Below are positions 1 to 64,000 of a stretch of DNA of 64,000 nucleotides, in pieces. The DNA is from an uncultured Eubacteriales bacterium. Lineage in GTDB: Bacteria > Bacillota > Clostridia > Oscillospirales > Acutalibacteraceae. Under the pieces are notes generated by a model that did no database searches, had not been told where the DNA came from, and was given only the letters and a program-made list of their open reading frames with translations. Made by a program: the position numbers and the translations under genes. The number at the start of each line of letters is the position of its first letter. Positions within the stretch are counted from its first letter, which is position 1. The stretch lies in contig ONYN01000122.1 in the NCBI GenBank assembly GCA_900322085.1, forward strand, positions 460 through 64,459. Reading direction: 5' to 3'.

Positions 1-977
1 ATGTAATCCGGTATTGTTATATGTGTTATCTCGGTGCAGTCATTAAAAGCATATCCACTTATGCTTGTAACAGATCCATCATCCGGAATAATACTGTTGT
101 TGCATCCGAATAGCAAGTATTTGTCTTCTGTTTCAATCAAGCAATTATTCTTTGAATGATAAACTGTGTTGTTTTCATCTACGGTTATTCTTTCAACATT
201 AGAACACCCCTCAAATGCACCTTCAGATATAGATATAATGTTTTCAGGAATATCAATAATTGTCAGTCTGGCACAGTTTTTAAATGCATAATAATCGATA
301 CTTTTAACAGATCCGTCATCAGGAATAATACTGTTTTTACAACCATATATCAGTGTTTTTTCCTCTGTTTCAATAAGGCAGTTACCAGTTGAATGATAAA
401 TTGTGTTTTTTTCATCTACTGTTATGCTTTCAACATTAGAACACCCTTCAAACGATCCCCATTCTATACTTGTTATGTTCTCAGGAATAATAATGCTTTC
501 AAGAGAAATACAATCCGCAAATGAGTATTCATATAAAGTATTAACGCCACTGCCGAATGACACATTTTTAAGCCCACCACAACCACAGAATGCATATTCA
601 CCAATGTTGGTTACACTATTAGGAATTGTAATGTCTGTAAGCCCATTACAACCATAGAATGCATAATTGCCTATACTTGTAACTTCACCTTTAAAGGCGA
701 CTCTCTTCATTGAACTGTAATATTGTCTCCATGGTGCAGTAGTTACAAATAAATCGGTCGCTTGTTCATAGTTGGACCAATAACCATACATATCACCAGT
801 TCCGTTAATCGTCAATGTATCTGTATTTGTATCGTATTCCCAAGTCAGGTTAAACCCGCAAGGGTTCGTTACCGCCGAAGTAATAACATCAAACAGATAA
901 AAGCCTTCGGCCGATGCCACACCGAATGTCATAATGACACACAGCAGAACAGCTAATGCTTTCCTAAAAGATTTCAT
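1..977 (-). CDS. BspA-type leucine-rich-repeat cell-surface protein, N-terminal part (3' end runs off the left window edge)
   Basis: The reverse-complement frame is open from ATG at 977-975 to position 1. It is absent from the ORF track because it has no stop in the window. The translation starts MKSFRKALAVLLCVIMTFGVASAEG (signal peptide). It continues with repeated ~23-aa units such as EVTSIGNYAFYGCNGLTDITIPNSVTNIGEYAFCGCGGLKNV and IPENITSIEWGSFEGCSNVESITV, which is the BspA-like LRR signature. Confidence 0.8.
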   Translation of the reverse strand, partial: MKSFRKALAVLLCVIMTFGVASAEGFYLFDVITSAVTNPCGFNLTWEYDTNTDTLTINGTGDMYGYWSNYEQATDLFVTTAPWRQYYSSMKRVAFKGEVTSIGNYAFYGCNGLTDITIPNSVTNIGEYAFCGCGGLKNVSFGSGVNTLYEYSFADCISLESIIIPENITSIEWGSFEGCSNVESITVDEKNTIYHSTGNCLIETEEKTLIYGCKNSIIPDDGSVKSIDYYAFKNCARLTIIDIPENIISISEGAFEGCSNVERITVDENNTVYHSKNNCLIETEDKYLLFGCNNSIIPDDGSVTSISGYAFNDCTEITHITIPDY

Positions 978-1178
978 AATCGACACCCCTGTAATTATTT
1001 ATGATTGAAATAATCTGTTTATTTATTGTTCATACACGTTAACTGATATTGAAAAGAATTTACATTTTATTAATCATCAGTGCGGAACATTATGCGGTAT
1101 GTTAAACCTTCCTCAAATAATCCATATAATAATTATGTATGGTATGGAACTGTTGAGGAGGAATTAATACCTTTTAAT

Positions 1179-2153
1179 CTATCTGTAATCTATAACATTA
1201 TGGTCACAATCCAGTTTTACAGGTCTGTTGTAAAAGTTAAATCCTCTGTCGAATGTGTTGAACCAGCCTTTTTGAATTATATGCGAATGAAGCAGCAAAT
1301 CAAAATCACTGCGTTCAAAATCATTTTTGACCGGTTTATACCACCTGTCAACATCCTTCTTGTCAAAATGGAAAAGGTCAATTGTTCCGATTGAAACAGC
1401 CTCCTCCATAGGAGCAAATATTTTTTTGATTGAATCGGGAACGCTTTTGTTCTTCAATTCTTCAAATGTTATATAATCACTGTCAGGGTCCACCATCATA
1501 AACATAAAGCCGTTTTCTTCGCAATATTTCTGCAGCGCATTGTATTTTTCAATATTCAAATGATAACTCATAGCAATCGCAGGCTTAACTTCAATTATTC
1601 CGATGCGGTTGTCGTTTGTTAAAATTACAATATCCGGGGAGTATTTGTTGTGAGAAGTAAAATAAGTCGGGTAATCAATGATTAATGCCTGACCGCCGAT
1701 AGCACTGACAACTCCGCTACGCTCAAGATATTCCAGTATTCGTATTTCACTGTTTGAATCGCATTCAATTACATTGCCGCATTTTGTTTTAATCTTTTTA
1801 ATCGGTTTGCCTGAAGGGCTTTTGCCGCAAGACCAGTCAGCGAGATTATTGAAATCATCTGAAGAACAGCGCTTTGCGGCATCTTTGTTCTTAAATTTTG
1901 ACAAGAACCAATGCTCTTTCGGCTTTTCCGGTTGTTTTTTAGGCATTTTGTTTTTTGACTTTATCATTTGAGATTTGTCTTTCAATGACCAGACAAGGTT
2001 TTCGTCCCGCACAAAGATATCTTTACACTCATCACTGTAAAGAAAAGGTTTGAGATAAATAACACTTATTCCGAGCTTCGAAGCGATTTCTTCTGCTTTT
2101 AATCCATTCGGATATTTCATCAGCAGATCTTTGATTTTTTCAACTGTAATCAA
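1179..2153 (-). CDS. Winged-helix + TnsA-N-like PD-(D/E)xK nuclease domain protein
   Basis: TTG start lies 7 nt after AGGAGA. The N-terminus looks like a wHTH (KYPNGLKAEEIASKLGISVIYLKPFLY). The C-terminal half has the TnsA-endonuclease-N pattern ECDSNSEIRILEYLE ... KYSPDIVILT ... GIIEVKP. Confidence 0.6.
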   Translation of the reverse strand: MITVEKIKDLLMKYPNGLKAEEIASKLGISVIYLKPFLYSDECKDIFVRDENLVWSLKDKSQMIKSKNKMPKKQPEKPKEHWFLSKFKNKDAAKRCSSDDFNNLADWSCGKSPSGKPIKKIKTKCGNVIECDSNSEIRILEYLERSGVVSAIGGQALIIDYPTYFTSHNKYSPDIVILTNDNRIGIIEVKPAIAMSYHLNIEKYNALQKYCEENGFMFMMVDPDSDYITFEELKNKSVPDSIKKIFAPMEEAVSIGTIDLFHFDKKDVDRWYKPVKNDFERSDFDLLLHSHIIQKGWFNTFDRGFNFYNRPVKLDCDHNVIDYR

Positions 2154-2257
2154 ACAACCATCTCCTAATCTCAGCTATAAGGCCTTCCTCAAAATTCCCA
2201 TATTAAAAAATTGTATATTGTATGGTTAATATTGAGGATGGATATTTATTTGTTTTT

Positions 2258-5200
2258 TCAATCAACTTTAGCTGTAATAATGTATTTACTCTCGGCTTCG
2301 ACGGTGTATTTTTCTTTATTAAAGTCATCGAATATTACATCAGTCAATATATACAGTTGAGGATTATCTGAATTTACATCGGTAACATAATAAATAAAAT
2401 ATTTTCCTTGATGAGCAACTGCAAAATCATACTCATTGTTTGACAAATAGAATTTGATCCCATCGTTGATAGACTTCGCTGATGTTTTCACTTCGACAAA
2501 GAATCTGTTGTTATTCTCATCAATATATTCCATATCATAACCGAGACCTGCGCGACCCTCTGGATTGATATTTTCTTTTTTCGCATTTTCGGAAATCCAA
2601 TAGACTTTGTGGTGCTTTTTTAACAAATCATAAACATACCTCTCCCCGTTTTTACCATTTCGAACTTGAGATGCTTTTGATTCGTTATTTTTAAATCCAA
2701 CGGTATTGTTATTCGGCTTTACATTTGAAAAAGTAGCGGGTTTAATCGAAAAGTTTTTTACGACTCGAAGTTCTTTATGCGGGCTTTCAATTAATGATGT
2801 ATCGACGGTTTCATCATTATACGATGACAAATATTCTTCAAATCTTCTTCCAAGTTCTTCAAATTCAGCATAATACAGTAAGCTTGTGTTTTCGTTATTT
2901 GACAGAAAACTATCAATAAGATTAAAACCCTCTTTGATGCTTGAAGTCCATTTCTCTTTATTGGTTTTGTAGATCTTGTTTAAATCCATTTGTTTTTCCG
3001 GTTTATTTAAAGAAAATCTTTTAAAAACCACCTCCTCAGCGTTAAAATATGCTGAGTTATGAATGATGTAATCTGCATTATCAAAGTCGAAAAAACAGTC
3101 GACAAGTCGCTTTTTTTCATCAATTGACTTTGTTTTCAACTTTTTATAAATAATGCTTTTATATAATTCGCGATAATCCTGCTTTATTCTTTCTATCTCA
3201 CTTTGAAAATATGAGGTTAAATCAATTTCGCTTGAAACATTACAACTGTTATAATCATCAAAATCTATCTCTAATTTTTTGAATAATTCTATTAAGACAG
3301 AAGCGTTACCTTTCCCGGAAAAATGATCAAAATCAATATTATGAGATAATTGTCTAATATACTTTTTATCATTTTTTGTGATTTTAGAAACAGTGTTGAT
3401 AAATTCATCCTTGATATCTTCTTTAAAATCAAAATACCCTAACGCTTCTTGGACAAGGTGTTCTGATTCTGTGCTGTAGAGATACTCGAGCCGTTCTGAT
3501 TGGCTACCTCGGAAAAACAGGTTTGCGATGTCTTTTAAGGGTTTCGCTATATCCAGGCAAGAGCATATTACTTCCGCTATAGCAAAAGAAAATTTTTGAT
3601 TGTGTTTCATCAGGTTTAATGAGAAATCATAAGGGACTTTTATATATGCTTTACGCTTTTCGCAAACAATATACTCATAATCATCCAGCCGGACTTGGAA
3701 TTTACTGTTATATAAAGCTGTTATTTCAGAACACAAGCAAATATTAATTGAAAGCATTTTTCTTGCTTCGTCCCGAATATCTGTTTTGGATGACAAATCT
3801 TTTAATCTATAAATAAAGCATAAGGGGAGAAACTCCTTGAAATCTCGCCCGAATGTTGATGAATCGTTATGAAGAATCGGTTCCCCAACCGGCTCCCCAT
3901 GAATTCTCAATTCTTTAACACCGAATACTTTTTGAACCTTTGCGACACTTTCTCTTGTATCAAGGCAAATGGTATTAAAATTATTCAAGACCTGTCGGCT
4001 GATACCTTTTTCTGCTAAATAGTAGGTTTCTTTAATCGGTTTATATCCATTATTTGTATAAACCATTCCCTGCTCTAAAAAAGCTTTTCTTTCATCACAT
4101 TCAATTGTCTTTGAATCAAAGTCTTTCTCAAGCAAACATGAATACAAAGATTTTGCTATTGATGATGATTCTTCAATTTCGCACAAATGCATTAACACAC
4201 TGTAGATTTTACTGACAGGCAAATCGTCAAATTCGTTTAATCCTTCTTTAACGCCTAAATCTTTAAAAATTCGTTTGTATTCTTTTCTGACAGTGCTTTT
4301 GTTCTCGTCAATGTTTTTTATATAGTCATCTATGTCCGGAGAAACTAAGTGTGGAGCAAGATTACAATTGCTGTTAAGGATTAAACAATCGTCTATATTA
4401 TATCTCTTGTCATCAACTTGTATCCAGGGAACGGTGCAAAACAAATAATAAATATATGAGTATGGTTTCTTTATTTCATCTATTCTTTGAAATCGGCTGA
4501 TTTTATTTCCCCAAAGCACATTAACGCTACTGGTTGTTGCTTCGTGCTTTGTTGTTAACATACTCCTTAAAGAATCATCATTCCTAATCCATTCTATTAT
4601 ATCTGTGGTTCTGCTGGTTTTTAAGATTTTTTCAAGATTCTCAATTGAAGATCTTTCATATTCGACTTCTGTTATTGCCTTTGAAAAAGCGGAACTTGTT
4701 TTATAAGAATCGTTTCCGATTTTATATGGGTATTTTAGTTCTTCAACCAGTTTACATATAAAATCTCTGTCTTTGCCTCCATACCACCATGAATTATGGA
4801 TGCTGACAGATTCTTTGATTAATCGCGGCAGAGAATCTATACCAAGTTTTTCAAGGAATTCATTTATTAATTCCGTCGGTTGATTCCCAATTATTTCGTG
4901 AATATCGGCGGCAAAGTCAGCTGAGCCGACTTTACCGAGAAGATTGTCACATAAATCATAACCGTATTCTTTGCCTAAATAAAGGGTGCTCGATTTTTTG
5001 TATGTTTTTTTCCTTGTGTAAAACAATATATCAATCGTGGTGCTGTCATCTGATAAGACTATATCTCGATTGTCCCAAAGCCACTTTATAATTTTATCCC
5101 AGTAAGGCTTGGTCTTTTTTTTGCTACTGATTGTTATGTTTAATAACTCTATTATTTCATCAGAATTGTATTCTTTTATACCTAAAGCATCAAAGTATTT

Positions 5201-6916
5201 AAGTGCTTCATCTTTATCATCAAAAATATTCCGAAGAAGATATTCCCTCATAAATGAGTTAAGAAACTCAACTTTTACAAACTCCGGCAGTTTTGAAATA
5301 CTGAGTCCTTCATCTAAGAAAAAAATCGGTATGCCAAAAGGAATGAGTTCATAATCTTCATTAAAAAAGAATGCCGGCATATCATTTGGGTTGGCGTTTT
5401 TGTTAATGTTCCAAGAAAACTCATCTTTAAATGCTTTTGCTGTTCGAGCTATATGCCTTATTTTTTCTTTATTGCCTTCGATATTATCTGTTTTGACATT
5501 TTGTCTCTTAACCCAAGCCTTTACTATTTTGCAGGCATTTTCAAATGAAAATTTATAATCATCTGGGTCTACCGGAAACAAATCATAAATAAAACTGCTT
5601 AAATCTTCTTCTTCCTCAGTATCAAAATCTAAAAGAACTCTGTCAAAATCTTTACCCCTTAAGTATTTAGAAAGACCGGTATTATACCACACAGGCTGAT
5701 ATGTCATCGGTATATATTTTCCGTTGACATTTGGAAGAATCGGCTTTTTAGTTGCGCTGTCCAAAAGATAATCTTCAAATTTATAATCTTTGGATAAATC
5801 AACAGGAAGTTTGCTGTCGTTAATAAGCAGTTTGCAAATTTCATAATCAGCACGTTTTTTTTGTGCAATTTTAATAGCAATATCGACCATAAAACCAGCT
5901 GCCGCTTTTAATATGGTTTTATTTGCGTCCGAATCTTTGGCTAAATGGTTTCTGTTTTGATCAAGAGAAAAACTGGCATGCAAAAGAAACGGATATGGAA
6001 ATACAACATCCGTTTTAAAATAACTATATAAAAATTGTTCATCTTCATCTATTCCCTGATCACAATAAGCTAAGGAAATAATATATGCCTTTTCTTTCGG
6101 CTTTCCGTTATCATCAGTATCAAGATTGTCTATTGTTGTGCCGGTTTTTGTTCGGACATGCCATTCTTTTTCACTTACAATACAATTATTAACTGTTTTG
6201 GAAAGGACAACGCTATTTTTCTTTTTCTTTTTTGAATAAACAACTGAGTATTCATCCGTGTCAATAGACAATATTTCTGTTCGATTCAGGAAAAGAAGAA
6301 TATTTTCATCAAGATTTTTTATCTGATTAATAATCTCTTTGTGTTTCCCTTTTTTAACTTTTAGGGAAATAGTTGTTGTATATTCACTTGCTTTTTTTTC
6401 ACCTATCCATTCGGGAAAAGCTAATGTGGGAGCTTTTTTGTTTTTTACAGGTTCCTTATATTTTGATAATATATCGTTCATTACGGATTTAGCATAATCC
6501 TCAGAAAAACGAACATGCAAATCTCCGCTGTGAATGGTAATTTCATTTGCCCAGTTTAATACAGATCGGAAGCCGGTCCCTTTGTTGCCGATAACTTCTT
6601 TTTGCCTTTCCCTTTTTGAACTGTTGTTAGAATACATTAAAGATATTATGCCGTCTTCAGTAAAAGGAGAACCATAATTTGAGATTGTTAAAACATCTTT
6701 TTTAAACGATATTTCAACTTTTTTATACTCAGATGATGCCTTTTTATCAATTTCATCATCAGCATTTTGCAACAATTCAAGAATTTCACGTCCGTGATAT
6801 GATTGCCAGTCTTTAGTTTCACGGTCATAGTCAGTTCCGACTTGGGCGTTTTCAGTTAAATAAATCGTCTTTTTATTCTCGTTTTTCTCAAGAATAAATT
6901 TCTTCATTTTATTCAT
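2258..6916 (-). CDS. Sacsin/NO VEIN-type GHKL (HSP90-like) ATPase fused to C-terminal DUF3883 restriction-endonuclease-fold domain, 1552 aa
   Basis: The N-box and G2-box of the Bergerat fold are present (REILELLQNADDE; GNKGTGFRSVLNW). The extreme C-terminus (GERYVYDLL ... GLGYDMEYIDENNNRFFVEVKTS ... YLSNNEYDFA) matches the DUF3883 PD-(D/E)xK module. About 1100 aa in the middle are unassigned. Confidence 0.7.
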   Translation of the reverse strand: MNKMKKFILEKNENKKTIYLTENAQVGTDYDRETKDWQSYHGREILELLQNADDEIDKKASSEYKKVEISFKKDVLTISNYGSPFTEDGIISLMYSNNSSKRERQKEVIGNKGTGFRSVLNWANEITIHSGDLHVRFSEDYAKSVMNDILSKYKEPVKNKKAPTLAFPEWIGEKKASEYTTTISLKVKKGKHKEIINQIKNLDENILLFLNRTEILSIDTDEYSVVYSKKKKKNSVVLSKTVNNCIVSEKEWHVRTKTGTTIDNLDTDDNGKPKEKAYIISLAYCDQGIDEDEQFLYSYFKTDVVFPYPFLLHASFSLDQNRNHLAKDSDANKTILKAAAGFMVDIAIKIAQKKRADYEICKLLINDSKLPVDLSKDYKFEDYLLDSATKKPILPNVNGKYIPMTYQPVWYNTGLSKYLRGKDFDRVLLDFDTEEEEDLSSFIYDLFPVDPDDYKFSFENACKIVKAWVKRQNVKTDNIEGNKEKIRHIARTAKAFKDEFSWNINKNANPNDMPAFFFNEDYELIPFGIPIFFLDEGLSISKLPEFVKVEFLNSFMREYLLRNIFDDKDEALKYFDALGIKEYNSDEIIELLNITISSKKKTKPYWDKIIKWLWDNRDIVLSDDSTTIDILFYTRKKTYKKSSTLYLGKEYGYDLCDNLLGKVGSADFAADIHEIIGNQPTELINEFLEKLGIDSLPRLIKESVSIHNSWWYGGKDRDFICKLVEELKYPYKIGNDSYKTSSAFSKAITEVEYERSSIENLEKILKTSRTTDIIEWIRNDDSLRSMLTTKHEATTSSVNVLWGNKISRFQRIDEIKKPYSYIYYLFCTVPWIQVDDKRYNIDDCLILNSNCNLAPHLVSPDIDDYIKNIDENKSTVRKEYKRIFKDLGVKEGLNEFDDLPVSKIYSVLMHLCEIEESSSIAKSLYSCLLEKDFDSKTIECDERKAFLEQGMVYTNNGYKPIKETYYLAEKGISRQVLNNFNTICLDTRESVAKVQKVFGVKELRIHGEPVGEPILHNDSSTFGRDFKEFLPLCFIYRLKDLSSKTDIRDEARKMLSINICLCSEITALYNSKFQVRLDDYEYIVCEKRKAYIKVPYDFSLNLMKHNQKFSFAIAEVICSCLDIAKPLKDIANLFFRGSQSERLEYLYSTESEHLVQEALGYFDFKEDIKDEFINTVSKITKNDKKYIRQLSHNIDFDHFSGKGNASVLIELFKKLEIDFDDYNSCNVSSEIDLTSYFQSEIERIKQDYRELYKSIIYKKLKTKSIDEKKRLVDCFFDFDNADYIIHNSAYFNAEEVVFKRFSLNKPEKQMDLNKIYKTNKEKWTSSIKEGFNLIDSFLSNNENTSLLYYAEFEELGRRFEEYLSSYNDETVDTSLIESPHKELRVVKNFSIKPATFSNVKPNNNTVGFKNNESKASQVRNGKNGERYVYDLLKKHHKVYWISENAKKENINPEGRAGLGYDMEYIDENNNRFFVEVKTSAKSINDGIKFYLSNNEYDFAVAHQGKYFIYYVTDVNSDNPQLYILTDVIFDDFNKEKYTVEAESKYIITAKVD

Positions 6917-6999
6917 ATAAGAACCCCGGTAAAGTAAGTTTATAATACTTCAATTATAATATCCTGTTGCTTTGTTATTTTTCGTCGCATTTAAACAAA

Positions 7000-9900
7000 T
7001 TACGCCGAAATCCAGCCATAGCCCTGAACTGCCATGTCAATAAAGTGATTCAACAGAAGCATTGCCTTCGAGTTGAACGAAACAATATCATAGCTGTCGG
7101 GTAAATCATGGTCGAGAGAATCTTTGATTTCGCTTTCGATTTTCTTCACCGGCTGTTCATCTCTGTACCAGTCAACAACAAACAGTTCGGCTTTCTTTTC
7201 GGTCAATTTCTTATAAAGATTCTTTGCAGAAAGCTTAACTATCTGCTCTTCTGCCTTCGTGAGCTTTTTGCCGACAATAAGCAAATCGTATAGTTCCAGC
7301 TCTTCCTCGGTCAAGCCCTCGGTCTGAGCTCGGTTATCCTCTTCTTTAAGGTCATTTATGAGCTGAATCAACTGCTCATAGTAATCCTCATTCTCGCTGC
7401 CTCCGGCGTTATAGCGGTCAATAATACCCTTATATCTTTGCGAGAACTGCATTCTGGTAATATTTTTATTTATCATCTGCTCAAGCGCTCTTTCAAGAAA
7501 TGCTTTGAGGTCATCAATCTCAATTGCTTTGTATTTTGCCTGGCGTATTTCTTTTCTGAGTTCTTCAGCATCAATGCTTGAAAGATTAATAAACTTATCC
7601 TGATGAATTACAATTTCCTGCTGGTCTTCGGTTTTTGCCGCTTCAACGCTGTAATCAAGCACCGTCTGCATACGGATACGCGCTTCTTTGACTTTTTCAT
7701 CGTCAATGGTATGTTTCAGCAATCCGTGAATATATGCCAAAGGCGCAAATTTGCTGTTATACCAGTTTCTTTCAAATATCTCGGGCTTTGACGCTTCATA
7801 CAGGTTCATCAGTGTATTAAGTAGCACTTTTGCCTGAGTTTTGGTGTCATCATTTGCAACAATGGTGTTATAAACATCCCTGAGCAGATCAAGTCTGTCA
7901 AGGGTGTTTTCCTCTGCAATTATGCTGTCAATATCAATGCCGATTGATTTGAAATAAGAATCTGTTTCTTCTATTGTCGCATCAGTATATGCAATCAGCT
8001 GCGTAACATCTTTTGCAGGGAATTCATCGCTGTCATCACCTGTGGCATACTGCGACAGAGCGGTTTTCATAAATTTAAAAATGTTTACATAGTCAACAAT
8101 GATTCCGCAGGGCTTGTCAGGATATACTCTGTTTGCCCTTGCAATTGCCTGCATAAGGGTATGCCCCTTCATCGGCTTGTCAAGATAAAGGGTTGAAAGA
8201 TTAGGCACATCAAAGCCGGTCAGCCACATTGCGCAAACAAAAACCAACTGAAGCGAATCATCCGGGTCTTTGAATCTGTCTTCAATATCCTTGCCTTCAG
8301 GCGTTATTTCATTCATCTTGGCGCGGTGAGATTCAATATCAAGGCCGTATGCCGTGAATTTGTCTTTCTCCTCGGCATCTTCCGATATTATTACTGCCAT
8401 TTCTGCCTTGTTCATATAATCGAGAATGTCGGTTAACCTCTTGCGCTCATCAGCATCCGAAGTCTGATTGCGTTCTTTGATTATATCTTGCTTTTCAATC
8501 GCCCAGTAATGCTGAACTTTGTCATACATTTTAACAGCGGTATATTTATCAACAGATACAACCATGCCTTTTCCCATAAATCCGCGTCTCGGAAAGTGAT
8601 GGGCAATATCTCTGGCAATTTTATCAAGGCGGTCTTCGCGCTTGATTACCTCAAGCACTCTTGCCTGTGAGTTTTCAAGCAGACCGATTTCGTCTTCGTT
8701 AAGTTCAAGATCTTCAATAATGCTTTTAACATCATCATCGATAAAATCGTTTGTCAGCCATACTTCAGGAACCCTGCGTGAATAGAACAGCGGAACTGTT
8801 GAACCGTCTTCAATGCTCTGCGCAAAGTTATATTCCGAAACATAGTTGCCAAACCATTGATTTGTAAGGCGTTTTGCTCCGAGAAGCGGAGTTCCGGTAA
8901 ACGCTACATAGTTTGCGTTCGGCATTGAGCGGCGCATATTTTCGGCAAGGTCTTTATACTGCGTTCTGTGCGCTTCATCAACAAGAACAAATATGTCATC
9001 CCTGTCTGTCAACTTCGGGTATTTCTCGCCCTTGTCGGTTCTGAATTTATGTATCAGTGTAAATATGAACGGCTTGTTTGACTGCAGATATTCCCTGAGT
9101 TGCTTCGCGTTTTTTGGCTGGCATTCTTCTTTCGGACCGATTACATCTGTTCTTACAAAGGTCTTGTGAATCTGATTGTCAAGATCTTCTCTGTCTGTAA
9201 TAACAACAAATGTGAAGTTACCTGGTATTTTGCGCTTGACTTTGCGGGCAAACATAACCATTGAGAATGATTTGCCGCTGCCCTGTGTGTGCCAGAAAAC
9301 GCCGAGCTTGCCTTCGAGTTCTTTTCTGTTTTTGACCGATTCCATAAGATTGTTAACGCCGAGGAACTGATGGTTCTTCGCGATAATCTTTATGCTCTGA
9401 TTCTGAAAAATGATGAAGTTCTCAATATAATCAATCAGGCGGTCTCTGCGAAGCAAGCCGTCAATGAAATATTTAACAGAGCTCTCGCCCACATCATCGG
9501 CATTGCGAATCGCTTTTCTGTTGGGCTTCTCTTTTTCGCTGTCAACCTTCAGCCATTCAAAAAAGTATTCATATTTTGCATTGAATGCGCCGAGCCGGGT
9601 CTCAAGTCCGTTTGACAGCACACAAATCTGATTGAAAGCAAACAGATTCGGTATATCTTTTTTGTAATTAGTCAGGTTGTCATTATATGCGTCGCGGACT
9701 TTAACAATGCTGTTTTTAAGTTCAATAAACACAAGCGGCATACCGTTTACAAAAATAAGCACGTCGGGTCTGCGCCAATATACTTTGCCCTGAATCCACA
9801 TCTGCGAAACAGCGGTAAAAGTGTTATTCTCGGGGTTTTCAAAGTCAATGAGTTTTACAAAATCAAAATCTTCTTTTCCGTTGCGGCGAACCTTGATTTG

Positions 9901-10215
9901 TATGCTGTTTCTTATCTGATTATAGAGCTTGTAATTGACAGCGGTTATATCCCGACCTGTGAAATCTACGGTCAGGGTTTTAACAACTTCATTCAGTTTT
10001 TCATCCTCAATACCGGGATTGATTCTTCGCAGAGATTTTTTCAGAACTTCCGGCAGAACACACTGCCTTTTGTTGGTGCGGTATGTTCCGTCATCGGGAT
10101 CTTCTCTGTGAACAGGGTCGGGGTCGCAGCGAATGATATCGTAGCAAAACGGTGCGGCTTCAAGTTTTTCAAGTATCGCCTGCTCAATATCGTCTTCGGA
10201 TATGAAGTTGCTCAT
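7000..10215 (-). CDS. hsdR: Type I restriction enzyme R subunit (HsdR)
   Basis: The N-terminal nuclease motif is PDVLIFVNGMPLVFIELKN. SF2 helicase motifs are HTQGSGKS, VLVDEAHRTQY, FTGTPL and QAIARANR. ATG at 10215 has a GGAGA RBS, so the ORF-track TTG start at 10239 is probably an over-extension. Confidence 0.9.
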   Translation of the reverse strand: MSNFISEDDIEQAILEKLEAAPFCYDIIRCDPDPVHREDPDDGTYRTNKRQCVLPEVLKKSLRRINPGIEDEKLNEVVKTLTVDFTGRDITAVNYKLYNQIRNSIQIKVRRNGKEDFDFVKLIDFENPENNTFTAVSQMWIQGKVYWRRPDVLIFVNGMPLVFIELKNSIVKVRDAYNDNLTNYKKDIPNLFAFNQICVLSNGLETRLGAFNAKYEYFFEWLKVDSEKEKPNRKAIRNADDVGESSVKYFIDGLLRRDRLIDYIENFIIFQNQSIKIIAKNHQFLGVNNLMESVKNRKELEGKLGVFWHTQGSGKSFSMVMFARKVKRKIPGNFTFVVITDREDLDNQIHKTFVRTDVIGPKEECQPKNAKQLREYLQSNKPFIFTLIHKFRTDKGEKYPKLTDRDDIFVLVDEAHRTQYKDLAENMRRSMPNANYVAFTGTPLLGAKRLTNQWFGNYVSEYNFAQSIEDGSTVPLFYSRRVPEVWLTNDFIDDDVKSIIEDLELNEDEIGLLENSQARVLEVIKREDRLDKIARDIAHHFPRRGFMGKGMVVSVDKYTAVKMYDKVQHYWAIEKQDIIKERNQTSDADERKRLTDILDYMNKAEMAVIISEDAEEKDKFTAYGLDIESHRAKMNEITPEGKDIEDRFKDPDDSLQLVFVCAMWLTGFDVPNLSTLYLDKPMKGHTLMQAIARANRVYPDKPCGIIVDYVNIFKFMKTALSQYATGDDSDEFPAKDVTQLIAYTDATIEETDSYFKSIGIDIDSIIAEENTLDRLDLLRDVYNTIVANDDTKTQAKVLLNTLMNLYEASKPEIFERNWYNSKFAPLAYIHGLLKHTIDDEKVKEARIRMQTVLDYSVEAAKTEDQQEIVIHQDKFINLSSIDAEELRKEIRQAKYKAIEIDDLKAFLERALEQMINKNITRMQFSQRYKGIIDRYNAGGSENEDYYEQLIQLINDLKEEDNRAQTEGLTEEELELYDLLIVGKKLTKAEEQIVKLSAKNLYKKLTEKKAELFVVDWYRDEQPVKKIESEIKDSLDHDLPDSYDIVSFNSKAMLLLNHFIDMAVQGYGWISA

Positions 10216-10235
10216 AAGAAATTCTCCGTTTAAAC

Positions 10236-11255
10236 TCAATTTATAAATGAATCAATCAAAGCTATAAATTCATTAATCTCAGAAAAATAATTTGGATATG
10301 CTTTCTTTAACATTGAAAACGAAGTGGTTGAAACAAGCACTATATCCTCGTTTGCTTTTCTGGTTTTTTCAGCCCTGTCATATTCAAGTGTTGCCTGTTC
10401 AAGTGCATTCTTTTTAAAAGATTTAATAGACAATTGATTTGTATCTCTATCTAAAATCAACACATAATATCCTTGATCAAGTGTTTCAGAACTATCTACA
10501 TAACCTACAGCTTCTTTAATACTTTTTAACTTTCTTAAAACCTCATATTTTTCCTCATATTTAATAAACTCTTGTATAATACTCGACCGTTTAACAGCTT
10601 CAACTTTTTGACCGTTAGTTTCATATATTTCTAATAACTTTGAAACCGAGATAAAAAACTGTCTGTTATATGGATCGCCTTGACCTATCTTTAATGGATC
10701 TCCGGTAAAAGTATCCATTGTTTCAACTGCAGTTGCCCATAAGTGTTGTACATGTGTGCGGATTTGTATCTCAATAAATAGACCGTTATATTTTGGATTT
10801 CGGTCACTGTTGTATGAATAAACAATATGATAGCTTCTGTACCCATCATCCTTTGGAGTTTTTATGTAGTCATATTCTTCCTTCAGTTTGTGTCGCATTC
10901 TCGATTTCTTTAAAGACTCAACCATATTGTAGACTTCATCAGTAGTATTGAAAATAACTCTGCACCCACCAATGTCTTGCATGGTAGTTAAACTCATATT
11001 AGGGAATCTATATAGTTTTTGCGTAATTGAATACAAACGTTTTAATCTTTGGGCTACAACAGCATCCTCACCCGCTGTTTTCTTGACATGCATATAGATT
11101 ATTTGCAAAGGAAAAGCGTGGGCTGCACGCCAATTATTAATTAGAGTAAGCGCATAATCTTTTTCAGACTTTGAAGATTCATCTGAAACAAACACTTTCC
11201 CCGCTTTTTTTATTTGTGTTTTGGGAAATCTTATTTCTTCATAATTGTGAGACAT
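10236..11255 (-). CDS. RelA/SpoT-family (small alarmone synthetase / toxSAS-like) nucleotide pyrophosphokinase with unassigned C-terminal domain
   Basis: All synthetase motifs are present: QRLKRLYSITQKL, DIGGCRVIF, PKDDGYRSYHIVY and IEIQIRTHVQHLWATAVE. There is no HD hydrolase domain, and the ~140-aa C-terminal domain is unassigned. The gene has a GGAGG RBS. Its start lies inside the last 17 nt of hsdS and its stop is 20 nt before the hsdR ATG. Confidence 0.85.
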   Translation of the reverse strand: MSHNYEEIRFPKTQIKKAGKVFVSDESSKSEKDYALTLINNWRAAHAFPLQIIYMHVKKTAGEDAVVAQRLKRLYSITQKLYRFPNMSLTTMQDIGGCRVIFNTTDEVYNMVESLKKSRMRHKLKEEYDYIKTPKDDGYRSYHIVYSYNSDRNPKYNGLFIEIQIRTHVQHLWATAVETMDTFTGDPLKIGQGDPYNRQFFISVSKLLEIYETNGQKVEAVKRSSIIQEFIKYEEKYEVLRKLKSIKEAVGYVDSSETLDQGYYVLILDRDTNQLSIKSFKKNALEQATLEYDRAEKTRKANEDIVLVSTTSFSMLKKAYPNYFSEINEFIALIDSFIN

Positions 11256-12420
11256 TTTTTACCTCCAGTTTACCACTCATCAGGCGCGGCAAAAGTAAAT
11301 CTCGTTGTTTTGTTAAGTCCATATTTATTTTATATAGTGTGTTTTTTTGAATCATTATATTCCTAAGAATATCATTTGCTTTTTTCATAGTGTTATCATC
11401 AGCAACTAAAACCATTATTTTTTTCAAGTGTCTGTCTCCAAGGTGGCTTACGGTAGTCCCAGATAATGTCTGTTCCCAAAACTTAATTTGAGAATAAATT
11501 GAAAGATAGAGCCAATAATTGCAAACTTTGACACTCTTACTATCTAATTCAACTACTCGTTGATTTAAAAAGGCCCTTTTTCCACTCCATAAACACATAT
11601 GGAATATTCCATCCATACCTATTAGAATCGCATTTTCTTTTATTAAATACTTATCATCACATAACTCAGGGGTAAAAGTTTTTGTATCGTTTTTAGGGAT
11701 GTCTCTTATTCTGACAACAGCATTGAGAGTTTCATCATCTGTGAATGCGTCTGAAGAAAATGAGTATCCATAAGTAACATTAGCAACATCAAAAAGATTT
11801 GAATACTCCCATCCCTTTGGAATTCCATTCTCAAACTCTGCCGATTCATACCCGGGAAAGCGGAAACGGACAAACCACTCCTTATACATTTCTTCGGCCA
11901 TCTGCTCAAGAACCTTAATGCGTTTGTTGTTGATCTCGATAAGTGAATCATAGTTTGAAAGAACAGAAACAATGCTCTTTTGGTATTCTATAGCCGGAAA
12001 ATCCCATTTGATTTTTTTTATAAAACCAAGGTCGGCACGCTGTCTGCCGCTTGCACCAGTCATACTGTTAGCGGCAAGTTGCCTCATATGTTTCATTCTA
12101 AGCAGATAGTAAATATAATCAGTGTCCGTAACTCCATCTATGCCACGAAAAACAAACAGTTCAGTTGAGCCAAATCCTTTTTTGCCATTGGTTTTTGCTA
12201 CTGCCATCTTTCCATTTTCAAGGCAGGGGGTTATACGAGCAAACAAAACATCATTATCTTCAAATTTTGCTCCACTCTGACCGGTGTATTCAATTTCTTC
12301 ATCACTTTTAACAGGTTTAAATCCCGGATTGATCTTATCAATATCAACCAAAGGGTATTTTTCACCTTTTATAAGTTTAACAGAAGGATTACAGTTTACT
12401 TTTTCGCCAAATCTATCCAT
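11239..12420 (-). CDS. hsdS: Type I R-M specificity subunit (HsdS), two target-recognition domains
   Basis: Two variable halves are separated and followed by the conserved HsdS spacer helices (NKRIKVLEQMAEEMYKEWFVRFRFPGYE; LTKQRDLLLPRLMSGKLEV). The ATG lies 3 nt after the hsdM stop. Confidence 0.85.
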   Translation of the reverse strand: MDRFGEKVNCNPSVKLIKGEKYPLVDIDKINPGFKPVKSDEEIEYTGQSGAKFEDNDVLFARITPCLENGKMAVAKTNGKKGFGSTELFVFRGIDGVTDTDYIYYLLRMKHMRQLAANSMTGASGRQRADLGFIKKIKWDFPAIEYQKSIVSVLSNYDSLIEINNKRIKVLEQMAEEMYKEWFVRFRFPGYESAEFENGIPKGWEYSNLFDVANVTYGYSFSSDAFTDDETLNAVVRIRDIPKNDTKTFTPELCDDKYLIKENAILIGMDGIFHMCLWSGKRAFLNQRVVELDSKSVKVCNYWLYLSIYSQIKFWEQTLSGTTVSHLGDRHLKKIMVLVADDNTMKKANDILRNIMIQKNTLYKINMDLTKQRDLLLPRLMSGKLEVKNVSQL

Positions 12421-12423
12421 AGA

Positions 12424-13719
12424 TTACTCACCAAACAAAGCTTTTAAATTTTTGCCAATCTGGGTTTCAAGTTCTTTTGCTTCTGCATTCAACGCTTCAT
12501 ATTCTGTGTTCAACCCAAGCATGGTTTCTTTGAACGCTTCTGCTGTCATTCCGTCATCTTCAATAACAACGCCTACATAACGGCCTGCATTCAGCGAATA
12601 ATCCTGATCGGCAATGCTGTCTTCCTCTATAATTTCAATCGGATTACCGTCTTTATCAAGTTTAGGTTCACCGTTTTCATCAAGCTCATAAGAGATGCCG
12701 AGAGTAGCGACTTTGCATAAACCGATTACATCACGGTATTTGCCGTCAGGGAAACGCTCGGTGAGCCAGTTAATCTGCGCCTGCCAGTATGATTTGGTTT
12801 TAACTTCTTTATCATCTGATTCTTCGGGTGCTTCCGACATAGCGGCTTTATACTCTTCAATCAGCGCTTTGAGCGCTCCGGAGTCGCCTTTGTAAAGACG
12901 GGTAATAATACCGAGATTTTTAATCTGCTCGTCGCTGAATTTGCGGTGCGCTCTGTCAACCTGTGTGAACACATTTCTCGCGTCAATAAAGAGTATTTCA
13001 TCGTTTTTGTCGGTATGGGGCTTTTGTTTATCAAAGAACCAGAGTGTCGCAGGCAGTGTTACGGTTGAAAACATATTTGAGGGCAGAGTAACCATCTGAC
13101 TGATGATTCCTTCTTCGATCATCTTCTTGCGGATTTCATATTCACTCTTGCCCGCGTCGGAAGCGGAGTTTGCCATAACGAGCGCGGCTCTGCCGTTTTC
13201 ATTCAGGGCAGTTGCAAAATAGCCTATCCACAGATAGTTGGCGTTCGGCACGGTTTCTTTTTTATCCGACTTTTTCTTTGATGAATTAGAAGAATTTCTC
13301 GGCACACCGTATGTGTTGAATCTGGCATCATCAATAACCCTGTCAAATGTTACTTCATCCACATTGAACGGCGGATTTGCCATTACGTAGTCAAATGCGC
13401 CGACAGCATTATATGGGTCTGCATAAAATGAGTTTGCCTCGGTTATTTCGCCGCGGACATTATTGAGAAGAAGATTCATTTTGGCAAGTTTTACTGTATC
13501 GGGTTCTTTTTCAACACCGTAGCAGCGGAAGCTCATCTGCTCCGCTTCACTGGCATTATGATTGTGCATATATCTTGCAGACTGAACAAACATACCGCCC
13601 GAACCGCAGGCGGGGTCTATAAAGACGCTATCTTTGATACAAACAGAAAAAGCCTTCTCCGACACATAAGTGCCGAAAAAGGCGTAAAATAAGGGCCTTT
13701 GAGGTTCCACTGTGTTCAA
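12424..13719 (-). CDS. hsdM: Type I R-M methyltransferase subunit (HsdM), apparently 5'-truncated (possible pseudogene)
   Basis: SAM motif I (IDPACGSGGMF) sits at residue ~35 and catalytic NPPFN at ~106, followed by a long HsdM-type C-terminal region. The HsdM_N domain and the GEFFTP-type motif that normally precede motif I are absent. The listed start is a TTG inside a terminator hairpin loop. The frame opens only at ~13755, and the upstream residues are not HsdM-like. Confidence 0.75.
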   Translation of the reverse strand: MNTVEPQRPLFYAFFGTYVSEKAFSVCIKDSVFIDPACGSGGMFVQSARYMHNHNASEAEQMSFRCYGVEKEPDTVKLAKMNLLLNNVRGEITEANSFYADPYNAVGAFDYVMANPPFNVDEVTFDRVIDDARFNTYGVPRNSSNSSKKKSDKKETVPNANYLWIGYFATALNENGRAALVMANSASDAGKSEYEIRKKMIEEGIISQMVTLPSNMFSTVTLPATLWFFDKQKPHTDKNDEILFIDARNVFTQVDRAHRKFSDEQIKNLGIITRLYKGDSGALKALIEEYKAAMSEAPEESDDKEVKTKSYWQAQINWLTERFPDGKYRDVIGLCKVATLGISYELDENGEPKLDKDGNPIEIIEEDSIADQDYSLNAGRYVGVVIEDDGMTAEAFKETMLGLNTEYEALNAEAKELETQIGKNLKALFGE

Positions 13720-13750
13720 CAGTAGAGCTTCAAAGGCCCTTTTTTGTTTT
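13691..13750. terminator. Hairpin with flanking T/A tracts (bidirectional terminator-like) at the hsdM truncation point
   Basis: There is a 12-bp perfect stem, aagggcctttga (13691-13702) pairing with tcaaaggccctt (13730-13741), with a 27-nt loop. It is followed on the plus strand by tttttgtttt and on the minus strand by tattttacgccttttt. Confidence 0.55.
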
Positions 13751-13812
13751 GTCCGCTATTCTGTTGTTGTCGACCTCTGTGTAGAAGTTACCCTCCACAA
13801 AAGGCGCTGCAA

Positions 13813-13843
13813 GGAATAATTAAAAAGTGTGGAATAATTAAAA
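13813..13843. repeat. Two direct copies of ggaataattaaaa (13813-13825, 13831-13843)
   Basis: Read directly from the sequence. The copies lie 4 nt downstream of the deoxyribonucleotidase stop, inside the segment junction. Confidence 0.6.
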
Positions 13844-13846
13844 GGT

Positions 13847-14410
13847 TCAATCTACAGAATCCGCGCAGTGCTGAATACGGCTGATTACCTGTTCTACTTC
13901 GTTCCAGTTTCGCACACGCGTCATGCCGTGTGCTTCTGCATCATAACTAATGTTATGAGGAGCTGTCATCAGGATTTTTTTATAGTGCCCGCCTTCCAAA
14001 TTATGAATACCGTCATCAATCAGAACATCTCCATTTATCATTTGTTTGCGGCTTGTAATTATCACATGATCCCAAGACAAAAACGGGAAGTATCTAAATA
14101 GAACTTCACTCATCTTTTCGTAGATGGATTCGTATGGCGTAGCTGTAACAATAAACACTTCGTGCCCAGCGTTAATTAGGCGCTTCAAAGCATCTGACGC
14201 GCCATCAATGGGATCGACGGTTTTCCAGAAACCGGGCTGCATAGGAATATCATAAACCTGCTCACGAGTTAATCCCGGAAAAGCGGCAGATACATCCCAA
14301 GAACGAATCTCCTCGCAGGATACGCTACACCCATATTTTTTGTTGACACCATCAACCCACGCTTTAAGAAGGTGTTCAATCGTGTCATCCATATCTACAA
14401 GAATTACCAT
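13847..14410 (-). CDS. 5'(3')-deoxyribonucleotidase (NT5C family, HAD superfamily)
   Basis: The N-terminal HAD motif is ILVDMDDTIEHLLKAWV (DxDxT). The overall ~190-aa layout matches NT5C/YorS-like enzymes (WDV...PG...FW...P..GA...L.. GHEVFIVTA ... ITS.K....GDVLIDD). The start is either ATG 14410 or GTG 14422. Confidence 0.75.
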   Translation of the reverse strand: MVILVDMDDTIEHLLKAWVDGVNKKYGCSVSCEEIRSWDVSAAFPGLTREQVYDIPMQPGFWKTVDPIDGASDALKRLINAGHEVFIVTATPYESIYEKMSEVLFRYFPFLSWDHVIITSRKQMINGDVLIDDGIHNLEGGHYKKILMTAPHNISYDAEAHGMTRVRNWNEVEQVISRIQHCADSVD

Positions 14411-14449
14411 TTTCGCTTTCACCCTCTGGCTACAGAACTACAAATACGC

Positions 14450-15304
14450 TTATTTATCCATCTTCTCAAGTTCTCCGAGGCTTACTCCGTTTTCATCTTT
14501 CCACTTGAAATTACCGCTTAAAGATGCCCCACCTATAAAACTTGCTGCAGCGGATGGACTTGAAAGAAGCACATCAGCGGTAAGCGTATATGTCTCATCA
14601 ATTAGTTCAGAATACTTTTTGCGGTCTTTTATGGCCCTTTGGGGACAAGCCTTTGTGATTTGTGGATTAAGTTTACTGCCTTTCAAAACAACAAATCCGT
14701 CGCTTGTTCTTTTCCCCACAGCTTTTGCACCGCTATATTCTAAAAACAGTAGTGGCTCCGCTTCATTCTCTGGCGTGAGTGAAACATAGGGCTCAAATAC
14801 CTTATGGCCAAGAGCCCCCATTACTATTTTTGCGTAGTCTATGAACTCTTCAAGCTCGCTTTCTGTTTCCTCCGTGATATTTCCGGGATTAGGATCGTTT
14901 CCATTTTTTACAACGTAACGATTAGCTTGAATCGCTAAATTACAAAAACGATTTTCAAGATAGCTTATCTCTGTTGGCCCGAATGAGTTATTTGAAGTAG
15001 TAAACATTATCGTCTCGGTCCAATAGTCTATTGATGGGTGGGCCTCCTGAACACGAAGCAATAATCCCTTCCCATTTTTTCTGATTCCGGCTTGTCCAAT
15101 ATACACGACAGCGTTATCTTCTTTATCCGTGCCGAAGAGGAAATAGACACCGCTTTGTTTTAAGATATCCATGTCCTTACACTTGTCAAGCGAAGTCCGA
15201 GGTATTTTATAAGCGATACCGGTCCAGTTAGCGAGGGAGCATTTTATTCTGCCGCTCGGCTCTCCATCTATTAGGAATAGTTTTAACGTCTTGCTACGTG
15301 ACAT
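14450..15304 (-). CDS. GIY-YIG nuclease family protein with C-terminal DUF4357-like domain
   Basis: The GIY-YIG core is SGVYFLFG ... VVYIGQA ... R...H, followed by YLENRF. The C-terminal third (FLEYSGAKAVGKRTSDGFVVLKGS ... FSSPSAAASFIGGASLSGNFKWK) fits DUF4357. The ATG at 15304 is preceded by GAGGAGGAAG. Confidence 0.75.
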   Translation of the reverse strand: MSRSKTLKLFLIDGEPSGRIKCSLANWTGIAYKIPRTSLDKCKDMDILKQSGVYFLFGTDKEDNAVVYIGQAGIRKNGKGLLLRVQEAHPSIDYWTETIMFTTSNNSFGPTEISYLENRFCNLAIQANRYVVKNGNDPNPGNITEETESELEEFIDYAKIVMGALGHKVFEPYVSLTPENEAEPLLFLEYSGAKAVGKRTSDGFVVLKGSKLNPQITKACPQRAIKDRKKYSELIDETYTLTADVLLSSPSAAASFIGGASLSGNFKWKDENGVSLGELEKMDK

Positions 15305-15338
15305 AATCTTCCTCCTCAACTACAGACTATCGATATTA

Positions 15339-16184
15339 TTATGAGAACAACGACAAAAAGACCCCGTTCTCCATGTCATTGATGTTATACAAGTGCTGCA
15401 TCGTATTAAAGGTTTCTTCGAGATTTCTTCTGGCACTGCGCCAACCACCACCATCTGTTACCCAGACAAATTCAACTCCTGTAACAGACCGTGCTTCTTC
15501 AGCAATCATCTTATAGCTTCTGGCTGTCTCATTAAGTTTGGAACCGCCTCCGCCATAAAAATTTGTTTCAATAACGTAAATGAGAGAATCCGTTTTAACG
15601 ACGAAATCCCACCGCTTAGTAGATGTGCCTTCAGCGGAAATCGCAGAGAGGTCAACACCCCATTTTTTCTCTATGTCAGTTATATACATTTCCTTGTAGT
15701 ATTCCACACCGGTCTGCTTAATGAATCCTTCTACAAGGTCCTCCATTTGATGGCCTCCACGGTTTTTTCTGCCGTTACTGTCAAGGCCGGTTTCAATGCC
15801 AAGCACATAATCGACGAGGTTATTGACAAGGTGGTTTGCAATCAGATCCAATAAACCGGTTTTTCTCATAAACTCCATATACTGCTCAACGGAGTAACTC
15901 ATTTTATTGAAGTCAAATAGGAATGCACCTTCTGAATCTTGCGCATATATTTCGCTCTGCCGAACAGCCAAGAGTGTGGGAATACACTTCAGTATCTCCG
16001 GATATCTTTGAAGTAAGGAAGAAAAATCTGCTTCAATGTTCTTCGAGCCGATAAGAGAGTTCATGATATTAAGCTCAATTCTTATGCTCTCAACATTGGC
16101 ATAGACTTTTTCAAAATCGACATAGTAATTGTAATTATTTATGCTCGGACGCATCTTTCCAAGCCACTCACTAAAACTCCGCAT
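15339..16184 (-). CDS. dpnB: DpnII-family type II restriction endonuclease (GATC, cuts unmethylated)
   Basis: Long colinear matches to my recollection of S. pneumoniae R.DpnII: NIMNSLIGSKNI, YPEILKCIP, NHLVNNLVDYVLGIETGLDSNGRKNRGG, KRWDFVVK, IETNFYGGGGSKLNETARSYKMIAEE and VEFVWVTDGGGW. It overlaps dpnA by 14 nt. Confidence 0.9.
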   Translation of the reverse strand: MRSFSEWLGKMRPSINNYNYYVDFEKVYANVESIRIELNIMNSLIGSKNIEADFSSLLQRYPEILKCIPTLLAVRQSEIYAQDSEGAFLFDFNKMSYSVEQYMEFMRKTGLLDLIANHLVNNLVDYVLGIETGLDSNGRKNRGGHQMEDLVEGFIKQTGVEYYKEMYITDIEKKWGVDLSAISAEGTSTKRWDFVVKTDSLIYVIETNFYGGGGSKLNETARSYKMIAEEARSVTGVEFVWVTDGGGWRSARRNLEETFNTMQHLYNINDMENGVFLSLFS

Positions 16185-16968
16185 GCAAAACCTCCTGTTG
16201 TAATCTTCTAACTGAGAGTTCGATATATTCCTCTACATTGTCAATGCCTATGTACCGTCGTCCAAGCATTTTGGCAGCAACGCCTGTAGTGGAGCTCCCG
16301 CAAAATGGATCTAAGACCAAATCTCCGGGATTGGTAGAAGCTTCAATTATTCTTTCGAGCAAATACATCGGTTTCTGAGTCGGATGTTTCCCGAACGCTT
16401 TCTCTTTTTGTGAGGTGAGCGGTCCGGTCCAAACGTCCTTCATCTGTTTGCCACCGTTTTGCTGTTTCATTAATTGATAGTTGAAAAGGTGCCTTGACTT
16501 CTTCTCATCCTTTTGAGCCCATAACACCGTCTCGGTACTATGCGTAAAGCATCTACATGCGAGGTTTGGAGGAGGATTTGTCTTTTGCCATGTGATGTTG
16601 TTTATGATCTTAAAGCCCTCTTGCTCTAAGGCCATGCCGATACTATAAATATTGTGGAGCGTTCCACTAATCCATATCGTTCCATTCGGGGTAAGGACAT
16701 TTCTGCATAGACGAATCCATTTTCTATTGAAGGCGTGCTTTTCAGAAACAGATGAAACCTTGTCCCAATCACCCTTATTAACAGAAACCATTTGACCGGC
16801 ATGGCACGTAACGCCATCATTACTCAAAAAGTATGGTGGATCGGCAAAGACCATATCGACTGACGATGGGGCTATCTTTTTGAGAACTGAAAAAGTATCA
16901 CCCAAAAAGAGCATCTCAGTTTCTGTACAATAATATGGAGAAACCCTACCTTTAATCAGTTCTCTCAT
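16171..16968 (-). CDS. dpnA: DpnA-type beta-class N6-adenine DNA methyltransferase
   Basis: Motifs include DMVFADPPYFLSNDG, VSVNKGDWDK, EKHAFNRKWIRL, NGTIWISGTLHNIYSIGMALEQEGFKIINNITWQKTNPPPN, GKHPTQKPMYLLERII and DPFCGSSTTGVAA. These are near-colinear with pneumococcal DpnA as I recall it. Confidence 0.9.
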   Translation of the reverse strand: MRELIKGRVSPYYCTETEMLFLGDTFSVLKKIAPSSVDMVFADPPYFLSNDGVTCHAGQMVSVNKGDWDKVSSVSEKHAFNRKWIRLCRNVLTPNGTIWISGTLHNIYSIGMALEQEGFKIINNITWQKTNPPPNLACRCFTHSTETVLWAQKDEKKSRHLFNYQLMKQQNGGKQMKDVWTGPLTSQKEKAFGKHPTQKPMYLLERIIEASTNPGDLVLDPFCGSSTTGVAAKMLGRRYIGIDNVEEYIELSVRRLQQEVLHAEF

Positions 16969-16981
16969 AAGACATTTCCCC

Positions 16982-17812
16982 TTAATAATTTGTGATTATT
17001 ACTTCTTTTCCAGTTCGTTTTGAGGCGTCACTGTTAATGGCTCTCCGAACATCAAAATGCTCAATCGAAAAGCCGCTATATAGTTCGTGGACAAGAGGAA
17101 CATCATGATTGCTTAACATCACCTTGGCCCCTTGCTCTGACAATCGCCTGTATAGTGCAGCTAACCGTTTGTGGTCTTCGAGCGAAAAACCTTCTTTTGT
17201 GTAATCAGTGAAATTCGCTGTCTCATCAATCGGCACATACGGAGAGTCGAAATAAACAAAATCACCGGGCTGGACATCAAAACACGCGCTTTCAAAATCT
17301 CCTTGACGAATTTCAACGTCTTTTGACCTTAAGTAAAGGCCTATGTTTCTAAGGTTTGCTGCGTCAATCGAGACACCGCCTTTTTTATTGTTGTATGGCA
17401 CGTTGAACAGCCCTTTAGAATTAACCCGATATAAGCCATTGAAACAATGCTTATTAATCCAAATCATCAGCGCAGCACATTCAGGGTCCAGCTCATGGGC
17501 CTTGATTTTTGCGTTATACGCTTCGCGGATCTTCATATATCGCTCTTTGTCGCAAGGTTCAGCATCAAGCACCTGTACCGCAGCAATAACAGCCTCTGCG
17601 TCAATCTTGAGCTGCCTATAGACATTTAAAAGCTGCTCATTGATGTCGTTAATAACCACTCGTTCGGGCTGCAATTCAAGGAGAAGCGCACCTCCGCCTA
17701 TAAAGGGCTCATAATACCTTCCGTAGTCCGTTGGCATATGCGCCTTCAGCCTATCAAGCAGTTGCGTTTTGCCACCTGCCCATTTCACAAACGGTCCTGT
17801 TTTAAATTCCAT
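16982..17812 (-). CDS. dpnM: Dam-type (alpha-class) GATC N6-adenine DNA methyltransferase, DpnM-like
   Basis: Motifs are FVKWAGGKTQLL, YYEPFIGGGALLLEL, VINDIN, NGLYRVNSKGLFNVPY, GDFVYFDSPYVP, FTDYTKEGFS and VMLSN. The ATG is preceded by AGGAGGAAACC. Confidence 0.9.
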   Translation of the reverse strand: MEFKTGPFVKWAGGKTQLLDRLKAHMPTDYGRYYEPFIGGGALLLELQPERVVINDINEQLLNVYRQLKIDAEAVIAAVQVLDAEPCDKERYMKIREAYNAKIKAHELDPECAALMIWINKHCFNGLYRVNSKGLFNVPYNNKKGGVSIDAANLRNIGLYLRSKDVEIRQGDFESACFDVQPGDFVYFDSPYVPIDETANFTDYTKEGFSLEDHKRLAALYRRLSEQGAKVMLSNHDVPLVHELYSGFSIEHFDVRRAINSDASKRTGKEVIITNY

Positions 17813-17925
17813 CTTGGTTTCCTCCTAATTCCAAATTGGGTCATAGTATAGATGCCATACCTTTTTTCATTTATCAAGCCCATTTTGGAATATAATTTCT
17901 GAACTTTGTGTTTCCGGATGAACAT

Positions 17926-18597
17926 TTACCAGCCTCTATCCATCCGGCGAATGTCATAGACAAACTGCTTCTGAAAATAGAAAGCGTGGTTTTTGTTCGA
18001 CACATATCTTCCATACACCCGTGAATAAATCGGATGATAACTACCACTTGCATCACGAGCGTCTTTGCTGCGAACCTGAATGTGAGTACCATTCGATGTA
18101 TGTATAAATCCATCAGGGCTATTCTCGATATGATATCTGAGCTGCTCGCAGATGGAATAGTAATCATTACGCCAGATTTCTCTTAATTGAGCAAACTTCC
18201 GGAGTGACAAATCGATATGGATGCTCGGCAAAAACATCCAGTCCTCTGGATGGCCATCTTTGCAAACAGGAACATAGAGAATATTACTGATTTTCTCATA
18301 GAGATGGGTGTCTTCAAAAGGCCTCTCCTGTATCAGCTCGTCAATGACACTACTTATCTGTGTGATAAAGACTGTTTCTCTGGGATTCCCGGCTGCATCA
18401 CATTTGTTCGTTTTCAGTTCCCCATCATCAAAATCCAGATTTGTGCTTGAGAGATGCATCCCAAGGGACAGTTCAAGTAGTTGTCCTGTTTTGCCCTTGT
18501 TTATGATGATCATGTTCATATCGGACGGAGAGAATAGGTCTCCAAATCTAATTCCTGCAAGATTATTAAATCGCCTACATGCTTCTTCGAGTCTCAT
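17926..18597 (-). CDS. MutH-family (MutH/Sau3AI) single-domain endonuclease
   Basis: The protein is colinear with E. coli MutH as I recall it. KGKTGQLLELSLGMHLSSTNLDFDDGELKT aligns with [33 protein letters not shown], which includes the catalytic D...E-x-K. Further matches are PRETVFITQ, ILYVPV, THIQVRSKDA and HAFYFQKQF. GGAGG lies 7 nt upstream of the ATG. Confidence 0.85.
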   Translation of the reverse strand: MRLEEACRRFNNLAGIRFGDLFSPSDMNMIIINKGKTGQLLELSLGMHLSSTNLDFDDGELKTNKCDAAGNPRETVFITQISSVIDELIQERPFEDTHLYEKISNILYVPVCKDGHPEDWMFLPSIHIDLSLRKFAQLREIWRNDYYSICEQLRYHIENSPDGFIHTSNGTHIQVRSKDARDASGSYHPIYSRVYGRYVSNKNHAFYFQKQFVYDIRRMDRGW

Positions 18598-18599
18598 AC

Positions 18600-19142
18600 T
18601 TACGCCTCCGTTTCATCTCGTGGCACCAAACCCCACGTCATATTTCGGCCAGAATAGTTCCAGTATCGGATGTCCTGTTCAATGAATAGCCACTTGATCG
18701 CTTTCAAAATGTGGTCCACAGGCAAGCCAGTGTCAAAATGAACTGTTTCCATATCGGCATCTGAAATATCCTCGCACTCAAACACACGTCTTAGTAGCTC
18801 GTGTAAACGAGAATACATTTCTGCATTTTCTTCTTTCTTGGCCTGTAAATCTGCTCCAAAGTCGTCATGCTTCGGAAAATTTCTTCTCCGTTGACCCGGT
18901 GGAGCATAATTGGCATTTTCAACGCATACGAGAAAGTCAAACCCGTTGTGCAGGTTTGCGGGTCTTTGTAAATAAACACGGTCACCTGTTTTTAAGGTTT
19001 CTACATAGTAAATGTACTTTGACGCATCTTCACCGCTACCTGTACCCGGTTCTTCAGCCGCAAGAGCATCTACAACTCGCATCCTGACTTCGTTTCTCGA
19101 ACCGCTATTTGAAAAGAATTTTGTTATTTCATGCTTTGGCAT
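18600..19142 (-). CDS. Hypothetical protein (180 aa), middle gene of the MutH-containing operon
   Basis: The ATG at 19142 is preceded by AGGAGG, and the ORF-track start at 19196 overlaps the upstream gene. The stop lies 2 nt before the MutH-like ATG. I recognise no motif (KYIYYVETLKTGDRVYLQRP ... KWLFIEQDIRYWNYSGRNM). Confidence 0.6.
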   Translation of the reverse strand: MPKHEITKFFSNSGSRNEVRMRVVDALAAEEPGTGSGEDASKYIYYVETLKTGDRVYLQRPANLHNGFDFLVCVENANYAPPGQRRRNFPKHDDFGADLQAKKEENAEMYSRLHELLRRVFECEDISDADMETVHFDTGLPVDHILKAIKWLFIEQDIRYWNYSGRNMTWGLVPRDETEA

Positions 19143-19153
19143 ATTCTTCCTCC

Positions 19154-19639
19154 TTAGAATCCTCGGTCCGCACAAAGGCGAGCGATGTCTCTCCAACCCA
19201 TGCCTTTCATAAAGACAACAGCATCGTTGACATCTCTGTTATTAATCAGTATCTCGTATGCAGCTAAGCGCTTGATCTTCCGCCCAAGTCTTGTGTGCGG
19301 GTAGTTTTCTTCGGCTGTCATTGCCATGTACAGTGTGGTGAAGAGCTTGTCTACCCTCAGCGCGTCATTCCCGTATGTGGCGGCTATATCTGATATCATG
19401 TTTAGATTCATATCTTCAATTCTTTTCGTAGTAACATCATAAATTGCCACGAAATCGTCGTACACCCGATTGTTCCCATATGCCTTTCCTAATGATTTCA
19501 GATCATTAAAGTAATCTTTATCCAAGGGTGGCTGTCTACTACCAGCTGGATCTGTCATATACACACACCAGTTGTCAATTTTACCCCTGTCATACTCTAA
19601 AAACGAACCATCCGAGAACCGCTTTATTAGTTGACCCAT
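19154..19639 (-). CDS. Hypothetical protein (161 aa), first gene of the MutH-containing operon
   Basis: The ATG has a GAAGGA RBS. The gene lies 11 nt upstream of the next cistron. I recognise no motif. Confidence 0.6.
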   Translation of the reverse strand: MGQLIKRFSDGSFLEYDRGKIDNWCVYMTDPAGSRQPPLDKDYFNDLKSLGKAYGNNRVYDDFVAIYDVTTKRIEDMNLNMISDIAATYGNDALRVDKLFTTLYMAMTAEENYPHTRLGRKIKRLAAYEILINNRDVNDAVVFMKGMGWRDIARLCADRGF

Positions 19640-19716
19640 ACTTCAATTCCTTCTTTCGTTACAAGAGAGATACAGCCTGCTGATATACACAGCAGGTTTT
19701 TGCTTTTCAGTAGGTT

Positions 19717-22320
19717 TTATTCCGTTACAAACAGTTCCGGAACATTGTTATAGACTGCTCTTGCTTCTCCTTGAACACTCTTTCTTGGACAATGAAGAAC
19801 AGACAGCTTGACCCGAATACCGTCATCGGTACGTTCAATATACAGGTCCTCGTGCTTTTGAATATACGTTGCCACTTCAGGAGAGAATCCGTTCTTTTGC
19901 AACAAGATGCACGTTTTGTTTGTTGTCCCATATTCAACATACTCATACCAGTCATTTGCCAAGAAGTCCCTATGCTTAAACTTTTTGAGTTCAGTCGAAA
20001 AGCGCATAAAGTAGTTTGACAAGCGAAACAGGATGATGTCGTTGACATTATTTAGCGTATCCTCGATCACTTTGTTGTGGTGTTCTGGGCCATCCACAAA
20101 CGGAACCGATTCTCCCTTAATATAAATGTTCTTGCCTCGCTTATAGCCGATGGCTTGATCAATCATATATTTAATGCCATTGCCTGTAAGCCACTGTGTC
20201 AAAAGCGTAGCGTAGAATCTGAGATTAGCATGCTTGCCATCCTTCAGCTTTCCAAGCGTTCCGGATTCATAGGTTTCCCAATCAAAAGCATCGCAGAGCT
20301 TTTCTAAAAATTCCAACGTGGGCTGATATCCAACGTAACCATAGATATTGACACTTGGATAATCAAGTCCGTTTGCGATTGCATTAACCAGCGTACTTAC
20401 CTGATCCAGAGAGATGTTAATATCATCATCTGGCTCGTTCTGGCGTCCGGTAAACTGTTGCTTTATGATGGCAATATCTTCATCTGAAAGAATTGATTCA
20501 AACTCACGGCTGATCCTGCCTTTGCGCCCCAGCATGATATCTCTAAGAAGTATATTTGCCGCTTTACGCATAAGAGCAAAAGCTTCATTTGTTTGGCCAC
20601 TCAGTTTCTCAAGTTTTGTTTTACCGTCCTTCAGACAGTCTCGAACATACTCCTTCTCTTTGTCGCTGATAGCATCAATGGAGAGAATTTGAGGTTCAAC
20701 TTCTTTCCGAAGCAAAGTTACATAGTTCGTAGGCTCAATGTTCATGTCCGGCAGACAAACAAGAAAAGCATTGCCATACAGACTATATTGGATTCTTCCA
20801 ACACGACCGATTAGATTACGGAACTCAACAGCGGACATCGGATACGATCCATTCTTGTAATCTGTGATAAACAGATTGTCCGCAGGAAGATTGACACCCT
20901 CCAGAAGCGTACTCGTACAAAATATGGTATGGATGCCGCCATCGCGTTTTCTAAACAGTTCCTCGATTCGCAGACGGATACTTGTGGGCAGATAACTCAC
21001 ATGATAGGCCACACCTTTTTCAACGGTATCTGCAAGGAAATAGCTCTCATGAACTTCCTCGCGGATTTCTTCGGCCAGCGCAATTAAATCTGGGTCATGT
21101 AAAGAAGGAAGGCTGTCTGCATACTCTCTCGCAAAATCAACAACTTTAGCCTTGGCATTGCAATACACAAGATTCTTTTTGCCCGTCCCAAGCTCTACAA
21201 GGAACGATTGAAAGCTCTTGCTTGGATCAAATTTAGCGATTAGGTGCAAGTCTTCTGTCAGCGAATTATAATAGCCCAAATCGCATGTCTGAAGATCAAT
21301 CAAGAATTTTTCCTGACTAACTGGAGTATAAGACGATACGAGTTTTGTCCGTTCGCCCTCTATGGCATTGGGGACAAGCTCAAGATAAATATCCGGATTA
21401 GGAATATGTGGTGAAGCGAACACAATTCTCGGATGTGGTTCAGTTCTATAGAGCATTCCGACTATTTGATAGTAGAACGCGCTACGGCCTTCCTTATCTG
21501 AAATCTTCTGAGCTTCGTCGATAAACAAATACTGTATAGGGATATCTGGATAACCGATTAACTGGTACATCAATCTTTCTGGCGTCATCACAAATACATA
21601 TCTATGCTCGTTTTTATCCTGTAAGATGACGGCACCTGCAGATGTAACAATCCTATAGTCGTATTCTCGCAGCAATTGCCCAAGGCTATCAGATATTTCT
21701 TTCGACACCTCATTGATTAATGCTTTCGTCGGGACAATAATCGCAAAATTGCTGTTAGGCTCCTGCTTAATTCGCTCTCGAATAAACGTGCGCATTACAA
21801 ACGATTTTCCCATCGAGGTTGGACCGGAGTAGCTGAAGAAACGATCTTCAACCATGTGGTCATAAACCTCTTTTTGAGAGCTGAGGAAATAACTATCATT
21901 CTCGGACGGAATCCGCAGATATTCCTTATCAATTGCGGTGGACAACCTTTCGAGAACACCGGCCTCAAAGAACTCCGGAACACTATGCTGAAGCCCTAAA
22001 TAGTTGCTGGTGCTCGAAAGGACTGATCCCATCACATATTCGATAGCAGCATCATTTGGTTTAAGCGTATGAAGAAGAGTGACAATCTCCTGAGCCAGAG
22101 ATCTATGCTTTTCGGATTCTTTAACATGAACTGACTTCGACAACAGGTCTGCAAACCTTAACGCATCCTCTGTGTCAAACCCCACAGATGCCACATCATG
22201 AACCTTAAACAACTGCAAAAAATAATTTTGCAGTAAAGCCTCGTATATTTCGTTTAGATAATCATCATGTTCTAATCCGTGAAAAATAGCATATCCAAGG
22301 CTGCTGGCAGGCTCATTCAT
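19717..22320 (-). CDS. hamB: Hachiman HamB-like SF2 helicase
   Basis: Helicase motifs are SGPTSMGKSFV (I), LFIDEAQKI (II), TSTLLEGVNLPADNLFI (V) and NLIGRVGRIQ (VI). The ATG shares one nt with the stop of the upstream DUF1837-like gene (TGATG). Confidence 0.75.
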   Translation of the reverse strand: MNEPASSLGYAIFHGLEHDDYLNEIYEALLQNYFLQLFKVHDVASVGFDTEDALRFADLLSKSVHVKESEKHRSLAQEIVTLLHTLKPNDAAIEYVMGSVLSSTSNYLGLQHSVPEFFEAGVLERLSTAIDKEYLRIPSENDSYFLSSQKEVYDHMVEDRFFSYSGPTSMGKSFVMRTFIRERIKQEPNSNFAIIVPTKALINEVSKEISDSLGQLLREYDYRIVTSAGAVILQDKNEHRYVFVMTPERLMYQLIGYPDIPIQYLFIDEAQKISDKEGRSAFYYQIVGMLYRTEPHPRIVFASPHIPNPDIYLELVPNAIEGERTKLVSSYTPVSQEKFLIDLQTCDLGYYNSLTEDLHLIAKFDPSKSFQSFLVELGTGKKNLVYCNAKAKVVDFAREYADSLPSLHDPDLIALAEEIREEVHESYFLADTVEKGVAYHVSYLPTSIRLRIEELFRKRDGGIHTIFCTSTLLEGVNLPADNLFITDYKNGSYPMSAVEFRNLIGRVGRIQYSLYGNAFLVCLPDMNIEPTNYVTLLRKEVEPQILSIDAISDKEKEYVRDCLKDGKTKLEKLSGQTNEAFALMRKAANILLRDIMLGRKGRISREFESILSDEDIAIIKQQFTGRQNEPDDDINISLDQVSTLVNAIANGLDYPSVNIYGYVGYQPTLEFLEKLCDAFDWETYESGTLGKLKDGKHANLRFYATLLTQWLTGNGIKYMIDQAIGYKRGKNIYIKGESVPFVDGPEHHNKVIEDTLNNVNDIILFRLSNYFMRFSTELKKFKHRDFLANDWYEYVEYGTTNKTCILLQKNGFSPEVATYIQKHEDLYIERTDDGIRVKLSVLHCPRKSVQGEARAVYNNVPELFVTE

Positions 22321-23783
22321 CAATGAACACCTCCCAACAACAATTCATCCATTATTTCCTTCTTATCTTTCTCTGCATCGTTAAACGGCAGGAAATAGAA
22401 ATAATACGAGTGCATACCAAGATTCAGTTCCGACACTTTCTTCTCGATGTATGGAATCGCGGCCTTAATATCAGACAACATCTTATCAGAGGCCAATGCC
22501 CTAAAGGTGTCATTATCGTCAGCGATAACATCCAATGAGTACCCAATAAAAACACCAAAGGCCATATCCGGATCGCTTTGTCGTTGTTTGCTCGGAACGA
22601 GGATTTGTCTTAAACGCTCTGTAGTCTCCTGATCGTAGGTATGGTTGAAAAGTGTACTATCAACCATCTGGCGCTCTCTTGTCCGCCCGCTTTTAATAGC
22701 CGATAAAGCCTCGAACGCACAATCGATAGCGTCTTCTATCTTTCCGGTAATGCTGGATGTGCCAAATACAAGTTGATAGCTGATTACTCCATTAACCTTC
22801 CTTTTCAGAAGGTGAACACAATCACTTTTACTTTTGAACTGACTTGCACCAGTTGTTATTTCGACCTTGCTAAGCAGTTTTGGAGCGTGAAGGCTGCCTT
22901 CCATAAAAGTAAACAGGAGCATTTCACCCAGCTCATTGCCTGTCCCTTTTTCATCCGGTTTGCCATTTGCCTTCATCAAGCGCAGGGCTTTCGCCCCAAT
23001 GCTCCGAGCTTTTTTCTTGTCCTCAAACTCCTTTAGCTTCGTTCGAGAATAAACATACATGCCAACACTATCAAAGAGGTATTCATTAAGCGCCATGTAG
23101 TCGAACGCTGAATCGGATATGTCTAAATAATAGAGGCTGATGCCGCTTTTATTCTTCAGCGATAAGGCTTCTCCGTGATCCACTTCACGGAATACAGCTT
23201 CAAAATCCTCATCGGCAAGAGTTCTTTCAAGCTCCTGTGTCTCGATAAAAACGGTTTCTTCAATGGCTATATTGCCTTTGTTTTTCTCAAAACCATTAAC
23301 ATAGTCTTCCGTGACCAGATTTATGGTTTCCTTGCCAGCTTTGTTTTCTATTCCTGTTGCCACAAAGGAAAATACGTCAGCAAAGAAATCTGCTGGATTA
23401 AATGAAACCTTCAATACGAGATCTGCTCTACTTAGTCTCCCTATCTTAGCCTCATTGGATGAGACCGTAGATAAGGCCAAGTCCTGCAGCGTCAGGATCG
23501 CAAGAGGAATCTTATCGGGATCAATCAACGGAATAACGTATTTCTCCATAGCTTGCGATAGGGCAAGCATGCTCATCTTCTGCATAGGTTCAACAACATC
23601 AACTGGAGAAAGATTGTAGTCGCATGAAAGCAAATGACTCACAGTGCTGTCATCAGACTCTAAAATACCGCCGTAATACTCATCGAGCGATTTTACAACG
23701 GCACCACAGAGGGTCTTGTTATAGACTTTGGGCTTAGCGCAGATTTTAAGTACTTTTATAAGCGCCGCAAAACACAGCGTCAT
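22320..23783 (-). CDS. hamA: Hachiman HamA-like (DUF1837) protein with ~190-aa N-terminal extension
   Basis: The C-terminal half shows the DUF1837 pattern as I recall it: GNELGEMLLFTFMEG.LHAPKLLSKVEITT ... KSDCVHLL ... YQLVFGTSSITGKIEDAIDCAFEAL. The ATG at 23783 lies 8 nt after GGAGG. The gene is paired with a helicase. Confidence 0.6.
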   Translation of the reverse strand: MTLCFAALIKVLKICAKPKVYNKTLCGAVVKSLDEYYGGILESDDSTVSHLLSCDYNLSPVDVVEPMQKMSMLALSQAMEKYVIPLIDPDKIPLAILTLQDLALSTVSSNEAKIGRLSRADLVLKVSFNPADFFADVFSFVATGIENKAGKETINLVTEDYVNGFEKNKGNIAIEETVFIETQELERTLADEDFEAVFREVDHGEALSLKNKSGISLYYLDISDSAFDYMALNEYLFDSVGMYVYSRTKLKEFEDKKKARSIGAKALRLMKANGKPDEKGTGNELGEMLLFTFMEGSLHAPKLLSKVEITTGASQFKSKSDCVHLLKRKVNGVISYQLVFGTSSITGKIEDAIDCAFEALSAIKSGRTRERQMVDSTLFNHTYDQETTERLRQILVPSKQRQSDPDMAFGVFIGYSLDVIADDNDTFRALASDKMLSDIKAAIPYIEKKVSELNLGMHSYYFYFLPFNDAEKDKKEIMDELLLGGVH

Positions 23784-23804
23784 AGACAAGCCCTCCTTTC
23801 TTTG

Positions 23805-24014
23805 TTACTCATCATCCTTTACAAAGTCCACAAGGTCACCAATATTACAATCTAATACCTCGCAGATCCTGCCAAGCACATCCATGCTTACGGCTTCACC
23901 TCTTCCCATTTTTGCAATTGTGGAAGAGGTGATTTTTGTTTTTGCCATAAGGTCTTTCTTCATCATGTTTTTATCAATCAATAGTTTCCAGAGCTTGTTA
24001 TAGCTGTATGTCAT
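23805..24014 (-). CDS. XRE-family (Cro/CI-type) HTH transcriptional regulator, 69 aa
   Basis: The HTH is KKDLMAKTKITSSTIAKMGRGEAVSMDVLGRICEVLDCNIGDLV. The ATG is preceded by GGAGGAG. The gene lies 21 nt upstream of the HamA-like ATG. Confidence 0.85.
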   Translation of the reverse strand: MTYSYNKLWKLLIDKNMMKKDLMAKTKITSSTIAKMGRGEAVSMDVLGRICEVLDCNIGDLVDFVKDDE

Positions 24015-24086
24015 GGCAGCTCCTCCTTACACCCGTATTTGCCAGAATATCACATACGGCGACCGTCGATAGTTAGAGATGTACAT

Positions 24087-24115
24087 ATTATATCACAAAC
24101 CTTCACATTTTTCAA
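24087..24115 (-). promoter_or_regulatory. Near-consensus sigma-A promoter for the XRE/Hachiman-like operon
   Basis: The minus strand reads TTGAAA (24115-24110), a 17-nt spacer, then TGaTATAAT (24095-24087, extended -10). It sits ~73 nt upstream of the XRE ATG. Confidence 0.7.
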
Positions 24116-24210
24116 TCCCGCATTTGTATTTTATGTGTTTCAACTTCGTGAACTCAAAGTTTTCTATTTTTCTGTAACCTGTCCAAGTTTCTTCCAAGTC
24201 TCCTACAAGT

Positions 24211-24239
24211 CGGCTCCATGTAGATTGGAGCCGTTTTTT
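24211..24239 (+). terminator. Orphan plus-strand intrinsic terminator at the AT-rich/GC-rich transition
   Basis: cggctcca (24211-24218) pairs with tggagccg (24226-24233) around a 7-nt loop, followed by tttttt. No credible plus-strand gene lies upstream of it in the window. Confidence 0.55.
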
Positions 24240-24437
24240 CTTAAAATCAAGATGTGAGTTAAAGCTCACGCCCTCAAGCGATACATCCGCTGGCCCCGGA
24301 TGATCCAGTGTCGCCTGACGGGACAAGTAAATACGAACAGCTGCCTACTGGATAAGGAAGCTGCAGACCCGAACGGAGAAAACCTCCGTCAGGACTGCGG
24401 TTAGGTTTCTATTGCCTTTTTGCAGCTGACCTTGAAG

Positions 24438-24470
24438 TTTCCTCCGTTCCCAGACAAACGACGGAGGAAA
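24438..24470 (+). promoter_or_regulatory. SD-sequestering hairpin in the leader of the phage sigma-like gene
   Basis: tttcctccgt (24438-24447) pairs perfectly with acggaggaaa (24461-24470) around a 13-nt loop. The right arm contains the GGAGG RBS, 8 nt before the ATG at 24476. Confidence 0.55.
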
Positions 24471-24475
24471 TTTTA

Positions 24476-24979
24476 ATGTCAAACGAAGCAAAGAAATACT
24501 ACATCCCGGTCGACGGGACCCTTGTTGAAGTGAGCGAGGAAGTCTACCGCACTTACTACCAGCCCATCTGGGCAGCACGCTATCATGCGCAAAAGAACGG
24601 CGAATGCACCTGCACCAAGGCTCAGCTTTGGAAATGCGACGGTGTATGTCCCGGCTGCCCCTTCTATGCTGCAGGCCGCAAGGTCTCTACCTCAACCGTC
24701 ATCGGCGGCGAGAACGACGAACTCACCCTTGAGGACACGCTCGTCGACGATGCACCTTCTACCGAGTCCATCCTTATGGATGCGGAACTCCTCAAGGCGC
24801 TTTATGCGGAGCTCGACCGTCTTGATCCCGAAGGCAAACGCATCTGCGAACTGTTTATGCAGGGTCATTCGGAACGCGAGGCAGCTGACCTGATGGGGAT
24901 GGCACGTTCGACCTTCAAGCGCCATTGGGCGAAGATCCAGTCGGAGCTTTATGAAAGCCTGAAGGAATTCTACTTCTAA
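24476..24979 (+). CDS. Sigma-70 region-4-like HTH regulator (phage sigma/ECF-like), 167 aa
   Basis: The C-terminus, LDPEGKRICELFMQGHSEREAADLMGMARSTFKRHWAKIQSEL, resembles sigma-70 region 4. The N-terminus has a Cys cluster (CTCTKAQLWKCDGVCPGCPF). Confidence 0.65.
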   Translation: MSNEAKKYYIPVDGTLVEVSEEVYRTYYQPIWAARYHAQKNGECTCTKAQLWKCDGVCPGCPFYAAGRKVSTSTVIGGENDELTLEDTLVDDAPSTESILMDAELLKALYAELDRLDPEGKRICELFMQGHSEREAADLMGMARSTFKRHWAKIQSELYESLKEFYF

Positions 24980-24987
24980 TTCAACAT

Positions 24988-25035
24988 GGCCGCCGTGGGA
25001 GAAAAGGCCTCCTGCGGCGGTCAAAAACTTTTTTC
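24988..25035 (+). terminator. Intrinsic terminator after the sigma-like gene
   Basis: A 14-bp stem including G-U pairs joins 24988-25001 to 25009-25022, with a 7-nt loop. A downstream tttttt tract follows. Confidence 0.55.
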
Positions 25036-25042
25036 AAAAAAA

Positions 25043-25082
25043 AGCGGACCACTTTGGCCATTTCCCTCCAGTGGGTAGTGAG
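25043..25082 (+). repeat. Copy 1 of a 40-bp exact direct repeat (agcggaccactttggccatttccctccagtgggtagtgag)
   Basis: The identical 40-mer recurs at 59722-59761. Both copies sit just after a terminator and 30-41 nt before the next ATG. Confidence 0.9.
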
Positions 25083-25123
25083 GAAGGCAAAAACACATCG
25101 CCCCTCAGAAAGGAGGAACCGCC

Positions 25124-25336
25124 ATGAACGAGTCCGCGAAAGTCAATCAGGCCGTAGCCGATGAAGAGCTCATCGGTGTGCTTACGGCAATCAGCGTAGT
25201 GTCAAAGCGTCTGGCAAGGAAGTTGATCCAGCAGAGCCAGACAAGCAAATCTCAGGAAGGAGGAAACGGTAATGAGCAAAATGAGCGAACTGGATGCGAC
25301 CATCAGAGAGTTACGGGATATTGCATCTTCTATTAA
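25124..25336 (+). CDS. Hypothetical small protein (70 aa)
   Basis: It has an AGGAGGAA RBS, but its last 65 nt overlap the next well-supported gene. Confidence is low. Confidence 0.35.
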   Translation: MNESAKVNQAVADEELIGVLTAISVVSKRLARKLIQQSQTSKSQEGGNGNEQNERTGCDHQRVTGYCIFY

Positions 25337-25589
25337 CTCCATCGCCAACTGGCTGACCGGCGCATTTAGCGGCAACAGTGACACCGAGGACGCAGCTCCC
25401 GTCGAGGCGACGGAACCGGCTCTCACGCTTGAACAGGTCCGTGCGATTCTGGCTGAAAAGTCCCGCAGCGGTTTTACCGCTCAGGTCCGCGATCTTCTCC
25501 TGAAGTACGGTGCCAAGAAGCTCTCCGAGATCGACCCGGAAAACTACAAGGCGCTGGTGGCCGATGCGGAGGTGCTCGGAAATGGGTAA
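25272..25589 (+). CDS. Hypothetical phage protein (105 aa)
   Basis: It has an AGGAAGGAGG RBS and a coding-like composition. I recognise no motif. Confidence 0.6.
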   Translation: MSKMSELDATIRELRDIASSINSIANWLTGAFSGNSDTEDAAPVEATEPALTLEQVRAILAEKSRSGFTAQVRDLLLKYGAKKLSEIDPENYKALVADAEVLGNG

Positions 25590-26706
25590 TCACGCACTGC
25601 TTTCCGCAAGCTCCTCGCACCGCTGGCTGAACTGCCCTCCCTCCGCAAGACTCTGCGAAGGCTACGACGACAAAGGCAGCGATTTCGCAGCCGAGGGTAC
25701 CGACGCTCATGCGCTCTGCGAATACAAGCTGCGCAAGGCTCTGGGCATGGAGGCCGAGGACCCGACCGAGAACCTCACTTGGTACAACACCGAGATGGAA
25801 GATTGCGCATCCGGTTATGTGGCCTTCGTGCTGGAGCTCATCGAAGAGGCCAAGAAGACCTGCGCCGACCCTGTGATCCTGATCGAGCAGCGGCTTGACT
25901 ACTCCAAGTATGTCAAGGACGGCTTCGGCACCGGCGACTGCGTCATCATCGCAGACGGAACGCTGAACATCGTCGACTACAAGCACGGTCGCGGCGTACT
26001 GGTCGAAGCAGAAGAAAATCCGCAGATGAAGCTGTACGCCCTCGGCGCTCTGGAGCTGTTCGACGACATCTACGACATCGACACCGTCAGCATGACCATC
26101 TACCAACCGCGCAGATCAAATGTCAGCACCTTCACCATTCCGAAGGATGAACTCTATGAATGGGCCGAGCAGGTCTTGGCACCGACAGCAGAGCTCGCCT
26201 TTGAAGGCAGCGGTGATTATCACTGCGGCGAATGGTGTCAGTTCTGCAAGGCAAAAGCCGACTGCCGGGAACGCGCAAAGGCCAACATGGAGCTCGCACG
26301 ATTCGAGTTCCGGCAACCGCCTCTGTTGTCCGACGAAGAGGTCGAGGAAGTTCTCCGCAAGGTGGACGACCTGATTTCTTGGGCATCGGACATCAAGGAC
26401 TACGCGCTGCAGGCGGCCATCAGCGGCAAACACTGGTCCGGCTACAAGCTGGTCGAAGGCCGCTCCAACCGCAAGTACACAGACGAGAATGCCGTCATCG
26501 CAGCTGTTTCCGCTGCCGGGTATGACCCCTATGAACACAAGGTTCTCGGCGTAACAGCTATGACCACGCTTCTCGGAAAGAAGCAATTCAACGACATCCT
26601 TGGAGGCCTCATCACGAAGCCTCAAGGCAAACCGACGCTGGTGCCGGACAGCGATAAGAGACCGGCAATGACAACCATTACTGATGATTTTAAGGAGGAC
26701 AACTAA
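25582..26706 (+). CDS. DUF2800-type PD-(D/E)xK (Cas4/RecB-like) nuclease with Cys cluster
   Basis: The N-terminus starts MGNHALLSASSSHRWLNCP. Motifs include GTDAHALCEY, GTGDCVIIADGTLNIVDYKHG and a C-terminal CGEWCQFCKAKADC. Its position ahead of DUF2815 and PolA is the known module order. Confidence 0.75.
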   Translation: MGNHALLSASSSHRWLNCPPSARLCEGYDDKGSDFAAEGTDAHALCEYKLRKALGMEAEDPTENLTWYNTEMEDCASGYVAFVLELIEEAKKTCADPVILIEQRLDYSKYVKDGFGTGDCVIIADGTLNIVDYKHGRGVLVEAEENPQMKLYALGALELFDDIYDIDTVSMTIYQPRRSNVSTFTIPKDELYEWAEQVLAPTAELAFEGSGDYHCGEWCQFCKAKADCRERAKANMELARFEFRQPPLLSDEEVEEVLRKVDDLISWASDIKDYALQAAISGKHWSGYKLVEGRSNRKYTDENAVIAAVSAAGYDPYEHKVLGVTAMTTLLGKKQFNDILGGLITKPQGKPTLVPDSDKRPAMTTITDDFKEDN

Positions 26707-27279
26707 ATGTCAAACACTACTAAACTCGCAAGCCCCATGAAGGTTATTACTGGCAAGGACACTCGCTGGTCCTACGCCAATGTCTGGGAAGCAAAGTCTA
26801 TCAACGGCGGCACTCCCAAGTTCTCTGTATCCCTTATCATCCCGAAAGCCGACACCGCGACCGTTCAGAAGGTCAAGGCTGCAATCCAGGCCGCCTATGA
26901 AGAGGGTCAGGCCAAGCTCAAGGGCAATGGTCGCACGGTACCGCCTCTGTCTGCCATCAAAACGCCTCTGCGCGACGGTGACACCGAGCGCCCTGATGAT
27001 CCGGCCTATGCTGGCTGCTACTTCATCAACGCCAACTCCGCGACGGCTCCCGGTATCGTCGATGCCGACTGTAACCCGATTCTGTCCCGCTCCGAAGTTT
27101 ACTCCGGCGTGTACGGCAGAGCCAGCATCAACTTCTACGCCTTCAACTCGAACGGAAATAAGGGCATTGCCTGCGGCCTGAACAATCTTCAGAAGATCCG
27201 CGACGGCGAACCCCTCGGCGGCAAGGCAAGCGCTGCGTCCGACTTCTCGACCGACGCAGATGAAGACTTCTTGTCTTAA
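26707..27279 (+). CDS. DUF2815-type phage ssDNA-binding-like protein
   Basis: The protein is 190 aa and sits between DUF2800 and PolA. Matching segments are RWSYANVWE ... FSVSLIIPK ... YAFNSNGNKGIACGLNN. Confidence 0.65.
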   Translation: MSNTTKLASPMKVITGKDTRWSYANVWEAKSINGGTPKFSVSLIIPKADTATVQKVKAAIQAAYEEGQAKLKGNGRTVPPLSAIKTPLRDGDTERPDDPAYAGCYFINANSATAPGIVDADCNPILSRSEVYSGVYGRASINFYAFNSNGNKGIACGLNNLQKIRDGEPLGGKASAASDFSTDADEDFLS

Positions 27280-27291
27280 GGAGGTGCCGAT

Positions 27292-27543
27292 ATGGAAAAC
27301 ATCACCGGAATTCTCTGCATCCTGCTCCTGTCCCTGTGGCTCCTTCTGGCACTGTTCTGGATCGTCAGGTCCATCATCGACGCTGTTGAGGAACACAAGC
27401 GTGAAAAGCGCAACGCAGCCCTTGATGCTGAACGTGAACAGCGTAATGCAAAATGGGAAGCCGAGCGCCAGCAGATTGAGCGTGACCGTGCCATCCGTGA
27501 GGTGGAATACCACGAAGCCCGCATGAAGCAGCTTAACGAATAA
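27292..27543 (+). CDS. Small membrane-anchored coiled-coil protein
   Basis: It has one N-terminal TM helix (ILCILLLSLWLLLALFWIV) and then a charged helix. The RBS is AGGAGG. Confidence 0.6.
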   Translation: MENITGILCILLLSLWLLLALFWIVRSIIDAVEEHKREKRNAALDAEREQRNAKWEAERQQIERDRAIREVEYHEARMKQLNE

Positions 27544-27610
27544 CCGTAACGGCCTACGGGTGGCGGGAGTCATCTCGTCACCCGGTCAGGCTATGAGAAG
27601 GACAATGTGT

Positions 27611-29593
27611 ATGAAAACTTTGAGTATCGATATTGAAACATACAGCAGCGTGGATCTGGCCAAGTGCGGTGTCTACAAATACACCGAAGCACCGGACTTT
27701 GAAATTCTGCTGTTCGGTTACTCCGTAGACGGAAGCAGCGTCCGGACAGTCGATCTTGCCTGTGGCGAAACCTTACCGCCGGAGGTTATTGCGGCCCTGA
27801 TCGATGACCGCATCATCAAATGGGCTTTCAACGCACAATTTGAACGCATCTGCCTATCCCGTTGGCTCCGTGATCACGACGCATTCGATAACACCGGCTA
27901 CAGCATCCCAGAGGATACCGTCGGGGACTATCTTGATCCGGCTTCTTGGCGCTGCACGATGATCTGGTCGGCGTATATGGGATTGCCTTTATCACTTGAA
28001 GGCGTCGGCGCTGTTCTCGGCCTCGAAAGGCAGAAACTGACTGAAGGAAAAGACCTCATCAAATACTTCTGCCAGCCTTGCGCTCCTACGAAGACGAACG
28101 GTGGCCGCACCCGCAATCTGCCTGCAAACGCTCCGGACAAGTGGGAGGCATTCAAAACCTACAACATTCGGGACGTGGATGTGGAGATGTCCATTCAGGA
28201 AAAGCTGCGTAAGTTCCCGGTTCCGGACAGCGTCTGGGACGAATACCACCTCGATCAGGAAATCAACGACAGAGGCGTTTCCCTCGACATGGCGCTTGTC
28301 CGTGCCGCCATCGAAATGGACACCCGGTCCCGCTCAGAGCTGACCGCTGCCATGAAAAAGCTCACCGCGCTGGATAATCCGAACTCGGTGCAGCAGATGA
28401 AGCAGTGGCTTTCGGATAACGGTCTGGAGGTGGATTCCCTCGGAAAGAAGGAAGTCGCCGAGATGATTAAAACCGCTCCGGCTGAGCTGCAGAAGGTGCT
28501 TCTTCTCCGACAGCAGCTCGCAAAATCGTCGGTGAAGAAGTATCAGGCGATGGAAAAGGCGGTCTGCGCTGATGGTCGAGCCAGAGGCATGTTTCAGTTC
28601 TATGGTGCCAACCGCACAGGCCGCTGGGCAGGCCGACTCATCCAGATGCAAAACCTGCCACAGAACCACCTGTCAGATTTGGAACAGGCACGTGGGCTTG
28701 TCCGCGCCGGTAACTTTGATGCCGTGGAACTTCTCTATGAAGATGTTCCGGATACGCTCTCGCAGCTGATCCGTACCGCATTCGTACCGAAGGCCGGATA
28801 CAAGTTCATCGTTTCCGACTTCTCTGCAATCGAAGCCAGAGTTCTGGCTTGGTTTGCCGGTGAAGCATGGCGTCAGGAGGTCTTTGAAAAAGGCGACGAT
28901 ATCTACTGCGCCTCTGCCTCACAGATGTTCAAGGTGCCGGTGGAAAAGCACGGCATCAATGGCCACCTCCGGCAGAAAGGCAAAATCGCGGAATTGGCGC
29001 TCGGCTACGGAGGGTCCGTAGGTGCGCTCAAAGCGATGGGAGCACTGGAAATGGGCCTGCAGGAAGGCGAGCTTCAGCCGCTGGTCACCGCATGGCGAAA
29101 CTCGAATCAGAACATCGTCCGCTTCTGGTGGGACATAGACCGGGCCGCCATGAATGCCCTGAAATACCGTACCGAGGAGTATGTCGGTGACATCCACTTC
29201 GTCTATCAGAGCGGCATGCTTTTTATCACGCTCCCGTCCGGAAGAAGGCTGTCCTATGTAAAGCCGAAACTCGGTGTAAATCAGTTCGGCGGCGAATGCA
29301 TCACCTACGAAGGCGTCGGCAGCACAAAGAAATGGGAGCGGCTTGATACCTACGGTCCGAAACTCGTCGAGAACATTGTTCAGGCAACTTCCCGCGACAT
29401 TCTGTGCTATGCCATGCGGACGCTCAGCCACTGCTTTATTACGATGCACATCCACGATGAGCTGGTCATTGAAGCCAGTCCGAAGGTCAGCCTTTCTGTC
29501 CTCTGTGAGCAGATGGGCCGGACGCCACCGTGGGCAAGCGGCCTGAAGCTCCGAGCCGATGGCTACGAGACCATGTTCTACAAAAAAGACTAA
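27611..29593 (+). CDS. Family A DNA polymerase (PolA-like, with 3'-5' exonuclease motif)
   Basis: Motifs are LSIDIETYS (Exo I), RTGRWAGRLIQMQNLP, SDFSAIEARVLAW (motif A), KGKIAELALGYGG (motif B) and HIHDELVIE (motif C). The ATG at 27611 follows a GAAGGA RBS. Confidence 0.85.
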   Translation: MKTLSIDIETYSSVDLAKCGVYKYTEAPDFEILLFGYSVDGSSVRTVDLACGETLPPEVIAALIDDRIIKWAFNAQFERICLSRWLRDHDAFDNTGYSIPEDTVGDYLDPASWRCTMIWSAYMGLPLSLEGVGAVLGLERQKLTEGKDLIKYFCQPCAPTKTNGGRTRNLPANAPDKWEAFKTYNIRDVDVEMSIQEKLRKFPVPDSVWDEYHLDQEINDRGVSLDMALVRAAIEMDTRSRSELTAAMKKLTALDNPNSVQQMKQWLSDNGLEVDSLGKKEVAEMIKTAPAELQKVLLLRQQLAKSSVKKYQAMEKAVCADGRARGMFQFYGANRTGRWAGRLIQMQNLPQNHLSDLEQARGLVRAGNFDAVELLYEDVPDTLSQLIRTAFVPKAGYKFIVSDFSAIEARVLAWFAGEAWRQEVFEKGDDIYCASASQMFKVPVEKHGINGHLRQKGKIAELALGYGGSVGALKAMGALEMGLQEGELQPLVTAWRNSNQNIVRFWWDIDRAAMNALKYRTEEYVGDIHFVYQSGMLFITLPSGRRLSYVKPKLGVNQFGGECITYEGVGSTKKWERLDTYGPKLVENIVQATSRDILCYAMRTLSHCFITMHIHDELVIEASPKVSLSVLCEQMGRTPPWASGLKLRADGYETMFYKKD

Positions 29594-29606
29594 TTGGAGG
29601 TGCCTT

Positions 29607-30029
29607 ATGGCTGAATACAAAAACGCAGAAGGCTATGCGGACCCTACCGCATTCGGTGCCTTCTGTGCCATAGAAAAAGAAGAAAAAGCGCTCCGAGCAT
29701 TCAGGCCAATCGTGTATATCTGCAGCCCATATGCCGGAGACATAGAAAACAACACCGCAGCTGCAAGGCGTTACAGCCGGTATGCTGTGGAGTCCGGATA
29801 CATCCCAATTGCACCACACCTGCTGTTCCCGCAGTTCCTTGATGACCACAATCCCAAAGAACGCGAGCTCGGTTTATTCTTCGGCAATGCCATCATGAGC
29901 AAATGCGCCGAGGTGTGGGTGTTTGGAGAGCGCATCTCCGATGGGATGGACGCGGAAATCAAACGTGCCACTTGGAAAGGCCACCGAATCCGCTACTTCA
30001 GCGAGAACTGCGAGGAGGTTACAAGATGA
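29607..30029 (+). CDS. DUF4406 / nucleoside 2-deoxyribosyltransferase-like phage protein
   Basis: The segment IVYICSPYAGDIENNTAAARRYSRYAVESGYIPIAPHLLF ... CAEVWVFGERISDGMDAEI fits the DUF4406 pattern. Confidence 0.55.
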   Translation: MAEYKNAEGYADPTAFGAFCAIEKEEKALRAFRPIVYICSPYAGDIENNTAAARRYSRYAVESGYIPIAPHLLFPQFLDDHNPKERELGLFFGNAIMSKCAEVWVFGERISDGMDAEIKRATWKGHRIRYFSENCEEVTR

Positions 30030-32287
30030 ATTTTACGATTTACCATGCCGACTGCATTGGGATCGCAGGCAACTGCTCCTATCCGCATGAGGTCACTGTC
30101 ACGGATAAAGACTCCTTGCTGAAGGCGGTCGAACACGACTATGTCTGTGCCGAGTACAAGGGCAGCTATCGCAGCAACGACAACTTCATCGGGAGCAACT
30201 GTCTGCCGGTTGATTGCGACAACGACCACAGCGAAGATCCGGATGACTGGATCTATCCTTCCGATGTCGCTGCTGCTTTTCCCGGTGTGGCGTTTGCGGT
30301 CCATTTCAGCCGGAACCACATGAAGAAGAAAAACGGCAAAGCTGCAAGGCCGAAGTTCCATGTGTTCTTTGCCATTGATCCGCTGACTGATGCGGCACAA
30401 TACAGCGACATGAAAAAGCAGGTCAATGCCGCATTTCCGTACTTTGACACCAAGGCTCTCGACGCAGCGAGGTTCTTCTTCGGGACCGACAAGCCGGAGG
30501 TTGAGATCTTCGATGGGCCTATGACGCTGACCACATTCCTCACCGACGATGACTTTGATGCGGCGATGGATGCCGGAAACTATGGTGAAATCCCTATCCC
30601 GGAAGGCAGCCGCAACTCCACCATGTCGCACTATGCCGGACGGATTCTGAAGCGCTACGGAAACACCGACGAGGCTCACGCCCACTTCGCAGAGATCGCA
30701 GCGCGGTGCGTTCCTCCGCTGGAGCAGTCCGAGCTTGACAGCATCTGGCGCAGTGCGCAGCGCTTCTATGGCAAGGTCTCTACTCAGGAAGGCTATATCC
30801 CGCCGGAGCAGTACAATCAGGACCTTCTGCTCAAGCCGTCGGATTATTCCGATGTCGGGCAGGCCGTTGTTCTGGCGCGGGAGTATGAAGGCAAGCTGCG
30901 CTATTCTCCGTCAACAGACTTCCTTGTCTATAACGGCAGCTTCTGGGAGGAGACCAAGCCCAAGTCTCAGGGCATCGCGCAGGAGCTCACCACCCGCCAG
31001 CTTGAGGAGGCCGAAACCGAAATCAAGAAGACCACCGACGAGATGGTGAAAAACGGTGCGTGGGAGATTCTCGCCTCGATGGGTCCGAAGAAGGCTGCGT
31101 CCGTCTTCAGCTCGGAACAGGCTCGTTCCTTCCAGAAATACGAGAATGCAACAACCTACAGGAACTACGCCATCAAGCGCCGGGACTCAAAATACATCAC
31201 TGCTGCGCTGAAAGAAGCTCGACCGATGGTGGAGATCGACCAGCGCGACCTTGATGCCGATGAGTTCCTGCTCAACACTCCGTCGGCTACCTACGACCTG
31301 CGGCTCGGCATTACGGCGGTCCATGAGCACGAAGCCACCGACTTCATCACCAAGCAGACGACCGTTGACCCGTCCGACGACGGCAAGGATATCTGGCACG
31401 ATGCGCTCGATACTTTCTTCTGCGGCGACGCTGACCTTATCCGCTATGTGCAGGAGATCGCCGGTCTTGCTGCTATCGGCAAGGTGCATATTGAAGGCCT
31501 TGTAATTGCCTACGGTGAAGGCCGCAACGGTAAGTCCACCTTCTGGAACACGATCTCCCGCGTCCTCGGCACCTACAGTGGCAACATGTCCGCAGACACC
31601 TTGACGGTCGGCTGCAAGCGCAACGTAAAGCCGGAGCTGGCCGAAGTTAAGGGCAAGCGCCTCATTATCGCGGCAGAGTTGGAAGAAGGTATGCGCCTGA
31701 ACACATCTAACGTGAAACAGCTCTGCTCGACGGACGAGATCTATGCCGAGAAGAAGTACAAGGACCCGTTCAGCTTCGTACCAAGCCACACGCTGGTGCT
31801 CTATACCAACCACCTGCCGAAAGTCGGTGCGATTGATGCCGGTACATGGCGCAGGCTGATCGTGATTCCGTTCAACGCCAAGATCGAGGGCAAATCCGAC
31901 ATCAAGAACTATGCCGACTATCTTTTCGAGCACGCTGGCGGAGCGGTCCTCAAGTGGATCATGGACGGTGCCAAACGCGCCATCGACAAGGACTACCACA
32001 TTGATAAGCCCGCTGTCGTGGTGGAGGCAATCAAGAAGTACAAGGATAATAACGACTGGCTCACGCAGTTCCTCGACGAATGCTGCGAGGTCGGTCCTGC
32101 CCTGACCGCCAAGTCCGGTGAGGTCTACAACGCATACCGCAGCTATTGCACGCAGGTGGGCGACTATATCCGCAGCACGACAGATTTCTACGTAGCTCTT
32201 GAATCCGCAGGCGGTTTCGATAGGCACAAAACGAAAAAGGGAGTCGTGATTTACGGGCTCCAGCTCAAGTCAGATTTCATGGAATAA
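30026..32287 (+). CDS. Primase/helicase (PriCT-type primase N-terminus + P4/D5-family NTPase)
   Basis: The PriCT-like segment is IPEGSRNSTMSHYAGRILKRYG. The Walker A is AYGEGRNGKSTFWNTISRVLG, and the Walker B-like segment is KRLIIAAELEEG. The ATGA start overlaps the upstream stop. Confidence 0.8.
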   Translation: MNFTIYHADCIGIAGNCSYPHEVTVTDKDSLLKAVEHDYVCAEYKGSYRSNDNFIGSNCLPVDCDNDHSEDPDDWIYPSDVAAAFPGVAFAVHFSRNHMKKKNGKAARPKFHVFFAIDPLTDAAQYSDMKKQVNAAFPYFDTKALDAARFFFGTDKPEVEIFDGPMTLTTFLTDDDFDAAMDAGNYGEIPIPEGSRNSTMSHYAGRILKRYGNTDEAHAHFAEIAARCVPPLEQSELDSIWRSAQRFYGKVSTQEGYIPPEQYNQDLLLKPSDYSDVGQAVVLAREYEGKLRYSPSTDFLVYNGSFWEETKPKSQGIAQELTTRQLEEAETEIKKTTDEMVKNGAWEILASMGPKKAASVFSSEQARSFQKYENATTYRNYAIKRRDSKYITAALKEARPMVEIDQRDLDADEFLLNTPSATYDLRLGITAVHEHEATDFITKQTTVDPSDDGKDIWHDALDTFFCGDADLIRYVQEIAGLAAIGKVHIEGLVIAYGEGRNGKSTFWNTISRVLGTYSGNMSADTLTVGCKRNVKPELAEVKGKRLIIAAELEEGMRLNTSNVKQLCSTDEIYAEKKYKDPFSFVPSHTLVLYTNHLPKVGAIDAGTWRRLIVIPFNAKIEGKSDIKNYADYLFEHAGGAVLKWIMDGAKRAIDKDYHIDKPAVVVEAIKKYKDNNDWLTQFLDECCEVGPALTAKSGEVYNAYRSYCTQVGDYIRSTTDFYVALESAGGFDRHKTKKGVVIYGLQLKSDFME

Positions 32288-32294
32288 CGGTAAA

Positions 32295-32390
32295 GGTGCA
32301 GGTCGTGAAGGTCTCTACTAAAACTTTTCTTAGGACCTTAAAAAATCAACTATAAGAAAAGTTCTGGAAATAACCTTCACGACCTGCACC
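32295..32390. repeat. 96-nt composite palindrome (18-bp outer + 11-bp inner perfect stems) with AT-rich core
   Basis: ggtgcaggtcgtgaaggt (32295-32312) pairs with accttcacgacctgcacc (32373-32390). aacttttctta (32322-32332) pairs with taagaaaagtt (32353-32363). There is no T tract afterwards. Confidence 0.85.
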
Positions 32391-32419
32391 CACCCATTAA
32401 TTCCTGATGGAGGAGCATT

Positions 32420-32701
32420 ATGCGAGAGAAAACCATAGAACAGAAATTAGTCAATACAGTGAAAAGCTACGGCGGCATAGCGCCCAAGTTCGTGAGTCCC
32501 GGCTTTGGCGGCATGCCGGACAGACTGGTGCTGCTGCCGAACGGAAAAGTCGGATTTGTGGAGGTCAAGGCACCGGGCAAGGAACCGAGACCTTTGCAGG
32601 TAGCCAGACACGAACTTCTTAGGCGGCTCGGCTTCAAGGTGTTTGTGCTGGACAATCCGGAGCAGATTGGAGGAATACTTGATGCAATACGAACCACATG
32701 A
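32420..32701 (+). CDS. VRR-NUC domain nuclease
   Basis: The segment GMPDRLVLLPNGKVGFVEVKAPGKEPRPLQ ... GFKVFVLD is the typical VRR-NUC PD-(D/E)xK core. Confidence 0.8.
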   Translation: MREKTIEQKLVNTVKSYGGIAPKFVSPGFGGMPDRLVLLPNGKVGFVEVKAPGKEPRPLQVARHELLRRLGFKVFVLDNPEQIGGILDAIRTT

Positions 32702-34046
32702 CTATCAGAAATACGCGATCCGCTATATCGAGGATCACCCCTTTGCAGCAGTTCTGCTGGACATGGGCCTCGGCAAAACGAGCATTACGCTCTCGGCGAT
32801 TGCAGACCTTCTGTTTGACAGCTTCGAGGTTCACAAGGTGCTGGTCATCGCCCCTCTCCGCGTAGCACGTGACACATGGAGTGCGGAAATTCAGAAATGG
32901 GACCAGCTACATGGCCTGACTTATTCCGTAGCGGTCGGTACTGAGGCAGAACGCAAAGCGGCCCTCAACCGGAAAGCTGACATCTACATCATCAACCGTG
33001 AGAACGTGCAGTGGCTCATCGACCAGAGCAAGATCCCGTTTGATTATGACATGGTGGTGGTAGACGAGCTCTCGTCCTTCAAGAATCACCAGTCAAAGCG
33101 CTTCAAAGCACTGATGCAGGTGCGGCCCAAGCTAAAGCGCGTAGTCGGGCTGACCGGCACTCCAGCTTCCAATGGTCTGATGGATCTGTGGGCAGAGTTC
33201 AAGGTCATCGACATGGGAAAGCGCCTCGGACGCTTCATTTCCCACTATCGCCAGAACTACTTTGTCCCGGACAAGATGAACGGGCAGATCGTTTACAGCT
33301 ATCGCCCCAGACCCGGAGCCGAAGACGCCATATATCGGCAAATCTCGGATATCACCATTTCCATGAAATCGACGGACCACATCAAGATGCCGGATCTCGT
33401 TTCTACGGAATACAAGGTCTATCTCTCCCCGGACGAGCAGGAAGTCTACGATGACATGAAAAAGCAGTTCGTTTTGGACCTCCCTGCAGGCGAAATATCC
33501 GCAGCGAATGCCGCAGTCCTCTCCGGCAAGCTGTCCCAGATGGCAAACGGCGCGATATATGACGATAACGGCGGCATGGTGGAAATCCATAGCCAAAAAC
33601 TCGACGCTCTGGAAGACATCATCGAATCCGCAAATGGGAAACCCCTTCTGGTGGCCTATTGGTATCAGCACGATCTGAACCGGATCATGAAAAGGCTGCA
33701 TGAGCGGCATATCCCGTTTTCCAAGCTGGACTCTGCCGACAGTATCCGCAGATGGAACAATGGCGAAATCCCGGTAGCGCTGATTCACCCAGCCTCTGCC
33801 GGTCATGGCCTGAATCTTCAGTCCGGCGGGAACCACATCGTGTGGTACGGCCTGACATGGTCCCTTGAGCTCTACTCACAGACCATAGCAAGGCTCTGGC
33901 GACAAGGCCAAACGGAAGAAACGGTGATTGTGCAGCACATCGTAGCCGAAGGCACCATTGATGAGCAGATTCTCCGAGCTCTGAAGGCCAAGGACAAAAC
34001 ACAGTCTGCTTTAATCGCTGCAGTAAAGGCTAACCTGAAAATCTAA
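32682..34046 (+). CDS. SNF2-family helicase
   Basis: Motifs are DYQKYAIRYI, LDMGLGKT (I), VVDELSSFKN (II), LTGTPASNG (III), SAGHGLNLQSGGNHIVWYGLTW (V) and RLWRQGQ (VI). The ATG at 32682 follows GGAGGA. Confidence 0.85.
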   Translation: MQYEPHDYQKYAIRYIEDHPFAAVLLDMGLGKTSITLSAIADLLFDSFEVHKVLVIAPLRVARDTWSAEIQKWDQLHGLTYSVAVGTEAERKAALNRKADIYIINRENVQWLIDQSKIPFDYDMVVVDELSSFKNHQSKRFKALMQVRPKLKRVVGLTGTPASNGLMDLWAEFKVIDMGKRLGRFISHYRQNYFVPDKMNGQIVYSYRPRPGAEDAIYRQISDITISMKSTDHIKMPDLVSTEYKVYLSPDEQEVYDDMKKQFVLDLPAGEISAANAAVLSGKLSQMANGAIYDDNGGMVEIHSQKLDALEDIIESANGKPLLVAYWYQHDLNRIMKRLHERHIPFSKLDSADSIRRWNNGEIPVALIHPASAGHGLNLQSGGNHIVWYGLTWSLELYSQTIARLWRQGQTEETVIVQHIVAEGTIDEQILRALKAKDKTQSALIAAVKANLKI

Positions 34047-34113
34047 AGACAATCTTCGACAAAATTCGACAATCCGTGCCAATCCGAGTGATCACAAATT
34101 CGGAGGTGCGACT

Positions 34114-34305
34114 TTGAACCCATACGAGAATCTGGCAAACGCCATCATTCTACAAGCGGTCAAGGATTACCGACTGACCGACGACGAGCGGGAGCTTCAG
34201 GAAATTGAGCGCTTCTTTCGTTCCGGCTGGTTCGGCATCCTGTCAAAAGTCGATCCGGAATTCCTCATCAAAGAGTTACGGAAGGAGAAGCGAAATGACC
34301 GCTAA
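34114..34305 (+). CDS. Hypothetical small phage protein (63 aa)
   Basis: It has a TTG start after a GGAGGTG RBS. I recognise no motif. Confidence 0.45.
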   Translation: MNPYENLANAIILQAVKDYRLTDDERELQEIERFFRSGWFGILSKVDPEFLIKELRKEKRNDR

Positions 34306-34720
34306 AGAATATCTGTCACAGGCCCGGACGCTGGACATGCGGATTAAATCCAAGCTCCAGCAGATCGAGTCCCTAAATGAACTGGCCACTTCCTGCACCG
34401 TTGTTTACAGCGACATGCCCAGAAACCCGAATCGTGGCGGCTCCAAAATAGAGCGGGCCGTTTTGAAGATAATCGAGGTTGAGGACAGCCTGAAACACGA
34501 CGTCGAGGATTTGGTAGAACTGAAGAAGGAGATCATGGCCACAATCCACGCCGTTTCGGATGTTGAACTGCAAACCCTGCTGGAGAAGCGCTATTTATGC
34601 TTCCTCTCGTGGGAGAAGATTGCGGTTGAAATGCATTACAGTATCCAGCACATTTACCGGATGCACGACACGGCACTTTCCTGTGTGGCCGCTATCATGA
34701 GAGTAAATGAGAGAGATTGA
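34295..34720 (+). CDS. Candidate late-gene transcriptional regulator (sigma region-4-like HTH; DUF1492/ArpU-like position)
   Basis: The C-terminus, LQTLLEKRYLCFLSWEKIAVEMHYSIQHIYRMHDTAL, is HTH-like. The gene sits immediately upstream of the HNH/TerS packaging genes. The RBS is GGAAGGAG. Confidence 0.5.
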   Translation: MTAKEYLSQARTLDMRIKSKLQQIESLNELATSCTVVYSDMPRNPNRGGSKIERAVLKIIEVEDSLKHDVEDLVELKKEIMATIHAVSDVELQTLLEKRYLCFLSWEKIAVEMHYSIQHIYRMHDTALSCVAAIMRVNERD

Positions 34721-34829
34721 GAGTCGCCTCTTATGATAGTATTAAGATGGACAAAGTGAAACATACAGAAGCCTTGTGGGAGCCCTCTCCTGCAGGGCTT
34801 TTCTGTTGCCCAGAAAGCGAGGTGAAACG

Positions 34830-35177
34830 ATGCCAAGGCGACCAAAGAAGCCGTGTCGTTACCCCGGCTGTCCTAACCTGACGGACGAGCTCTACTGTCC
34901 GGAACACGCAAAGCTGGCCCGTGGCCAGTACAACAAGTACGAACGCAGCCCCGACGTCAACAAGAAATACGGCAGGGCTTGGAAGCGGATCAGGGACAGG
35001 TATGTCAAGGCCCACCCGTTGTGTGAAATGTGTTTGAAGGAAGGCCGACTCACTCCGGTCGAAGAAGTCCACCACATTCGCCCGATATCACAAGGCGGCA
35101 CACACGCGGAAAGCAATCTGATGAGTCTTTGCCAGTCCTGCCACACGAAGATCCACCACGAGCTTGGCGACAGGTGA
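34830..35177 (+). CDS. HNH endonuclease (packaging-associated)
   Basis: Motifs are CEMCLKEGR ... EEVHHIRPISQGGTH..SNLMSLCQSCHTKIHH. It is adjacent to the terminase small subunit. Confidence 0.85.
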   Translation: MPRRPKKPCRYPGCPNLTDELYCPEHAKLARGQYNKYERSPDVNKKYGRAWKRIRDRYVKAHPLCEMCLKEGRLTPVEEVHHIRPISQGGTHAESNLMSLCQSCHTKIHHELGDR

Positions 35178-35322
35178 TAGTTCTTCCGTCCTTCTCCGCA
35201 CCGGGTAGGGCCGGTCAAATCTCTACGACCTTTCGATGCGGACAGCGGCGTGGGGTCACGAACGCAAAAATCAGAAATCAAACGGGGTATTAACCCCAGA
35301 CACGGAAAGTGAGGTGAAATGT

Positions 35323-35862
35323 GTGGCAAAAGACGGTACTAACAGAGGCGGTCCAAGAGTCGGTGCAGGCCGAAAATCAAAGGCACTGACCGATAAAATC
35401 GCTGACGGCAGACTGAATGGTGCGATGGTTCTCCCTGAACCAGCCGAGATTGAAGGCGCTGACGTTCCTCCGATCAAGGACTACCTGAAAGCTGCTCAAA
35501 AAAGCGGCAAGGACCTGTGCGCCGAGGAGGTCTACCGGGACACTTGGAACTGGCTCAAGGCTCGCGGCTGTGAAATGTTAGTAAACAACCAGCTCATCGA
35601 GCAATACGCCATGTCCGTCTCCAGATGGATTCAGTGTGAGGAATGTATCTCCGAGTACGGTTTTCTTGCCAAACATCCCACTACCGGAAATGCCATCGCT
35701 TCTCCCTATGTAGCGATGAGCCAAACCTACATGAAGCAGGTCAATCAGGTCTGGTATCAGATCTACCAGATCGTAAAGGAAAACTGCTCCGTTGAGTACG
35801 GAGGAAGAAGTCCACAGGACGATTTGATGGAGCGCCTGCTTACAGCACGAAGAGGAAACTAA
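35323..35862 (+). CDS. Terminase small subunit (P27 family-like)
   Basis: Matching segments are GGPRVGAGRKSKALTDKIADG ... LVNNQLIEQYAMSVSRWIQCEE ... SPYVAMSQTYMKQVNQVWYQI. The start is uncertain. I prefer GTG 35323 after GAGGTG over the ORF-track start at 35236. Confidence 0.7.
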   Translation: MAKDGTNRGGPRVGAGRKSKALTDKIADGRLNGAMVLPEPAEIEGADVPPIKDYLKAAQKSGKDLCAEEVYRDTWNWLKARGCEMLVNNQLIEQYAMSVSRWIQCEECISEYGFLAKHPTTGNAIASPYVAMSQTYMKQVNQVWYQIYQIVKENCSVEYGGRSPQDDLMERLLTARRGN

Positions 35863-35878
35863 TATCGGAGGTATTTTT

Positions 35879-36670
35879 ATGTTTGAAAAAGTCAATCCAG
35901 CACATCCCGACAAGGTGGCTGACCGCATTGCCGGTGCCCTTGTCGATCTTGCGTACCAGAAAGAAAGCAATCCCAGAATTGCGGTCGAAGTTCTTATCGG
36001 GCACGGCACCTGCCACATCATCGCAGAGACGTCCGTACCGCTCGAACCAGCTGATGTTGTTGCTGCTGTACAAAGCATCGCCGGGGACCTTATCGTCGAC
36101 TACCGCGAGGTCGCTCAGGATGAGCATCTGGCAGACAACCAGATCGACGGCATCCACTGCGGTGACAACGGCATCTTTAAGGGTGTACCTGTTACCGAAG
36201 AGCAGAAGCAGCTGACCAGCATTGCCGACTTCCTTTATAAGGTCTACGCCAGCGACGGTAAATACATTTTAGATGGCGACCGGCTTATCATCTGTCAGAG
36301 CAATGCGAAGAACGCGAACCTGCGCGAGACCTATCCCAATGCCGAGATCAATCCGCTCGGTGAATGGACCGGCGGTACGGATGTCGATACCGGCGCTACC
36401 AACCGCAAGCTCGGCAGCGATATGGGCGATTCCGTCACCGGCGGCGGTCTTCACGGCAAGGACCTGTCGAAGGCCGACGTCAGCGTGAACATCTACGCAT
36501 GGCTGAAGGCTCAGGAAACCGGAAGGCCGGTCGAGCTTTGCTGCGCCATCGGTGATGCCGATGTGTGCGGTATCCCTTACAGAGAAATCGTAGAAACAGC
36601 GAGAACCTTCATCCGCTCTATCGGCGGCTTTGAAAAATTCGCTGAGTGGGGTCTTGTCTATGAATATTGA
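35879..36670 (+). CDS. Miniature S-adenosylmethionine synthetase (MetK)-like protein, 263 aa
   Basis: MetK signature blocks are retained: AHPDKVADRIAGALVD, RIAVEVLIGHG, HCGDNGIFKG and GGTDVDTGATNRKLGSDMGDSVTGGGLHGKDLSKADVS. The protein is ~130 aa shorter than canonical MetK. Confidence 0.7.
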   Translation: MFEKVNPAHPDKVADRIAGALVDLAYQKESNPRIAVEVLIGHGTCHIIAETSVPLEPADVVAAVQSIAGDLIVDYREVAQDEHLADNQIDGIHCGDNGIFKGVPVTEEQKQLTSIADFLYKVYASDGKYILDGDRLIICQSNAKNANLRETYPNAEINPLGEWTGGTDVDTGATNRKLGSDMGDSVTGGGLHGKDLSKADVSVNIYAWLKAQETGRPVELCCAIGDADVCGIPYREIVETARTFIRSIGGFEKFAEWGLVYEY

Positions 36671-37895
36671 AAAGAAGAAAACGGCGGAGCTGCTTCCCGC
36701 AGAATACAATCCCCGTAAAGACCTGAAACCCGGAGATGAGGAATACGAAAAGCTGAAGCGCTCCATTGAGGAGTTCGGATACGTGGAACCGGTCATCTGG
36801 AACAAGAAAACCGGACGCGTGGTCGGCGGTCACCAGCGTCTTAAGGTCCTGATTGACCTTGGCATCACCGAAGTAGACTGCGTCGTGGTTGAAATGGATG
36901 AGGCAAAGGAAAAGGCGCTGAACATCGCTCTGAACAAGATCAGCGGCGATTGGGATAAGGATAAGCTGGCTCTCCTCATCGCGGATCTCCAAGGCGAGGA
37001 CTTTGATGTATCGCTCACCGGTTTTAATCCGGCAGAGATCGACGACCTCTTCAAGGCCAGCTTGAAGGACGGAATTCACGATGACGATTTCGATGTGGAT
37101 GCAGAACTGCAGAAGCCCACTTTCACCAAGGCCGGAGACATCTGGACGCTTGGAAAGCACAGGCTGGTCTGCGGTGACTCCACCAAGAAAGAGACCTATG
37201 ACACCCTGATGGACGGCGTCAAAGCGAATCTCGTGATTACCGATCCTCCGTATAACGTGAACTACGAAGGCAGCGCCGGAAAGATCAAAAACGATAACAT
37301 GGCGAACGACGCCTTTTATCAGTTCCTGCTCGACGCCTTCACCAACATGGAAGCCGTCATGACCGACGACGCCTCCATCTATGTGTTCCATGCCGATACC
37401 GAGGGACTCAACTTCCGCAGGGCTTTCGCCGATGCGGGATTTTATTTGTCCGGCTGCTGCATCTGGAAGAAGCAGTCGCTGGTGCTCGGACGCAGCCCCT
37501 ATCAGTGGCAGCACGAGCCGGTCCTCTACGGCTGGAAGAAAAACGGCAAGCACCAGTGGTACACGGGCCGCAAGGAAACGACCATCTGGGAATTTGATAA
37601 ACCGAAGAAAAACGGCGACCATCCGACCATGAAGCCGATTGCGCTTCTGGCGTACCCGATCATGAATTCCTCCATGAGCAATGCCGTGGTGCTTGATCCC
37701 TTCGGCGGTTCCGGCAGCACTCTGATTGCCTGTGAGCAGTCCGAGCGCATCTGCTATACCGTAGAGCTCGACGAGAAGTTCTGCGACGTCATCGTCAAGC
37801 GGTACATCGAGCAGGTCGGTTCCGCTGATGGCGTGACGGTACAGCGCGACGGCGTGACCTTCCGGTATGATGAAGTGTCTAATGTAGACGAATGA
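36660..37895 (+). CDS. ParB-like nuclease domain fused to N6A/N4C DNA methyltransferase
   Basis: The ParB-N-like segment is LPAEYNPRKDL ... GYVEPVIWNKKTGRVVGGHQRLKVL. The MTase motifs are LVITDPPYNVNY and HPTMKPIALLAYPI ... VLDPFGGSGSTLIACE. The start overlaps the MetK-like stop by 11 nt. Confidence 0.85.
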   Translation: MNIEKKKTAELLPAEYNPRKDLKPGDEEYEKLKRSIEEFGYVEPVIWNKKTGRVVGGHQRLKVLIDLGITEVDCVVVEMDEAKEKALNIALNKISGDWDKDKLALLIADLQGEDFDVSLTGFNPAEIDDLFKASLKDGIHDDDFDVDAELQKPTFTKAGDIWTLGKHRLVCGDSTKKETYDTLMDGVKANLVITDPPYNVNYEGSAGKIKNDNMANDAFYQFLLDAFTNMEAVMTDDASIYVFHADTEGLNFRRAFADAGFYLSGCCIWKKQSLVLGRSPYQWQHEPVLYGWKKNGKHQWYTGRKETTIWEFDKPKKNGDHPTMKPIALLAYPIMNSSMSNAVVLDPFGGSGSTLIACEQSERICYTVELDEKFCDVIVKRYIEQVGSADGVTVQRDGVTFRYDEVSNVDE

Positions 37896-37944
37896 GGGCC
37901 TCGGTTTTCCCCTGATAATTGGTACATTTATTTTTCAAATATAG

Positions 37945-37979
37945 CTTGCTATTTACAGGCTTTAGAGTGATATATGTAC
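37945..37979 (+). promoter_or_regulatory. Copy 1 of a three-copy conserved promoter-like element
   Basis: The sequence is cTTGCTAtttacaggctttagagtGATATATgtac, a -35-like TTGCTA, 17 nt, then GATATA(T). Near-identical copies lie at 39130 and 60374. Confidence 0.65.
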
Positions 37980-38006
37980 CTACCAAAAAACAAGGAGGTA
38001 CCCTCA

Positions 38007-38678
38007 ATGAAAGAACTTCACTACAACGTAACCGGACAGGATCGCAAAGAGATGGTCGGTGTCATCTCCAAGGTGATCGGCATGAAGGCGGTCTACAAAT
38101 TCATGCCCACCTGCGCATTCGTCATCAGCAACATCACCGTCGAGAAGGACGGCACGATGGTTTGGGACGAGCGCACCGATCAGGACACCATCGAGGCGGT
38201 CATCATCGCCCTTGCAGCTGCAGGCTTCAACCCCGCAAAGGACGAGGACGAGGCTGAAGAAACCGGCCTCACGGTTGAGATCCCGCTGGAGCATGTACAA
38301 GTCGGCAACCTGCTCAAGCTGCTGGACGCCAAGGGCAGCCTGATTAAAAAGGCGCTCGGTACCGACGACATTGGCATCGAAGTCAAACAGGACCGTGTCG
38401 CGTTCCCGTGGTTCAGCACCCTTCCGGAGCCCGACGAGATCAAGGCCTACAGCCACTTCATCACTGCGCTTTGCAAGCTGGCCAAGGACGCCAAGCGAGT
38501 AAACGCGACTGAAAAGGAAGTCGACAACGAGAAGTACGCCTTCCGCTGCTTCCTTCTCAGGCTCGGCTTCATCGGCGATGAGTACAAGGCTGAACGGAAG
38601 ATCCTTCTCCGCAACCTTTCCGGTTCCTCGGCCTTTAAGAGCGGCTCGAAAAAGACGGAGGTGGAAACATGCGAATGA
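38007..38678 (+). CDS. Hypothetical cargo protein (223 aa)
   Basis: The ATG follows a CAAGGAGGT RBS. It contains the distinctive segment EKYAFRCFLLRLGFIGDEYKAERKILLRNLSGSSAFK. I recall this from uncharacterised Clostridia mobile-element proteins but cannot assign a function. Confidence 0.6.
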   Translation: MKELHYNVTGQDRKEMVGVISKVIGMKAVYKFMPTCAFVISNITVEKDGTMVWDERTDQDTIEAVIIALAAAGFNPAKDEDEAEETGLTVEIPLEHVQVGNLLKLLDAKGSLIKKALGTDDIGIEVKQDRVAFPWFSTLPEPDEIKAYSHFITALCKLAKDAKRVNATEKEVDNEKYAFRCFLLRLGFIGDEYKAERKILLRNLSGSSAFKSGSKKTEVETCE

Positions 38679-38899
38679 TTTCTAAAGCGGCCTTACAGGG
38701 CCTACGTGAGCGATACAAGCCCGGTGTCCGCGTCGAGCTTTTGAAGATGGACGATCTTCAGGCACCTCCCATCGGGACTCGCGGTACGGTGATCGGTGTA
38801 GACGATATCGGCTCCATCATGGTGAATTGGGACAATGGCTCCGGCCTGTCCGTGGCCTACGGCGAAGATCTCTGCAGGGTGGTGAGTGACGATGACTGA
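38669..38899 (+). CDS. DUF4314-like small protein
   Basis: The segment is PGVRVELLKMDDLQAPPIGTRGTVIGVDDIGSIMVNWDNGSGLSV. Confidence 0.6.
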   Translation: MRMISKAALQGLRERYKPGVRVELLKMDDLQAPPIGTRGTVIGVDDIGSIMVNWDNGSGLSVAYGEDLCRVVSDDD

Positions 38900-39068
38900 A
38901 ACGATCAAAAAGCAGATCCTCGCCATCCGGGACACCGGTCTGACGAACATGTTTGATACGAACATGGTGCAGCGGCTGGCCTACGAAAGAAACTACTTTG
39001 AACTGGTGGTTTTTATCGAGGAGCATCGCAAGGAATACGTGCATTTCATCCTCTACGGCGAGGCATAA
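38886..39068 (+). CDS. DUF5049-like small protein
   Basis: The segment is ILAIRDTGLTNMFDTNMVQRLAYERNYFELVVFIEEH. Confidence 0.55.
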   Translation: MTMTETIKKQILAIRDTGLTNMFDTNMVQRLAYERNYFELVVFIEEHRKEYVHFILYGEA

Positions 39069-39129
39069 AGTACACAATTTCCGGCCCGAATCTTTGTGTA
39101 AAATACTTCGGATTATATCGCAGAAATGA

Positions 39130-39164
39130 CTTGCTATTTCAGGCGTTTAGAGTGATATATACAC
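39130..39164 (+). promoter_or_regulatory. Copy 2 of the conserved promoter-like element
   Basis: The sequence is cTTGCTAtttcaggcgtttagagtGATATATacac. It lies 38 nt upstream of the ATG at 39202. Confidence 0.65.
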
Positions 39165-39201
39165 TACCGAAAGGAAATACACACAAACGGAGGAACCCAC
39201 C

Positions 39202-39531
39202 ATGAAGAACGCCTACGAAATCAGAAAGCACTTCGGAACCATCGGAGATTACAACACCAGCATCGCCCGCGACGAATTCGAGCAGCTTTTCCACAAGACC
39301 GAAGAAAAGGTCACCTTCACCTTCGGCGGCTGGGATGGCAAGAGCTACGACGGCGAGAGCCGCACGAGCCGGGTCTACCGCACAAGCTACCCCGGATTCG
39401 AGGAGATCCGCTTCATCAAGGTCGGCAAGCACCTGCACAACATCGACGAGGATGACTTCCGAATCGAAAAGGCAACCGGCGAGAGCCACCCCACCGCCAG
39501 CTGGGTGATCGACGTCCGCAAGGCACAGTAA
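39202..39531 (+). CDS. Hypothetical cargo protein (109 aa)
   Basis: It has a GGAGGAA RBS. I recognise no motif. Confidence 0.55.
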   Translation: MKNAYEIRKHFGTIGDYNTSIARDEFEQLFHKTEEKVTFTFGGWDGKSYDGESRTSRVYRTSYPGFEEIRFIKVGKHLHNIDEDDFRIEKATGESHPTASWVIDVRKAQ

Positions 39532-39544
39532 GGAGGAAGGAACT

Positions 39545-39799
39545 ATGTGGAGCGAAGGAACCATCGGAATCCCCGACGCCAAGAACAAGGGCAAGTACAC
39601 GGTTTGCCATTATTGGGTGAAGCACTACGAGGAGCCCAGCGAACTCTACGGCATCAACGGCGGCAAGATCAGCAAGCTGACGATCCGGATTAACGGCAAG
39701 ACCACCGCCAACTACGACAGAGGCTGGGACATCGAACCTGCCGAAGACGATATGGCAACGCAGATGGCATACTGCATCCTGCTCGAAAACTACAACTAA
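39545..39799 (+). CDS. Hypothetical cargo protein (84 aa)
   Basis: It has an AAGGAGGAAGG RBS. I recognise no motif. Confidence 0.55.
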   Translation: MWSEGTIGIPDAKNKGKYTVCHYWVKHYEEPSELYGINGGKISKLTIRINGKTTANYDRGWDIEPAEDDMATQMAYCILLENYN

Positions 39800-39906
39800 G
39801 AATCGGAAAACAAAAGATTCCGGGGACGAGCCGAAAGGCTCTGTTCCTCGTTATGGACGGTCGCTTGAGGCGGCTATTTTTTATGCCTTTTTGGAGGTGA
39901 TAAGAC

Positions 39907-41508
39907 TTGAGGCAACTGAAAAAATACAAACCGACGCAGTTCAAAGCAAAGGACTCTGTTTACAGCAAGGAACGCGCCGACTTCGCAGTGTCCTTCATCG
40001 AATGCCTGTGTCACACAAAAGGTACGTGGGCCGGAAAGCCCTTCACCCTGATTGATTGGCAGGAGCAGATTATCCGAGACATCTTCGGAATCCTCAAGCC
40101 GAACGGATACCGGCAGTTCAACACCGCCTACATTGAGATCCCCAAGAAGATGGGCAAATCGGAGCTTGCGGCTGCGGTCGCGCTTCTGCTCACATGCGGC
40201 GACGGTGAGGAACGGGCTGAGGTTTACGGCTGCGCTGCAGACCGACAGCAGGCTTCCATTGTTTTTGAGGTCGCTGCGGACATGGTCCGTATGTGTCCAG
40301 CGCTGAACCGGCGAGTAAAGATTCTGACGGCAACAAAACGAATTGTCTACACGCCTACGAACAGCTTCTATCAGGTGCTTTCAGCCGAGGCATATTCCAA
40401 GCATGGCTTTAACATCCACGGCGTGGTATTCGACGAGCTGCACACCCAGCCGAACCGGAAGCTCTTTGATGTTATGACCAAGGGGTCCGGCGATGCTCGA
40501 ATGCAGCCGCTGTACTTCTTGATTACGACTGCCGGAACGGATACCAAGTCCATCTGCTACGAAACACATCAGAAAGCAAAGGACATTCTGGAAGGCCGGA
40601 AGATCGATCCGACATTCTATCCGGTGATCTATGGTGCGGATGAAAATGACGACTGGACTGACCCAAAGGTCTGGAAGAAGGCAAACCCCTCTCTCGGCAT
40701 AACGGTCGGTATCGATAAGGTCCGGGCCGCCTGCGAATCGGCAAAGCAGAATCCCGCCGAGGAGAACTCCTTCCGACAGCTCAGGCTCAATCAGTGGGTC
40801 AAGCAAGCTGTGCGCTGGATGCCTATGGAGAAATGGGACCGATGCGCATTTGCCGTGAATGAGGAAGATCTGGAAGGCCGCGTCTGCTACGGCGGCTTGG
40901 ACCTTTCAAGCACAACGGATATCACAGCATTCGTGCTGGTGTTTCCTCCGCTGGATGAAGACGACAAGTTCGTGATCCTGCCGTACTTCTGGATACCAGA
41001 GGACAACATGCTCCAACGGGTCAATCGAGACCACGTTCCTTATGATGTGTGGGAGCGTCAAGGCTTCCTGCAAACGACCGAAGGCAATGTCGTTCACTAC
41101 GGCTATATCGAGAGGTTCATCGAAAACCTCGGAGAGCGCTTCAACATCCGCGAGATCGCCTTTGACCGCTGGGGAGCCGTGCAGATGGTACAGAACCTTG
41201 AGGGTATGGGCTTTACCGTTGTTCCTTTCGGTCAGGGCTTTAAGGATATGTCCCCACCGACGAAGGAGCTCATGAAACTCACGCTTGAGGAGCGTGTCGC
41301 CCACGGAGGCCATCCCGTCCTCCGCTGGATGATGGATAACATTTACGTGCGGACGGACCCTGCCGGGAATATCAAGCCCGACAAGGAAAAGTCCACAGAG
41401 AAGATAGACGGCGCTGTGGCAACAGTCATGGCGCTGGACCGCGCAATCAGGTGCGGCAACGATATGACCGAGAGTGTCTACGATACACGCGGTCTTTTAT
41501 TTTTATGA
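39907..41508 (+). CDS. Terminase large subunit
   Basis: The Walker A-like segment is IEIPKKMGKSELAA. The ATPase segments are VVFDELH and LITTAGTD. The C-terminal nuclease region is GGLDLSSTTDITA ... IAFDRWGA ... KIDGAVATVMAL. It has a TTG start after GGAGGTG. Confidence 0.85.
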   Translation: MRQLKKYKPTQFKAKDSVYSKERADFAVSFIECLCHTKGTWAGKPFTLIDWQEQIIRDIFGILKPNGYRQFNTAYIEIPKKMGKSELAAAVALLLTCGDGEERAEVYGCAADRQQASIVFEVAADMVRMCPALNRRVKILTATKRIVYTPTNSFYQVLSAEAYSKHGFNIHGVVFDELHTQPNRKLFDVMTKGSGDARMQPLYFLITTAGTDTKSICYETHQKAKDILEGRKIDPTFYPVIYGADENDDWTDPKVWKKANPSLGITVGIDKVRAACESAKQNPAEENSFRQLRLNQWVKQAVRWMPMEKWDRCAFAVNEEDLEGRVCYGGLDLSSTTDITAFVLVFPPLDEDDKFVILPYFWIPEDNMLQRVNRDHVPYDVWERQGFLQTTEGNVVHYGYIERFIENLGERFNIREIAFDRWGAVQMVQNLEGMGFTVVPFGQGFKDMSPPTKELMKLTLEERVAHGGHPVLRWMMDNIYVRTDPAGNIKPDKEKSTEKIDGAVATVMALDRAIRCGNDMTESVYDTRGLLFL

Positions 41509-41525
41509 AAGGATGGTGATGAGAT

Positions 41526-42887
41526 ATGGGTATTTTCAGTGGCTTGTTCAAATCCAGAGATAAGCCCAAGGACAGCACAGCTGGTTCCAGATACACCTTC
41601 TACATGGGCGGCACCACCTCCGGAAAAGCGGTCACGGAACGCAGCGCCATGCAGATGACAGCGGTTTACTCCTGCGTTCGTATTCTGGCTGAGGCAATTG
41701 CTGGACTCCCACTTCACGTTTACCGATACAAGGAAGATGGCGGCAAGGAAAAAGCCATCGACCATTCGCTTTACCTGCTGCTGCACGATGAGCCGAATCC
41801 AGAGATGAGCTCGTTTGTGTTCAGAGAAACCCTGATGACACACCTTCTCCTCTGGGGTAACGCCTACGCGCAGATTATCCGCAATGGCAAGGACGAAGTT
41901 GTGGCTCTATATCCTCTGATGCCAAACAAGATGTCCGTAGATCGTAATGAAGCTGGGCAGCTGTATTACCAGTATCTTCGCAGCGTAGATGAAGCCGGTG
42001 GCAAGAACGAAACCGTAATCCTCCAGCCGAGAGATGTGCTCCACATTCCCGGCCTCGGCTTTGATGGCCTTGTGGGATACAGCCCGATTGCGATGGCGAA
42101 AAACGCTATCGGTCTTGCGATTGCTACGGAGGAATACGGAGCTAAGTTCTTTGCGAACGGCGCTGCGCCTTCCGGTGTTCTGGAGCATCCGGGGACGATT
42201 AAAGACCCGCAGCGCGTCAGAGAGGCTTGGCAGAGCCAGTTCGGAGGCTCACAAAACAGCGGAAAGATCGCTGTGCTGGAAGAAGGCATGAAATACACGC
42301 CCATATCCATTTCTCCGGAACAGGCGCAGTTCCTCGAAACGCGAAAATTTCAAATCAATGAGATAGCTCGAATTTTCAGAGTCCCACCTCACATGGTCGG
42401 CGACCTTGAGAAGTCGAGCTTTTCAAATATTGAGCAGCAATCCCTTGAGTTTGTGAAGTACACGCTGGACCCGTGGGTGATCCGCTGGGAACAGTCCATG
42501 CAGAGACGGCTCCTATCTACCGACGAGAAAAACACGTATTTCGTAAAGTTCAATTTGGAAGGCTTGCTCCGTGGAGATTACCAAAGCCGCATGAACGGTT
42601 ATGCCACAGCAAGGCAGAACGGTTGGATGAGCGCAAACGATATCCGTGAGCTTGAAAACCTCGACCGTATCCCTACCGAGGCCGGTGGTGATCTCTACCT
42701 TATCAACGGCAATATGCTCCCGCTGCAACAGGCCGGAGCCTTTGCAAATACACAGAACGATGACGGAAAGGAGGAAAACACCGATGAAGAAGTTCTGGAA
42801 GTGGAAGAATCAGGCACAGACGGAGACGGCTCCGGCTCAGAGGACGCTGTATCTAAACGGAACAATCGCAGAGGAAAGCTGGTTTGA
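41526..42887 (+). CDS. Portal protein (HK97 family)
   Basis: Its position follows TerL. Matching segments are SAMQMTAVYSCVRILAEAIAGLPL ... LLWGNAY ... GYSPI. It has an acidic C-terminal tail. Confidence 0.85.
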   Translation: MGIFSGLFKSRDKPKDSTAGSRYTFYMGGTTSGKAVTERSAMQMTAVYSCVRILAEAIAGLPLHVYRYKEDGGKEKAIDHSLYLLLHDEPNPEMSSFVFRETLMTHLLLWGNAYAQIIRNGKDEVVALYPLMPNKMSVDRNEAGQLYYQYLRSVDEAGGKNETVILQPRDVLHIPGLGFDGLVGYSPIAMAKNAIGLAIATEEYGAKFFANGAAPSGVLEHPGTIKDPQRVREAWQSQFGGSQNSGKIAVLEEGMKYTPISISPEQAQFLETRKFQINEIARIFRVPPHMVGDLEKSSFSNIEQQSLEFVKYTLDPWVIRWEQSMQRRLLSTDEKNTYFVKFNLEGLLRGDYQSRMNGYATARQNGWMSANDIRELENLDRIPTEAGGDLYLINGNMLPLQQAGAFANTQNDDGKEENTDEEVLEVEESGTDGDGSGSEDAVSKRNNRRGKLV

Positions 42888-43530
42888 CGATGACGTCACT
42901 CCTCAGCTGTTCAAGGAGGAGCTCATGAGCGGCTCTGGCGACATTACCGTTTGGATCAATTCTCCCGGTGGTGACTGCGTGGCCGCAGCGCAGATTTACA
43001 ACATGCTGATCGATTATGAGGGCAACGTGACAGTCAAGATTGACGGCATCGCTGCGTCGGCTGCATCCGTCATTGCGATGGCTGGCACCAAGGTCCTTAT
43101 GTCCCCGGTCTCAATGCTCATGATTCACAACCCGATGACCATCGCTATGGGCGACAGGGCCGAGATGGAAAAAGCCATCGAGATGCTGTCCGAAGTCAAG
43201 GAAAGCATCATGAACGCTTATGAAATCAAGTCCGGGCTCTCCCGTGCGAAGATCTCTCATCTGATGGATGCCGAAACGTGGATGAATGCGAACAAGGCAA
43301 AAGAGCTCGGCTTTATTGACGAGATTCTCTCCCGCGAGGACCGCTCCGAAGATGAGGAACAGCCTGCCGCCTCAATGATGTACTCAGAGGCAACCGCAGT
43401 GAATTCCCTGATGGGAAAGATTGCGGAGAAGTGCAGGATCAATGCAAAGCCGGTTCAGCCGGAAAGTCCGAAGGGCCGCTCTGTGACACAGCTCAAAGAG
43501 CAGCTCAATACCATCAAAAAATTCATTTAA
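42784..43530 (+). CDS. ClpP-like head maturation protease
   Basis: The segments are MKKFWKWKN ... TLYLNGTIAEESWFDDDVT ... GDITVWINSPGGD ... ASAASVIAMAG ... MIHNP. The ATG follows AAGGAGGAAAA. It overlaps the portal 3' end by 104 nt. Confidence 0.8.
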   Translation: MKKFWKWKNQAQTETAPAQRTLYLNGTIAEESWFDDDVTPQLFKEELMSGSGDITVWINSPGGDCVAAAQIYNMLIDYEGNVTVKIDGIAASAASVIAMAGTKVLMSPVSMLMIHNPMTIAMGDRAEMEKAIEMLSEVKESIMNAYEIKSGLSRAKISHLMDAETWMNANKAKELGFIDEILSREDRSEDEEQPAASMMYSEATAVNSLMGKIAEKCRINAKPVQPESPKGRSVTQLKEQLNTIKKFI

Positions 43531-43544
43531 TGGAGGTAAACAAA

Positions 43545-44744
43545 ATGACTATTACTGAGATGCGCAACAAGCGCAACAGACTCGTGGAAACTATGGATGG
43601 TTTCCTTGACACCCACAAGGGCGAACACGGTGCCCTTTCCGCAGCAGACGACGCCACCTACAAGGAGATGGAGGCCGAGTTTGCTTCCCTTACCAATGAA
43701 ATCCAGCGCATGGAGCGCCGTGAGGACATTGAAGCCGAACTCAAGAGACCTGTCAGCAAGCCCATCATCGAAAAGCCGATGACCGCCGACAGCGACAAGC
43801 CCAAGAAGACCGGTCGCGCTTCTGCCGAGTATAAGAATGCGCTGCTTCAGGCCATGAGAACGAACTTCCGTCAGATCAGCAACGTGCTGCAGGAAGGCGT
43901 CGACGCCAACGGCGGCTATCTGGTACCCGATGAGTACGACTCCCGTCTTATCGATATCCTGAACGAGGAGAATGTCATGCGTTCCCTCGGTACCCGCATC
44001 ACCACCAGCGGCGAGCACAAGATCAACATTGCGGCCACCAAGCCTGCGGCAGCGTGGATCGAGGAAGGCGGCACTCTCACTTTCGGTGAGGCGACCTTCG
44101 ACCAGATCATTCTGGACGCGCACAAGCTCCATGTTGCGATCAAGGTGACCGAGGAGCTGCTTTACGACAACGCCTTCAATCTTGAGAACTACATCATCAC
44201 GCAGTTCGGCAAGGCCCTGTCCAATGCCGAGGAAGATGCCTTCATCAACGGTACCGGCGTCGGCCAGCCTCTCGGTATCCTCGCGGCTACCGGTGGCGCA
44301 CAGGTCGGTGTGACCACGGCTTCTTCCACTAAGGTCACCGCTGACGAGATCATCAACCTTGTGTACTCCCTGAAGCGTCCTTATCGCAAGAACGCGGTAT
44401 TCCTCGCCAACGACGTCTGCGTCGCCGAGCTCCGCAAGCTCAAGGACAACAACGGCCAGTACCTCTGGCAGCCTTCTCTGCAGGCCGGTGAGCCGGATCG
44501 CGTTCTGGGCTACAAGGTCTACACCTCTCCGTACTTCCCGGTTCCTACGGCTGGTGGCACTGCTGTCGCCTTCGGTGATTTCAGCTACTACAACATCGGC
44601 GACCGTGGCACCCGCTCTATCGCCGAGCTCAAGGAGCTCTTTGCCGGTAACGGCATGGTCGGCTTTGTCGCCAAGGAGCGTGTCGATGGCAAGCTGGTTC
44701 TTCCTGAAGCCATCAAACTGCTCCAGATGAAGTCCGGATCTTAA
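43545..44744 (+). CDS. Major capsid protein (HK97 family)
   Basis: The N-terminal delta-domain coiled coil is MTITEMRNKRNRLVETMD. Other matches are GGYLVPDEYD ... and the typical HK97-fold C-terminal segments. The RBS is GGAGGT. Confidence 0.85.
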   Translation: MTITEMRNKRNRLVETMDGFLDTHKGEHGALSAADDATYKEMEAEFASLTNEIQRMERREDIEAELKRPVSKPIIEKPMTADSDKPKKTGRASAEYKNALLQAMRTNFRQISNVLQEGVDANGGYLVPDEYDSRLIDILNEENVMRSLGTRITTSGEHKINIAATKPAAAWIEEGGTLTFGEATFDQIILDAHKLHVAIKVTEELLYDNAFNLENYIITQFGKALSNAEEDAFINGTGVGQPLGILAATGGAQVGVTTASSTKVTADEIINLVYSLKRPYRKNAVFLANDVCVAELRKLKDNNGQYLWQPSLQAGEPDRVLGYKVYTSPYFPVPTAGGTAVAFGDFSYYNIGDRGTRSIAELKELFAGNGMVGFVAKERVDGKLVLPEAIKLLQMKSGS

Positions 44745-44762
44745 CGAAAGGAGGCAGCGGTG

Positions 44763-45074
44763 ATGGCGACTCTTCTTGAGAAAGTCAAACAGAATCTGAT
44801 CCTCAACCATTCGGCAGATGATGAGCTTATCGAGAGATATATCACCGCTGCCATTTCTTATGCGGAAAGCTATCAGCACATTCCAGCGGGCACCTACTCC
44901 CAAAACGAGATGCCCGCTACTACGGAGCAGGCCATTATCATGCTGGCGAGTCATTTCTACGAATCCAGAGATGGATCAACCGGTGGTTTCTTTGCGGACA
45001 ATACGAATGCGGCGCAGCAGGTGTGGAACACAGTCAATCTGCTGCTTCGGCTTGACCGAGACTGGAAGGTGTGA
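44763..45074 (+). CDS. Head-tail connector (gp6-like)
   Basis: The segments are KQNLILNHSADDELIERYITAAISYAESY. Size and position are canonical. Confidence 0.7.
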   Translation: MATLLEKVKQNLILNHSADDELIERYITAAISYAESYQHIPAGTYSQNEMPATTEQAIIMLASHFYESRDGSTGGFFADNTNAAQQVWNTVNLLLRLDRDWKV

Positions 45075-45075
45075 C

Positions 45076-45411
45076 ATGAGCTACGGAAAAATGAATCGTC
45101 CTGCACAGATCACAGAAGTGCGGAACGTGAAAGACAGCGAGGGCTTTTCTTCAAAGCAAGATGTGGTCCTCGCTGAAATTCGCGTATGTCGGGAAGGTCG
45201 GCACGGCTCCGAGCGCTGGGCAAATCTGGCGGCATTCTCGGAGGCTACCGACCTGTTCCGGTTCCGAATGATACCGGGCCTAACAATCACAACGGCCCAT
45301 TTTATCGTCTGTGATGGCGAGCGCTTCAACATCACCTCGGTTGAAGACATGAAAGGACGCGGTATGTACACAGAGGTGCTTGCAAAGAAGGTGGTGACGA
45401 GCATTGGCTAA
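45076..45411 (+). CDS. Head closure / head-tail adaptor protein
   Basis: The protein is 111 aa. The segments are RNVKDSEG ... LFRFRMIPGLTITTAHFIVCDGERFNITSVED. The order is canonical. Confidence 0.65.
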   Translation: MSYGKMNRPAQITEVRNVKDSEGFSSKQDVVLAEIRVCREGRHGSERWANLAAFSEATDLFRFRMIPGLTITTAHFIVCDGERFNITSVEDMKGRGMYTEVLAKKVVTSIG

Positions 45412-45835
45412 GGTTGATATCAAGTTACCGGATGACTTTCTGAACAAAGTCCAGAACCTTGGCAGTCAGGAAGACGGCATTGCCGAGCGGGTCCTGCAGG
45501 CTGGTGCTGACGTTGTCCTGTCGAAGGTTAAGAGCAATCTCTCCGGCGCAGTAGGACGAGGAACAAAATACCCATCGCGTTCGACCGGTGAACTGGAAGG
45601 CGCTCTCGGTGCCTCATCCGTAAAGGTGGATCGGCAAGGGAACCACAACATCAAGATCGGTTTTGCCGAACCTCGTTCCGACGGAGACAGCAACGCAAAA
45701 ATCGCCAATATTCTGGAATACGGAAAGCACGGTCAACCTGCAAAACCCTTCTTGAAACCCGCAAAATCGTCTACCCGATCCGAGTGCATTTCTGCGATGC
45801 AACAGAAGTTTGAAGAGGAGGTCAGAAATATATGA
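45404..45835 (+). CDS. HK97 gp10-family tail-head joining protein
   Basis: The segments are LQAGADVVLSKVKSNL ... NILEYGKHGQPAKPFLKPA. It has a TTG start. Confidence 0.7.
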   Translation: MAKVDIKLPDDFLNKVQNLGSQEDGIAERVLQAGADVVLSKVKSNLSGAVGRGTKYPSRSTGELEGALGASSVKVDRQGNHNIKIGFAEPRSDGDSNAKIANILEYGKHGQPAKPFLKPAKSSTRSECISAMQQKFEEEVRNI

Positions 45836-46173
45836 GCCTTCTTGAAGATATACAGGAAGTCCTGTCCGAACTCAACATCCCGATTGAGACCGGCGTTTTC
45901 TCAGATGAAGCACCGGACCAGTACATCGTTGTGGTACCGCTTGCAGACACCTTTGATTTGCATGCGGATAACTCTCCGGGTGTTGATGTTCAAGAGGCGC
46001 GACTTTCTCTTTTTTCAAAAGGCAGCTATACAGCTGCGAAAAACAGACTTGTCCGTTTACTGCTGCGGGAAGATTTCACGATCACCGACCGCAGATATAA
46101 CGGCTATGAAACCGATACGGGCTACCACCACTATGTGGTCGACGTGGCCCAATACTATGAAATGGAGGTATAA
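45832..46173 (+). CDS. Tail terminator / tail completion protein candidate
   Basis: The protein is 113 aa, and the call rests on its position between gp10-like and the major tail protein. Confidence 0.5.
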   Translation: MSLLEDIQEVLSELNIPIETGVFSDEAPDQYIVVVPLADTFDLHADNSPGVDVQEARLSLFSKGSYTAAKNRLVRLLLREDFTITDRRYNGYETDTGYHHYVVDVAQYYEMEV

Positions 46174-46176
46174 CCT

Positions 46177-46806
46177 ATGGCTACAATCGGTCTTGATAAA
46201 CTGTACTACTCCAAAATCACTGAGGACGATGCCGGGAATGAGACCTACGGTGTTCCGAGCGTCCTTGCGAAGGCTATGACGGCGGATCTTTCCGTGGAGC
46301 TCAACGAAGCGACTCTGTACGCTGACGACGGCGCTGCTGAAGTGGTGAAAGAATTCAAATCCGGTACGCTTTCCCTCGGCATTGATGATATCGGCGCTCC
46401 CGTGGCAAGCGACCTCACCGGTTCCACCATCGATACGAACGGCGTCATTATCTCTGCTTCCGAGGATGGCGGCGATCCTGTCGCTGTCGGATTCCGCGCA
46501 AAGAAGTCCAACGGCAAATACAGGTATTACTGGCTGTATCGCGTGAAGTTCGGTATCCCAGCCACCAACCTCGCTACCAAGGGCGACAGCATTACCTTCT
46601 CCACTCCTACCATCGAAGGCACGATCATGCGCCGGAACAGAGTCGATGATTTTGGTAAGCACCCGTGGAAAGCGGAAGTCACCGAGGGTACTGAGGATGT
46701 GGAACAGAGCGTCATCGACGGCTGGTACGAGGAAGTCTACGAGCCCGCTGCCCCTGAACAGGTAAAGATCAATCTGCCCCGTCCGTCCGATAGCGAACTG
46801 ATGTAA
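46177..46806 (+). CDS. Major tail protein
   Basis: The protein is 209 aa, and its position fits. Matching segments are GLDKLYYSKITEDDAGNETYG ... YRYYWLYRVKFGIP. Confidence 0.75.
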   Translation: MATIGLDKLYYSKITEDDAGNETYGVPSVLAKAMTADLSVELNEATLYADDGAAEVVKEFKSGTLSLGIDDIGAPVASDLTGSTIDTNGVIISASEDGGDPVAVGFRAKKSNGKYRYYWLYRVKFGIPATNLATKGDSITFSTPTIEGTIMRRNRVDDFGKHPWKAEVTEGTEDVEQSVIDGWYEEVYEPAAPEQVKINLPRPSDSELM

Positions 46807-46816
46807 GGAGGGCCGC

Positions 46817-47203
46817 ATGATGGATAACGAACGCGCTACTGTAATCGCCGTCGGCGGCGAAGAATACGAGCTGCTTCTGACCACCAAAGCCACCAAGGAA
46901 ATCGCCGGACGCTACGGCGGTCTGGAGAACCTCGGCGACAAGCTGATGAAGAACGAGAACTTTGAAATGGCCATCGGCGAGATCGTGTGGCTAATCACGC
47001 TTCTGGCCAATCAGAGCATTCTCATTTACAACATCAAACACAAGGATAAGCCGAAGCCGGTACTGACCGAGGATGAGGTTGAGCTTCTCACCACTCCTTA
47101 TGATCTGGCCGGTTACAAGGCGGCTATCACACAGGCTCTCTACAAAGGCACCAAGCGAAATGTGGAAAGTGAGCCAGACTCAAAAAACGCGGAAGTCGGG
47201 TAA
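46817..47203 (+). CDS. Tail assembly chaperone (G-like, zero-frame product)
   Basis: The protein is 128 aa and lies between the major tail and tape measure genes. It ends 13 nt after the slippery heptamer. Confidence 0.75.
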   Translation: MMDNERATVIAVGGEEYELLLTTKATKEIAGRYGGLENLGDKLMKNENFEMAIGEIVWLITLLANQSILIYNIKHKDKPKPVLTEDEVELLTTPYDLAGYKAAITQALYKGTKRNVESEPDSKNAEVG

Positions 47204-47391
47204 GTGACGAGGAGTTATTTACCCGACTTTTATACTACGGCATCTGCCACCTCCATCTGTCAATGGATGAAGTGTGGCTGATGCCGTTCGGTCTATTACT
47301 GGACCTGTGGGAATGCCATAAGCAATACACGGGAAATGCGGTCCCGAAACGGGAACACTTCATCGACGACATTATCCCGGACGGAATCTGA
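46817..47391 (+). CDS. Tail assembly chaperone, -1 frameshift product (GT-like)
   Basis: The slippery A_AAA_AAC at 47182-47188 is in the correct zero-frame phase (TCA AAA AAC). The -1 frame is open from there to TGA at 47389-47391 (KKRGSRVSDEELFTRLLYYGICHLHLSMDEVWLMPFGLLLDLWECHKQY...). Confidence 0.7.
47182..47225 (+). promoter_or_regulatory. Programmed -1 ribosomal frameshift signal (slippery heptamer + downstream hairpin)
   Basis: aaaaaac lies at 47182-47188. A 7-bp stem forms between cgggtaa (47197-47203) and ttacccg (47219-47225), 8 nt downstream. Confidence 0.65.
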
Positions 47392-47409
47392 AGAAAGGAG
47401 GCGGCATAA

Positions 47410-49950
47410 ATGGCAGATAATTTTGGATTAAAAATCGGTCTTGAGGGCGAGAAGGAATTCAAAAAGGCTCTATCCGACATCAACTCCTCCTTTAAGGTTC
47501 TCGGCTCGGAAATGAAGCTGGTGTCCTCTCAGTTCGATAAGAACGACAAATCCGTGCAGGCGCTTTCTGCTCGGAACACGGTTCTGAACAAAGAAATCGA
47601 AGCACAGAAACAGAAAATCGAAACGTTGCGTTCAGCTCTTGAGAATGCCGCATCCTCCTTCGGCGAAACCGACAAGCGCACACAGAACTGGCAGATTCAG
47701 CTGAATAATGCGGAGGCTGCGCTTAACGACATGGAGCGTGAGCTCAGCGACAACAACAAGGCTCTGGATGAAGCAGAAAACGGCTTTGATGACGCTGGCA
47801 AAGAAGCAGACGACTTCGGTGAAGAGGTCGAGGATGCCGGTAAGCAGAGCGATGACGCTGGCAGCAAGTTCTCCAAACTCGGTGATGTAGCAAAGAAAGT
47901 CGGCAAGGCGATGGCCGCTGCGGTGGCCGCCATTGGCGCTGCGGCAGTTGCTGCTGGAAAGCAGCTCTGGGATATGGCAAATCAGACTGCGGCAGTCGGT
48001 GACGAAATCGAAAAGAACAGTCAGAAAGTCGGCCTGTCCTATGAGAGCTACCAGAAATGGGACTATGCCATGCAACTGGCTGGCACTTCAATGTCCAGCT
48101 GCACTACCGGCCTGAAGACGCTGACAAACACCTTTGATGACGCTCAAAACGGCAGTGCCGGAGCCATCGAGAAGTTTGAGCGCCTCGGCCTTTCGTTCGA
48201 CGACCTCAAAGGCAAAAGTCGTGAGGAGGTCTTTGCGGCAACGGTCTCGGCCTTGCAGAACGTGACAGACGAAACAGAAAAAGCTGCCCTCGCCAACGAT
48301 ATGTTCGGCAAGAGCGGTCAGGATCTGCTTCCTCTTCTCAACCAGTCTACAGACGCCACACAAGCGCTTCTCGATGAAGCTGAGAAGTATGGCATGGTAA
48401 TGAGCGATGATGCGGTGAAAGCAAGTGCCGCGTTTCAGGACAGCCTCTCCAAATTGAAAGGCACGATGGGCGGTCTAAAAAACAGCATCGTCGGCGACCT
48501 GCTTCCGGGTATCACCATGATTATGGATGGTCTATCCGACCTTGTGGCCGGAAACGAGGAGGCCGGTGAAGAGATCAAAAACGGAGTCGAAAGCGTGATC
48601 ACGTCCATCTCCGAAATGATCCCGCAGGTCATTGAGCTTCTGTCCTTGATCATTGCGGCTGTTCTGGAAAGCGCTCCGCAGATCATCCAAGCACTCGCGC
48701 AGGGCATCTTGGAGACAATACCCACTCTGATCCCCGTGGTCATGGAAGTAATCGCCCAGCTTGTGACGACGCTTCTGGAGCTCCTCCCGCAGCTCATTGA
48801 TGCCGGTATGCAGGTCATTGCCTCGCTGATCATCGGAATCGCGGAAGCTCTGCCCACCTTGATTCCGCAGATGGTCGAGGTGGTTATGCAGATGGTGCAG
48901 ACGCTCGTCGACAACCTGCCGCTTCTCCTTGATGCAGCGCTTCAGCTTATTACGGGCTTTACGCAGGGTATCCTTGACGCCATCCCTGTCATCATCGCGG
49001 CGCTTCCGGAGGTAATTGACTCCATTATCACCTTCATTCTGGATGCCATCCCGCAGATCATCGAAACCGGCATACAGCTGTTGACTTCGCTGGTTGAGGC
49101 ACTCCCGGAGATCATCGCAACCATCGTGGAGGCGATCCCAAAAATCATCAACAACATCATCACTGCCGTGCTGAACGCAATCCCGCAGATTATTCAGGCT
49201 GGTATTCAACTCCTGATTTCTCTGGTGCAGGCGCTTCCGCAGATTATTACAACAATCGTGGCCGCCATTCCTGAGATCATCTCCGGCATTGTCGATGCGG
49301 TTATAAACAACATCCCGCAAATCATCATGGCCGGTGTGGAACTCTTTGTTTCCCTCATCGAGAACCTTCCGACTATCATTGTGGAGATCGTGAAGGCCGT
49401 GCCTCAGATCGTCGAGGGCATTGTGAAAGCATTCGGCTCCCTGATGGGCAAGATCGTGGAGATTGGCGGCAATATCGTCAAGGGCCTCTGGGAAGGTATC
49501 ACGCAGCTTGCAAGCTGGCTGTGGGACAAGGTCTCCGGCTGGATTTCTTCTATCTGGAACGGAATCCTTGACTTCTTTGGCATCCACTCTCCGTCGAAGG
49601 AGATGGCGTGGGTCGGCCAGATGCTTGTGAAAGGTCTGTCCGGCTCCATCGAGGACAACGGCGATGAGGCAGTAAAGGCTGCTGAAGCCATGAGCGAAGA
49701 CATAGACGACGTGATGCAGGACCTTGCCAAGGATATGAACACCGCGCTGCCTACCGACTTCAATGTTGGCAGCAGCATTGGCAGTTCCATTGCGTCTGCA
49801 GCGGACGGTATCCTTTCAAGCGGCTTCCAGCTTGTCCTGAACATCACGAACTTCAACAACTATTCAAGCGAGGACATTGAGCAGCTGACCAACGAGGTCA
49901 TGGTAACCGCCGGTCAGTTTGCCAAGCGGAAAGGAGTGGTATTTGCATGA
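47410..49950 (+). CDS. Tape measure protein
   Basis: The protein is 846 aa and follows the chaperone pair. It has an N-terminal coiled coil, hydrophobic helical repeats and three tandem 132-nt repeats. Confidence 0.85.
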   Translation: MADNFGLKIGLEGEKEFKKALSDINSSFKVLGSEMKLVSSQFDKNDKSVQALSARNTVLNKEIEAQKQKIETLRSALENAASSFGETDKRTQNWQIQLNNAEAALNDMERELSDNNKALDEAENGFDDAGKEADDFGEEVEDAGKQSDDAGSKFSKLGDVAKKVGKAMAAAVAAIGAAAVAAGKQLWDMANQTAAVGDEIEKNSQKVGLSYESYQKWDYAMQLAGTSMSSCTTGLKTLTNTFDDAQNGSAGAIEKFERLGLSFDDLKGKSREEVFAATVSALQNVTDETEKAALANDMFGKSGQDLLPLLNQSTDATQALLDEAEKYGMVMSDDAVKASAAFQDSLSKLKGTMGGLKNSIVGDLLPGITMIMDGLSDLVAGNEEAGEEIKNGVESVITSISEMIPQVIELLSLIIAAVLESAPQIIQALAQGILETIPTLIPVVMEVIAQLVTTLLELLPQLIDAGMQVIASLIIGIAEALPTLIPQMVEVVMQMVQTLVDNLPLLLDAALQLITGFTQGILDAIPVIIAALPEVIDSIITFILDAIPQIIETGIQLLTSLVEALPEIIATIVEAIPKIINNIITAVLNAIPQIIQAGIQLLISLVQALPQIITTIVAAIPEIISGIVDAVINNIPQIIMAGVELFVSLIENLPTIIVEIVKAVPQIVEGIVKAFGSLMGKIVEIGGNIVKGLWEGITQLASWLWDKVSGWISSIWNGILDFFGIHSPSKEMAWVGQMLVKGLSGSIEDNGDEAVKAAEAMSEDIDDVMQDLAKDMNTALPTDFNVGSSIGSSIASAADGILSSGFQLVLNITNFNNYSSEDIEQLTNEVMVTAGQFAKRKGVVFA

Positions 49951-50672
49951 ATTACTTTGAATACAACGGGACACGTTCGGATGATATGGGCCTGCGCATT
50001 GAAAGCAAGAATGTATTCTCCGCTCCGAAGTATGATGCGAAGTTCACCACCATTCCCGGCAGAGATGGCGAGCTGATTGTACCAAACTATCGATACCCCA
50101 ATGTTCAAGTGACATATACCGTGTTCGTGCCTGCAAAGAGCATCTCAGAGCTCTCTGCGCGGATCACCGCTATTAAGGCATGGCTTTACACCGAGCCGGA
50201 TCGGTATCACGAACTGCGTGACTCCTATGACAGCACCTTTTTCAGGAGAGCGGTAATAAACACGCAGCTTGACATCGAGGATCAGCTAAACAAGATCGGG
50301 ACATTTACGGTTTCGTTTTCTTGCCATCCGTTCCGTTTCAGCGAAGAAGGACAAACACCGGTTTCTGTAGGAAACGGTGGAACAATCATCAATCCATTCG
50401 CCTTTCCCTCGAAGCCGGTCATCAAGATCTCCGGCAGTGGAGATGGTGTACTGAGAGTTATCAACGGTGCTATAAACCTTTGGAACATCACGGACATTGA
50501 GAACGGAATGCTCATCGACAGCGGTCAGATGAACTGCTACAAGGATGCAGTACCGCTCAACGACCGTGTCAGCGGCGACGGCTTCCCGCTGCTGTATCCC
50601 GGCACAAGCCATATCGTCTATCAGGGCGGTATCACTTCCGTTGAGATCACTCCGGGGTGGTGTACGCTATGA
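49947..50672 (+). CDS. Distal tail protein (Dit-like)
   Basis: The protein is 241 aa and lies immediately after the tape measure gene with an ATGA overlap. The N-terminus is FEYNGTRSDDMGL. Confidence 0.7.
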   Translation: MNYFEYNGTRSDDMGLRIESKNVFSAPKYDAKFTTIPGRDGELIVPNYRYPNVQVTYTVFVPAKSISELSARITAIKAWLYTEPDRYHELRDSYDSTFFRRAVINTQLDIEDQLNKIGTFTVSFSCHPFRFSEEGQTPVSVGNGGTIINPFAFPSKPVIKISGSGDGVLRVINGAINLWNITDIENGMLIDSGQMNCYKDAVPLNDRVSGDGFPLLYPGTSHIVYQGGITSVEITPGWCTL

Positions 50673-52498
50673 TCCCGGTACTCTACAGAGCGGACGCGAC
50701 CGAGTTCTCCTCCTTCGGCATCGGAGCCCTTGCGGACTGTATTTCCTGCGAGGTGTCGGAGGAACGCAATGGAGCGTTTGAACTCACCATGAAGTATCCG
50801 GTCACCGGAAGGAACTATAAAGAGCTGGCAAACGAGAGACTTGTAAAAGCAAAGCCTAACGACACAGCACGTGATCAGGTCTTTCGTATTTACAGGATTA
50901 CCACTCCGCTTGATGGAGTGGTTTCTGTTTATGCACAGCATATTTCATACGACCTGTCAAATGTCGCAGCCCTTCTGTGGTCAAGCGAACAGATATCTCC
51001 GACGCTGGCTATGGAACGGGTGTTTCAGAATACTGCAACACCGCACAATTTTACCTGCCAAACGGAATACTCCGAGGCAAAACCCTTCTCGGTATCAAGG
51101 CCGCAGAGCGTCCGGGCATGTCTTGGAGGTGTCGCCGGTTCGTTTCTTGACCTCTGGGGCGGCGAATATGAGTGGGATAACTTCAGGGTGATCCACCACC
51201 AGAGGCGTGGTCAGCAGACGGGTGTCGTTATCGAGTACGGTAAGAACCTCACGAAGATGGAGCATGACGCGGACGACACCGATGTGTACACCGACATTCT
51301 CCCGTATGCCGTACAGACCGATGAAAACGGAACCGAAACAGTCATCACGCTGCAGGAGGTCCTTATACCCATCACCGGCTCGGAGCTCTCAAGGCGAAAG
51401 ACACTGATAAAGGACTTCACAGAGAACTTCGACTTCGGCACGATCATTTCGGAGGAGGCACTCAGGGCGAAGGCTAACAGCTGGCTTACCGCGAACCCGT
51501 CCGGCGTGACTGCTCCCACGCTGACCGTAGCCTTCGAGCCTTTGTGGAAACAGCCGGAGTACGCTGCAGTACTGGAGCGAGTATCCCTTTGCGACACGGT
51601 CACGATACGGCACTCCGTTCTTGGCGTGACCGCAAAGGCAAAGGTCATCAAGACGATTTACGACACCCTCTCCGAAAAATACAAGTCCATTACTCTCGGA
51701 AGCGCGAAGGCAAACTTTATTAACACGGTTTCAGAGACCCAGCAGACCGTGCAGCAGGTCTCGACAAAAATCGACAGATTTCCCGCGCTTTTGAATGCAG
51801 CGGTCTCGTCGGCCACAAATCTCATCACCGGCCAGACGGGAGGTTATGTCGTTATTCATCAGGACGCGGATTCCGGGCAGCCGTATGAGCTACTGATCCT
51901 CGACCATCCGGATATCGAAAGCGCAGTCAATGTATGGCGCTGGAACGTGGGCGGACTTGGATTTTCCCATAACGGCTACAACGGACCATACGAAACCGCC
52001 ATCACATCGGACGGCCAGATCGTCGCGGACTTCATCACTTCTGGGACGCTGGTGGCCAACATCATCAAGGCGGGAGTGCTGTCCTCTCAGGACGGTTCAT
52101 CCTATTGGGATCTTGAGACTGGCGAAATTCATCTGACGGCCTACGCGACTACAACACAGATGGAGGAAGTTTCCGACCGCGTCGATGTGATTGAGGATCA
52201 ACGAATGCTCCGGCTTGTGATCTCGTCCACCAACGGAAACATCTTCAAGAATGGCATTATCAACACGACGCTGTATGCGACCGTGTTTTCGTGGGACGAG
52301 AACATAACCGACGAGCTTGACCCGAACCAGTTTATATGGACCCGTGTCTCTGATGACGCAGCCAGCGATGCCGCTTGGAACAGCGCACACTTTGGAGGCA
52401 CGAAATCCATTGATATAACGTCCGATGACGTCCGGGTAAGGGCGACCTTCTTCTGCGACCTCATCGATCCAATTACAAGAAACAGCTTACTCGGCTGA
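50669..52498 (+). CDS. Tail-associated (Tal-like) baseplate/endopeptidase-tail protein
   Basis: The N-terminus, MIPVLYRADATEFSSFGIGALADCISCEVSEERNGAFELTMKYP, is typical of the siphophage prophage-tail family. The ATGA start overlaps dit. Confidence 0.7.
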   Translation: MIPVLYRADATEFSSFGIGALADCISCEVSEERNGAFELTMKYPVTGRNYKELANERLVKAKPNDTARDQVFRIYRITTPLDGVVSVYAQHISYDLSNVAALLWSSEQISPTLAMERVFQNTATPHNFTCQTEYSEAKPFSVSRPQSVRACLGGVAGSFLDLWGGEYEWDNFRVIHHQRRGQQTGVVIEYGKNLTKMEHDADDTDVYTDILPYAVQTDENGTETVITLQEVLIPITGSELSRRKTLIKDFTENFDFGTIISEEALRAKANSWLTANPSGVTAPTLTVAFEPLWKQPEYAAVLERVSLCDTVTIRHSVLGVTAKAKVIKTIYDTLSEKYKSITLGSAKANFINTVSETQQTVQQVSTKIDRFPALLNAAVSSATNLITGQTGGYVVIHQDADSGQPYELLILDHPDIESAVNVWRWNVGGLGFSHNGYNGPYETAITSDGQIVADFITSGTLVANIIKAGVLSSQDGSSYWDLETGEIHLTAYATTTQMEEVSDRVDVIEDQRMLRLVISSTNGNIFKNGIINTTLYATVFSWDENITDELDPNQFIWTRVSDDAASDAAWNSAHFGGTKSIDITSDDVRVRATFFCDLIDPITRNSLLG

Positions 52499-52514
52499 TT
52501 AAGGAGGAACTTTT

Positions 52515-53594
52515 ATGAGCAGAGCACAAGGTCAATTTACAATCATTGACTATAACGATGCGCTGACCCTGACCGGCTACATCGGCAGCAATCATCCGAA
52601 AACGCAGATGTTCAATCCGGACAACGGCAGCTATACACCAAGCTGGGCAAGCACAAATCTTGTCTTGACGCCCAGCCTTTATGTGATCGGTACGACCACG
52701 GATCAGATCACCTCGGAGAACGTGACCTCGGTCAAGTGGTATCAGGGTACCTCGACCACTCCGATTGCGAGCGGCGGCAACTATACGCTCAACGGAGCTA
52801 AGAGCCACATTCTGACGGTCAAGGCAAACATTATGGCCGGTCTTCCCGGCGTGGACTTCAAGTGCGAGATCACCTACAGAGACCCCAGCACCGGCCTGAC
52901 GCTGGTCCATCCTCTGTCGATTTCGTTCTCCCGCGTGGTCAACGGTTCCGGCATTGTGGACCTTCTCGTTATCACACCGAACGGTAATGTATTCAAGAAT
53001 TCCGAAGTGGCAACGCTGACTGCGAAGGCCGAACTCTGGAGAGGCTCAACAGTCGACACCACGAGCGTCTCCTACAAGTGGGCGATGATGGATGCATCTG
53101 TCACGTCTTCCTCCTCAACAGGCTACGACTCAGCCTTCGGCATCGGTTGGAGAAAGCTCACCAATACCGCAAACTTGTACTCCGGTTGCACCACTGCGAC
53201 ACTGACGCTCTACGCGGCAGCCGTGGACAGCTATGCTGTCGTCAAGTGCTGTGCAACGGATACCGATTCTGCGTCTCCGACCTACAACACGAAGTTCTTT
53301 GATGTTGCCACCTTCATTGACAACTCTGACCCGCTGCAGGTAATCATTTCATCCACTGGCGGTGATGTCTTCAAGAACGGCATCGGCAGCACTGTATTGA
53401 CTGCCGTATGCTATCAGGCTGGAGCCGAGGTCGATTCGGCTGGCACCGGAACATATACGTGGACAAAATACAACAAGGACGGTGCTGTGGATACTGCTTG
53501 GGGTACGAACGGAACAAAGACCGGAAAAACGCTGTCGGTTGGTACCGCTGATGTCGATACCAAGGCGACCTTTATGGTAGTCGTCGATCTATAA
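52515..53594 (+). CDS. Tail structural protein (Ig-like repeats), function unknown
   Basis: The call rests on position. Repeated segments include GGDVFKNG and NGNVFKNS. Confidence 0.5.
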   Translation: MSRAQGQFTIIDYNDALTLTGYIGSNHPKTQMFNPDNGSYTPSWASTNLVLTPSLYVIGTTTDQITSENVTSVKWYQGTSTTPIASGGNYTLNGAKSHILTVKANIMAGLPGVDFKCEITYRDPSTGLTLVHPLSISFSRVVNGSGIVDLLVITPNGNVFKNSEVATLTAKAELWRGSTVDTTSVSYKWAMMDASVTSSSSTGYDSAFGIGWRKLTNTANLYSGCTTATLTLYAAAVDSYAVVKCCATDTDSASPTYNTKFFDVATFIDNSDPLQVIISSTGGDVFKNGIGSTVLTAVCYQAGAEVDSAGTGTYTWTKYNKDGAVDTAWGTNGTKTGKTLSVGTADVDTKATFMVVVDL

Positions 53595-53606
53595 GGAGGT
53601 ACGGCT

Positions 53607-54695
53607 ATGCGGGCAATCGGTCAAATCACTATTACGAACATCTGTGATGTGGTAGCTTCCGAGACGGCCCCTGAAAATCCCTACGTCGGCCAGCTATGGG
53701 TAGACACTTCGGTATCGCCTCCTGAAACAAAGATATGGAACGGCGCGGAATGGGTCTTGCAGAACGACATCGAGACCATCCGCGTCGCCATTTCTGTGCT
53801 CACTACCAGAAGCGCAGAGCTGCAAAGCACCATTGATGGGCTGAATAGTTATGTCGGCAGCATGACGCAGACGATTGAAACGATCACGGACAGCCTCGGT
53901 AATGAGCAGGAAACCGTGCTGGAGATGCAGGCGCAGATGTCTCAGCTTCAGCAGACAATCGACGGCCTTACCATACAGGTGCAAAACCAGTACGCAGGCG
54001 GTTTGAATTTCATCCAGAACTCGGCTGGACTTAACGGCATATCCGACGATTGGGTGAAAACAGGAACCGTCACGGTTGATACTTCCACGGACACACAGAA
54101 CAACACAACCTCGGACTCGTGCTTCGTTCTCGGCACGTCCTCCACGCTGAAGCAGACGGTCACAGGCCTTGTTACCGGCCAGTCCTATGCGTTTTCGCTC
54201 CGGGCGAAGAAGACCGCATCGAGCTATTCGAGCTATATTCGTGTGCAGTACAACGGCAACAAATACGCCTATTTCTTCAACCAGACGACCACGTTCGGCT
54301 GGCAGGATTTCAGCCTTGTGATCGATGACATCACCGACAGCACCATCGTGTTCTATATCTACAACCGCTCTGCGTCGCTGTATGTCTCGGACATCATGAT
54401 GGTCGAAGGGCCGACGGTCCATAACTGGACTCCCGCTCCGAACGAAATCTACACGAACGAGGTGAAGATTGATAAGCGCGGTATCGCCGTCTCCAACGCG
54501 GCGTCCTCCCAGCGGACGGTAATCACGAATACAGAGTTTGCCGGTTACTACAACGACGAGATCATCTTCACGCTGAACAAGGACGAAACCCAGACAAAGA
54601 AAACCACTGTGGACGGCGAGCTCACAGTGGGAAAAACAAAATTCGTGCCGATGTCAACGGCCTCTGATGGCTTGAACATCGTAATTCTTGACTAA
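53607..54695 (+). CDS. Tail fibre / receptor-binding protein candidate
   Basis: The N-terminus is GQITITNICDVVASETAPENPYVGQLWVDTS. It has a central coiled coil and a beta-rich C-terminus. Confidence 0.55.
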   Translation: MRAIGQITITNICDVVASETAPENPYVGQLWVDTSVSPPETKIWNGAEWVLQNDIETIRVAISVLTTRSAELQSTIDGLNSYVGSMTQTIETITDSLGNEQETVLEMQAQMSQLQQTIDGLTIQVQNQYAGGLNFIQNSAGLNGISDDWVKTGTVTVDTSTDTQNNTTSDSCFVLGTSSTLKQTVTGLVTGQSYAFSLRAKKTASSYSSYIRVQYNGNKYAYFFNQTTTFGWQDFSLVIDDITDSTIVFYIYNRSASLYVSDIMMVEGPTVHNWTPAPNEIYTNEVKIDKRGIAVSNAASSQRTVITNTEFAGYYNDEIIFTLNKDETQTKKTTVDGELTVGKTKFVPMSTASDGLNIVILD

Positions 54696-54712
54696 GGAAG
54701 GAGGTAATCTGA

Positions 54713-57235
54713 ATGGCACTTAGCGGCAGCTTTCAAAATCTGCCTGTAAACAATTTCGGCCTGTATTGCACATGGTCGGCCACACAGAGCGTCATCGGGA
54801 ATTACTCGGATGTAACGCTCAATGTTTACTTGAAATACTACACGCTGGAAGTAGGTTCTCGACCGGATTCGACAGTTTCCATCAACGGAGTCTCTGAAAC
54901 CTACACAGCTCCTGCTATCACCGATTACTCCTCCGGTCAGCACACGAAGCTCCTGAAAACAAAGACTGTACGAGTAAATCATAACGCTGATGGCACCAAG
55001 TCAGGTGTGGCGCTTTCTGCGTATTGGAGGTTTTCCGGTACTTATAGCGGAACGCCTATCAGCTCGATCACGGCCAGCACAACTATCACGCTGGATACTA
55101 TCGACAGAGCCGCTCCGACGGTCTCGCTGTCAACCTCCAACATTACGGCAAACGGGGTAACGCTCTCTGCAACCTCATCTGCAACAGCAGATATCTGGCA
55201 GTACAGCACGGACAACGGCTCCACTTGGACGCAGTTCTCGACGACAGCAGGGACTTCCGCTTCTGTGACAGTTGTCGGGCTCTCTCCGAACACCACTTAC
55301 TACGTCAAGGTCCGGGCAAGGAAAAAGAGCAATCAAGTCTATGGTACTTCTTCTGCAGTAACGGTAAAGACGCTGGGCGGTGCAATCGTCAACAGCGTTT
55401 CAGCCGTGACTGCAGATTCCGCAACCGTAAGCATAAGCCTGAATGTGACGGTTTATGATGCCTCCTATAGCTACACCCTCGCACTGAAGAACGGATCAAC
55501 GACTATCGTCACCGTGGGCGGTCTTACGTGGTCAAAAGGAACTGCGAACCGGACAGTAACACTGACTGCCACGCAGAGGACCACGCTGTTGACGGCGATG
55601 GCATCCCTTAAGTCCTTCACTGGAACTTTTGCGGTTACGACCTACAACGGCTCAACGCAGATCGGTTCGGTTTCCTCGAAAACCGCTACAGTCACGACCA
55701 CGGCAGCGAATTCCGGCCCGACGCTTTCTGGTTTTACCTTCGCCGACAGTTACGCAACTACGACGGCGATAACCGAAAACGATCAGGTCTTCATTCAGGG
55801 CCACTCCAAATTGACGGTCACTCCCGGAACAGCGACACCGAAGAACTCTGCTACGATTGCCAACTATACAGCCACTTGTAATGGCGTTTCGGTTTCCAAC
55901 ACGACCGGCGATGCCCTGACCGTCGGACCGGTATCAAAGAGCGGATCGGTCGCTGTGGTTTTGACGATCACAGACAGCCGTGGGTATACGGCAAGCGTCA
56001 CTCAAAACATCACGGTGTTAGCCTATGCACAGCCCAAGGTGAACTCCTTGACGCTCCGGCGTACAAACGACATCGAAGCCGAGATGCAGCTGATCTTCAA
56101 CGGGTCCATTTCGGCTATCACCGTGGATAGCGTTCAGAAGAACTCGCTGAAATACGTGCGATACCGGTATAAGGCGACAAGCGCGACGTCGTACAGCAGC
56201 TATGTCAGCATTCTTTCGGCAGTAACGCAGAGCGGAACATCCTTCTCGTATTCAAATCTGGAGCTACGAGACCTTGCTGCAGATCAGTCTTGGGATGTTC
56301 ATATTCAGATCCGCGACCAGCTTAACAGCCTCTCGTCTTTGGATTTGTACTATGTTATCCCGCAGGGCACTCCGCTTGTGGCACTCCGAAAGCAGAAGGT
56401 CGGCATCAATACGCCAACACCCGAAGCCGCTCTTGATGTTGTCGGCGACGCGAAGGTGTCCGGGACCCTGACGGCGACTACGCTCTCCGGTTCTCTTGCA
56501 CCATCAAAGCTCTCGTCCGCTGTGCCGATTTCAAAAGGCGGTACCGGCGCGACAACAGCTGCGTCTGCAAGGACGAATCTGGCCGTGCTTCCGCTGGCAG
56601 GAGGAACACTCACCGGTCAGGTTCAAAAGGCCGGGTCAGGTGGTTCGTTTATAAACGGGCGAACCTATGCCATGATCCGGACGAACAGCAATGGCAGTTC
56701 ATCTTCCTTCTATCCCGTGGTATCCGTCAAAACTCCTTCCGGTTCTTGGGATATCGGTGCATACGGTGAAAGCCTGTACTTTGTGTACGGAACCGATGCG
56801 AACTTCAATGCAGGTACAAACACGACCTTGCAGCGATACATCAATTCCAGCGGAAACTTCAGCGGGAAGGCGTCAAACGTGACTGGAACAGTGGCTCTGG
56901 CCAACGGAGGCACCGGTGCAACTACGGCTGCTGCAGCGAGGACGAATCTCGGCATTGCGGTCACATCGCTTTATAACGGGGACCTGTCAAGCGGCAGCAT
57001 CACCTTCAACTACGGGAACTACAACGCCTATATCATCTTGGGCAAACCCGGCACAGCGACTGCTATCGCCGGTATCGTTGTTCCAAAAGCACAGATTACG
57101 ACCTCGGACGTTAAGTATCAGATCACGGACGAATCCTACTACCGCTGCTTCAATCTGAAGTATTCCAGCTCGACCGTGACCCTGACGATCTCCACAGGCA
57201 GCGGATCAATTTTGAGGGTCTTCGGACTCAACTGA
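54713..57235 (+). CDS. Large tail fibre protein (DUF859-like N-terminus, FN3-like repeats)
   Basis: The N-terminus, GLYCTWSATQSVIGNYSDVTLNVYLKYYTLEVG, fits the DUF859 siphovirus family. An FN3-like segment is YSTDNGSTWTQFSTTAGTSASVTVVGLSPNTTYYVKVRA. The motif GGTGATTAA..ARTNL occurs twice. Confidence 0.65.
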   Translation: MALSGSFQNLPVNNFGLYCTWSATQSVIGNYSDVTLNVYLKYYTLEVGSRPDSTVSINGVSETYTAPAITDYSSGQHTKLLKTKTVRVNHNADGTKSGVALSAYWRFSGTYSGTPISSITASTTITLDTIDRAAPTVSLSTSNITANGVTLSATSSATADIWQYSTDNGSTWTQFSTTAGTSASVTVVGLSPNTTYYVKVRARKKSNQVYGTSSAVTVKTLGGAIVNSVSAVTADSATVSISLNVTVYDASYSYTLALKNGSTTIVTVGGLTWSKGTANRTVTLTATQRTTLLTAMASLKSFTGTFAVTTYNGSTQIGSVSSKTATVTTTAANSGPTLSGFTFADSYATTTAITENDQVFIQGHSKLTVTPGTATPKNSATIANYTATCNGVSVSNTTGDALTVGPVSKSGSVAVVLTITDSRGYTASVTQNITVLAYAQPKVNSLTLRRTNDIEAEMQLIFNGSISAITVDSVQKNSLKYVRYRYKATSATSYSSYVSILSAVTQSGTSFSYSNLELRDLAADQSWDVHIQIRDQLNSLSSLDLYYVIPQGTPLVALRKQKVGINTPTPEAALDVVGDAKVSGTLTATTLSGSLAPSKLSSAVPISKGGTGATTAASARTNLAVLPLAGGTLTGQVQKAGSGGSFINGRTYAMIRTNSNGSSSSFYPVVSVKTPSGSWDIGAYGESLYFVYGTDANFNAGTNTTLQRYINSSGNFSGKASNVTGTVALANGGTGATTAAAARTNLGIAVTSLYNGDLSSGSITFNYGNYNAYIILGKPGTATAIAGIVVPKAQITTSDVKYQITDESYYRCFNLKYSSSTVTLTISTGSGSILRVFGLN

Positions 57236-57246
57236 GGAGGTGCGAT

Positions 57247-57612
57247 ATGCAGGTATTACTGGAAAAAGGATATGTTGTTTCCTATGCACTTGAGGGAAAT
57301 CTCGTCGATGGCATTGAGGCAAACGCTCCACCTGACATGGAGCACTTCATGGCTCATTTCAAAGCCTATCGCATGAGAGATGGGACCCTCGAATACGACG
57401 GACAACAGAATACGGAAATTGAGAAAAAAGCACTTTGTGATGACCTGCGAAAGCGGCGTGAAACAGAGTGCTTTTCCTATATCAACAGAGGCCAGCTTTG
57501 GTATGACAAGCTCTCCAATGCTCAAAAGCAGGAACTGAGCGAATGGTACCAAGGCTGGCTTCAAGTCACGGACACACTGACGGAACCGGATAAACCGTCG
57601 TGGTTATATTAA
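57247..57612 (+). CDS. Hypothetical phage protein (121 aa)
   Basis: It has a GAGGAGG RBS and lies between the tail fibre and the holin. Confidence 0.55.
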   Translation: MQVLLEKGYVVSYALEGNLVDGIEANAPPDMEHFMAHFKAYRMRDGTLEYDGQQNTEIEKKALCDDLRKRRETECFSYINRGQLWYDKLSNAQKQELSEWYQGWLQVTDTLTEPDKPSWLY

Positions 57613-57635
57613 AAACTTCAAAGGAGGAACTGAAC

Positions 57636-58067
57636 ATGAAAGAATTCTGGGCTACCATTCAGGTCGCTTTTGCTGCTGTCGGCGGCTGGCTTGGATGGTT
57701 TCTGGGAGGATGTGACGGCTTGCTTTATGCGCTGCTTGCGTTTGTAGTCATCGACTACATCACCGGAATCATGTGCGCCATCGTGGACAAGAAGCTGTCC
57801 TCTGCCGTGGGCTTCAAAGGCATCTTCAAAAAGGTGCTCATTTTCACGCTTGTCGGCATCGGGCACATTCTGGACACGCAGGTAATCGGCACCGGTTCCA
57901 TACTGCGTACTGCTGTCATTTTCTTCTATCTCTCGAACGAGGGTGTATCCCTTATCGAAAACGCGGGACATCTCGGACTGCCGATTCCCGCAAAGCTGAA
58001 GGCTGTGCTGGAGCAGCTTCACGACCGTGCTGAAAAGGAGGACGAGCACCATGATGACAAATATTGA
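57636..58067 (+). CDS. Holin (phage_holin_4/TcdE-like)
   Basis: The protein has three predicted TM segments. The signature is DYITGIMCAIVDKKLSS..GFKGIFKK ... YLSNEGVSLIENA. The RBS is AAAGGAGGAA. Confidence 0.8.
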   Translation: MKEFWATIQVAFAAVGGWLGWFLGGCDGLLYALLAFVVIDYITGIMCAIVDKKLSSAVGFKGIFKKVLIFTLVGIGHILDTQVIGTGSILRTAVIFFYLSNEGVSLIENAGHLGLPIPAKLKAVLEQLHDRAEKEDEHHDDKY

Positions 58068-59652
58068 ACTGGCAAACAAACTCAAGGACATCGCCAAGAA
58101 CTATAAGACGCTGTATGTTCTCGGCTGCTTCGGCGCTCCGCTGAATGCCGCCAACAAGAAACGCTACACCAGCAACTACGATTACAACAAGCAGGCTTCT
58201 CGAAAGGCCATGATCAATGCCGCCTCGGATGACACCTTCGGTTTTGATTGTGTCTGCCTCATCAAAGGTGTGCTCTGGGGCTGGAACGGCAACAAGAACG
58301 CGACCTACGGCGGTGCCGGTTACGCCTGCAACGGTGTGCCGGACATCGGCGCGGATCAGATGATTAAGGTCTGCAAGAATGTCACGACTGACTTCTCCAA
58401 GATTGAAATCGGCGAGGCCGTGTGGCTTGAAGGCCACATCGGTGTTTATGTCGGCGATGGCCTTGCCGTTGAATGCACTCCGCGCTGGGCAAACAAGGTC
58501 CAGATCACTGCCTGCAACAGGAACGTCAGCGGATATAACCGTCGTGACTGGACGAAGCATGGCAAACTCCCGTATGTGACCTATGTGAACGAAGCACCTG
58601 AAATACCCGTAGAAAAACCGCCTGTAAAAGGTATCGATGTTTCCAAGTGGCAGGGCGAGATTGACTGGAACAAGGTCAAGGCAGACGGCATCAAGTTTGC
58701 GATGATCCGTTTGGGATACGGCTCCGCTGATGGAAACTCCTGCGGCCTTGACGGTTACTTCGAGAAAAACGTGGCAGGAGCTGTGAAAGCCGGTATCGAC
58801 ATCGGCTGTTACTTCTACTCCTATGCAACCTCCGTGGCTGCTGCAAAAAAGGAAGCCGCGTATGTGGTCGGCGTCCTGCAGAAGTACAAAGGCGTATTCG
58901 CATATCCTGTCGCATTCGATCTGGAAGACAAGACCCAGCAGGGACTTGGAAAGACCGTTCTGACCGATATGGTGATTGCCTTCGGTGATGCAATCGAGAA
59001 GGCAGGTTTCTACTGCTCCCTTTACAGCAACCCCAGCTGGATGAAGAGCTATCTCGATGCAGATCGCGTCAAACGCTTTGACCTCTGGCTGGCACACTGG
59101 ACGGACAAGACAAACTATGCCGGTGCATACGGCATGTGGCAGAACTCCTCCAGCGGCAAGGTGAATGGCATCAACGGAAACGTCGATACGGATATCGCGT
59201 ACAAGGACTATCCTGCGATCATCAAGAGTGCGAAGCTCAACGGCTTCACCTCTGCGGATCAGAAGCCTTCTGTACCGTCCGAACCCGGCACACCTGTGAC
59301 TCCTCCTGCCTCTTTCAAGAAGGGAGATCTCGTGAAGATCACCGGCACGAAATACTACGGCGGCCAGACGATCCCCGGATGGGTAAAAGCGAAGAACTGG
59401 TATGTTCTTCAGGTCAATGGCAGTCGCGTCGTAATCGACAAAAGTGAGGATGGGAAGCATGCCATTTGTAGCCCTGTCAATGCAAAAGACCTTCAGCTGG
59501 CAAAGGCCACTCCCCAAAAGACTGTAGACGAGCTCGCCCATGAGGTTATCAAGGGCCTCTGGGGTAATGGCACTGACAGGAAGAACCGCCTGACCGCTGC
59601 CGGTTACGATTACCGCGCCGTTCAGGATCGCGTTAACGAGCTCCTGAGATAA
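58051..59652 (+). CDS. Multidomain endolysin (NlpC/P60-like peptidase + GH25 muramidase + SH3-like + CW_7-like repeat)
   Basis: The Cys-peptidase-like segments are FGFDCVCLIKGVLWGW ... GHIGVYVGDG. The GH25 segments are KGIDVSKWQGEIDWNKVKADGIKFAMIRLGYG ... DLWLAHW. The SH3-like segment is GDLVKITGTKYYGGQTIPGWV. The C-terminal CW_7-like segment is VIKGLWGNGTDRKNRLTAAGYDYRAVQDRVNELL. Confidence 0.85.
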   Translation: MMTNIELANKLKDIAKNYKTLYVLGCFGAPLNAANKKRYTSNYDYNKQASRKAMINAASDDTFGFDCVCLIKGVLWGWNGNKNATYGGAGYACNGVPDIGADQMIKVCKNVTTDFSKIEIGEAVWLEGHIGVYVGDGLAVECTPRWANKVQITACNRNVSGYNRRDWTKHGKLPYVTYVNEAPEIPVEKPPVKGIDVSKWQGEIDWNKVKADGIKFAMIRLGYGSADGNSCGLDGYFEKNVAGAVKAGIDIGCYFYSYATSVAAAKKEAAYVVGVLQKYKGVFAYPVAFDLEDKTQQGLGKTVLTDMVIAFGDAIEKAGFYCSLYSNPSWMKSYLDADRVKRFDLWLAHWTDKTNYAGAYGMWQNSSSGKVNGINGNVDTDIAYKDYPAIIKSAKLNGFTSADQKPSVPSEPGTPVTPPASFKKGDLVKITGTKYYGGQTIPGWVKAKNWYVLQVNGSRVVIDKSEDGKHAICSPVNAKDLQLAKATPQKTVDELAHEVIKGLWGNGTDRKNRLTAAGYDYRAVQDRVNELLR

Positions 59653-59673
59653 TCTGAATACACCTCCGGCTAT

Positions 59674-59713
59674 GGCCCATCGTGGATTTTTCTGCGGTGG
59701 GCCTTCTTTTTTT
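59674..59713 (+). terminator. Intrinsic terminator after the lysis module
   Basis: A 12-bp stem including G-U pairs joins ggcccatcgtgg (59674-59685) to ctgcggtgggcc (59692-59703). It is followed by ttcttttttt. Confidence 0.7.
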
Positions 59714-59721
59714 GCATTTTT

Positions 59722-59761
59722 AGCGGACCACTTTGGCCATTTCCCTCCAGTGGGTAGTGAG
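59722..59761 (+). repeat. Copy 2 of the 40-bp exact direct repeat
   Basis: It is identical to 25043-25082. It lies 30 nt upstream of the ATG at 59792. Confidence 0.9.
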
Positions 59762-59791
59762 AGGGACTCCTCTCGGACTGGAGGATATCTC

Positions 59792-60211
59792 ATGACCAAC
59801 GAACAAAAAGAAAAAATCATCGACCTGCGGCATCAAGGCTACGGCTATACCGCTATCGCAAACGCTGTGGGTCTCAAGAAAGACAACATAAAAGCCTTCT
59901 GCCGGAAGCACGGTCTCGCAGGCGTGAAGGCAGAGAGCAATGCCCGTGTATCGATTGTTCAGGACATCTGCCTTAATTGCGGCAAGCCTCTGACCCAGCA
60001 GCCCGGAGTAAAGCAGCGCAAATTCTGCTGCCCGGAATGCCGGACGAAGTGGTGGAACGCCCATCAGGATCAGGTGAAGCAAAAAGCTCTCTACCGTTTC
60101 ACCTGTCCGGAATGTGGTCAGGACTTCACCTCCTACGGAAACTCAAAGCGGAAGTACTGCAGCCATGAGTGCTATATCGCAGCCCGCTTCAAAGGCGGTG
60201 ATGCAATATGA
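59792..60211 (+). CDS. HTH (sigma region-4/LuxR-like) + zinc-ribbon protein preceding the recombinases
   Basis: The HTH is KIIDLRHQGYGYTAIANAVGLKKDNIKAFCRKHGL. The Cys pairs are CLNCGK ... CCPECR ... CPECGQ ... CSHEC. The ATG follows GGAGGA. Confidence 0.65.
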   Translation: MTNEQKEKIIDLRHQGYGYTAIANAVGLKKDNIKAFCRKHGLAGVKAESNARVSIVQDICLNCGKPLTQQPGVKQRKFCCPECRTKWWNAHQDQVKQKALYRFTCPECGQDFTSYGNSKRKYCSHECYIAARFKGGDAI

Positions 60212-60378
60212 GCGCAGAAGAAATCCGCAACGACATGCTCTATCATGCGGCGCTTTCAGTAGCAAAGGACATGCTGGAAAAGGGCCTCATTACCGAGGAA
60301 GAGTACGCTCAAATTGATACAATTCTCCTCGAAAAATACCGGCCATATTTGGGTACATTACTTTCCGAAAACGCTTGA
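60208..60378 (+). CDS. Small helical protein (56 aa), not in ORF track (<60 aa)
   Basis: The ATGA start overlaps the upstream stop. The sequence is MSAEEIRNDMLYHAALSVAKDMLEKGLITEEEYAQIDTILLEKYRPYLGTLLSENA. Its stop lies inside promoter-like copy 3. Confidence 0.5.
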   Translation: MSAEEIRNDMLYHAALSVAKDMLEKGLITEEEYAQIDTILLEKYRPYLGTLLSENA

Positions 60379-60408
60379 TATTTCAGGCTTTTAGAGTGAT
60401 ATATAGAC
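60374..60408 (+). promoter_or_regulatory. Copy 3 of the conserved promoter-like element, upstream of serine recombinase 1
   Basis: The sequence is cTTGATAtttcaggcttttagagtGATATATagac. It ends 22 nt upstream of the TTG start at 60431. Confidence 0.65.
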
Positions 60409-60430
60409 ACACGGAAAGGAGGGATTTTTC

Positions 60431-62203
60431 TTGAAAACCGTAGAGAAAATCGAAAAAACAAAGTCGGTTATTCCCAAGAGAAAGCGAGTCGCGGCCTACG
60501 CCAGAGTGTCGATGGAATCTGAGCGAATGCAGCACTCGCTTTCTACGCAGGTTAGCTACTACAGCAGCCTGATTCAAAAGAACCCGGAATGGGAATACGC
60601 TGGCGTCTATGCCGATTACGGCATTTCCGGGACAGGCACAAAAAAGCGAGATGACTTCAATCGCATGCTGGCTGACTGCGAGGCCGGTAAGATCGATATC
60701 ATCCTGACCAAGTCCATCCAGCGCTTTGCGAGAAATACCGTGGACCTGCTGAACACCGTCCGGCACCTGAAGGACATCGGCATCGAGGTCCGCTTCGAGA
60801 AGGAAAACATCAACTCCCTGAGCGGTGATGGCGAGCTGATGATGTCAATCCTCGCTTCCTTCGCACAGGAAGAAAGCCGCAGCATCTCAGAAAACGTCAA
60901 GTGGGGTACGATCAAGCGCTTCAAGCAAGGCATCCCCAACGGCAAGTTCACCATCTTCGGATATGAATGGGAAGACGATCATCTGGTCCCGATCCCAGAA
61001 GAAGCCGAGATTGTCCGCTGGATGTACAGCGAATACATGAAAGGCGCTTCTCGAATCGAGATCGGTCGAGCTTTGATGGAGCGCGGGATCTACACCCGGC
61101 AAGGCAAGCCGTGGGTGGATTCTAATGTAAAATGCATCCTGACAAACATCACCTACACTGGCAACTTGCTCTTCCAGAAAGAGTTCTGCGAGGACCCGAT
61201 CACCAAGCACCGGAAGAAGAATCGCGGTGAGCTCCCGCAGTATTTTGTCGAGGGTACGCACGAAGCCATTATTCCGATGGATGAGTGGCAGGCCGTACAA
61301 GAGGAGTTCAAGCGCAGACGGGACCTTGGCCCCTTCGGAAACAAGTCGCTCAAGCTGTCCGCGTTCTCCACGAAGATCACCTGCGGATGCTGCGGCAAGC
61401 ATTACCGGCACAGCGGAAAGCGAAACACAGCCGGTGAGGTTTACTACATCTGGACCTGCCAGACAAAAAGCCAGAAAGGAGCCTCGGCCTGCGACTCCAA
61501 AAACGTACCGGAGAAGATGCTTCAGAAGGCTTCCGCTGAAGTCCTCGGAATTCCAGAGTTTGACGAGGCTGTATTTGCCGAGCAGATTCAGGAGATCATC
61601 GTTGTCGGTAAAGACACCCTGACATTCCGTTTCTACGATGGCCGAGAGATCACCACTCAATGGACATCGACCGCAAAAACAGACTGGTGGACACCGGAGC
61701 GCAGGAGGCTCTGGGGAGAAGCCCACAAACGCAAAGACACGAACCCGAACCGGAACGTGTTCTACGAGTTTACCGGCTTCATCAAATGCGGCTGCTGTGG
61801 TGCGAATTACCGCTGTCAGTCAAACAAGCTGAAAGACGGTACCCCGACGCGGTCTTGGTACTGCACCAGCCCAAGGACGAAATGCCAGAACCCCGGCATC
61901 CGGGACGATACGATGAAGCGGCTCGTGACTGATGTCCTCGGATTGGATGAATTCGATGAGGCTACTATGGACGCTCAAATCGAACACGCCTCTGTTCTCG
62001 CCAACACGGTGACCTTCCATTTCCGGGACGGTCATACTGAGAGCCGAGACTATCTTGACAAGCGGCGCGGCACACCTTGGACTCCAGAGCGCAGAGAAAA
62101 GGCCATCGCATCTATGAAGGATGCTTGGACAGATGAACGAAAGGCGGCGATGAGCAAAAGAATCAAAGAAGTAAGGAGAGAAAAGAAATGGCCAAATCCG
62201 TAA
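60431..62203 (+). CDS. Large serine recombinase 1
   Basis: The resolvase catalytic domain is RVAAYARVSMESE ... TKSIQRFARNTVD. The recombinase domain and zinc-ribbon Cys pairs are CGCCGKHY ... WTCQ and CGCCGANY. It has a TTG start after AAGGAGGG. Confidence 0.85.
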   Translation: MKTVEKIEKTKSVIPKRKRVAAYARVSMESERMQHSLSTQVSYYSSLIQKNPEWEYAGVYADYGISGTGTKKRDDFNRMLADCEAGKIDIILTKSIQRFARNTVDLLNTVRHLKDIGIEVRFEKENINSLSGDGELMMSILASFAQEESRSISENVKWGTIKRFKQGIPNGKFTIFGYEWEDDHLVPIPEEAEIVRWMYSEYMKGASRIEIGRALMERGIYTRQGKPWVDSNVKCILTNITYTGNLLFQKEFCEDPITKHRKKNRGELPQYFVEGTHEAIIPMDEWQAVQEEFKRRRDLGPFGNKSLKLSAFSTKITCGCCGKHYRHSGKRNTAGEVYYIWTCQTKSQKGASACDSKNVPEKMLQKASAEVLGIPEFDEAVFAEQIQEIIVVGKDTLTFRFYDGREITTQWTSTAKTDWWTPERRRLWGEAHKRKDTNPNRNVFYEFTGFIKCGCCGANYRCQSNKLKDGTPTRSWYCTSPRTKCQNPGIRDDTMKRLVTDVLGLDEFDEATMDAQIEHASVLANTVTFHFRDGHTESRDYLDKRRGTPWTPERREKAIASMKDAWTDERKAAMSKRIKEVRREKKWPNP

Positions 62204-63759
62204 CCACGATACCAGCGACGCTCAGCCGATTTACGGCGACACCGCTGGGCAGCACAAAAAAGCGACGTGTGGCCGCCTACGCTCGTGTCAGTACCGATCA
62301 AGAAGAACAGCTGACAAGCTATGAGGCACAGGTCGATTATTACACAAACTACATCAAGGGCCGGGAGGACTGGGAATTCGCCGGGATCTACACGGATGAA
62401 GGTATCACCGGGACGAATACCAAAAAGCGCGAGGGCTTCAAAAGCATGGTGGCAGATGCGCTGGCCGGAAAGATTGACCTGATCATCACGAAGTCGGTCA
62501 GCCGCTTTGCTCGAAACACAGTCGACAGCCTGACCACGATCCGCTCCCTGAAAGAGCACAATGTCGAATGCTATTTCGAGAAGGAAAACATCTGGACCTT
62601 CGACGGCAAAGGCGAACTGCTCCTGACGATCATGTCCTCGTTGGCGCAGGAGGAAGCCCGCTCCATCTCAGAGAACTGCACATGGGGACAGCGGAAGCGA
62701 TTTGCAGACGGCAAGGTAACTGTTCCGTTTAATCGCTTCCTCGGCTACGACAGAGGCCCTGATGGAAATCTTGTGGTCAACCGGGAACAGGCAAAGCTGG
62801 TGCAGCGGATTTACGGGATGTTCCTCACAGGCATGTCCCCGATGAGGATTGCAAAGACGCTCACCGCCGAGGGTATTCCATCTCCGGGCGGCAAAGACCA
62901 CTGGAACCCCAGCAACATCAAGAGCATCCTCACGAACGAGAAATACAAAGGAGATGCGTTGCTCCAGAAAACCTACACGGTAGACTTCCTCACCAAAAAG
63001 AAAAAGGCCAACGAGGGCGAAATCCCGCAGTACTACGTCCGGGACAATCACGAGGCCATCATTTCCCCGGAGACCTTCGAGCGAGTACAAACCATGATGG
63101 CAGCCCGGACAAAGGGCAAGAATCGCCTGAGCTCCGTGAGCATCTTCTCCAGCAAGATTAAGTGCGGTGATTGCGGCAGCTGGTATGGCTCCAAGGTCTG
63201 GCACTCCAACGATAAATACCGCCGGATAATCTGGCAGTGCAATCACAAGTTTGAAGGCAAGAAATGCACCACACCGGTTTTGACCGAGGATGAAATCAAA
63301 GACATCTTCGTTCGGACCGCCAACATGGTGATTACAGAAAAGGACGAGATCTGCAGCACCTACGAGCAGATAATGGCACCGCTGCTTTCAACTTCCGAGC
63401 TCGAAAAGGAACAGGCAGAGCTGGAAACGGAAATCAATGTCACCGCCGAGCTCATCGAAGAGTGCATCAAGGAGAACGCACACGTTGCCCTTGATCAGGC
63501 CGATTACCAGAAACGCTACGATGCCTTAGTTGCTCGGTTTGAGAAAGCAAAAGACCGGCTCACAGAGATTTCCGACCTGATTGTTGACCGGCTGGCCCGG
63601 AGGCATCAGATTGAGATGTACCTGCAGGAACTCCGGGAGCGGGAGCTTATAACCGAGTTCCACGATGCCGACTGGCTCTCGATGGTCGACCACATTACCG
63701 TCTACAGCAAGAATGACATCCGCGTAAAGTTCAAAGACGGGACCGAGATAAAGGCATGA
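62188..63759 (+). CDS. Large serine recombinase 2
   Basis: The catalytic segments are RVAAYARVSTDQEEQ ... TKSVSRFARNTVD. The recombinase domain includes CGDCGSWYG ... WQCNHK, followed by a C-terminal coiled coil. It overlaps recombinase 1 by 16 nt. Confidence 0.9.
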   Translation: MAKSVTTIPATLSRFTATPLGSTKKRRVAAYARVSTDQEEQLTSYEAQVDYYTNYIKGREDWEFAGIYTDEGITGTNTKKREGFKSMVADALAGKIDLIITKSVSRFARNTVDSLTTIRSLKEHNVECYFEKENIWTFDGKGELLLTIMSSLAQEEARSISENCTWGQRKRFADGKVTVPFNRFLGYDRGPDGNLVVNREQAKLVQRIYGMFLTGMSPMRIAKTLTAEGIPSPGGKDHWNPSNIKSILTNEKYKGDALLQKTYTVDFLTKKKKANEGEIPQYYVRDNHEAIISPETFERVQTMMAARTKGKNRLSSVSIFSSKIKCGDCGSWYGSKVWHSNDKYRRIIWQCNHKFEGKKCTTPVLTEDEIKDIFVRTANMVITEKDEICSTYEQIMAPLLSTSELEKEQAELETEINVTAELIEECIKENAHVALDQADYQKRYDALVARFEKAKDRLTEISDLIVDRLARRHQIEMYLQELRERELITEFHDADWLSMVDHITVYSKNDIRVKFKDGTEIKA

Positions 63760-63764
63760 TGCAC

Positions 63765-63812
63765 ACAAGAAAATAGGCACCGGGCTACTGTTAATTCAGC
63801 GGCTCGGTGCCT
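63765..63812. terminator. Bidirectional terminator between recombinase 2 and a convergent gene
   Basis: aggcaccg (63765-63772) pairs with cggtgcct (63795-63802), extended by wobble pairs. T-rich tracts lie on both sides. Confidence 0.55.
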
Positions 63813-63816
63813 CTCT

Positions 63817-64000
63817 TTATTCTTCGTCTTCGACCTTGATGTCAAACAATCCCTCGCTCCGGAACTTGGCCAGAGTCTCCAGCATGTGTTTGCCGATTCG
63901 CTCCGGGTCATTGTCCAGCCCTGCACAGATGATCCGCAGGCCGTCCGGTGTAATGACACGACCGTGTAAAACGGCAGTCTTGTACTTTTCATATTCCACA
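63817..64000 (-). CDS. Hypothetical protein, C-terminal part (5' end off the right window edge)
   Basis: The frame is open to the window edge and ends ...FRSEGLFDIKVEDEE at 63817. The composition is GC-rich. I recognise no motif. Confidence 0.4.
   Translation of the reverse strand, partial: VEYEKYKTAVLHGRVITPDGLRIICAGLDNDPERIGKHMLETLAKFRSEGLFDIKVEDEE

Follow-up and report, generated by a model that had tools for sequence, protein, structure and literature searches.

A tmtA (Tiamat) gene that probably acts alone, next to a separate wHTH/TnsA-like nuclease gene, at the end of a bacterial defence island

Two adjacent genes close a defence island of about 23 kb that adjoins a prophage in the window, by which we mean the whole 64,000-nucleotide stretch of DNA that was analysed. 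The locus raises the question of whether the very large ATPase-nuclease and the small nuclease encoded behind it form one uncharacterized two-gene conflict module, as a first-pass annotation had proposed, or are separate residents of the same island. The gene layout given there stands: both ORFs are present on the minus strand, the large one (2258..6916, 1552 aa) with an ATG start and the small one (1179..2153, 324 aa) with a TTG start, 8 nt before which sits AGGAG. Its placement of hsdR upstream of the large ORF was borne out by Pfam profile search, and all the motifs it quoted were found in the two proteins, at the residue positions given below; only its spacers of 84 and 105 nt needed correction, to 83 nt (hsdR to tmtA) and 104 nt (tmtA to the small gene). 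The defence setting was likewise recovered, as the island contains Hachiman, a DpnII restriction-modification (RM) system and a type I RM system that carries PDC-S33 and an embedded RelA/SpoT gene. The features of the large gene are as follows.

2258..6916, minus strand: tmtA, Tiamat single-protein defence gene (PADLOC TmtA, PDLC03964)
5852..6916, minus strand: GHKL ATPase (sacsin/Hsp90-type) plus beta-rich middle/transducer-like domain, aa 1-355 (NF047352, AF2, Foldseek)
6752..6778, minus strand: N-box ELLQNADDE, aa 47-55 (E47 general base, N51 Mg2+ ligand, D54)
6662..6682, minus strand: G1-box equivalent SNYGSPF, aa 79-85 (N80 in place of the canonical Asp; G82, F85)
6560..6589, minus strand: G2 box GNKGTGFRSV, aa 110-119 (G110, G113, G115, F116), with the S99-x-K101 lid just upstream
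5942..5956, minus strand: NRNHL loop with R322, a candidate catalytic arginine from the middle domain
2687..5851, minus strand: alpha/beta region particular to the family, in which no domain could be named, aa 356-1410
2348..2644, minus strand: DUF3883/NOV_C PD-(D/E)xK nuclease, aa 1425-1523 (E1425, D1461, E1475-x-K1477)

On profile evidence, the large protein is a full-length TmtA of the same sequence sub-family as the verified protein of B. cereus FORC_005. It matches the PADLOC model PDLC03964 with an E value of 4.7e-269 over model positions 8-1535 of 1538, and PDLC03964 is likewise the best sub-model for the verified FORC_005 fragment (462 bits). Residues 4-409 of the window protein are collinear with the N-terminal 399 aa of FORC_005 TmtA (33 % identity, E 1e-57); the verified protein is 1590 residues long and was compared directly over these 399 only, and at just 33 % identity there, equivalent activity of the window TmtA is an assumption. 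The Millman et al. 2022 preprint marks the FORC_005 system (Tiamat SG165) as verified in its supplementary tables; it was cloned and tabulated with TmtA as its sole gene, and the domains listed for it are 'Hsp90, DUF3684, DUF3883'. An Enterobacter TmtA also tested there gave no protection, so membership of TmtA is no guarantee of function; this protein matches another sub-model, PDLC03968. The large protein can thus no longer be called uncharacterized or, as had been written, without experimentally defined function, since it belongs to a family of which one member has been verified.

The first-pass reading of the N-terminus as a sacsin-flavoured GHKL ATPase held up well. The NCBIfam sacsin ATP-binding model NF047352 matches aa 43-129 (E 4e-19; 68.9 bits, cut-off 50), and the AF2 model of the aa 1-355 part (pLDDT 88) is closest in Foldseek to the Hsp90/GRP94 N-domain (E 4e-4), with the topoisomerase II ATPase plus transducer aligned over 367-549 columns, and MutL and MORC3 also among the matches. 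The N-box residues E47, N51 and D54, at least 90 % conserved in sets of 24 and 71 homologues, correspond to E33, N37 and D40 of Hsp90 and to E116, N120 and D123 of sacsin (PMC9880540). The earlier observation that the expected DxGxG box reads SNYGSPF was right, and this is the norm of the sacsin clade rather than a defect: the family consensus at this position is ISNNGxPF, with N80, G82 and F85 reaching 90 % conservation or more in the same two sets, and all three sacsin repeats carry Asn at the position of Hsp90 Asp79 and Phe at that of Met84 (PMC9880540). None of the 71 sequences departs from G110, G113, G115, F116, R117, S99 or K101; the G2 and lid residues correspond to G188, G191, G193 and F194, and to S178 and K180, of sacsin (PMC9880540). 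R322 and N323 are invariant in both sets, and AF2 places the NRNHL loop between a strand (311-314) and a long helix (330-351), which is the setting of R380 in Hsp90 and R474 in sacsin (PMC9880540). R322 is a candidate catalytic arginine in this model, bearing in mind that the same source presents ATP binding and hydrolysis by sacsin-type domains as debated.

The C-terminus had been described as a DUF3883-type PD-(D/E)xK module, in agreement with Pfam PF13020 (NOV_C/DUF3883; E 8.3e-13). Its E...D...ExK site is intact, with no change at E1425, D1461, E1475 or K1477 in any of 24 homologues, and the motifs GYDMEY and FFVEVKTS lie at aa 1459-1464 and 1472-1479. Between the two ends, aa 356-1410 gave no match in Pfam, no sequence or profile match in the PDB and no internal repeats. 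AF2 models aa 356-1200 confidently, and scattered invariants (P395, P697, W831, C844, Y905, Y925, G950 and C1062) run through the region in 71 sequences. Pfam DUF3684, although listed by Tiamat's authors, was absent from the window TmtA even at E 10.

How such a protein might defend its host is a question on which reviews from 2023 to 2026 still give the Tiamat mechanism as unknown, and our literature search returned nothing on its trigger or substrate. The domains, the conserved motifs, the family membership, the lack of a conserved partner and the island setting come directly from the analysis; the ATP dependence of TmtA, its trigger, its substrate and the choice between direct restriction and abortive infection are inferred. 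The most likely mechanism, which we put forward tentatively, is an ATP-driven clamp on DNA that licenses the C-terminal nuclease. ATP would bind the Bergerat fold, with E47 as the base, N51 holding Mg2+, N80 contacting adenine, S99 and K101 in the lid, G110-G115 forming the loop and R322 contributed by the middle domain. Binding and hydrolysis would drive N-terminal dimerization or a clamp cycle of the MutL, topoisomerase II or MORC type on DNA recognized by the large middle region, and this cycle would license the nuclease to cleave phage DNA. The original proposal, that the large protein may use ATP to sense and cleave DNA, is a reasonable idea.

A somewhat less probable, though still substantial, alternative is that TmtA is a chaperone-like sensor, in which the Hsp90/sacsin-type module and the middle region bind a phage protein 'client' rather than DNA, and an ATP-driven rearrangement frees the nuclease to attack the DNA of host and phage indiscriminately, leading to abortive infection. 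The nearest structural matches of the ATPase are indeed Hsp90 and GRP94 N-domains, its sequence flavour is that of sacsin, the middle 1050 aa hold no recognizable DNA-binding domain, and 'chaperon-associated domains' are named among the systems in the Millman preprint. However, the GHKL modules that are linked to nucleases (MutL, topoisomerases and paraMORC3) work on DNA (PMC2292703), and the long Foldseek alignment to the topoisomerase II ATPase plus transducer also speaks for the DNA clamp.

The small gene, which is flanked by tmtA and a BspA-type LRR gene, has the following features.

2154..2257, minus strand: spacer between tmtA and the small gene, 104 nt, AT-rich (direct sequence reading)
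1179..2153, minus strand: stand-alone gene for a 324-aa wHTH plus TnsA-like nuclease (Pfam, AF2, Foldseek)
1980..2153, minus strand: winged helix-turn-helix, aa 1-58 (AF2: three helices and a two-stranded wing)
1479..1811, minus strand: PD-(D/E)xK nuclease core, aa 115-225 (E136, D174, E188-V-K190)
1182..1478, minus strand: C-terminal helical/beta domain, aa 226-324; the TnsA alignment runs past the catalytic domain into it

Its description as a wHTH plus TnsA-like nuclease is supported by Pfam Tn7_TnsA-like_N, whose match (E 7.5e-7) exceeds the gathering score, and by the AF2 model (pLDDT 90), for which TnsA (1t0f/1f1z) is the best Foldseek match, aligned over 215-230 columns. Like the NF047352 and NOV_C matches of the large protein, this Pfam match is far better than chance would give. 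Residues 1-58 resemble the winged helices of IclR, FeoC, DtxR-family and Zalpha/Zbeta proteins (TM 0.7-0.77 relative to the target), with a weak Pfam HTH_69 match (E 0.0075). The family alignment shows no exception at D174 and at least 90 % conservation of E136, E188 and K190; YSPDIVIL and IIEVKP lie at aa 171-178 and 186-191, and Y272, F284, W297, N299, F305 and P311 are conserved in the C-terminal domain. PADLOC, which had been suggested as a source of a name for the pair, names TmtA but has no model that matches the small protein; as the library dates from 2023, the small family may have been named elsewhere since.

Could the small gene have no part in defence, and instead be what is left of TnsA after the decay of a Tn7-like element, or a transcriptional regulator of the island with a wHTH? 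TnsA is its best match in both Pfam and Foldseek, its N-terminal domain is a wHTH, and the BrxR regulator is a weak Foldseek match (E 0.014, prob 0.38), but we consider this improbable. No transposase or TnsB/TnsC-like gene is adjacent, and the conservation of the four catalytic residues favours an active nuclease over a pseudogene or a protein that only regulates. Relatives retain the nuclease but exchange the N-terminal domain, some having a Zn-ribbon-like or longer domain in place of the wHTH; elsewhere the nuclease core is fused to RuvB-like AAA+, ADP-ribosylglycohydrolase or RNAP-alphaCTD/sigma-r4 domains. Relatives adjoin BREX, EcoRII/Dcm or type IIG RM genes, or stand alone, and recognized defence genes lie within 8 kb in five of eight distinct contexts. 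The small gene is an independent defence-island resident with a promiscuous nuclease module, and not a conserved partner of TmtA.

That TmtA and the small nuclease form one dedicated conflict module, with the latter as an accessory or regulatory subunit, is the reading we hold very improbable, despite a shared strand, a spacer in which a consensus scan of the minus strand found neither terminator-like nor promoter-like sites, a G+C content (32.5 % for tmtA, 36.6 % for the small gene) below that of most of the island, and retention of the pair in three other metagenome contigs. Those contigs are 95-97 % identical strain variants and are not independent observations; the co-occurrence expected of a module was seen in such near-identical variants only, although with no terminator-like site between them the genes may be co-expressed or cooperate in this lineage. 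A tblastn search with the small-protein family across 80 TmtA loci of other genomes found no relative, and neighbour clustering found no family in more than five loci, save for clusters containing pieces of TmtA itself. The neighbours of TmtA vary, and include RM, pAgo, HNH, helicase, integrase and transposase genes; the closest relative with flanks (41 % identity) lacks the TnsA-like gene. Conversely, one copy of the small gene, at 85 % identity, follows a gene that shows no similarity to TmtA, relatives at 35-85 % identity occupy contexts without TmtA, and those at 35-70 % identity lie in other defence contexts. The families also differ in size, as searches of one kind gave at least 595 clusters for TmtA and 22 for the small family, and verified Tiamat is tabulated with TmtA alone. 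Positions 2258-6916 therefore very probably hold a TmtA that acts as a stand-alone gene, the small nuclease gene being separate and adjacent in this lineage only. The only leads that the locus leaves are how Tiamat works and the small nuclease family, which has no name in PADLOC.

Among known systems, FORC_005 Tiamat is the closest to the window TmtA: each is one polypeptide of about 1550 aa, Hsp90/sacsin-like at its N-terminus and DUF3883 at its C-terminus, and the two share the PADLOC sub-model, collinearity over the available residues, the lack of a partner gene and a defence-island location. The window protein differs in being divergent, in lacking a detectable DUF3684 and in coming from an uncultured gut-type Clostridia-like genome. 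With sacsin and NO VEIN it shares the Bergerat variant (Asn for the G1 Asp, Phe for Met84), the S-x-K lid, GxxGxGF and a long helix preceded by the candidate Arg loop, and with NO VEIN also the C-terminal NOV_C/DUF3883 domain. Sacsin, considered a chaperone, carries three ATPase repeats together with Ubl, DnaJ and HEPN domains, whereas TmtA has one ATPase, a PD-(D/E)xK nuclease and a defence-island location; judged from Pfam SACS, which covers only aa ~35-225 of TmtA homologues, the likeness is confined to the ATPase domain.

GHKL+S5 proteins of the paraMORC3/MutL type likewise combine an ATPase, a middle domain and a restriction-endonuclease-fold E-D-ExK nuclease (PMC2292703), and nuclease-bearing paraMORC3 also stands alone, without conserved neighbours (Iyer, Abhiman & Aravind 2008, PMC2292703). 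The MutL and MORC3 ATPase modules are structural matches, but the TmtA ATPase is of Hsp90/sacsin rather than MORC flavour, and about 1050 aa separate it from the nuclease. The small protein, for its part, shares with Tn7 TnsA the restriction-endonuclease-like domain followed by a C-terminal domain and the E...D...ExK catalytic set. It differs from TnsA in its extra N-terminal wHTH, in having no tnsB, tnsC or other transposition genes nearby, and in its relatives, which reside in defence islands and have the module fused to AAA+, ADP-ribosylglycohydrolase or HTH domains.

The large and small open reading frames (ORFs) that the first-pass annotation put forward as an uncharacterised two-gene conflict module lie downstream of a gene encoding a complete type I HsdR (Pfam). 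ORF calling and translation place them as follows.

7000-10239, minus strand, HsdR ORF, 1079 aa
2258-6916, minus strand, large ORF (tmtA), 1552 aa
1179-2153, minus strand, small ORF, 324 aa, TTG start with AGGAG 8 nt before it

The proposed gene order, with hsdR upstream of the pair, was recovered; the claimed gaps of 84 and 105 nt were not exact, measuring 83 nt (hsdR to large gene) and 104 nt (large to small gene). The motifs quoted for the large protein are present (ELLQNADDE at aa 47-55, SNYGSPF at 79-85, GNKGTGFRSV at 110-119, GYDMEY at 1459-1464 and FFVEVKTS at 1472-1479), as are those quoted for the small protein (YSPDIVIL at aa 171-178 and IIEVKP at 186-191; translation and position check).

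The label 'uncharacterised' falls for the large protein, because its PADLOC match and the tables of a preprint place it in a named family, TmtA, with one experimentally verified member. The TmtA model PDLC03964 of PADLOC-DB (v2.0.0, library of 2023), from which our defence profiles were taken, matched it over its full length (E 4.7e-269, 894.6 bits, aa 3-1550 on positions 8-1535 of 1538). Tiamat, the corresponding anti-phage system, is named in the supplementary tables and absent from the main text of Millman et al. (2022 preprint). Those tables flag SG165, from Bacillus cereus FORC_005 (cloned fragment 5883 bp), as 'v'/'Verified' and list it with one gene, TmtA, of 1590 aa and domains 'Hsp90, DUF3684, DUF3883'; an Enterobacter Tiamat, SG164, is flagged 'x', meaning not protective (Millman et al. 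2022 preprint). Compared over its N-terminal 399 of 1590 residues, the verified TmtA is 33% identical to the window protein (E 1e-57) and collinear over aa 4-409. The best PADLOC model of this verified fragment is PDLC03964, as for the window TmtA, and that of the non-protective Enterobacter protein is a different one, PDLC03968. The window protein combines an Hsp90-like ATPase N-terminus, a long middle region and a DUF3883 C-terminus in one polypeptide. Judged by sequence, it is a new, divergent member of the TmtA family: the large gene carries every testable feature of Tiamat/TmtA membership, and its defence activity, protection against phage, is predicted. Tiamat has been classed as a single-gene PD-(D/E)xK system in one preprint, and its mechanism is given as unknown in a survey of 2023 and again in a review of 2026; our literature search for a Tiamat, TmtA or DUF3883 mechanism returned surveys and reviews alone, and no mechanistic paper.

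Profile searches bore out the predicted GHKL and DUF3883 domains. The sacsin ATP-binding model NF047352 (NCBIfam) matched aa 43-129 of TmtA over its cut-off (E 4e-19), and the top PDB matches of an AlphaFold2 model of aa 1-1200 (mean pLDDT 88.3) were the N-domains of Hsp90, GRP94 and HtpG (Foldseek, E from 4e-4, probability 1.0). The GyrB N-domain was also matched at probability 1.0, the longer alignments (367-549 columns) were to a viral topo II ATPase and transducer, and MutL and MORC3 were weaker matches, the MORC3 ATPase-CW cassette (E 0.023) standing at rank 50, behind Hsp90. Conservation was assessed in alignments of 24, then 71 homologues with 25-43% identity to the window protein. The N-box ExxxNxxD reads E47-x3-N51-x2-D54 and is at least 90% conserved among the 71 homologues, in which the G2 box, G110-N-K-G113-T-G115-F116, is invariant. 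The canonical DxGxG G1 box is absent from TmtA, both in the sequence and in the family alignments of 24 and 71; the box reads S-N80-Y-G82-S-P-F85, with a family consensus of SNNGxPF in both alignments. The conserved residues map one for one on the sacsin-type ATP site.

Correspondence of ATP-site residues in Hsp90, sacsin and the window TmtA (PMC9880540)
N-box: Hsp90 E33, L34, N37, D40; sacsin E116, L117, N120, D123; TmtA E47, L48, N51, D54
G1 position: Hsp90 D79; sacsin N160; TmtA N80
Hsp90 M84; sacsin F164; TmtA F85
Hsp90 S99, G100; sacsin S178, K180; TmtA S99, K101
G2: Hsp90 G118, G121, G123, F124; sacsin G188, G191, G193, F194; TmtA G110, G113, G115, F116
Hsp90 T171; sacsin T269; TmtA T181

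Asp79 of Hsp90, the adenine N6 contact, is replaced in sacsin by Asn160/1526/2592 (PMC9880540). Since sacsin carries Asn at the G1 Asp, the 'missing' DxGxG of TmtA is the normal state of the clade, and the alignments show an intact sacsin-type ATP site. The invariant R322 lies in a loop between the strand 311-314 and the long helix 330-351 (alignments and AlphaFold2 model), the setting in which the middle domains of Hsp90 and sacsin present their catalytic arginine (PMC9880540), which makes R322 a candidate arginine finger from the middle domain. For sacsin itself, ATP binding and hydrolysis are described as debated (PMC9880540).

The middle region, approximately aa 356-1410, is alpha/beta and confidently folded up to aa 1200, where the AlphaFold2 model ends, with invariant residues scattered through it (P395, P697, W831, C844, Y905, Y925, G950 and C1062). 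Pfam gave no domain in this region, also at E up to 10; over the whole of TmtA, the relaxed search added just the sub-threshold HATPase_c_3 (E 0.036) and NTase_sub_bind (E 0.031), and DUF3684, the label used by Tiamat's authors, was not recovered. A PDB search with the single TmtA sequence returned nothing, and a LEKTI/Kazal match of the 24-sequence profile (46 residues, E 0.01) was set aside as spurious; no solved relative of TmtA is thus detectable by sequence. Foldseek of the 1-1200 model against the PDB covered, among the matches listed, the ATPase part alone. Self-comparison of eight segments by hhalign found no internal repeats (best probability 14.5%), so the middle region is no visible tandem of a smaller module. 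Beyond it, Pfam PF13020 (NOV_C/DUF3883) matched aa 1425-1523 (E 8.3e-13), and E1425, D1461 and E1475-x-K1477 are invariant in 24/24 sequences, the pattern of an intact PD-(D/E)xK site.

By analogy with MutL, type II topoisomerases and paraMORC3 (PMC2292703), TmtA may be a nuclease-linked GHKL engine. ATP binding would close or dimerise the N-terminal module on DNA gripped by the large middle region, and the closed or dimerised module would license the C-terminal nuclease, leading to the cutting of phage DNA. We regard this ATP-gated DNA clamp and nuclease as a plausible mechanism for TmtA, to which we give somewhat less than even credence. The Hsp90/sacsin flavour of the ATPase prompts the main rival reading, in which a chaperone-like TmtA senses a phage protein and triggers indiscriminate cleavage, resulting in abortive infection; we consider this unlikely. 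For the ATP-gated nuclease, the residue map supplies concrete mutants with which Tiamat could be tested: the sacsin-type ATP site (E47, N51, N80, S99/K101, G110-G115 and T181), the candidate arginine finger R322, and the nuclease residues E1425, D1461, E1475 and K1477.

The TnsA-like nuclease call on the small protein also stood, with a match to Pfam Tn7_TnsA-like_N (PF08722, E 7.5e-7, 30.1 bits against a cut-off of 26.5). The AlphaFold2 model (pLDDT 90.1) consists of a winged helix-turn-helix (wHTH) domain at aa 1-58, a disordered linker, a PD-(D/E)xK core and a C-terminal domain, and its best PDB matches are Tn7 TnsA 1t0f and 1f1z (Foldseek, E ~4e-4 over 215-230 columns; 1t0f E 3.7e-4). E136, D174 and E188-V-K190 are conserved across the family alignment, A4. 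The small protein thus shares with Tn7 TnsA the catalytic fold and catalytic residues; unlike Tn7 TnsA, its gene is outside any tnsB/tnsC setting, with neither gene beside it and with tmtA and an LRR_5 surface-protein gene as neighbours. That it is a Tn7 remnant or a regulator is highly improbable, the remnant reading having been rejected because transposition genes are absent nearby.

PADLOC, which names the large protein of the pair, had no match for the small protein or any family member scanned. An exhaustive profile search found 1303 related clusters at E <= 1e-3, 268 at <= 1e-10 and 55 at <= 1e-30. The N-terminus is exchanged in some relatives for a Cys-rich or longer domain, and the nuclease core also recurs in fusions with RuvB-like AAA+ ATPases, with an ADP-ribosylglycohydrolase and with RNAP-alphaCTD/sigma-r4 domains. 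Neighbours of the relatives include restriction-modification (RM), BREX, Macro and AAA genes. In our reading, the small protein is an effector nuclease in its own right that carries a variable sensor domain and resides in defence islands, a candidate single-gene system and no Tiamat subunit. More tentatively, it may belong to an unnamed family of stand-alone defence nucleases, built from a TnsA-like core and C-terminal domain with interchangeable N-terminal sensors, which are a wHTH here and Zn-ribbon-like, RuvB-like AAA+, ADP-ribosylglycohydrolase or RNAP-alphaCTD/sigma-r4 domains in relatives.

The N-terminal domain of the small protein (wHTH, 1980-2153, minus strand) has Foldseek matches to IclR, FeoC, DtxR-family and Zalpha/Zbeta winged helices. 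The Zalpha/Zbeta matches are Z-DNA-binding domains of ZBP1, E3L and CyHV-3 ORF112 (target-relative TM 0.69-0.77, 21-26% identity), and the IclR, FeoC and DtxR-type winged helices match equally well. Some relatives (P0012 and P0017-19) combine an N-x-x-x-Y motif of helix 3 with a Trp in the wing (A4 columns 1-115), which we take to resemble the Zalpha signature; in the window protein, K stands in place of this Asn. We treat the Zalpha likeness as a lead only.

In two distinct contexts, on two contigs each, a relative of the small nuclease is followed by the same two genes, one of 161 aa and one of 350-361 aa with a Macro domain, an arrangement that could be a conserved three-gene cassette.

Nuclease relative, 161-aa gene and Macro-domain gene, by contig
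L003, 8001-10677
L004, 8001-10677
L010, 5357-7799
L011, 5351-7793

A DUF6339 gene adjoins a small-nuclease relative at one locus (L002 1-1798) and a TmtA relative at another (L094 2-3820), preceded at these loci by genes of ~300 aa and >600 aa with no Pfam match; this set may be another recurrent defence-island cassette. On contig L093 (1076-2013), a 70%-identical relative is just 185 aa long, comprising the nuclease and C-terminal part, and follows an 85-aa ORF with a weak HTH_11 match; this nuclease gene may be split, frameshifted or naturally two-part.

The co-occurrence of the two genes across divergent genomes, which a two-gene module as in the first-pass annotation would entail, was not borne out. 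Searching GTDB genomes with the TmtA alignment as query yielded 381 relatives, and 80 loci were retained with flanks of up to 6 kb each side; they represent Bacillota, Bacteroidota, Desulfobacterota, spirochaetes, the candidate-phylum lineages Saccharibacteria and Gracilibacteria, and a haloarchaeon. Relatives of the small protein were found in 0/80 of these loci (tblastn, queried with the window protein and each of the 22 relatives), and seven of eight distinct small-gene contexts were without TmtA. In a word-indexed search, the small-protein family numbered 22 clusters versus at least 595 for TmtA. When up to three neighbours per side were clustered across the 80 loci, no TmtA neighbour family recurred; setting aside clusters with TmtA pieces, the largest held 5 loci. 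We read one 5-locus family, of ~1000 aa, as HsdR-like from its size and its PADLOC and Pfam matches. The 130 immediate (±1) neighbour ORFs included type I and type II RM, pAgo, HNH, Schlafen-type helicase, integrase, recombinase and transposase genes, and no conserved partner in PADLOC and Pfam scans. P0025, at 41% identity the nearest TmtA whose flanks could be used, had no TnsA-like neighbour.

Seen from the small gene, the neighbourhoods are as varied. Relatives lie between AAA and UvrD-like genes (P0008, 70% identity), after SNF2 and BREX genes (P0004, 50%), after Dcm, Vsr and EcoRII (P0005), after a type IIG RM and a second TnsA-like gene (P0014), beside BREX (P0022), and ahead of a 161-aa and a Macro-domain gene (P0020); at 85% identity (P0002), the preceding gene is without similarity to TmtA. 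The order hsdR, tmtA, small gene was found with a single relative among those examined (P0001, 95% identity). By blastn, window 922-10216 is matched in whole or in part, at 95-97% identity, by the P0001 contig and two shorter ones; these pair-bearing contigs are strain variants of one block, not independent evidence. An obligatory two-gene module is hardly tenable given 0/80 TmtA loci and the small-gene contexts without TmtA; the adjacency is by chance or lineage-specific, and the pair has no existence as a conserved unit. TmtA is predicted to be a single-gene system without an obligatory partner, and the verified Tiamat is likewise listed with TmtA alone. As a weaker addition, the small gene might be co-expressed and cooperate with Tiamat in this lineage.

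Three metagenome contigs share all or part of this block. Over window 922-10216, which takes in hsdR, tmtA and the small gene, L005 matches at 96.5% identity, and the shorter L006 and L007 are 95-97% identical to the tmtA-3'/small-gene end. Downstream, all three lose homology 55 nt into the LRR gene; on the other side, the similarity of L005 breaks off close to where hsdR begins. Upstream of hsdR, L005 has other genes than the window (174-aa and 649-aa products), and its downstream gene encodes a different LRR_5 protein.

The expected defence-island setting was confirmed. Between 1179 and 23789 every gene is encoded on the minus strand, and together these genes make up a defence island (Pfam, PADLOC) that holds Hachiman, DpnII-type RM and type I RM.

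22320-23789, minus strand, HamA-domain protein, 489 aa (Pfam HamA E 4e-36)
19717-22323, minus strand, DEAD/ResIII helicase, 868 aa, after the HamA gene
17926-18597, minus strand, MutH-like gene
16982-17812, minus strand, Dam-type methyltransferase
16171-16968, minus strand, N6_N4 methyltransferase
15339-16184, minus strand, DpnII restriction endonuclease (DpnII-type RM with two methyltransferases)
14450-15319, minus strand, DUF4357 protein
13847-14422, minus strand, NT5C 5'-nucleotidase
10236-11255, minus strand, RelA/SpoT-domain protein, 339 aa (Pfam RelA_SpoT E 7e-23; PADLOC candidate model PDC-S33 E 9.4e-115, full length)
1-977, minus strand, running off the window start, BspA-type LRR_5 surface protein with signal peptide (Pfam LRR_5 E 3e-46), downstream of the small gene
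~24400-64000, to the window end, plus strand, prophage
39907-41508, plus strand, prophage TerL
60431-63759, plus strand, two prophage serine recombinases

HamA and the helicase (19717-23789) are a Hachiman-like pair. The type I RM system consists of hsdM, hsdS and hsdR, with the RelA/SpoT-domain gene wedged between hsdS and hsdR, overlapping them by 17 nt and 4 nt, respectively; it looks like a candidate defence gene of the small-alarmone-synthetase type inserted in the RM operon. LRR_5 genes also flank small-nuclease relatives on contigs L001 and L010. The prophage encodes an exonuclease, a Gp2.5-like SSB, a DNA polymerase, a primase-helicase, a helicase, a sigma-like factor, a ParB-methyltransferase, and portal, tape-measure and tail proteins. 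G+C content is 53.5% in the prophage, 41-44% in most of the island, 32.5% in both tmtA and the embedded RelA/SpoT gene, and 36.6% in the small gene. A tRNA scan found no tRNA genes in the window, and hence no tRNA-linked island boundary.

Overall, the giant protein would receive the Tiamat label from current defence-annotation pipelines, and the remaining value of this locus is the TmtA residue map and the unnamed family of TnsA-like nucleases, a fair candidate for a new defence nuclease that works as a single gene. At its G1 box, TmtA departs from the canonical form of the GHKL superfamily exactly as the sacsin clade does, and it represents a tractable bacterial protein that shares the unusual Asn-for-Asp ATP pocket of human sacsin, the ATPase activity of which is disputed.

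Follow-up and report, generated by a model that had tools for sequence, protein, structure and literature searches.

The gene at positions 10236..11255 (minus strand) of the analyzed window, a 64,000-nucleotide stretch of contig ONYN01000122.1 from an uncultured Eubacteriales bacterium, encodes what is, judged by its sequence, a single-chain toxic small alarmone synthetase of the already characterized CapRel family. We consider it likely that the product is a fused CapRel-family defense protein, probably tRNA-targeting, self-inhibited and phage-triggered, whose gene forms an autonomous mobile cassette that landed at the junction of hsdS and hsdR in a type I restriction-modification (R-M) operon. 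Its placement in the restriction operon is most likely that of mobile cargo rather than that of a restriction-dependent guard, the role that had been suggested by the original prediction in analogy to PrrC.

The open reading frame and its translation comprise an ATG start, 339 codons, and a stop, and confirm the placement of a RelA/SpoT-family (RSH) gene on the minus strand between hsdS and hsdR. The upstream gene hsdS (11239..12420, minus strand, 393 aa) contains two target-recognition domains, recognized as two Pfam Methylase_S stretches and by the PADLOC Specificity_I profile (E=2e-57). The downstream gene hsdR (7000..10215, minus strand, 1071 aa, ATG at 10215) matched Pfam HSDR_N, SWI2_SNF2, T1R_D3-like, and T1RH-like_C as well as PADLOC REase_I (E=1e-170), and the same length of 1071 aa was called for hsdR in the identical operon of a second locus, L081. 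Both junctions of the RSH gene were read directly from the sequence. The hsdS stop codon occupies 11239..11241, so the hsdS and RSH reading frames overlap by 17 nt, and a Shine-Dalgarno GGAGG (11262..11266, minus strand) is located in the 3'-terminal part of hsdS, with a spacing of 6 nt to the ATG at 11255. At the other end, the RSH stop codon (10236..10238) and the hsdR ATG are separated by a 20-nt gap containing a GGAGA site. The gene's own ribosome binding site, its start inside the last 17 nt of hsdS, and its stop 20 nt before hsdR were therefore confirmed as first described. No antitoxin-sized reading frame adjoins the RSH gene among the neighboring ORFs inspected, in agreement with the earlier statement that a small antitoxin-like ORF is absent. 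Rfam detected no RNA in the operon, and inspection of the window showed no regulator of the RptR kind. The view of the gene as an integral, same-strand cistron of the type I operon, itself within a defense island, was also supported.

Placement in the CapRel subfamily, rather than with FaRel, FaRel2, PhRel, or PhRel2, is provisional and was made by best matches among PDB chains and phage records. In a phmmer search of the PDB, aa 7-334 matched residues 12-366 of the CapRel(SJ46) chains 7ZTB and 9ERV with E=5.7e-42, and the phage SJ46 gene was matched by tblastn at 31% identity and 98% coverage. The AF2 model of the 339-aa protein (pLDDT 88.6, pTM 0.84) had as its best Foldseek match 7ZTB, annotated as 'Salmonella tRNA pyrophosphokinase CapRel' (E=3e-21, TM 0.70 over 349 columns). 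CapRel(SJ46) was by far the closest match in the PDB as a whole and in the full set of phage records. The protein was also matched over nearly its entire length by the PADLOC profile PDC-S33 (PDLC04999; E=9.4e-115), its aa 5-338 aligning to positions 3-342 of the 349 in the profile, and CapRel(SJ46) is likewise a full-length match to this profile (E=7e-87). The PDC candidates were delineated from genes located within BREX, DISARM, and type I R-M loci (Payne et al.). The claim of novelty accordingly holds in one part only: a literature search on PDC-S33, on toxSAS with hsdR, on embedded CapRel, and on CapRel with hsdS revealed no description of the arrangement and no characterized example, but the family had already been catalogued by PADLOC as an embedded candidate.

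A housekeeping synthetase of the RelP/RelQ type that entered the operon by chance would explain the PF04607 domain and the weak match to the NCBIfam YjbM model, and RelQ and RelP (PDB 5DED, 6EX0) do share the catalytic fold and motifs over aa ~67-181. This identity was ruled out by the NCBIfam cut-off (69.9 bits for the YjbM equivalog NF053588 versus a required 320), by partial coverage, with the phmmer matches of RelP and RelQ confined to aa 67-181 at ~1e-13 and their Foldseek matches covering the N-domain only (TMq 0.38), and by the second domain at the C terminus, homologous to the CapRel antitoxin. RelQ and RelP are single-domain proteins of ~200-230 aa with neither an antitoxin domain nor a defense context, in contrast to the two-domain protein of 339 aa located here in a defense island. 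The chance that the gene is a housekeeping synthetase is negligible in our view. The full-length matches to CapRel(SJ46) in phmmer and Foldseek, set against the partial ones to RelP and RelQ, thus bear out two further points of the original prediction, namely, a hydrolase-less RelA/SpoT enzyme of the toxic rather than the housekeeping type, and a fused system contained in one chain, as in CapRel(SJ46).

PF04607 (RelA_SpoT; aa 69-175, E=7e-23) was the sole Pfam domain in the protein and delimits the toxSYNTH pyrophosphokinase core (10731..11051, minus strand), which holds R70, D94, R99, Y139, and E162. The same Pfam search gave no HD hydrolase domain in the 339-aa protein. Residues invariant across 82 homologs include R70, K72, S76, and K80 of the synthetase motif RLKRLxSIxxKL, D94, G96, G97, and R99 of DIGGCR, Y139, R140, and H143 of GYRSYH, and E162, Q164, R166, and T167 of EIQIRT, which upholds the earlier reading of a complete synthetase motif set. 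R70 and R99, involved in ATP coordination, and Y139 of the G-loop align with R79, R116, and Y155 of CapRel(SJ46), respectively.

By analogy with CapRel(SJ46), the toxSYNTH domain would most likely transfer the pyrophosphate of ATP onto the CCA 3' termini of tRNAs, with translation shutdown and abortive infection as the proposed consequence. The preference for tRNA over a nucleotide substrate extrapolates from a protein of only 31% identity. The same fused architecture could instead carry a nucleotide-acting toxin that makes (p)ppApp, with ATP depletion, or (p)ppGpp. FaRel and Tas1 deplete ATP by making (p)ppApp. All RSH synthetase motifs are present here, the catalytic domain is just 38% identical to that of CapRel(SJ46), and toxSAS enzymes of either kind are known (PMC9712102). 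Nevertheless, we find a nucleotide-acting toxin improbable: the closest characterized relative is by a wide margin a tRNA pyrophosphokinase, CapRel is described as a translation-inhibiting subfamily, and the PDB matches at E<=1 included no known (p)ppApp synthetase.

The C-terminal half (aa 186-339; 10239..10700, minus strand) had been taken for an unassigned domain of ~140 aa. It is instead homologous to the pseudo-ZFD/anchor antitoxin domain of CapRel, as found by both phmmer and Foldseek, and contains the YXXY motif. The alignment pairs it with residues ~205-366 of CapRel(SJ46), and the secondary structure of the model divides it into linker helices, anchor helices, and a beta-sheet region resembling a pseudo-ZFD, which spans about aa 251-300 and varies most. 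The YXXY neutralization motif Y320-P-N-Y323 (in AYPNYF; 10287..10298, minus strand) aligns with Y352-P-N-Y355 of CapRel(SJ46), in which the substitutions Y352A and Y355A each render the protein constitutively toxic (PMC9712102), and Y320, P321, Y323, and F324 are invariant across the 82 homologs. Residues A77, V338, L339, A351, Y352, and Y355 of CapRel(SJ46) correspond to A68, V306, L307, A319, Y320, and Y323 here, and the sole difference in the YXXY scaffold is S309 in place of A341. Of the CapRel(SJ46) functional residues compared, those checked were invariant or nearly so in the 82 homologs. Mean column conservation was 0.49-0.51 in the linker and sensor (aa 186-300) versus 0.72-0.73 in the catalytic core and anchor, the pseudo-ZFD sensor region being the least conserved part of the protein, as in CapRel.

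In the uninfected cell, the protein's own C-terminal domain is predicted to fold back so that the YXXY motif (Y320/Y323) comes to lie between R70 and R99 and obstructs the ATP site. Since this in-cis autoinhibitory motif is conserved, latency would need no partner. During infection, a phage-made protein would bind the variable pseudo-ZFD/anchor region and hold the enzyme in an open, active state. The tRNA substrate, the phage-protein trigger, and the independence from the HsdMSR complex are all inferred. CapRel homologs defend by themselves in E. coli (PMC9712102). For CapRel(Ebc), a phage protein alone does not suffice and the host FtsZ is needed as well (PMC13423816), so host cofactors are possible in the family.

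Both proteins, CapRel(SJ46) (PMC9712102; 7ZTB, 9ERV; likewise CapRel(Ebc)) and the one described here, combine a toxSYNTH domain at the N terminus and a pseudo-ZFD/anchor antitoxin at the C terminus in one ORF, and CapRel(SJ46) shares with the window protein the R79/R116/Y155 equivalents, the YXXY motif, the variable sensor, the PDC-S33 profile, and the full-length sequence and fold. They differ in sequence, with the low identity given above, and in length (373 aa in CapRel(SJ46) versus 339 aa), and in their hosts, an enterobacterial P1-like prophage versus uncultured gut and rumen Clostridia. The context differs as well. The CapRel(SJ46) gene stands alone in its phage locus, outside any R-M operon, whereas the window gene is one of the inner cistrons in a type I operon.

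How regularly this context recurs was analyzed in a neighbor survey of 80 species-level relatives, with Pfam counts on the neighbors. HsdS was the immediate upstream neighbor in 13/77 and HsdR the immediate downstream neighbor in 12/74 species-level relatives, and 15/47 well-flanked loci (32%) lay in or adjoined a type I operon, with ~68% outside. The hsdS-RSH-hsdR arrangement occurs far above chance frequency; the enrichment is strong and the link is not obligate. The anticipated association with type I operons is therefore recurrent, and the family is far from exclusive to them. In the homolog tree, the embedded members are spread over several subclades, and their hosts include a few other phyla besides gut and rumen Firmicutes. 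In a 71%-identical relative, the operon is preceded by an HTH gene. In the window's own clade, the RSH gene was found inside the operon at every well-resolved locus, nearly always directly before hsdR, a pattern that a functional link with restriction could explain as well as an insertion hotspot. The embedded copy L014 is 80% identical, and 78-80% identical in the sensor region, to the copies L019 and L036, whose neighbors are unrelated to R-M. Together with the neighbor Pfam counts, the non-R-M contexts of these 80%-identical copies rule out an obligate type I association.

The restriction systems that carry the gene are diverse. HsdR is about 73% identical to the window HsdR in the closest clade (L001, L002, and L005), and outside it identity is as low as 21-37% for the HsdR proteins that accompany embedded copies. 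Identity in RSH is decoupled from identity in HsdR, the window and L003 sharing 67% in RSH and 34% in HsdR. When the two sets of pairwise identities were correlated, the Spearman coefficient was 0.40, which reflects no more than linkage inside close clades and does not discriminate between the guard and cargo models. The RSH gene has a foreign base composition: its GC3 was much lower than the GC3 of hsdM and hsdR in 20/20 linked loci, with 0.26 versus 0.45 and 0.46, respectively, in the window. In relatives, the same hsdS-hsdR junction is filled by other cargo genes. We propose that an autonomous, horizontally mobile cassette was inserted into this variable junction, where the embedded RSH gene would be co-transcribed and translationally coupled with the hsd genes. 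Owing to this coupling, the cassette would travel and be expressed with restriction as a second, independent defense layer. A comparable case is DarTG2, which sits at the same hsdS-hsdR position in EPEC (PMC12255303). It resembles the window gene as an embedded toxin-antitoxin module at the same junction and co-oriented with the operon, and differs in its enzyme chemistry and in being a two-gene system rather than one fused protein.

The copy in the window is accompanied by a truncated hsdM, a feature absent from the original description of the locus. Only the 3' two thirds of the gene are present (12424..13617, minus strand), comprising methyltransferase motif I (DPACGSGG) and everything after it, and HsdM_N plus about 200 N-terminal codons are missing. 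The PADLOC MTase_I profile was matched only from position 198 of 653, an 83%-identical HsdM ortholog aligns only from its aa 204, and the missing N-terminal piece was not found anywhere in the window. L081 is 100% identical to the window over 11,382 nt up to position 13617 and there has an intact hsdM of 602 aa. Beyond the breakpoint 13617/13618, a foreign 5' leader of 32 unrelated codons (13618..13719, minus strand) is fused to hsdM and overlaps a terminator-like hairpin with a 14-bp stem and a trailing T-run (13652..13683), directly upstream of the truncated gene. The repeat present at the L081 start was not found in the window. An assembly chimera was considered as the cause of the truncation and judged unlikely, because the parental sequences share only 21/23 nt where they join, and none of their exact runs there exceeds 11 nt.

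The cassette in this genome may be a silent relic that lost the 5' third of hsdM together with the promoter region, leaving hsdS, the RSH gene, and hsdR unexpressed and decaying. The breakpoint, with the intact version preserved in L081, the hairpin and T-run directly upstream, and the lack of any promoter signal above chance are consistent with such a loss. The scan for an internal promoter of the truncated operon gave 22 sites versus 20 expected and had no power, so an internal promoter is possible. Moreover, the hsdS, RSH, and hsdR ORFs are all intact and match their counterparts in the complete L081 operon with 100% identity, and any silencing must for this reason be recent. We regard silencing of this copy as a tentative possibility, one that is compatible with the CapRel cassette explanation for the family as a whole.

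The comparative data also bear on the proposed guard function, in which HsdMSR would hold the enzyme latent, or the enzyme would sense Ocr/ArdA/Stp-like anti-restriction proteins alone or complex-bound, and would fire only once restriction is disabled. The window gene is co-oriented inside a type I hsd operon. In favor of a guard, genes of this family strongly and repeatedly occupy the hsdS-hsdR interval on the operon's strand, joined tightly or with overlaps, and all well-resolved members of the window's clade are embedded. PrrC provides a precedent, embedded back-up systems have been discussed by Payne et al., and CapRel(Ebc) senses with the help of a host protein and is triggered through T7 gene 0.4, a neighbor of ocr (PMC13423816). 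However, latency imposed by the R-M complex received no support from the comparison. About two thirds or more of the close relatives lie outside type I operons, whereas PrrC is almost exclusively embedded in them (Payne et al.). The 80%-identical copies in non-R-M contexts have an equally conserved sensor, the host type I families are as diverse as their HsdR proteins indicate, and the conserved YXXY motif would provide latency without a partner. The intact RSH ORF beside an hsdM lacking its N-terminal region argues weakly in the same direction, weakly because the operon promoter may have been lost too. A guard role therefore appears doubtful to us.

PrrC, encoded in the EcoprrI hsdMSR operon, shares with the window protein the position of an abortive-infection effector inside a type I operon on the same strand and, as predicted here, the targeting of tRNA. 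It has an unrelated fold, combining an ABC-ATPase with a nuclease, and its latency is maintained by the R-M complex rather than by an autoinhibitory domain of its own. Embedding is nearly exclusive for PrrC, compared with roughly a quarter to a third of the CapRel relatives analyzed here. A further reading, which we also hold to be improbable, is that type-I-embedded CapRels act as a back-up layer, in which the C-terminal sensor would recognize Ocr/ArdA/Stp-like proteins, possibly only when bound to HsdMSR, and trigger tRNA pyrophosphorylation. Its parallel is CapRel(Ebc), in which T7 Gp0.4 is sensed only together with the host FtsZ. If this back-up role were true, guard logic of the PrrC type would have evolved independently with a different enzyme.

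CapRel is among the best-understood bacterial sensors of phage proteins, and the studied examples are, to our knowledge, all stand-alone enterobacterial genes. Of the close relatives analyzed here, a quarter to a third are found inside type I operons, usually after hsdS and before hsdR, as an AT-rich cassette. They provide a concrete and testable set of natural operons with two layers, restriction plus abortive infection, and the PADLOC candidate PDC-S33 is now tied to the experimentally validated CapRel family. At present, the finding serves chiefly as a useful annotation and as an instance of the known 'guilt-by-embedding' pattern. Should the embedded copies sense anti-restriction proteins, they would represent a second, independent case of the PrrC guard principle.

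The gene for the RelA/SpoT homolog (RSH), an ORF of 339 amino acids with an ATG start on the minus strand (10236..11255), is preceded on the same strand by a Shine-Dalgarno sequence, GGAGG (11262..11266), 6 nt upstream of its start codon (ATG at 11255). Upstream, hsdS (11239..12420, minus strand), recognized by PADLOC and by two Pfam Methylase_S domains, ends with TGA at 11239..11241, giving a 17-nt overlap with the RSH gene. The RSH stop codon occupies 10236..10238, and 20 nt further on lies the ATG of hsdR (10215, minus strand; PADLOC and Pfam domains HSDR_N, SWI2_SNF2, T1R_D3-like, and T1RH-like_C), with GGAGA ahead of it. The sole Pfam domain in the RSH ORF was PF04607 (amino acids 69 to 175, E = 7e-23), and the Pfam search found no HD domain. 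No antitoxin-sized ORF was seen beside the gene, and no RNA was found in the hsd operon by Rfam. The operon anatomy of the original prediction was thus accurate on re-reading of the coordinates, overlap, ribosome-binding site, and domain content, and the gene is an integral cistron of the type I operon.

Judged by its best sequence and structure matches, the protein belongs to the already characterized CapRel family and is nothing categorically new. When all PDB chains were searched with phmmer, the two structures of the fused toxin-antitoxin CapRel(SJ46), 7ZTB and 9ERV, matched amino acids 7 to 334 (E = 5.7e-42), and the match to RelQ and RelP was restricted to amino acids 67 to 181 (about 1e-13). 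A tblastn search of phage records recovered the RelA/SpoT protein gene of Salmonella phage SJ46 (31% identity, 98% coverage), which is that of CapRel(SJ46). The AlphaFold2 model built from 82 homologs (pLDDT 88.6, pTM 0.84) had 7ZTB, "Salmonella tRNA pyrophosphokinase CapRel," as its best structural match (E = 3e-21, TM 0.70, 349 aligned columns), with 9ERV also matched, and RelP and RelQ structures aligned to its N-terminal domain only. The rmsd to the CapRel crystal was large, about 10 Å, as would be expected if a closed-state model is compared with an open-state crystal; both states of the protein are described (PMC9712102). Housekeeping synthetases were excluded by the NCBIfam RelQ/YjbM equivalog (69.9 bits against a cutoff of 320).

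Functional residues reported for CapRel(SJ46) (PMC9712102) were located in the phmmer alignment, namely, R79 and R116 for ATP coordination (R70 and R99 in the window protein), G-loop Y155 (Y139), YXXY motif Y352/Y355 (Y320/Y323), and the scaffold residues A77 (A68), V338 (V306), L339 (L307), A341 (S309), and A351 (A319). The single non-conserved one was A341, a serine in the window protein, and the equivalents were mostly invariant across the 82-sequence alignment. Conservation was lowest in amino acids 186 to 300, between the catalytic core and the anchor (0.49 to 0.51 versus 0.72 to 0.73), in agreement with the reported behavior of the CapRel sensor domain (PMC9712102, PMC13423816). The C-terminal region of about 140 amino acids, previously regarded as unassigned, is therefore the CapRel antitoxin/sensor domain, given the full-length alignment with CapRel(SJ46) and the retained YXXY motif, and the whole protein is a fused CapRel-type toxic small alarmone synthetase. 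Its predicted role as a defense effector is thereby one of the supported parts of the original prediction.

For the hsdM ORF of the window (12424..13719, minus strand), the match to the type I methyltransferase profile began only at profile position 198 (of 653), its alignment with an 83%-identical ortholog began only at residue 204 of the latter, and no N-terminal fragment was found anywhere in the window. A contig from another metagenome, L081, matched window 13617..2236 with 100% identity across 11,382 nt and carried an intact hsdM of 602 amino acids with the HsdM_N domain. Upstream of 13617, the window instead matched contigs L099 and L100, where the same NT5C gene and leader run into a different N6_Mtase/MmeI_Mtase ORF of 296 amino acids. 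The window hsdM is a hybrid ORF: the NT5C region ahead of it and its opening 32 codons are shared with L099/L100, and from motif I (DPACGSGG) on it is 100% identical to the L081 operon (compared regions: window 13595..13719, minus strand; L081:1-1163; L099:7804-8388; L100:4899-6059). At the crossover, within the motif I codons, the two parents agree at 21 of 23 nt; the longest exact run is at most 11 nt, which argues for, without proving, a real recombination event rather than a k-mer misassembly. One left flank leading into two different methyltransferase genes, with the join exactly at the motif I codons, suggests recombination between paralogous methyltransferases at this conserved motif. 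A 14-bp hairpin with a T-run lies immediately upstream of the crossover (13652..13683). Since the hsdM N terminus is absent, the type I system of the window genome is probably non-functional, and the operon promoter may have been lost. The hsdS, CapRel, and hsdR genes remained intact despite the truncation, which is weakly consistent with a toxin that is silent without the restriction-modification (R-M) complex; the cassette may equally be no longer expressed in this genome. Upstream of the intact hsdM, the end of L081 (L081:1-120) contains two imperfect copies of a sequence of about 27 nt (AATTCACGCACTCT..GGAG.GCGAC), about 67 nt apart, possibly a CRISPR array end that has degenerated; this repeat is absent from the window.

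The operon lies in a defense island that also contains Tiamat, a PDC-S14/DUF4357 gene, a DpnII-type R-M system, and Hachiman, all on the minus strand. Directly downstream of hsdR is the TmtA-like Tiamat gene (2258..6916; 1,552 amino acids, NOV_C domain, full-length PADLOC match, E = 4.7e-269), whose GC content of 0.325 is the same low value as that of the CapRel gene. At the island edge, an ORF of 324 amino acids with a TnsA-like endonuclease N-terminal domain (1179..2153, minus strand) hints at the boundary of a Tn7-like or other mobile element. Between the truncated hsdM and the DpnII-type system are genes for an NT5C-family 5'-deoxynucleotidase (13847..14422, minus strand) and a DUF4357 protein matching the PADLOC candidate PDC-S14 (14450..15319); in the related locus L093, too, hsdR is followed by a DUF4357 gene. 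The DpnII gene (15339..16184) is accompanied by two methyltransferase genes, N6_N4_Mtase (16171..16968) and D12 MTase (16982..17812). These are followed, still on the minus strand, by genes for a MutH-like protein (17926..18597), an unassigned ORF of 198 amino acids, a DUF7004 protein (19154..19639), and a Hachiman-like pair, a DEAD-box helicase (19717..22323) and HamA (22320..23789). The only Rfam match at the gathering threshold in the 64-kb window was the DUF2800 RNA motif (RF02960; 24271..24432, plus strand, 132.6 bits).

In a survey of 185,579 species, each represented by one genome, a relative was present in 470 genomes, and the best 80 loci were taken. ORFs were called and Hsd proteins labeled by jackhmmer, with the window's subunits as seeds, and immediate neighbors were rechecked by Pfam, with identical counts. 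Among these best 80 of 470, HsdS was directly upstream in 13 of 77 loci and HsdM in 2, and HsdR was directly downstream in 12 of 74. A random gene follows hsdS with an estimated chance on the order of 1 in thousands, so the enrichment is very large. With at least 3 kb on either side, 15 of 47 loci (32%) were within or adjoining a type I operon: seven with the exact order hsdS-RSH-hsdR, four embedded with extra cargo, and four adjacent. The arrangement was consistent in the window's own clade (L001, L002, L003, and L005, plus the identical protein in L081). It also held for a 71%-identical relative found in many gut metagenomes, P0024, which lies in HTH-hsdM-hsdS-RSH-hsdR followed by Mob_Pre and resolvase genes; in P0047 (61% identical), five unknown genes separate hsdM-hsdS from RSH-hsdR, after which come DUF4357 and Kiwa genes. 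Five ORFs without a Pfam match between hsdS and the CapRel gene (L093:3207-5853) and two ORFs of 282 and 350 amino acids between the CapRel gene and hsdR (L005:9104-11040) are possible additional embedded defense genes.

Both the window protein (E = 9.4e-115) and CapRel(SJ46) (E = 7e-87) gave full-length matches to the PADLOC profile PDC-S33. PADLOC drew its PDC candidates from genes lying inside BREX, DISARM, or type I R-M loci (Payne et al., bioRxiv 10.1101/2024.01.29.577857), so the family's link with modification-based defense loci is already on public record in a database. The hsdS-hsdR position is a recognized hotspot for embedded defense genes. The literature search found no paper explicitly describing or testing this family-level link.

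Several lines of evidence favor an autonomous cassette. Embedding is not obligate among the relatives, unlike that of PrrC, which is reported almost exclusively embedded (bioRxiv 10.1101/2024.01.29.577857). In a neighbor-joining tree, embedded members were interspersed with non-embedded ones across several subclades; the more distant, mostly non-Firmicute clade contained none. The embedded L014 copy was 80% identical (sensor region, 78 to 80%) to the copies in L019 and L036 (Evtepia gabavorous). Genes for an FAD oxidase, a phosphatase/GNAT protein, an SRAP peptidase, and an integrase surround these two copies, and R-M genes are absent there. RSH and HsdR similarities were decoupled (67% and 34%, respectively, between the window and L003), and beyond the closest clade, HsdR of embedded loci was 21 to 37% identical to that of the window, with different C-terminal domains. 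In 20 of 20 type-I-linked loci, GC3 of the RSH gene was far under that of hsdM and hsdR and near that of hsdS (0.26 versus 0.45 and 0.46 in the window; 0.44 versus 0.85 in L050; 0.41 versus 0.83 to 0.87 in L059), the compositional signature of a cassette that is exchanged horizontally. In the 20 linked loci, including L050, L057, and L059, GC3 of the CapRel gene and of hsdS (window 10236..12420) fell below that of hsdM and hsdR by 0.2 to 0.45. Very GC-rich hosts were no exception, as though hsdS moved together with its cargo between hsdM and hsdR arms that stay conserved. Other cargo occupies the same junction in relatives, and DarTG2 does so in EPEC (PMC12255303).

The original prediction had proposed a PrrC-like guard, functionally dependent on the type I R-M complex that holds it latent. 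CapRel(Ebc) requires host FtsZ plus T7 Gp0.4, encoded next to ocr (PMC13423816), so a host cofactor is conceivable for the window protein. Such dependence is nevertheless improbable, in view of the non-obligate embedding, the 80%-identical copies lacking R-M neighbors, the decoupled HsdR, and CapRel(SJ46) itself, whose gene lies outside any R-M operon and whose product is autoinhibited in cis and defends unaided (PMC9712102). A functional synergy with restriction is not disproved by this evidence. For experiments on layered defense, the Firmicute loci in which CapRel recurs inside type I operons offer a good starting point.

Follow-up and report, generated by a model that had tools for sequence, protein, structure and literature searches.

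Three minus-strand genes, encoding proteins of 161, 180 and 223 amino acids, lie between a Hachiman defence system and a DpnII-type restriction-modification (RM) cassette in the window, by which we mean the whole 64-kb stretch of DNA analysed here (Table 1). We refer to their products as the DUF7004 protein, p180 and the MutH-like protein. Their positions and strand, the gaps of 11 nt (DUF7004-p180) and 2 nt (p180-MutH-like), and the spacers of 113 nt before dpnM and 77 nt after hamB, all read directly from the sequence, agree with those in an earlier note made from the sequence alone. The p180 gene is counted from an ATG; the mechanically called ORF, which begins at an upstream TTG, spans 198 amino acids. 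As each of the three proteins has hundreds of close homologues, they represent genuine genes rather than chance ORFs.

Table 1. Genes and intergenic features of the locus in window coordinates, with the evidence for each.
Feature	Position	Strand	Evidence or remark
DpnII restriction endonuclease	15339-16184	-	PF04556 E 2.5e-111; PADLOC REase_II E 2e-98
DpnA-type N6_N4 (beta-class) DNA methylase	16171-16968	-	PF01555 E 1e-63; PADLOC MTase_II E 9e-103
DpnM, Dam-family D12 N6-adenine methylase	16982-17812	-	PF02086 E 6e-62; TIGR00571 dam E 5.5e-80, above cut-off
113-nt spacer, MutH-like gene to dpnM	17813-17925	-	Ends in strong RBS AGGAGG before dpnM
MutH-like single-domain PD-(D/E)xK endonuclease, 223 aa	17926-18597	-	PF02976, NCBIfam MutH, 2aoq, hhalign
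p180, 180 aa from ATG	18600-19142	-	No Pfam, NCBIfam or PADLOC match; 968 homologues
DUF7004 protein, 161 aa	19154-19639	-	Pfam PF22539 E 9e-60
77-nt spacer, hamB to DUF7004	19640-19716	-	7-bp hairpin CCTGCTG...CAGCAGG
HTH_26 (Cro/C1-type) regulator	23805-24014	-	Pfam PF13443 E 1e-20; head of co-directional array

The D12, N6_N4 and DpnII genes are contiguous and co-directional (15339-17812) and form a DpnII cassette, its two GATC methylases and DpnII-family nuclease matching the dpnM-dpnA-dpnB cassette of Streptococcus pneumoniae in both gene content and gene order. Unlike the pneumococcal cassette, the one in the window has the MutH-like, p180 and DUF7004 genes, which are not described there, added upstream, and it shares a prophage-associated island with Hachiman and PDC-S14. 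The Dam-type DpnM, DpnII and Hachiman neighbours recognised in the earlier note were all borne out by Pfam, NCBIfam and PADLOC matches. PADLOC-DB v2 matched HamA and HamB of Hachiman, MTase_II, REase_II and PDC-S14, and returned nothing at E <= 0.01 for the MutH-like protein, p180 or the DUF7004 protein. The island has a GC content of 0.42 and adjoins a prophage with a GC content of 0.53. Neither mutS nor mutL was found within the 64-kb window.

A strong promoter-like site, with 11 of 12 positions matched and a TG, precedes the HTH_26 gene at 24115-24087, and in related loci an HTH_26 gene immediately precedes p180 or DUF7004. The promoter and terminator scan, in which the number of hits was not above shuffled expectation, gave no clear internal signal splitting the three genes from hamB or dpnM. 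A consensus scan of the 113-nt spacer found neither a promoter nor a minus-strand terminator, and the hairpin in the 77-nt spacer (19674-19698) scored as terminator-like on the plus strand only. Shine-Dalgarno sequences are strong ahead of both the p180 gene and dpnM.

The 223-aa protein is, by sequence, a true yet distant single-domain homologue of MutH and a member of the MutH/Sau3AI superfamily. Pfam MutH matches residues 54-114 (E 2e-5; 24.9 bits, above the gathering threshold of 23), NCBIfam MutH aligns over the full length (E 8e-14; residues 6-216 against 12-216 of 223) and the Haemophilus influenzae MutH structure 2aoq is matched at E 3e-6. These searches agree with the genuine single-domain homologue recognised in the earlier note, with the qualification that it is distant. 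The protein falls far below the equivalog cut-offs for canonical MutH (51.2 bits against 243 and 47.2 against 229.9 for NCBIfam NF003458 and TIGR02248, respectively) and is therefore not a MutH orthologue. The Sau3AI model NF040973 matches far more weakly (E 0.055; 12.4 bits against a cut-off of 300), so the protein is not a member of that family and its description as MutH-like rather than Sau3AI-like holds. In total, 1,220 homologues were found, the best 120 of which are 77-96% identical to the query. The protein also matches phrog_15364, a PHROGs family of unknown function, and some family members are annotated 'DNA mismatch repair protein MutH' in several sources.

Alignment by hhalign to an E. 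coli MutH sequence, whose agreement with the PDB sequence covers the N-terminal half, gave a probability of 93.9% across residues 7-214 and paired the catalytic residues (E42 with E56, D55 with D70, E60 with E77, K62 with K79, H98 with H112 and K102 with K116), the GATC contacts (K34 with K48, and R176 and K178 with R184 and K186) and the methyl sensor (Y207 with Y212). Both this alignment and the 2aoq match place the segment LDFDDGELKT on the D70...E77-L-K79 motif of MutH. In MutH, K48, R184 and K186 contact GATC and Y212 senses N6-methylation. The aligned catalytic, GATC-contact and methyl-sensing residues are identical to those of MutH and invariant in the MutH-like family, with the active-site residues E42, D55, E60, K62 and K102 unchanged across 21 members. 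Specificity for GATC and sensitivity to N6-methyladenine are thus predicted and, because the residues with which MutH reads GATC and senses m6A are kept, the earlier suggestion that the protein may read the same G6mATC mark as DpnII is a natural one. In MutH an inhibitory loop is latched by E68 together with H112 and H115, and MutL relieves the latch (bioRxiv 10.64898/2026.04.21.719898); in the MutH-like protein H112 is kept (H98), but E68 and H115 are replaced by N53 and E101, respectively.

The two upstream proteins had been described as lacking any recognisable motif. That description stands for p180; the 161-aa protein, by contrast, is a DUF7004 protein, matching the Pfam model from end to end (1-155 of 155; 201.7 bits against a threshold of 27). 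The PADLOC, NCBIfam and PHROGs scans returned nothing useful for either. The homologues of p180 have the invariant motif KWLFIEQDIRYWNYSGR in common. Structure prediction, as proposed in the earlier note, produced confident AF2 models of both proteins (pLDDT 83.6 and pTM 0.83 for p180; pLDDT 89.7 and pTM 0.87 for the DUF7004 protein, modelled with three strands at the N terminus and a helical bundle after them) but no fold match in the PDB: Foldseek gave a best E of 0.1 for p180 and nothing below E 0.6 for the DUF7004 protein. The top PDB matches of p180 were A chains of ribosome-inactivating proteins (TM 0.27-0.30; rmsd 9-10 Å), which we judged not significant, and a possible role as a ribosome-inactivating-protein-like adenine glycosidase, based on an E-x-x-x-R-Y-W motif, was dropped for want of support. 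A profile search of the p180 alignment against PDB sequences produced chance matches only, all with E above 0.4. The single BFVD match of the p180 model was an uncharacterised Streptomyces phage protein (TM 0.52), and p180 had no tblastn match in the phage collection. Neither the PDB profile search nor Foldseek supported p180 as a SeqA-like reader, and sequence and fold searches likewise gave no support for a degenerate MutH/Sau3AI effector domain. Two apparent relatives found at other loci were discarded. The neighbour family c9 is not related to p180 (hhalign probability 1.5), and a 154-aa upstream protein of Saccharibacteria (c11), compared with DUF7004 through the string 'NNRDVNDA', aligned with a probability of 0.3 and was left out of the DUF7004 counts.

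To assess which of these genes travel together, we surveyed 52 species-level loci anchored on the MutH-like gene and 34 loci anchored on p180. A D12 methylase lies within 3.5 kb of the MutH-like gene in 48 of the 52 loci (92%), on the same strand in 40 of those 48. A second methylase is frequent, with the c2 N6_N4 type in 69% of loci and DpnA in 33%; p180 occurs in 29%, DpnII in 19% and DUF7004 in 8%. The smallest loci contain just Dam, the MutH-like gene and c2, or just the MutH-like gene, Dam and DpnA, and no recognisable nuclease other than the MutH-like protein is present in 29 of the 52 loci. The placement of a nuclease beside a methylase, by which Type II RM systems are recognised, is thus found for the MutH-like gene and is conserved across genomes. 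The slot beside the MutH-like gene is variable, being occupied by unrelated genes, such as those for a PD-(D/E)xK protein, an HNH protein or c9, or left empty. From the side of p180, Dam is present in 91% of the 34 loci, the MutH-like gene in 56% and DUF7004 in 38%; the 44% that have p180 without a MutH-like gene include arrangements such as p180-Dam-DpnII-c2 and DUF7004-p180-Dam-DpnA-DpnII. The order seen in the window, DUF7004-p180-MutH-like-DpnM-DpnA-DpnII, recurs in close relatives, at 11 of the 34 loci anchored on p180 and at 5 of the 8 viral ones.

The DUF7004, p180 and MutH-like genes are therefore not a conserved unit, and the steady partner of both the MutH-like gene and p180 is the D12 Dam-family methylase. 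Of the linkages raised in the earlier note, that to Dam-type methylases was upheld, but conservation of the trio was not, the two upstream genes generally being absent where the MutH-like gene is found elsewhere. We also observed fusions of p180 to a D12 methylase in two independent arrangements and both orientations (C-terminal in P0254, N-terminal in L047), suggesting a physical or functional coupling between p180 and the methylase; no fusion of p180 to a MutH-like protein was seen. Judged by this sequence context, p180 is most likely a facultative accessory of the Dam/DpnII cassette rather than a dedicated activator of the MutH-like nuclease. DUF7004, which usually lies directly upstream of p180, is most likely a facultative accessory of the same cassettes.

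The MutH-like gene is spread across phyla, with members in Lachnospiraceae, Clostridium, Saccharibacteria, Mycoplasmopsis and Negativicutes that share 55-96% identity, and its settings include defence islands, prophages, satellite-like elements and lytic cyanophages. The same cassette is found on IMG/VR viral contigs. From the plasmid collection came only a Legionella mutH of the canonical type and a single Dam-cl6-p180 remnant in Leuconostoc. The MutH-like proteins thus form a distinct, horizontally mobile clade partnered by Dam-type methylases. In the window the gene is cargo of a defence island beside a prophage and, as it is also carried on viral contigs, it is not a core repair gene; these observations, together with its spread across phyla, support the earlier proposal that a MutH-like nuclease has been recruited into defence.

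We found the gene in 25 T4-like cyanophages, where it is mostly annotated as hypothetical. These proteins share the signature NKGxxGQ, DGELK, FEDxxYEK, QxRxK and AFY with that of the window and are likewise tied to a D12 Dam methylase, following the phage dam gene directly in S-RIM8, the one cyanophage inspected for this, and being fused to Dam in S-8S29. They differ from the window's protein in sequence (27-33% identity) and in belonging to lytic phages without DpnA, DpnII, p180 or DUF7004. Their likely role would be, for example, in degrading host DNA.

Among known systems, the MutH-like protein resembles MutH of E. coli and H. influenzae in being a single domain of about 220-230 residues with the same fold family and identical catalytic, GATC-contact and methyl-sensor residues, and E. 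coli MutH is likewise tied to Dam methylation. It differs from canonical MutH in sequence (about 25-30% identity), in its E68/H115 latch, which is not conserved, in being mobile defence cargo beside RM genes rather than part of the gammaproteobacterial core genome, and in its presence in lineages beyond those with Dam/MutHLS. The MutH-like protein is set apart from Sau3AI-type enzymes in keeping the m6A-sensor tyrosine, Sau3AI itself being insensitive to m6A. Like it, Sau3AI, LlaKR2I and DpnIII are MutH-superfamily nucleases; they cleave GATC as restriction enzymes (PMC4471560) and are the R components of Firmicutes RM systems (PMC4471560, PMC4120201), and DpnIII is encoded at the type of dpn cassette locus that also houses DpnII (PMC4471560, PMC4120201). 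Sau3AI-type enzymes, however, contain two MutH-like domains (bioRxiv 10.64898/2026.04.21.719898) and are about 490 residues long (NCBIfam model length 475), compared with one domain and 223 residues here, and the partner of DpnIII is an m5C methylase (PMC4471560), whereas those of the MutH-like protein are the m6A D12 and N6_N4 adenine methylases. Kat-MutH, from a katablepharid mitochondrion and flavobacteria, is also paired with a predicted GATC methylase, although of the cytosine-C5 type, and the pair has been interpreted as a selfish Type II RM element (PMC8099122).

Collectively, we consider it reasonably probable (roughly 0.6) that the MutH-like protein is a methyl-sensitive GATC endonuclease that provides a second or alternative R component to a mobile Dam/DpnII cassette, with p180 and DUF7004 as optional accessories. 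It would be second to DpnII in the window and an alternative R component in most other loci, where it is the sole nuclease. Such a nuclease would bind GATC, reject N6-methylated adenine through the conserved tyrosine equivalent to MutH Y212 and cut unmethylated strands 5' of the G. Methylation by DpnM and DpnA would shield host and prophage DNA, and incoming unmethylated DNA would be cut. The earlier note had set its own proposal against an ordinary restriction enzyme acting alone; the 29 of 52 loci in which no other nuclease was recognised point to such an ordinary role. GATC specificity, methyl sensitivity and a restriction role are its most likely properties, and pairs of MutH-like proteins and GATC methylases carry an RM-system annotation in Flavobacteria and in a protist mitochondrion (PMC8099122). 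Against a restriction role, DpnII and the MutH-like protein look redundant if both act on the same unmethylated site, and the PADLOC restriction-enzyme models miss the MutH-like protein. The sole MutH-like RM candidate tested so far, the Kat-MutH system, showed no toxicity in E. coli and neither of its components showed activity, the toxicity test having been made in a Dam+ host (PMC8099122). Conservation is also unusually high for a restriction enzyme, which could mean a constrained, partner-dependent function.

Partner dependence bears on a further point. Canonical MutH is a latent monomeric nickase that requires MutL, so a single-domain MutH-like protein may only nick and would then be poorly suited to restriction without dimerisation or a helper. 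The earlier note had assigned that help to the upstream genes, proposing that their products act as sensor or activator in place of MutS and MutL. In such a three-component defence module, DUF7004 and p180 would detect infection or foreign DNA and switch on the latent nickase. The tight spacing of the trio, the gene order repeated among close relatives and the general allosteric activation of MutH-family enzymes by a partner or second domain (bioRxiv 10.64898/2026.04.21.719898) would fit such a module, but 71% of MutH-like loci have no p180 and 92% no DUF7004, the MutH-like gene is missing from 44% of p180 loci, p180 has Dam, and never the MutH-like protein, as its fusion partner, and unrelated genes, or none, interchange in the slot beside the MutH-like gene. 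We therefore regard the module as improbable, and the survey does not bear out the sensor or activator role proposed for the two proteins. Also unlikely, in our view, is that the MutH-like protein acts on hemimethylated GATC, which DpnII is unable to cut, by nicking the strand that lacks the methyl group. Its targets would be foreign DNA that replicates fast and has evaded DpnII, or DNA taken up by transformation or conjugation, and accessory proteins or limited expression would spare host replication forks. Such a nickase would account for coexistence with DpnII without redundancy, the strand-discrimination residues of MutH, including Y212, are all kept, and the related DpnIII partly cleaves hemimethylated DNA (PMC4471560); yet freshly replicated host DNA is also hemimethylated, no mechanism of self-protection is evident and 81% of MutH-like loci have no DpnII to complement. 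In a broader form, which we hold to be similarly doubtful, Dam-linked MutH-like proteins would be strand-discriminating nickases directed at hemimethylated, replicating foreign DNA, with a methylase-binding p180 and DUF7004 balancing methylation against nicking so that host forks are spared; this would provide a second layer of defence against phages and plasmids that have become host-methylated and hence immune to DpnII.

Least probable of these is a mobile methyl-directed mismatch-repair module, in which Dam and the MutH-like nickase would join host MutS and MutL in E. coli-style strand discrimination, to the benefit of the host or the element; we think this very unlikely. It would fit the full-length likeness to MutH, the constant adjacency of Dam, the annotation of members under the mismatch-repair name and the retention of H112 and K116, which are at the heart of MutL-driven activation (bioRxiv 10.64898/2026.04.21.719898). 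It is at odds with the NCBIfam equivalog score (51 against a cut-off of 243), with the replaced latch residues (N53 and E101 for E68 and H115) and with the housing of the gene in defence islands, prophages, satellite-like elements and lytic cyanophages. The second methylase, and often further nucleases, found alongside are typical of RM systems instead. The gene is also present in Saccharibacteria and in Mycoplasmopsis, and Mollicutes are not known to encode MutS or MutL.

MutH, the textbook nuclease of strand discrimination, is usually held to be a gammaproteobacterial speciality. Our results reveal a large, strongly conserved sister clade of MutH, comprising more than 1,200 sequence clusters, that moves with Dam-type methylases on mobile elements and ranges over Firmicutes, CPR bacteria, Mollicutes and cyanophages. 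p180 and DUF7004 add two families that are modelled as confidently folded, without a fold match in the PDB, and that are candidate new regulators or cofactors of DNA methylation or restriction. If the MutH-like protein proves to be an autonomous, m6A-sensitive GATC nuclease, it would represent an unrecognised family of restriction enzymes and, since the PADLOC models miss it, the GATC RM systems of gut and rumen bacteria would be under-annotated. A nuclease of this kind would also offer a clue to how MutH and Sau3AI are related to an ancestral nuclease linked to Dam.

The MutH-like gene closes a tightly packed run of three genes, with gaps of 11 nt and then 2 nt, and lies between hamB (77 nt from the trio, upstream) and dpnM (113 nt, downstream). 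These ORFs, positions and spacings are as the earlier note had read them, and the neighbours that it named as Hachiman, DpnM and DpnII were confirmed by PADLOC, TIGR00571 and PF04556. All three ORFs are real genes, since close homologues of each number in the hundreds (1220 clusters for the MutH-like protein, 968 for the 180-aa protein, p180, and 133 for the 161-aa protein). The 161-aa protein, in which no motif had been recognised, is a full-length match to Pfam DUF7004.

Similarity of the 223-aa protein to MutH was distant and spanned its length. It scored barely above threshold against Pfam MutH (24.9 bits, threshold 23), aligned with the NCBIfam MutH equivalog models (residues 6-216 against model 12-216 of 223, E 8e-14) at 51 bits compared with a cut-off of 243, and matched Haemophilus influenzae MutH (2aoq; E 3e-6). 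An hhalign comparison of the family profile with Escherichia coli MutH gave 93.9% probability over residues 7-214. Sau3AI was a much weaker match (E 0.055), in line with the earlier view that the protein resembles MutH rather than Sau3AI. In the profile alignment, K34, E42, D55, E60, K62, H98, K102, R176/K178 and Y207 correspond to K48, E56, D70, E77, K79, H112, K116, R184/K186 and Y212 of E. coli MutH, so each MutH residue with a named function has an identical counterpart, and these residues are invariant across 21 family members of 77-96% identity. Y212 is the N6-methyl sensor of E. coli MutH, and R184 and K186 contact GATC. With this sensor residue kept, the protein probably reads GATC together with adenine methylation, which supports the earlier suggestion that it responds to the same Dam mark as DpnII. 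The inhibitory-loop latch of MutH, E68/H115, is replaced by N53 and E101 (H112, K116, E56 and E68 of MutH are described in bioRxiv 10.64898/2026.04.21.719898). The protein is therefore a genuine but distant single-domain homologue of MutH and not its orthologue.

We surveyed 80 loci of the MutH-like family on one-genome-per-species contigs, placing cassette genes by tblastn, clustering neighbouring ORFs and counting the 52 loci with complete 3.5-kb flanks. A D12 Dam-type methylase lay within 3.5 kb at 92% of these, bearing out a link to such methylases that the earlier note had proposed to check. The second methylase c2 (~249 aa, N6_N4, Pfam E 5e-26) was found at 69% and a DpnA-type one at 33%, with p180, DpnII and DUF7004 at 29%, 19% and 8%, respectively. 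The commonest architecture was Dam, MutH-like, a variable slot and c2, and the MutH-like protein was the sole recognisable nuclease at 29 of 52 loci. Reciprocally, among 80 metagenome loci collected via the p180 family (34 with full flanks counted), Dam, DpnA, DpnII, MutH-like and DUF7004 genes lay within 3.5 kb of p180 at 91%, 71%, 68%, 56% and 38%. Loci that lacked a MutH-like gene had the orders p180-Dam-DpnII-c2 and DUF7004-p180-Dam-DpnA-DpnII. The six-gene order DUF7004-p180-MutH-like-DpnM-DpnA-DpnII of the window recurs as one variant of the cassette and is frequent among the closest relatives as well as on IMG/VR viral contigs. Thus, the trio is not a conserved unit, contrary to what had been proposed. 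Lachnospiraceae contigs L008-L013 carry decayed cassettes with intact p180 and MutH-like genes and a retained N6_N4 methylase, the D12 methylase being cut to 126 aa and DpnII absent.

Fusions of p180 to D12 methylases occur in two independent arrangements, with the p180 domain C-terminal to the methylase in one family representative (P0254) and N-terminal to it in a single uninterrupted ORF at another locus (L047). These fusions argue that p180 would work with the methylase and, together with the surveys, make the Dam-type methylase cassette the common denominator of the three genes. The p180 domain also follows Cys-rich N-terminal extensions. Those of representatives P0246 and P0278 are 126 aa long, with paired CxxC motifs and a zinc-ribbon appearance; P0271 has a 166-aa C-terminal extension. 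Structure prediction of both proteins, as the earlier note had suggested, gave confident AlphaFold2 models. That of p180 (pLDDT 83.6, pTM 0.83) has an N-terminal alpha/beta part and a helical C-terminal part with an invariant KWLFIEQDIRYWNYSGR motif, and that of DUF7004 (pLDDT 89.7, pTM 0.87) starts with three strands and continues as a helical bundle. Neither model had a significant fold match in the PDB, and p180 had one match in BFVD, an uncharacterised Streptomyces phage protein (TM 0.52); the two are uncharacterised families linked to Dam cassettes.

The variable slot held p180, a 177-aa PD-(D/E)xK-like protein (cl6), a 362-aa HNH protein, an unrelated 177-aa protein (c9), cl6 with p180, or nothing. 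The cl6 family (~177-199 aa, motif (I/V)EKK(F/W)Q..GSVDEK) recurs beside Dam methylases, often between MutH-like and p180, and a Leuconostoc plasmid has a Dam-cl6-p180 remnant. Searches of Pfam (above threshold), NCBIfam and PDB sequences gave no match to cl6, which may be another unrecognised GATC-cassette nuclease. The 362-aa protein, found between MutH-like and the second methylase at six loci (L065, L069, L073, L079, L084 and L094), has Cys clusters at its N-terminus and an HNH nuclease domain at its C-terminus, with a further, unassigned domain between them.

Features of the window and of other loci
Feature	Locus	Position	Strand	Remarks
324-aa TnsA-like protein	window	1179-2153	-	N-terminal endonuclease domain; after NOV_C protein
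1552-aa NOV_C protein	window	2258-6916	-	C-terminal NOV_C (DUF3883)
hsdR	window	7000-10239		Type I RM operon
RelA/SpoT-domain protein, 339 aa	window	10236-11255	-	PF04607 E 7e-23; NCBIfam small-alarmone-synthetase-like
hsdS	window	11239-12420		Type I RM operon
hsdM-like ORF, 431 aa	window	12424-13719	-	TTG start
NT5C-family 5'-deoxynucleotidase	window	13847-14422	-	with PDC-S14, after DpnII
PDC-S14 candidate defence protein	window	14450-15319	-	DUF4357, PADLOC; directly after DpnII
DpnII	window			flanking; PF04556 E 2.5e-111
DpnA	window			flanking; N6_N4 methylase
DpnM	window			flanking; D12/Dam family; TIGR00571 score over cut-off
MutH-like, 223 aa	window	17926-18597	-	MutH homology
p180, 180 aa	window	18600-19142	-	counted from ATG
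DUF7004, 161 aa	window	19154-19639	-	Pfam E 9e-60
HamA, HamB (Hachiman)	window			flanking; PADLOC E 4e-108, 4e-303
Complete siphovirus-like prophage	window	24400-64000		GC about 0.53
ParB-methylase fusion	window	36630-37895		prophage
Large serine-recombinase-type integrase	window	62188-63759		far end of prophage
cl6	L087	10671-11204		one of several examples
cl6	L063	10670-11212		
cl6	L196	3887-4486		
362-aa slot protein	L065	10661-11749		
Dam and MutH-like, S-RIM8	L195	1537-3022		adjacent genes
Dam-MutH-like fusion, S-8S29	L194	1571-3049		492 aa; OQ504979.1

The trio and DpnII share a defence island (positions 1-24 kb, GC 0.33-0.43) with Hachiman, NT5C, PDC-S14, a Type I RM system, a giant NOV_C protein and a TnsA-like protein, the last two being probable further defence genes at its low-GC end (0.33-0.35). 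A RelA/SpoT-like gene embedded between hsdR and hsdS, overlapping each by a few bases, could be a toxSAS/CapRel-like defence gene inside the RM operon; the hsdM-like ORF begins in the apparent methylase core and may have a truncated or frameshifted N-terminal domain. PDC-S14 and NT5C also follow the cassette on unrelated contigs (L001, L003, L005, L100, L114 and L127). The island adjoins the prophage end that carries the replication module, a junction that recurs on other contigs. Among the products of the prophage are an ECF-like sigma factor, DUF2800 nuclease, DNA polymerase A, primase-helicase and SNF2-like helicase, as well as terminase, portal, major head, tape measure and tail proteins. 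Other genomes carry the p180-MutH-like-DpnM-DpnA-DpnII block as cargo inside a satellite-like element, which also has genes for a serine recombinase, a capsid and a D5 primase. The MutH-like family has members 55-96% identical in Lachnospiraceae, Oscillospiraceae, Clostridium, Negativicutes, Saccharibacteria, Mycoplasmopsis and other taxa, a distribution that indicates horizontal spread under strong constraint. The window has 246 GATC sites compared with 332 +/- 17 expected from dinucleotide-preserving shuffles (100 of 100 shuffles had at least 246), a moderate depletion consistent with long-term GATC restriction, with many sites remaining in the prophage.

MutH-like genes of lower similarity (27-33% identity) that share the signature motifs are present in 25 T4-like Synechococcus phages, and most of these genes are annotated as hypothetical. 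The gene directly follows Dam in S-RIM8, the one phage inspected for adjacency, and is fused to Dam in S-8S29 in a single protein annotated only as 'DNA adenine methylase'.

GATC restriction enzymes of the MutH superfamily are known, namely Sau3AI, LlaKR2I and DpnIII (PMC4471560, PMC4120201), and one pairing of a MutH-like protein and a GATC methylase already carries a putative RM-system annotation (PMC8099122). In Sau3AI the MutH-like domain occurs twice (bioRxiv 10.64898/2026.04.21.719898), whereas the protein here has one, and DpnIII pairs with an m5C methylase (PMC4471560), whereas the MutH-like protein pairs with m6A Dam-type enzymes. The single-domain form, this consistent pairing and the retained methyl-sensor residue are new, and we assign the protein putatively to the known MutH/Sau3AI-family GATC restriction nucleases.

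We infer, with a probability of roughly 0.6, that the MutH-like protein acts on GATC as an m6A-sensitive endonuclease and serves Dam-type RM cassettes as their R component, a reading that supports the earlier idea of a MutH-like nuclease recruited into defence. In the window, it would act alongside DpnII as a second nuclease, and methylation by DpnM and DpnA would give protection. A three-component module, in which DUF7004 and p180 act as sensor or activator of the nuclease, would suit the tight packing of the genes here and the recurrence of their order in close relatives; it is improbable given how seldom the wider family keeps these partners, and their casting as substitutes for MutS and MutL was not supported. 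We consider it similarly doubtful that the protein is a hemimethylation-directed nickase complementing DpnII, for which the kept sensor residue and the company of DpnII in the window can be cited, and against which stand the many loci that lack DpnII. Less likely still is a mobile repair nickase dependent on MutS/L, which the full-length MutH homology and the constant nearness of Dam would allow; the low equivalog score, the lost latch and the mobile defence setting of the gene, with its second methylase, weigh on the other side. An m6A-sensitive restriction endonuclease remains our preferred reading. Were the enzyme instead a regulated, strand-discriminating nickase, the finding would be considerably more interesting.
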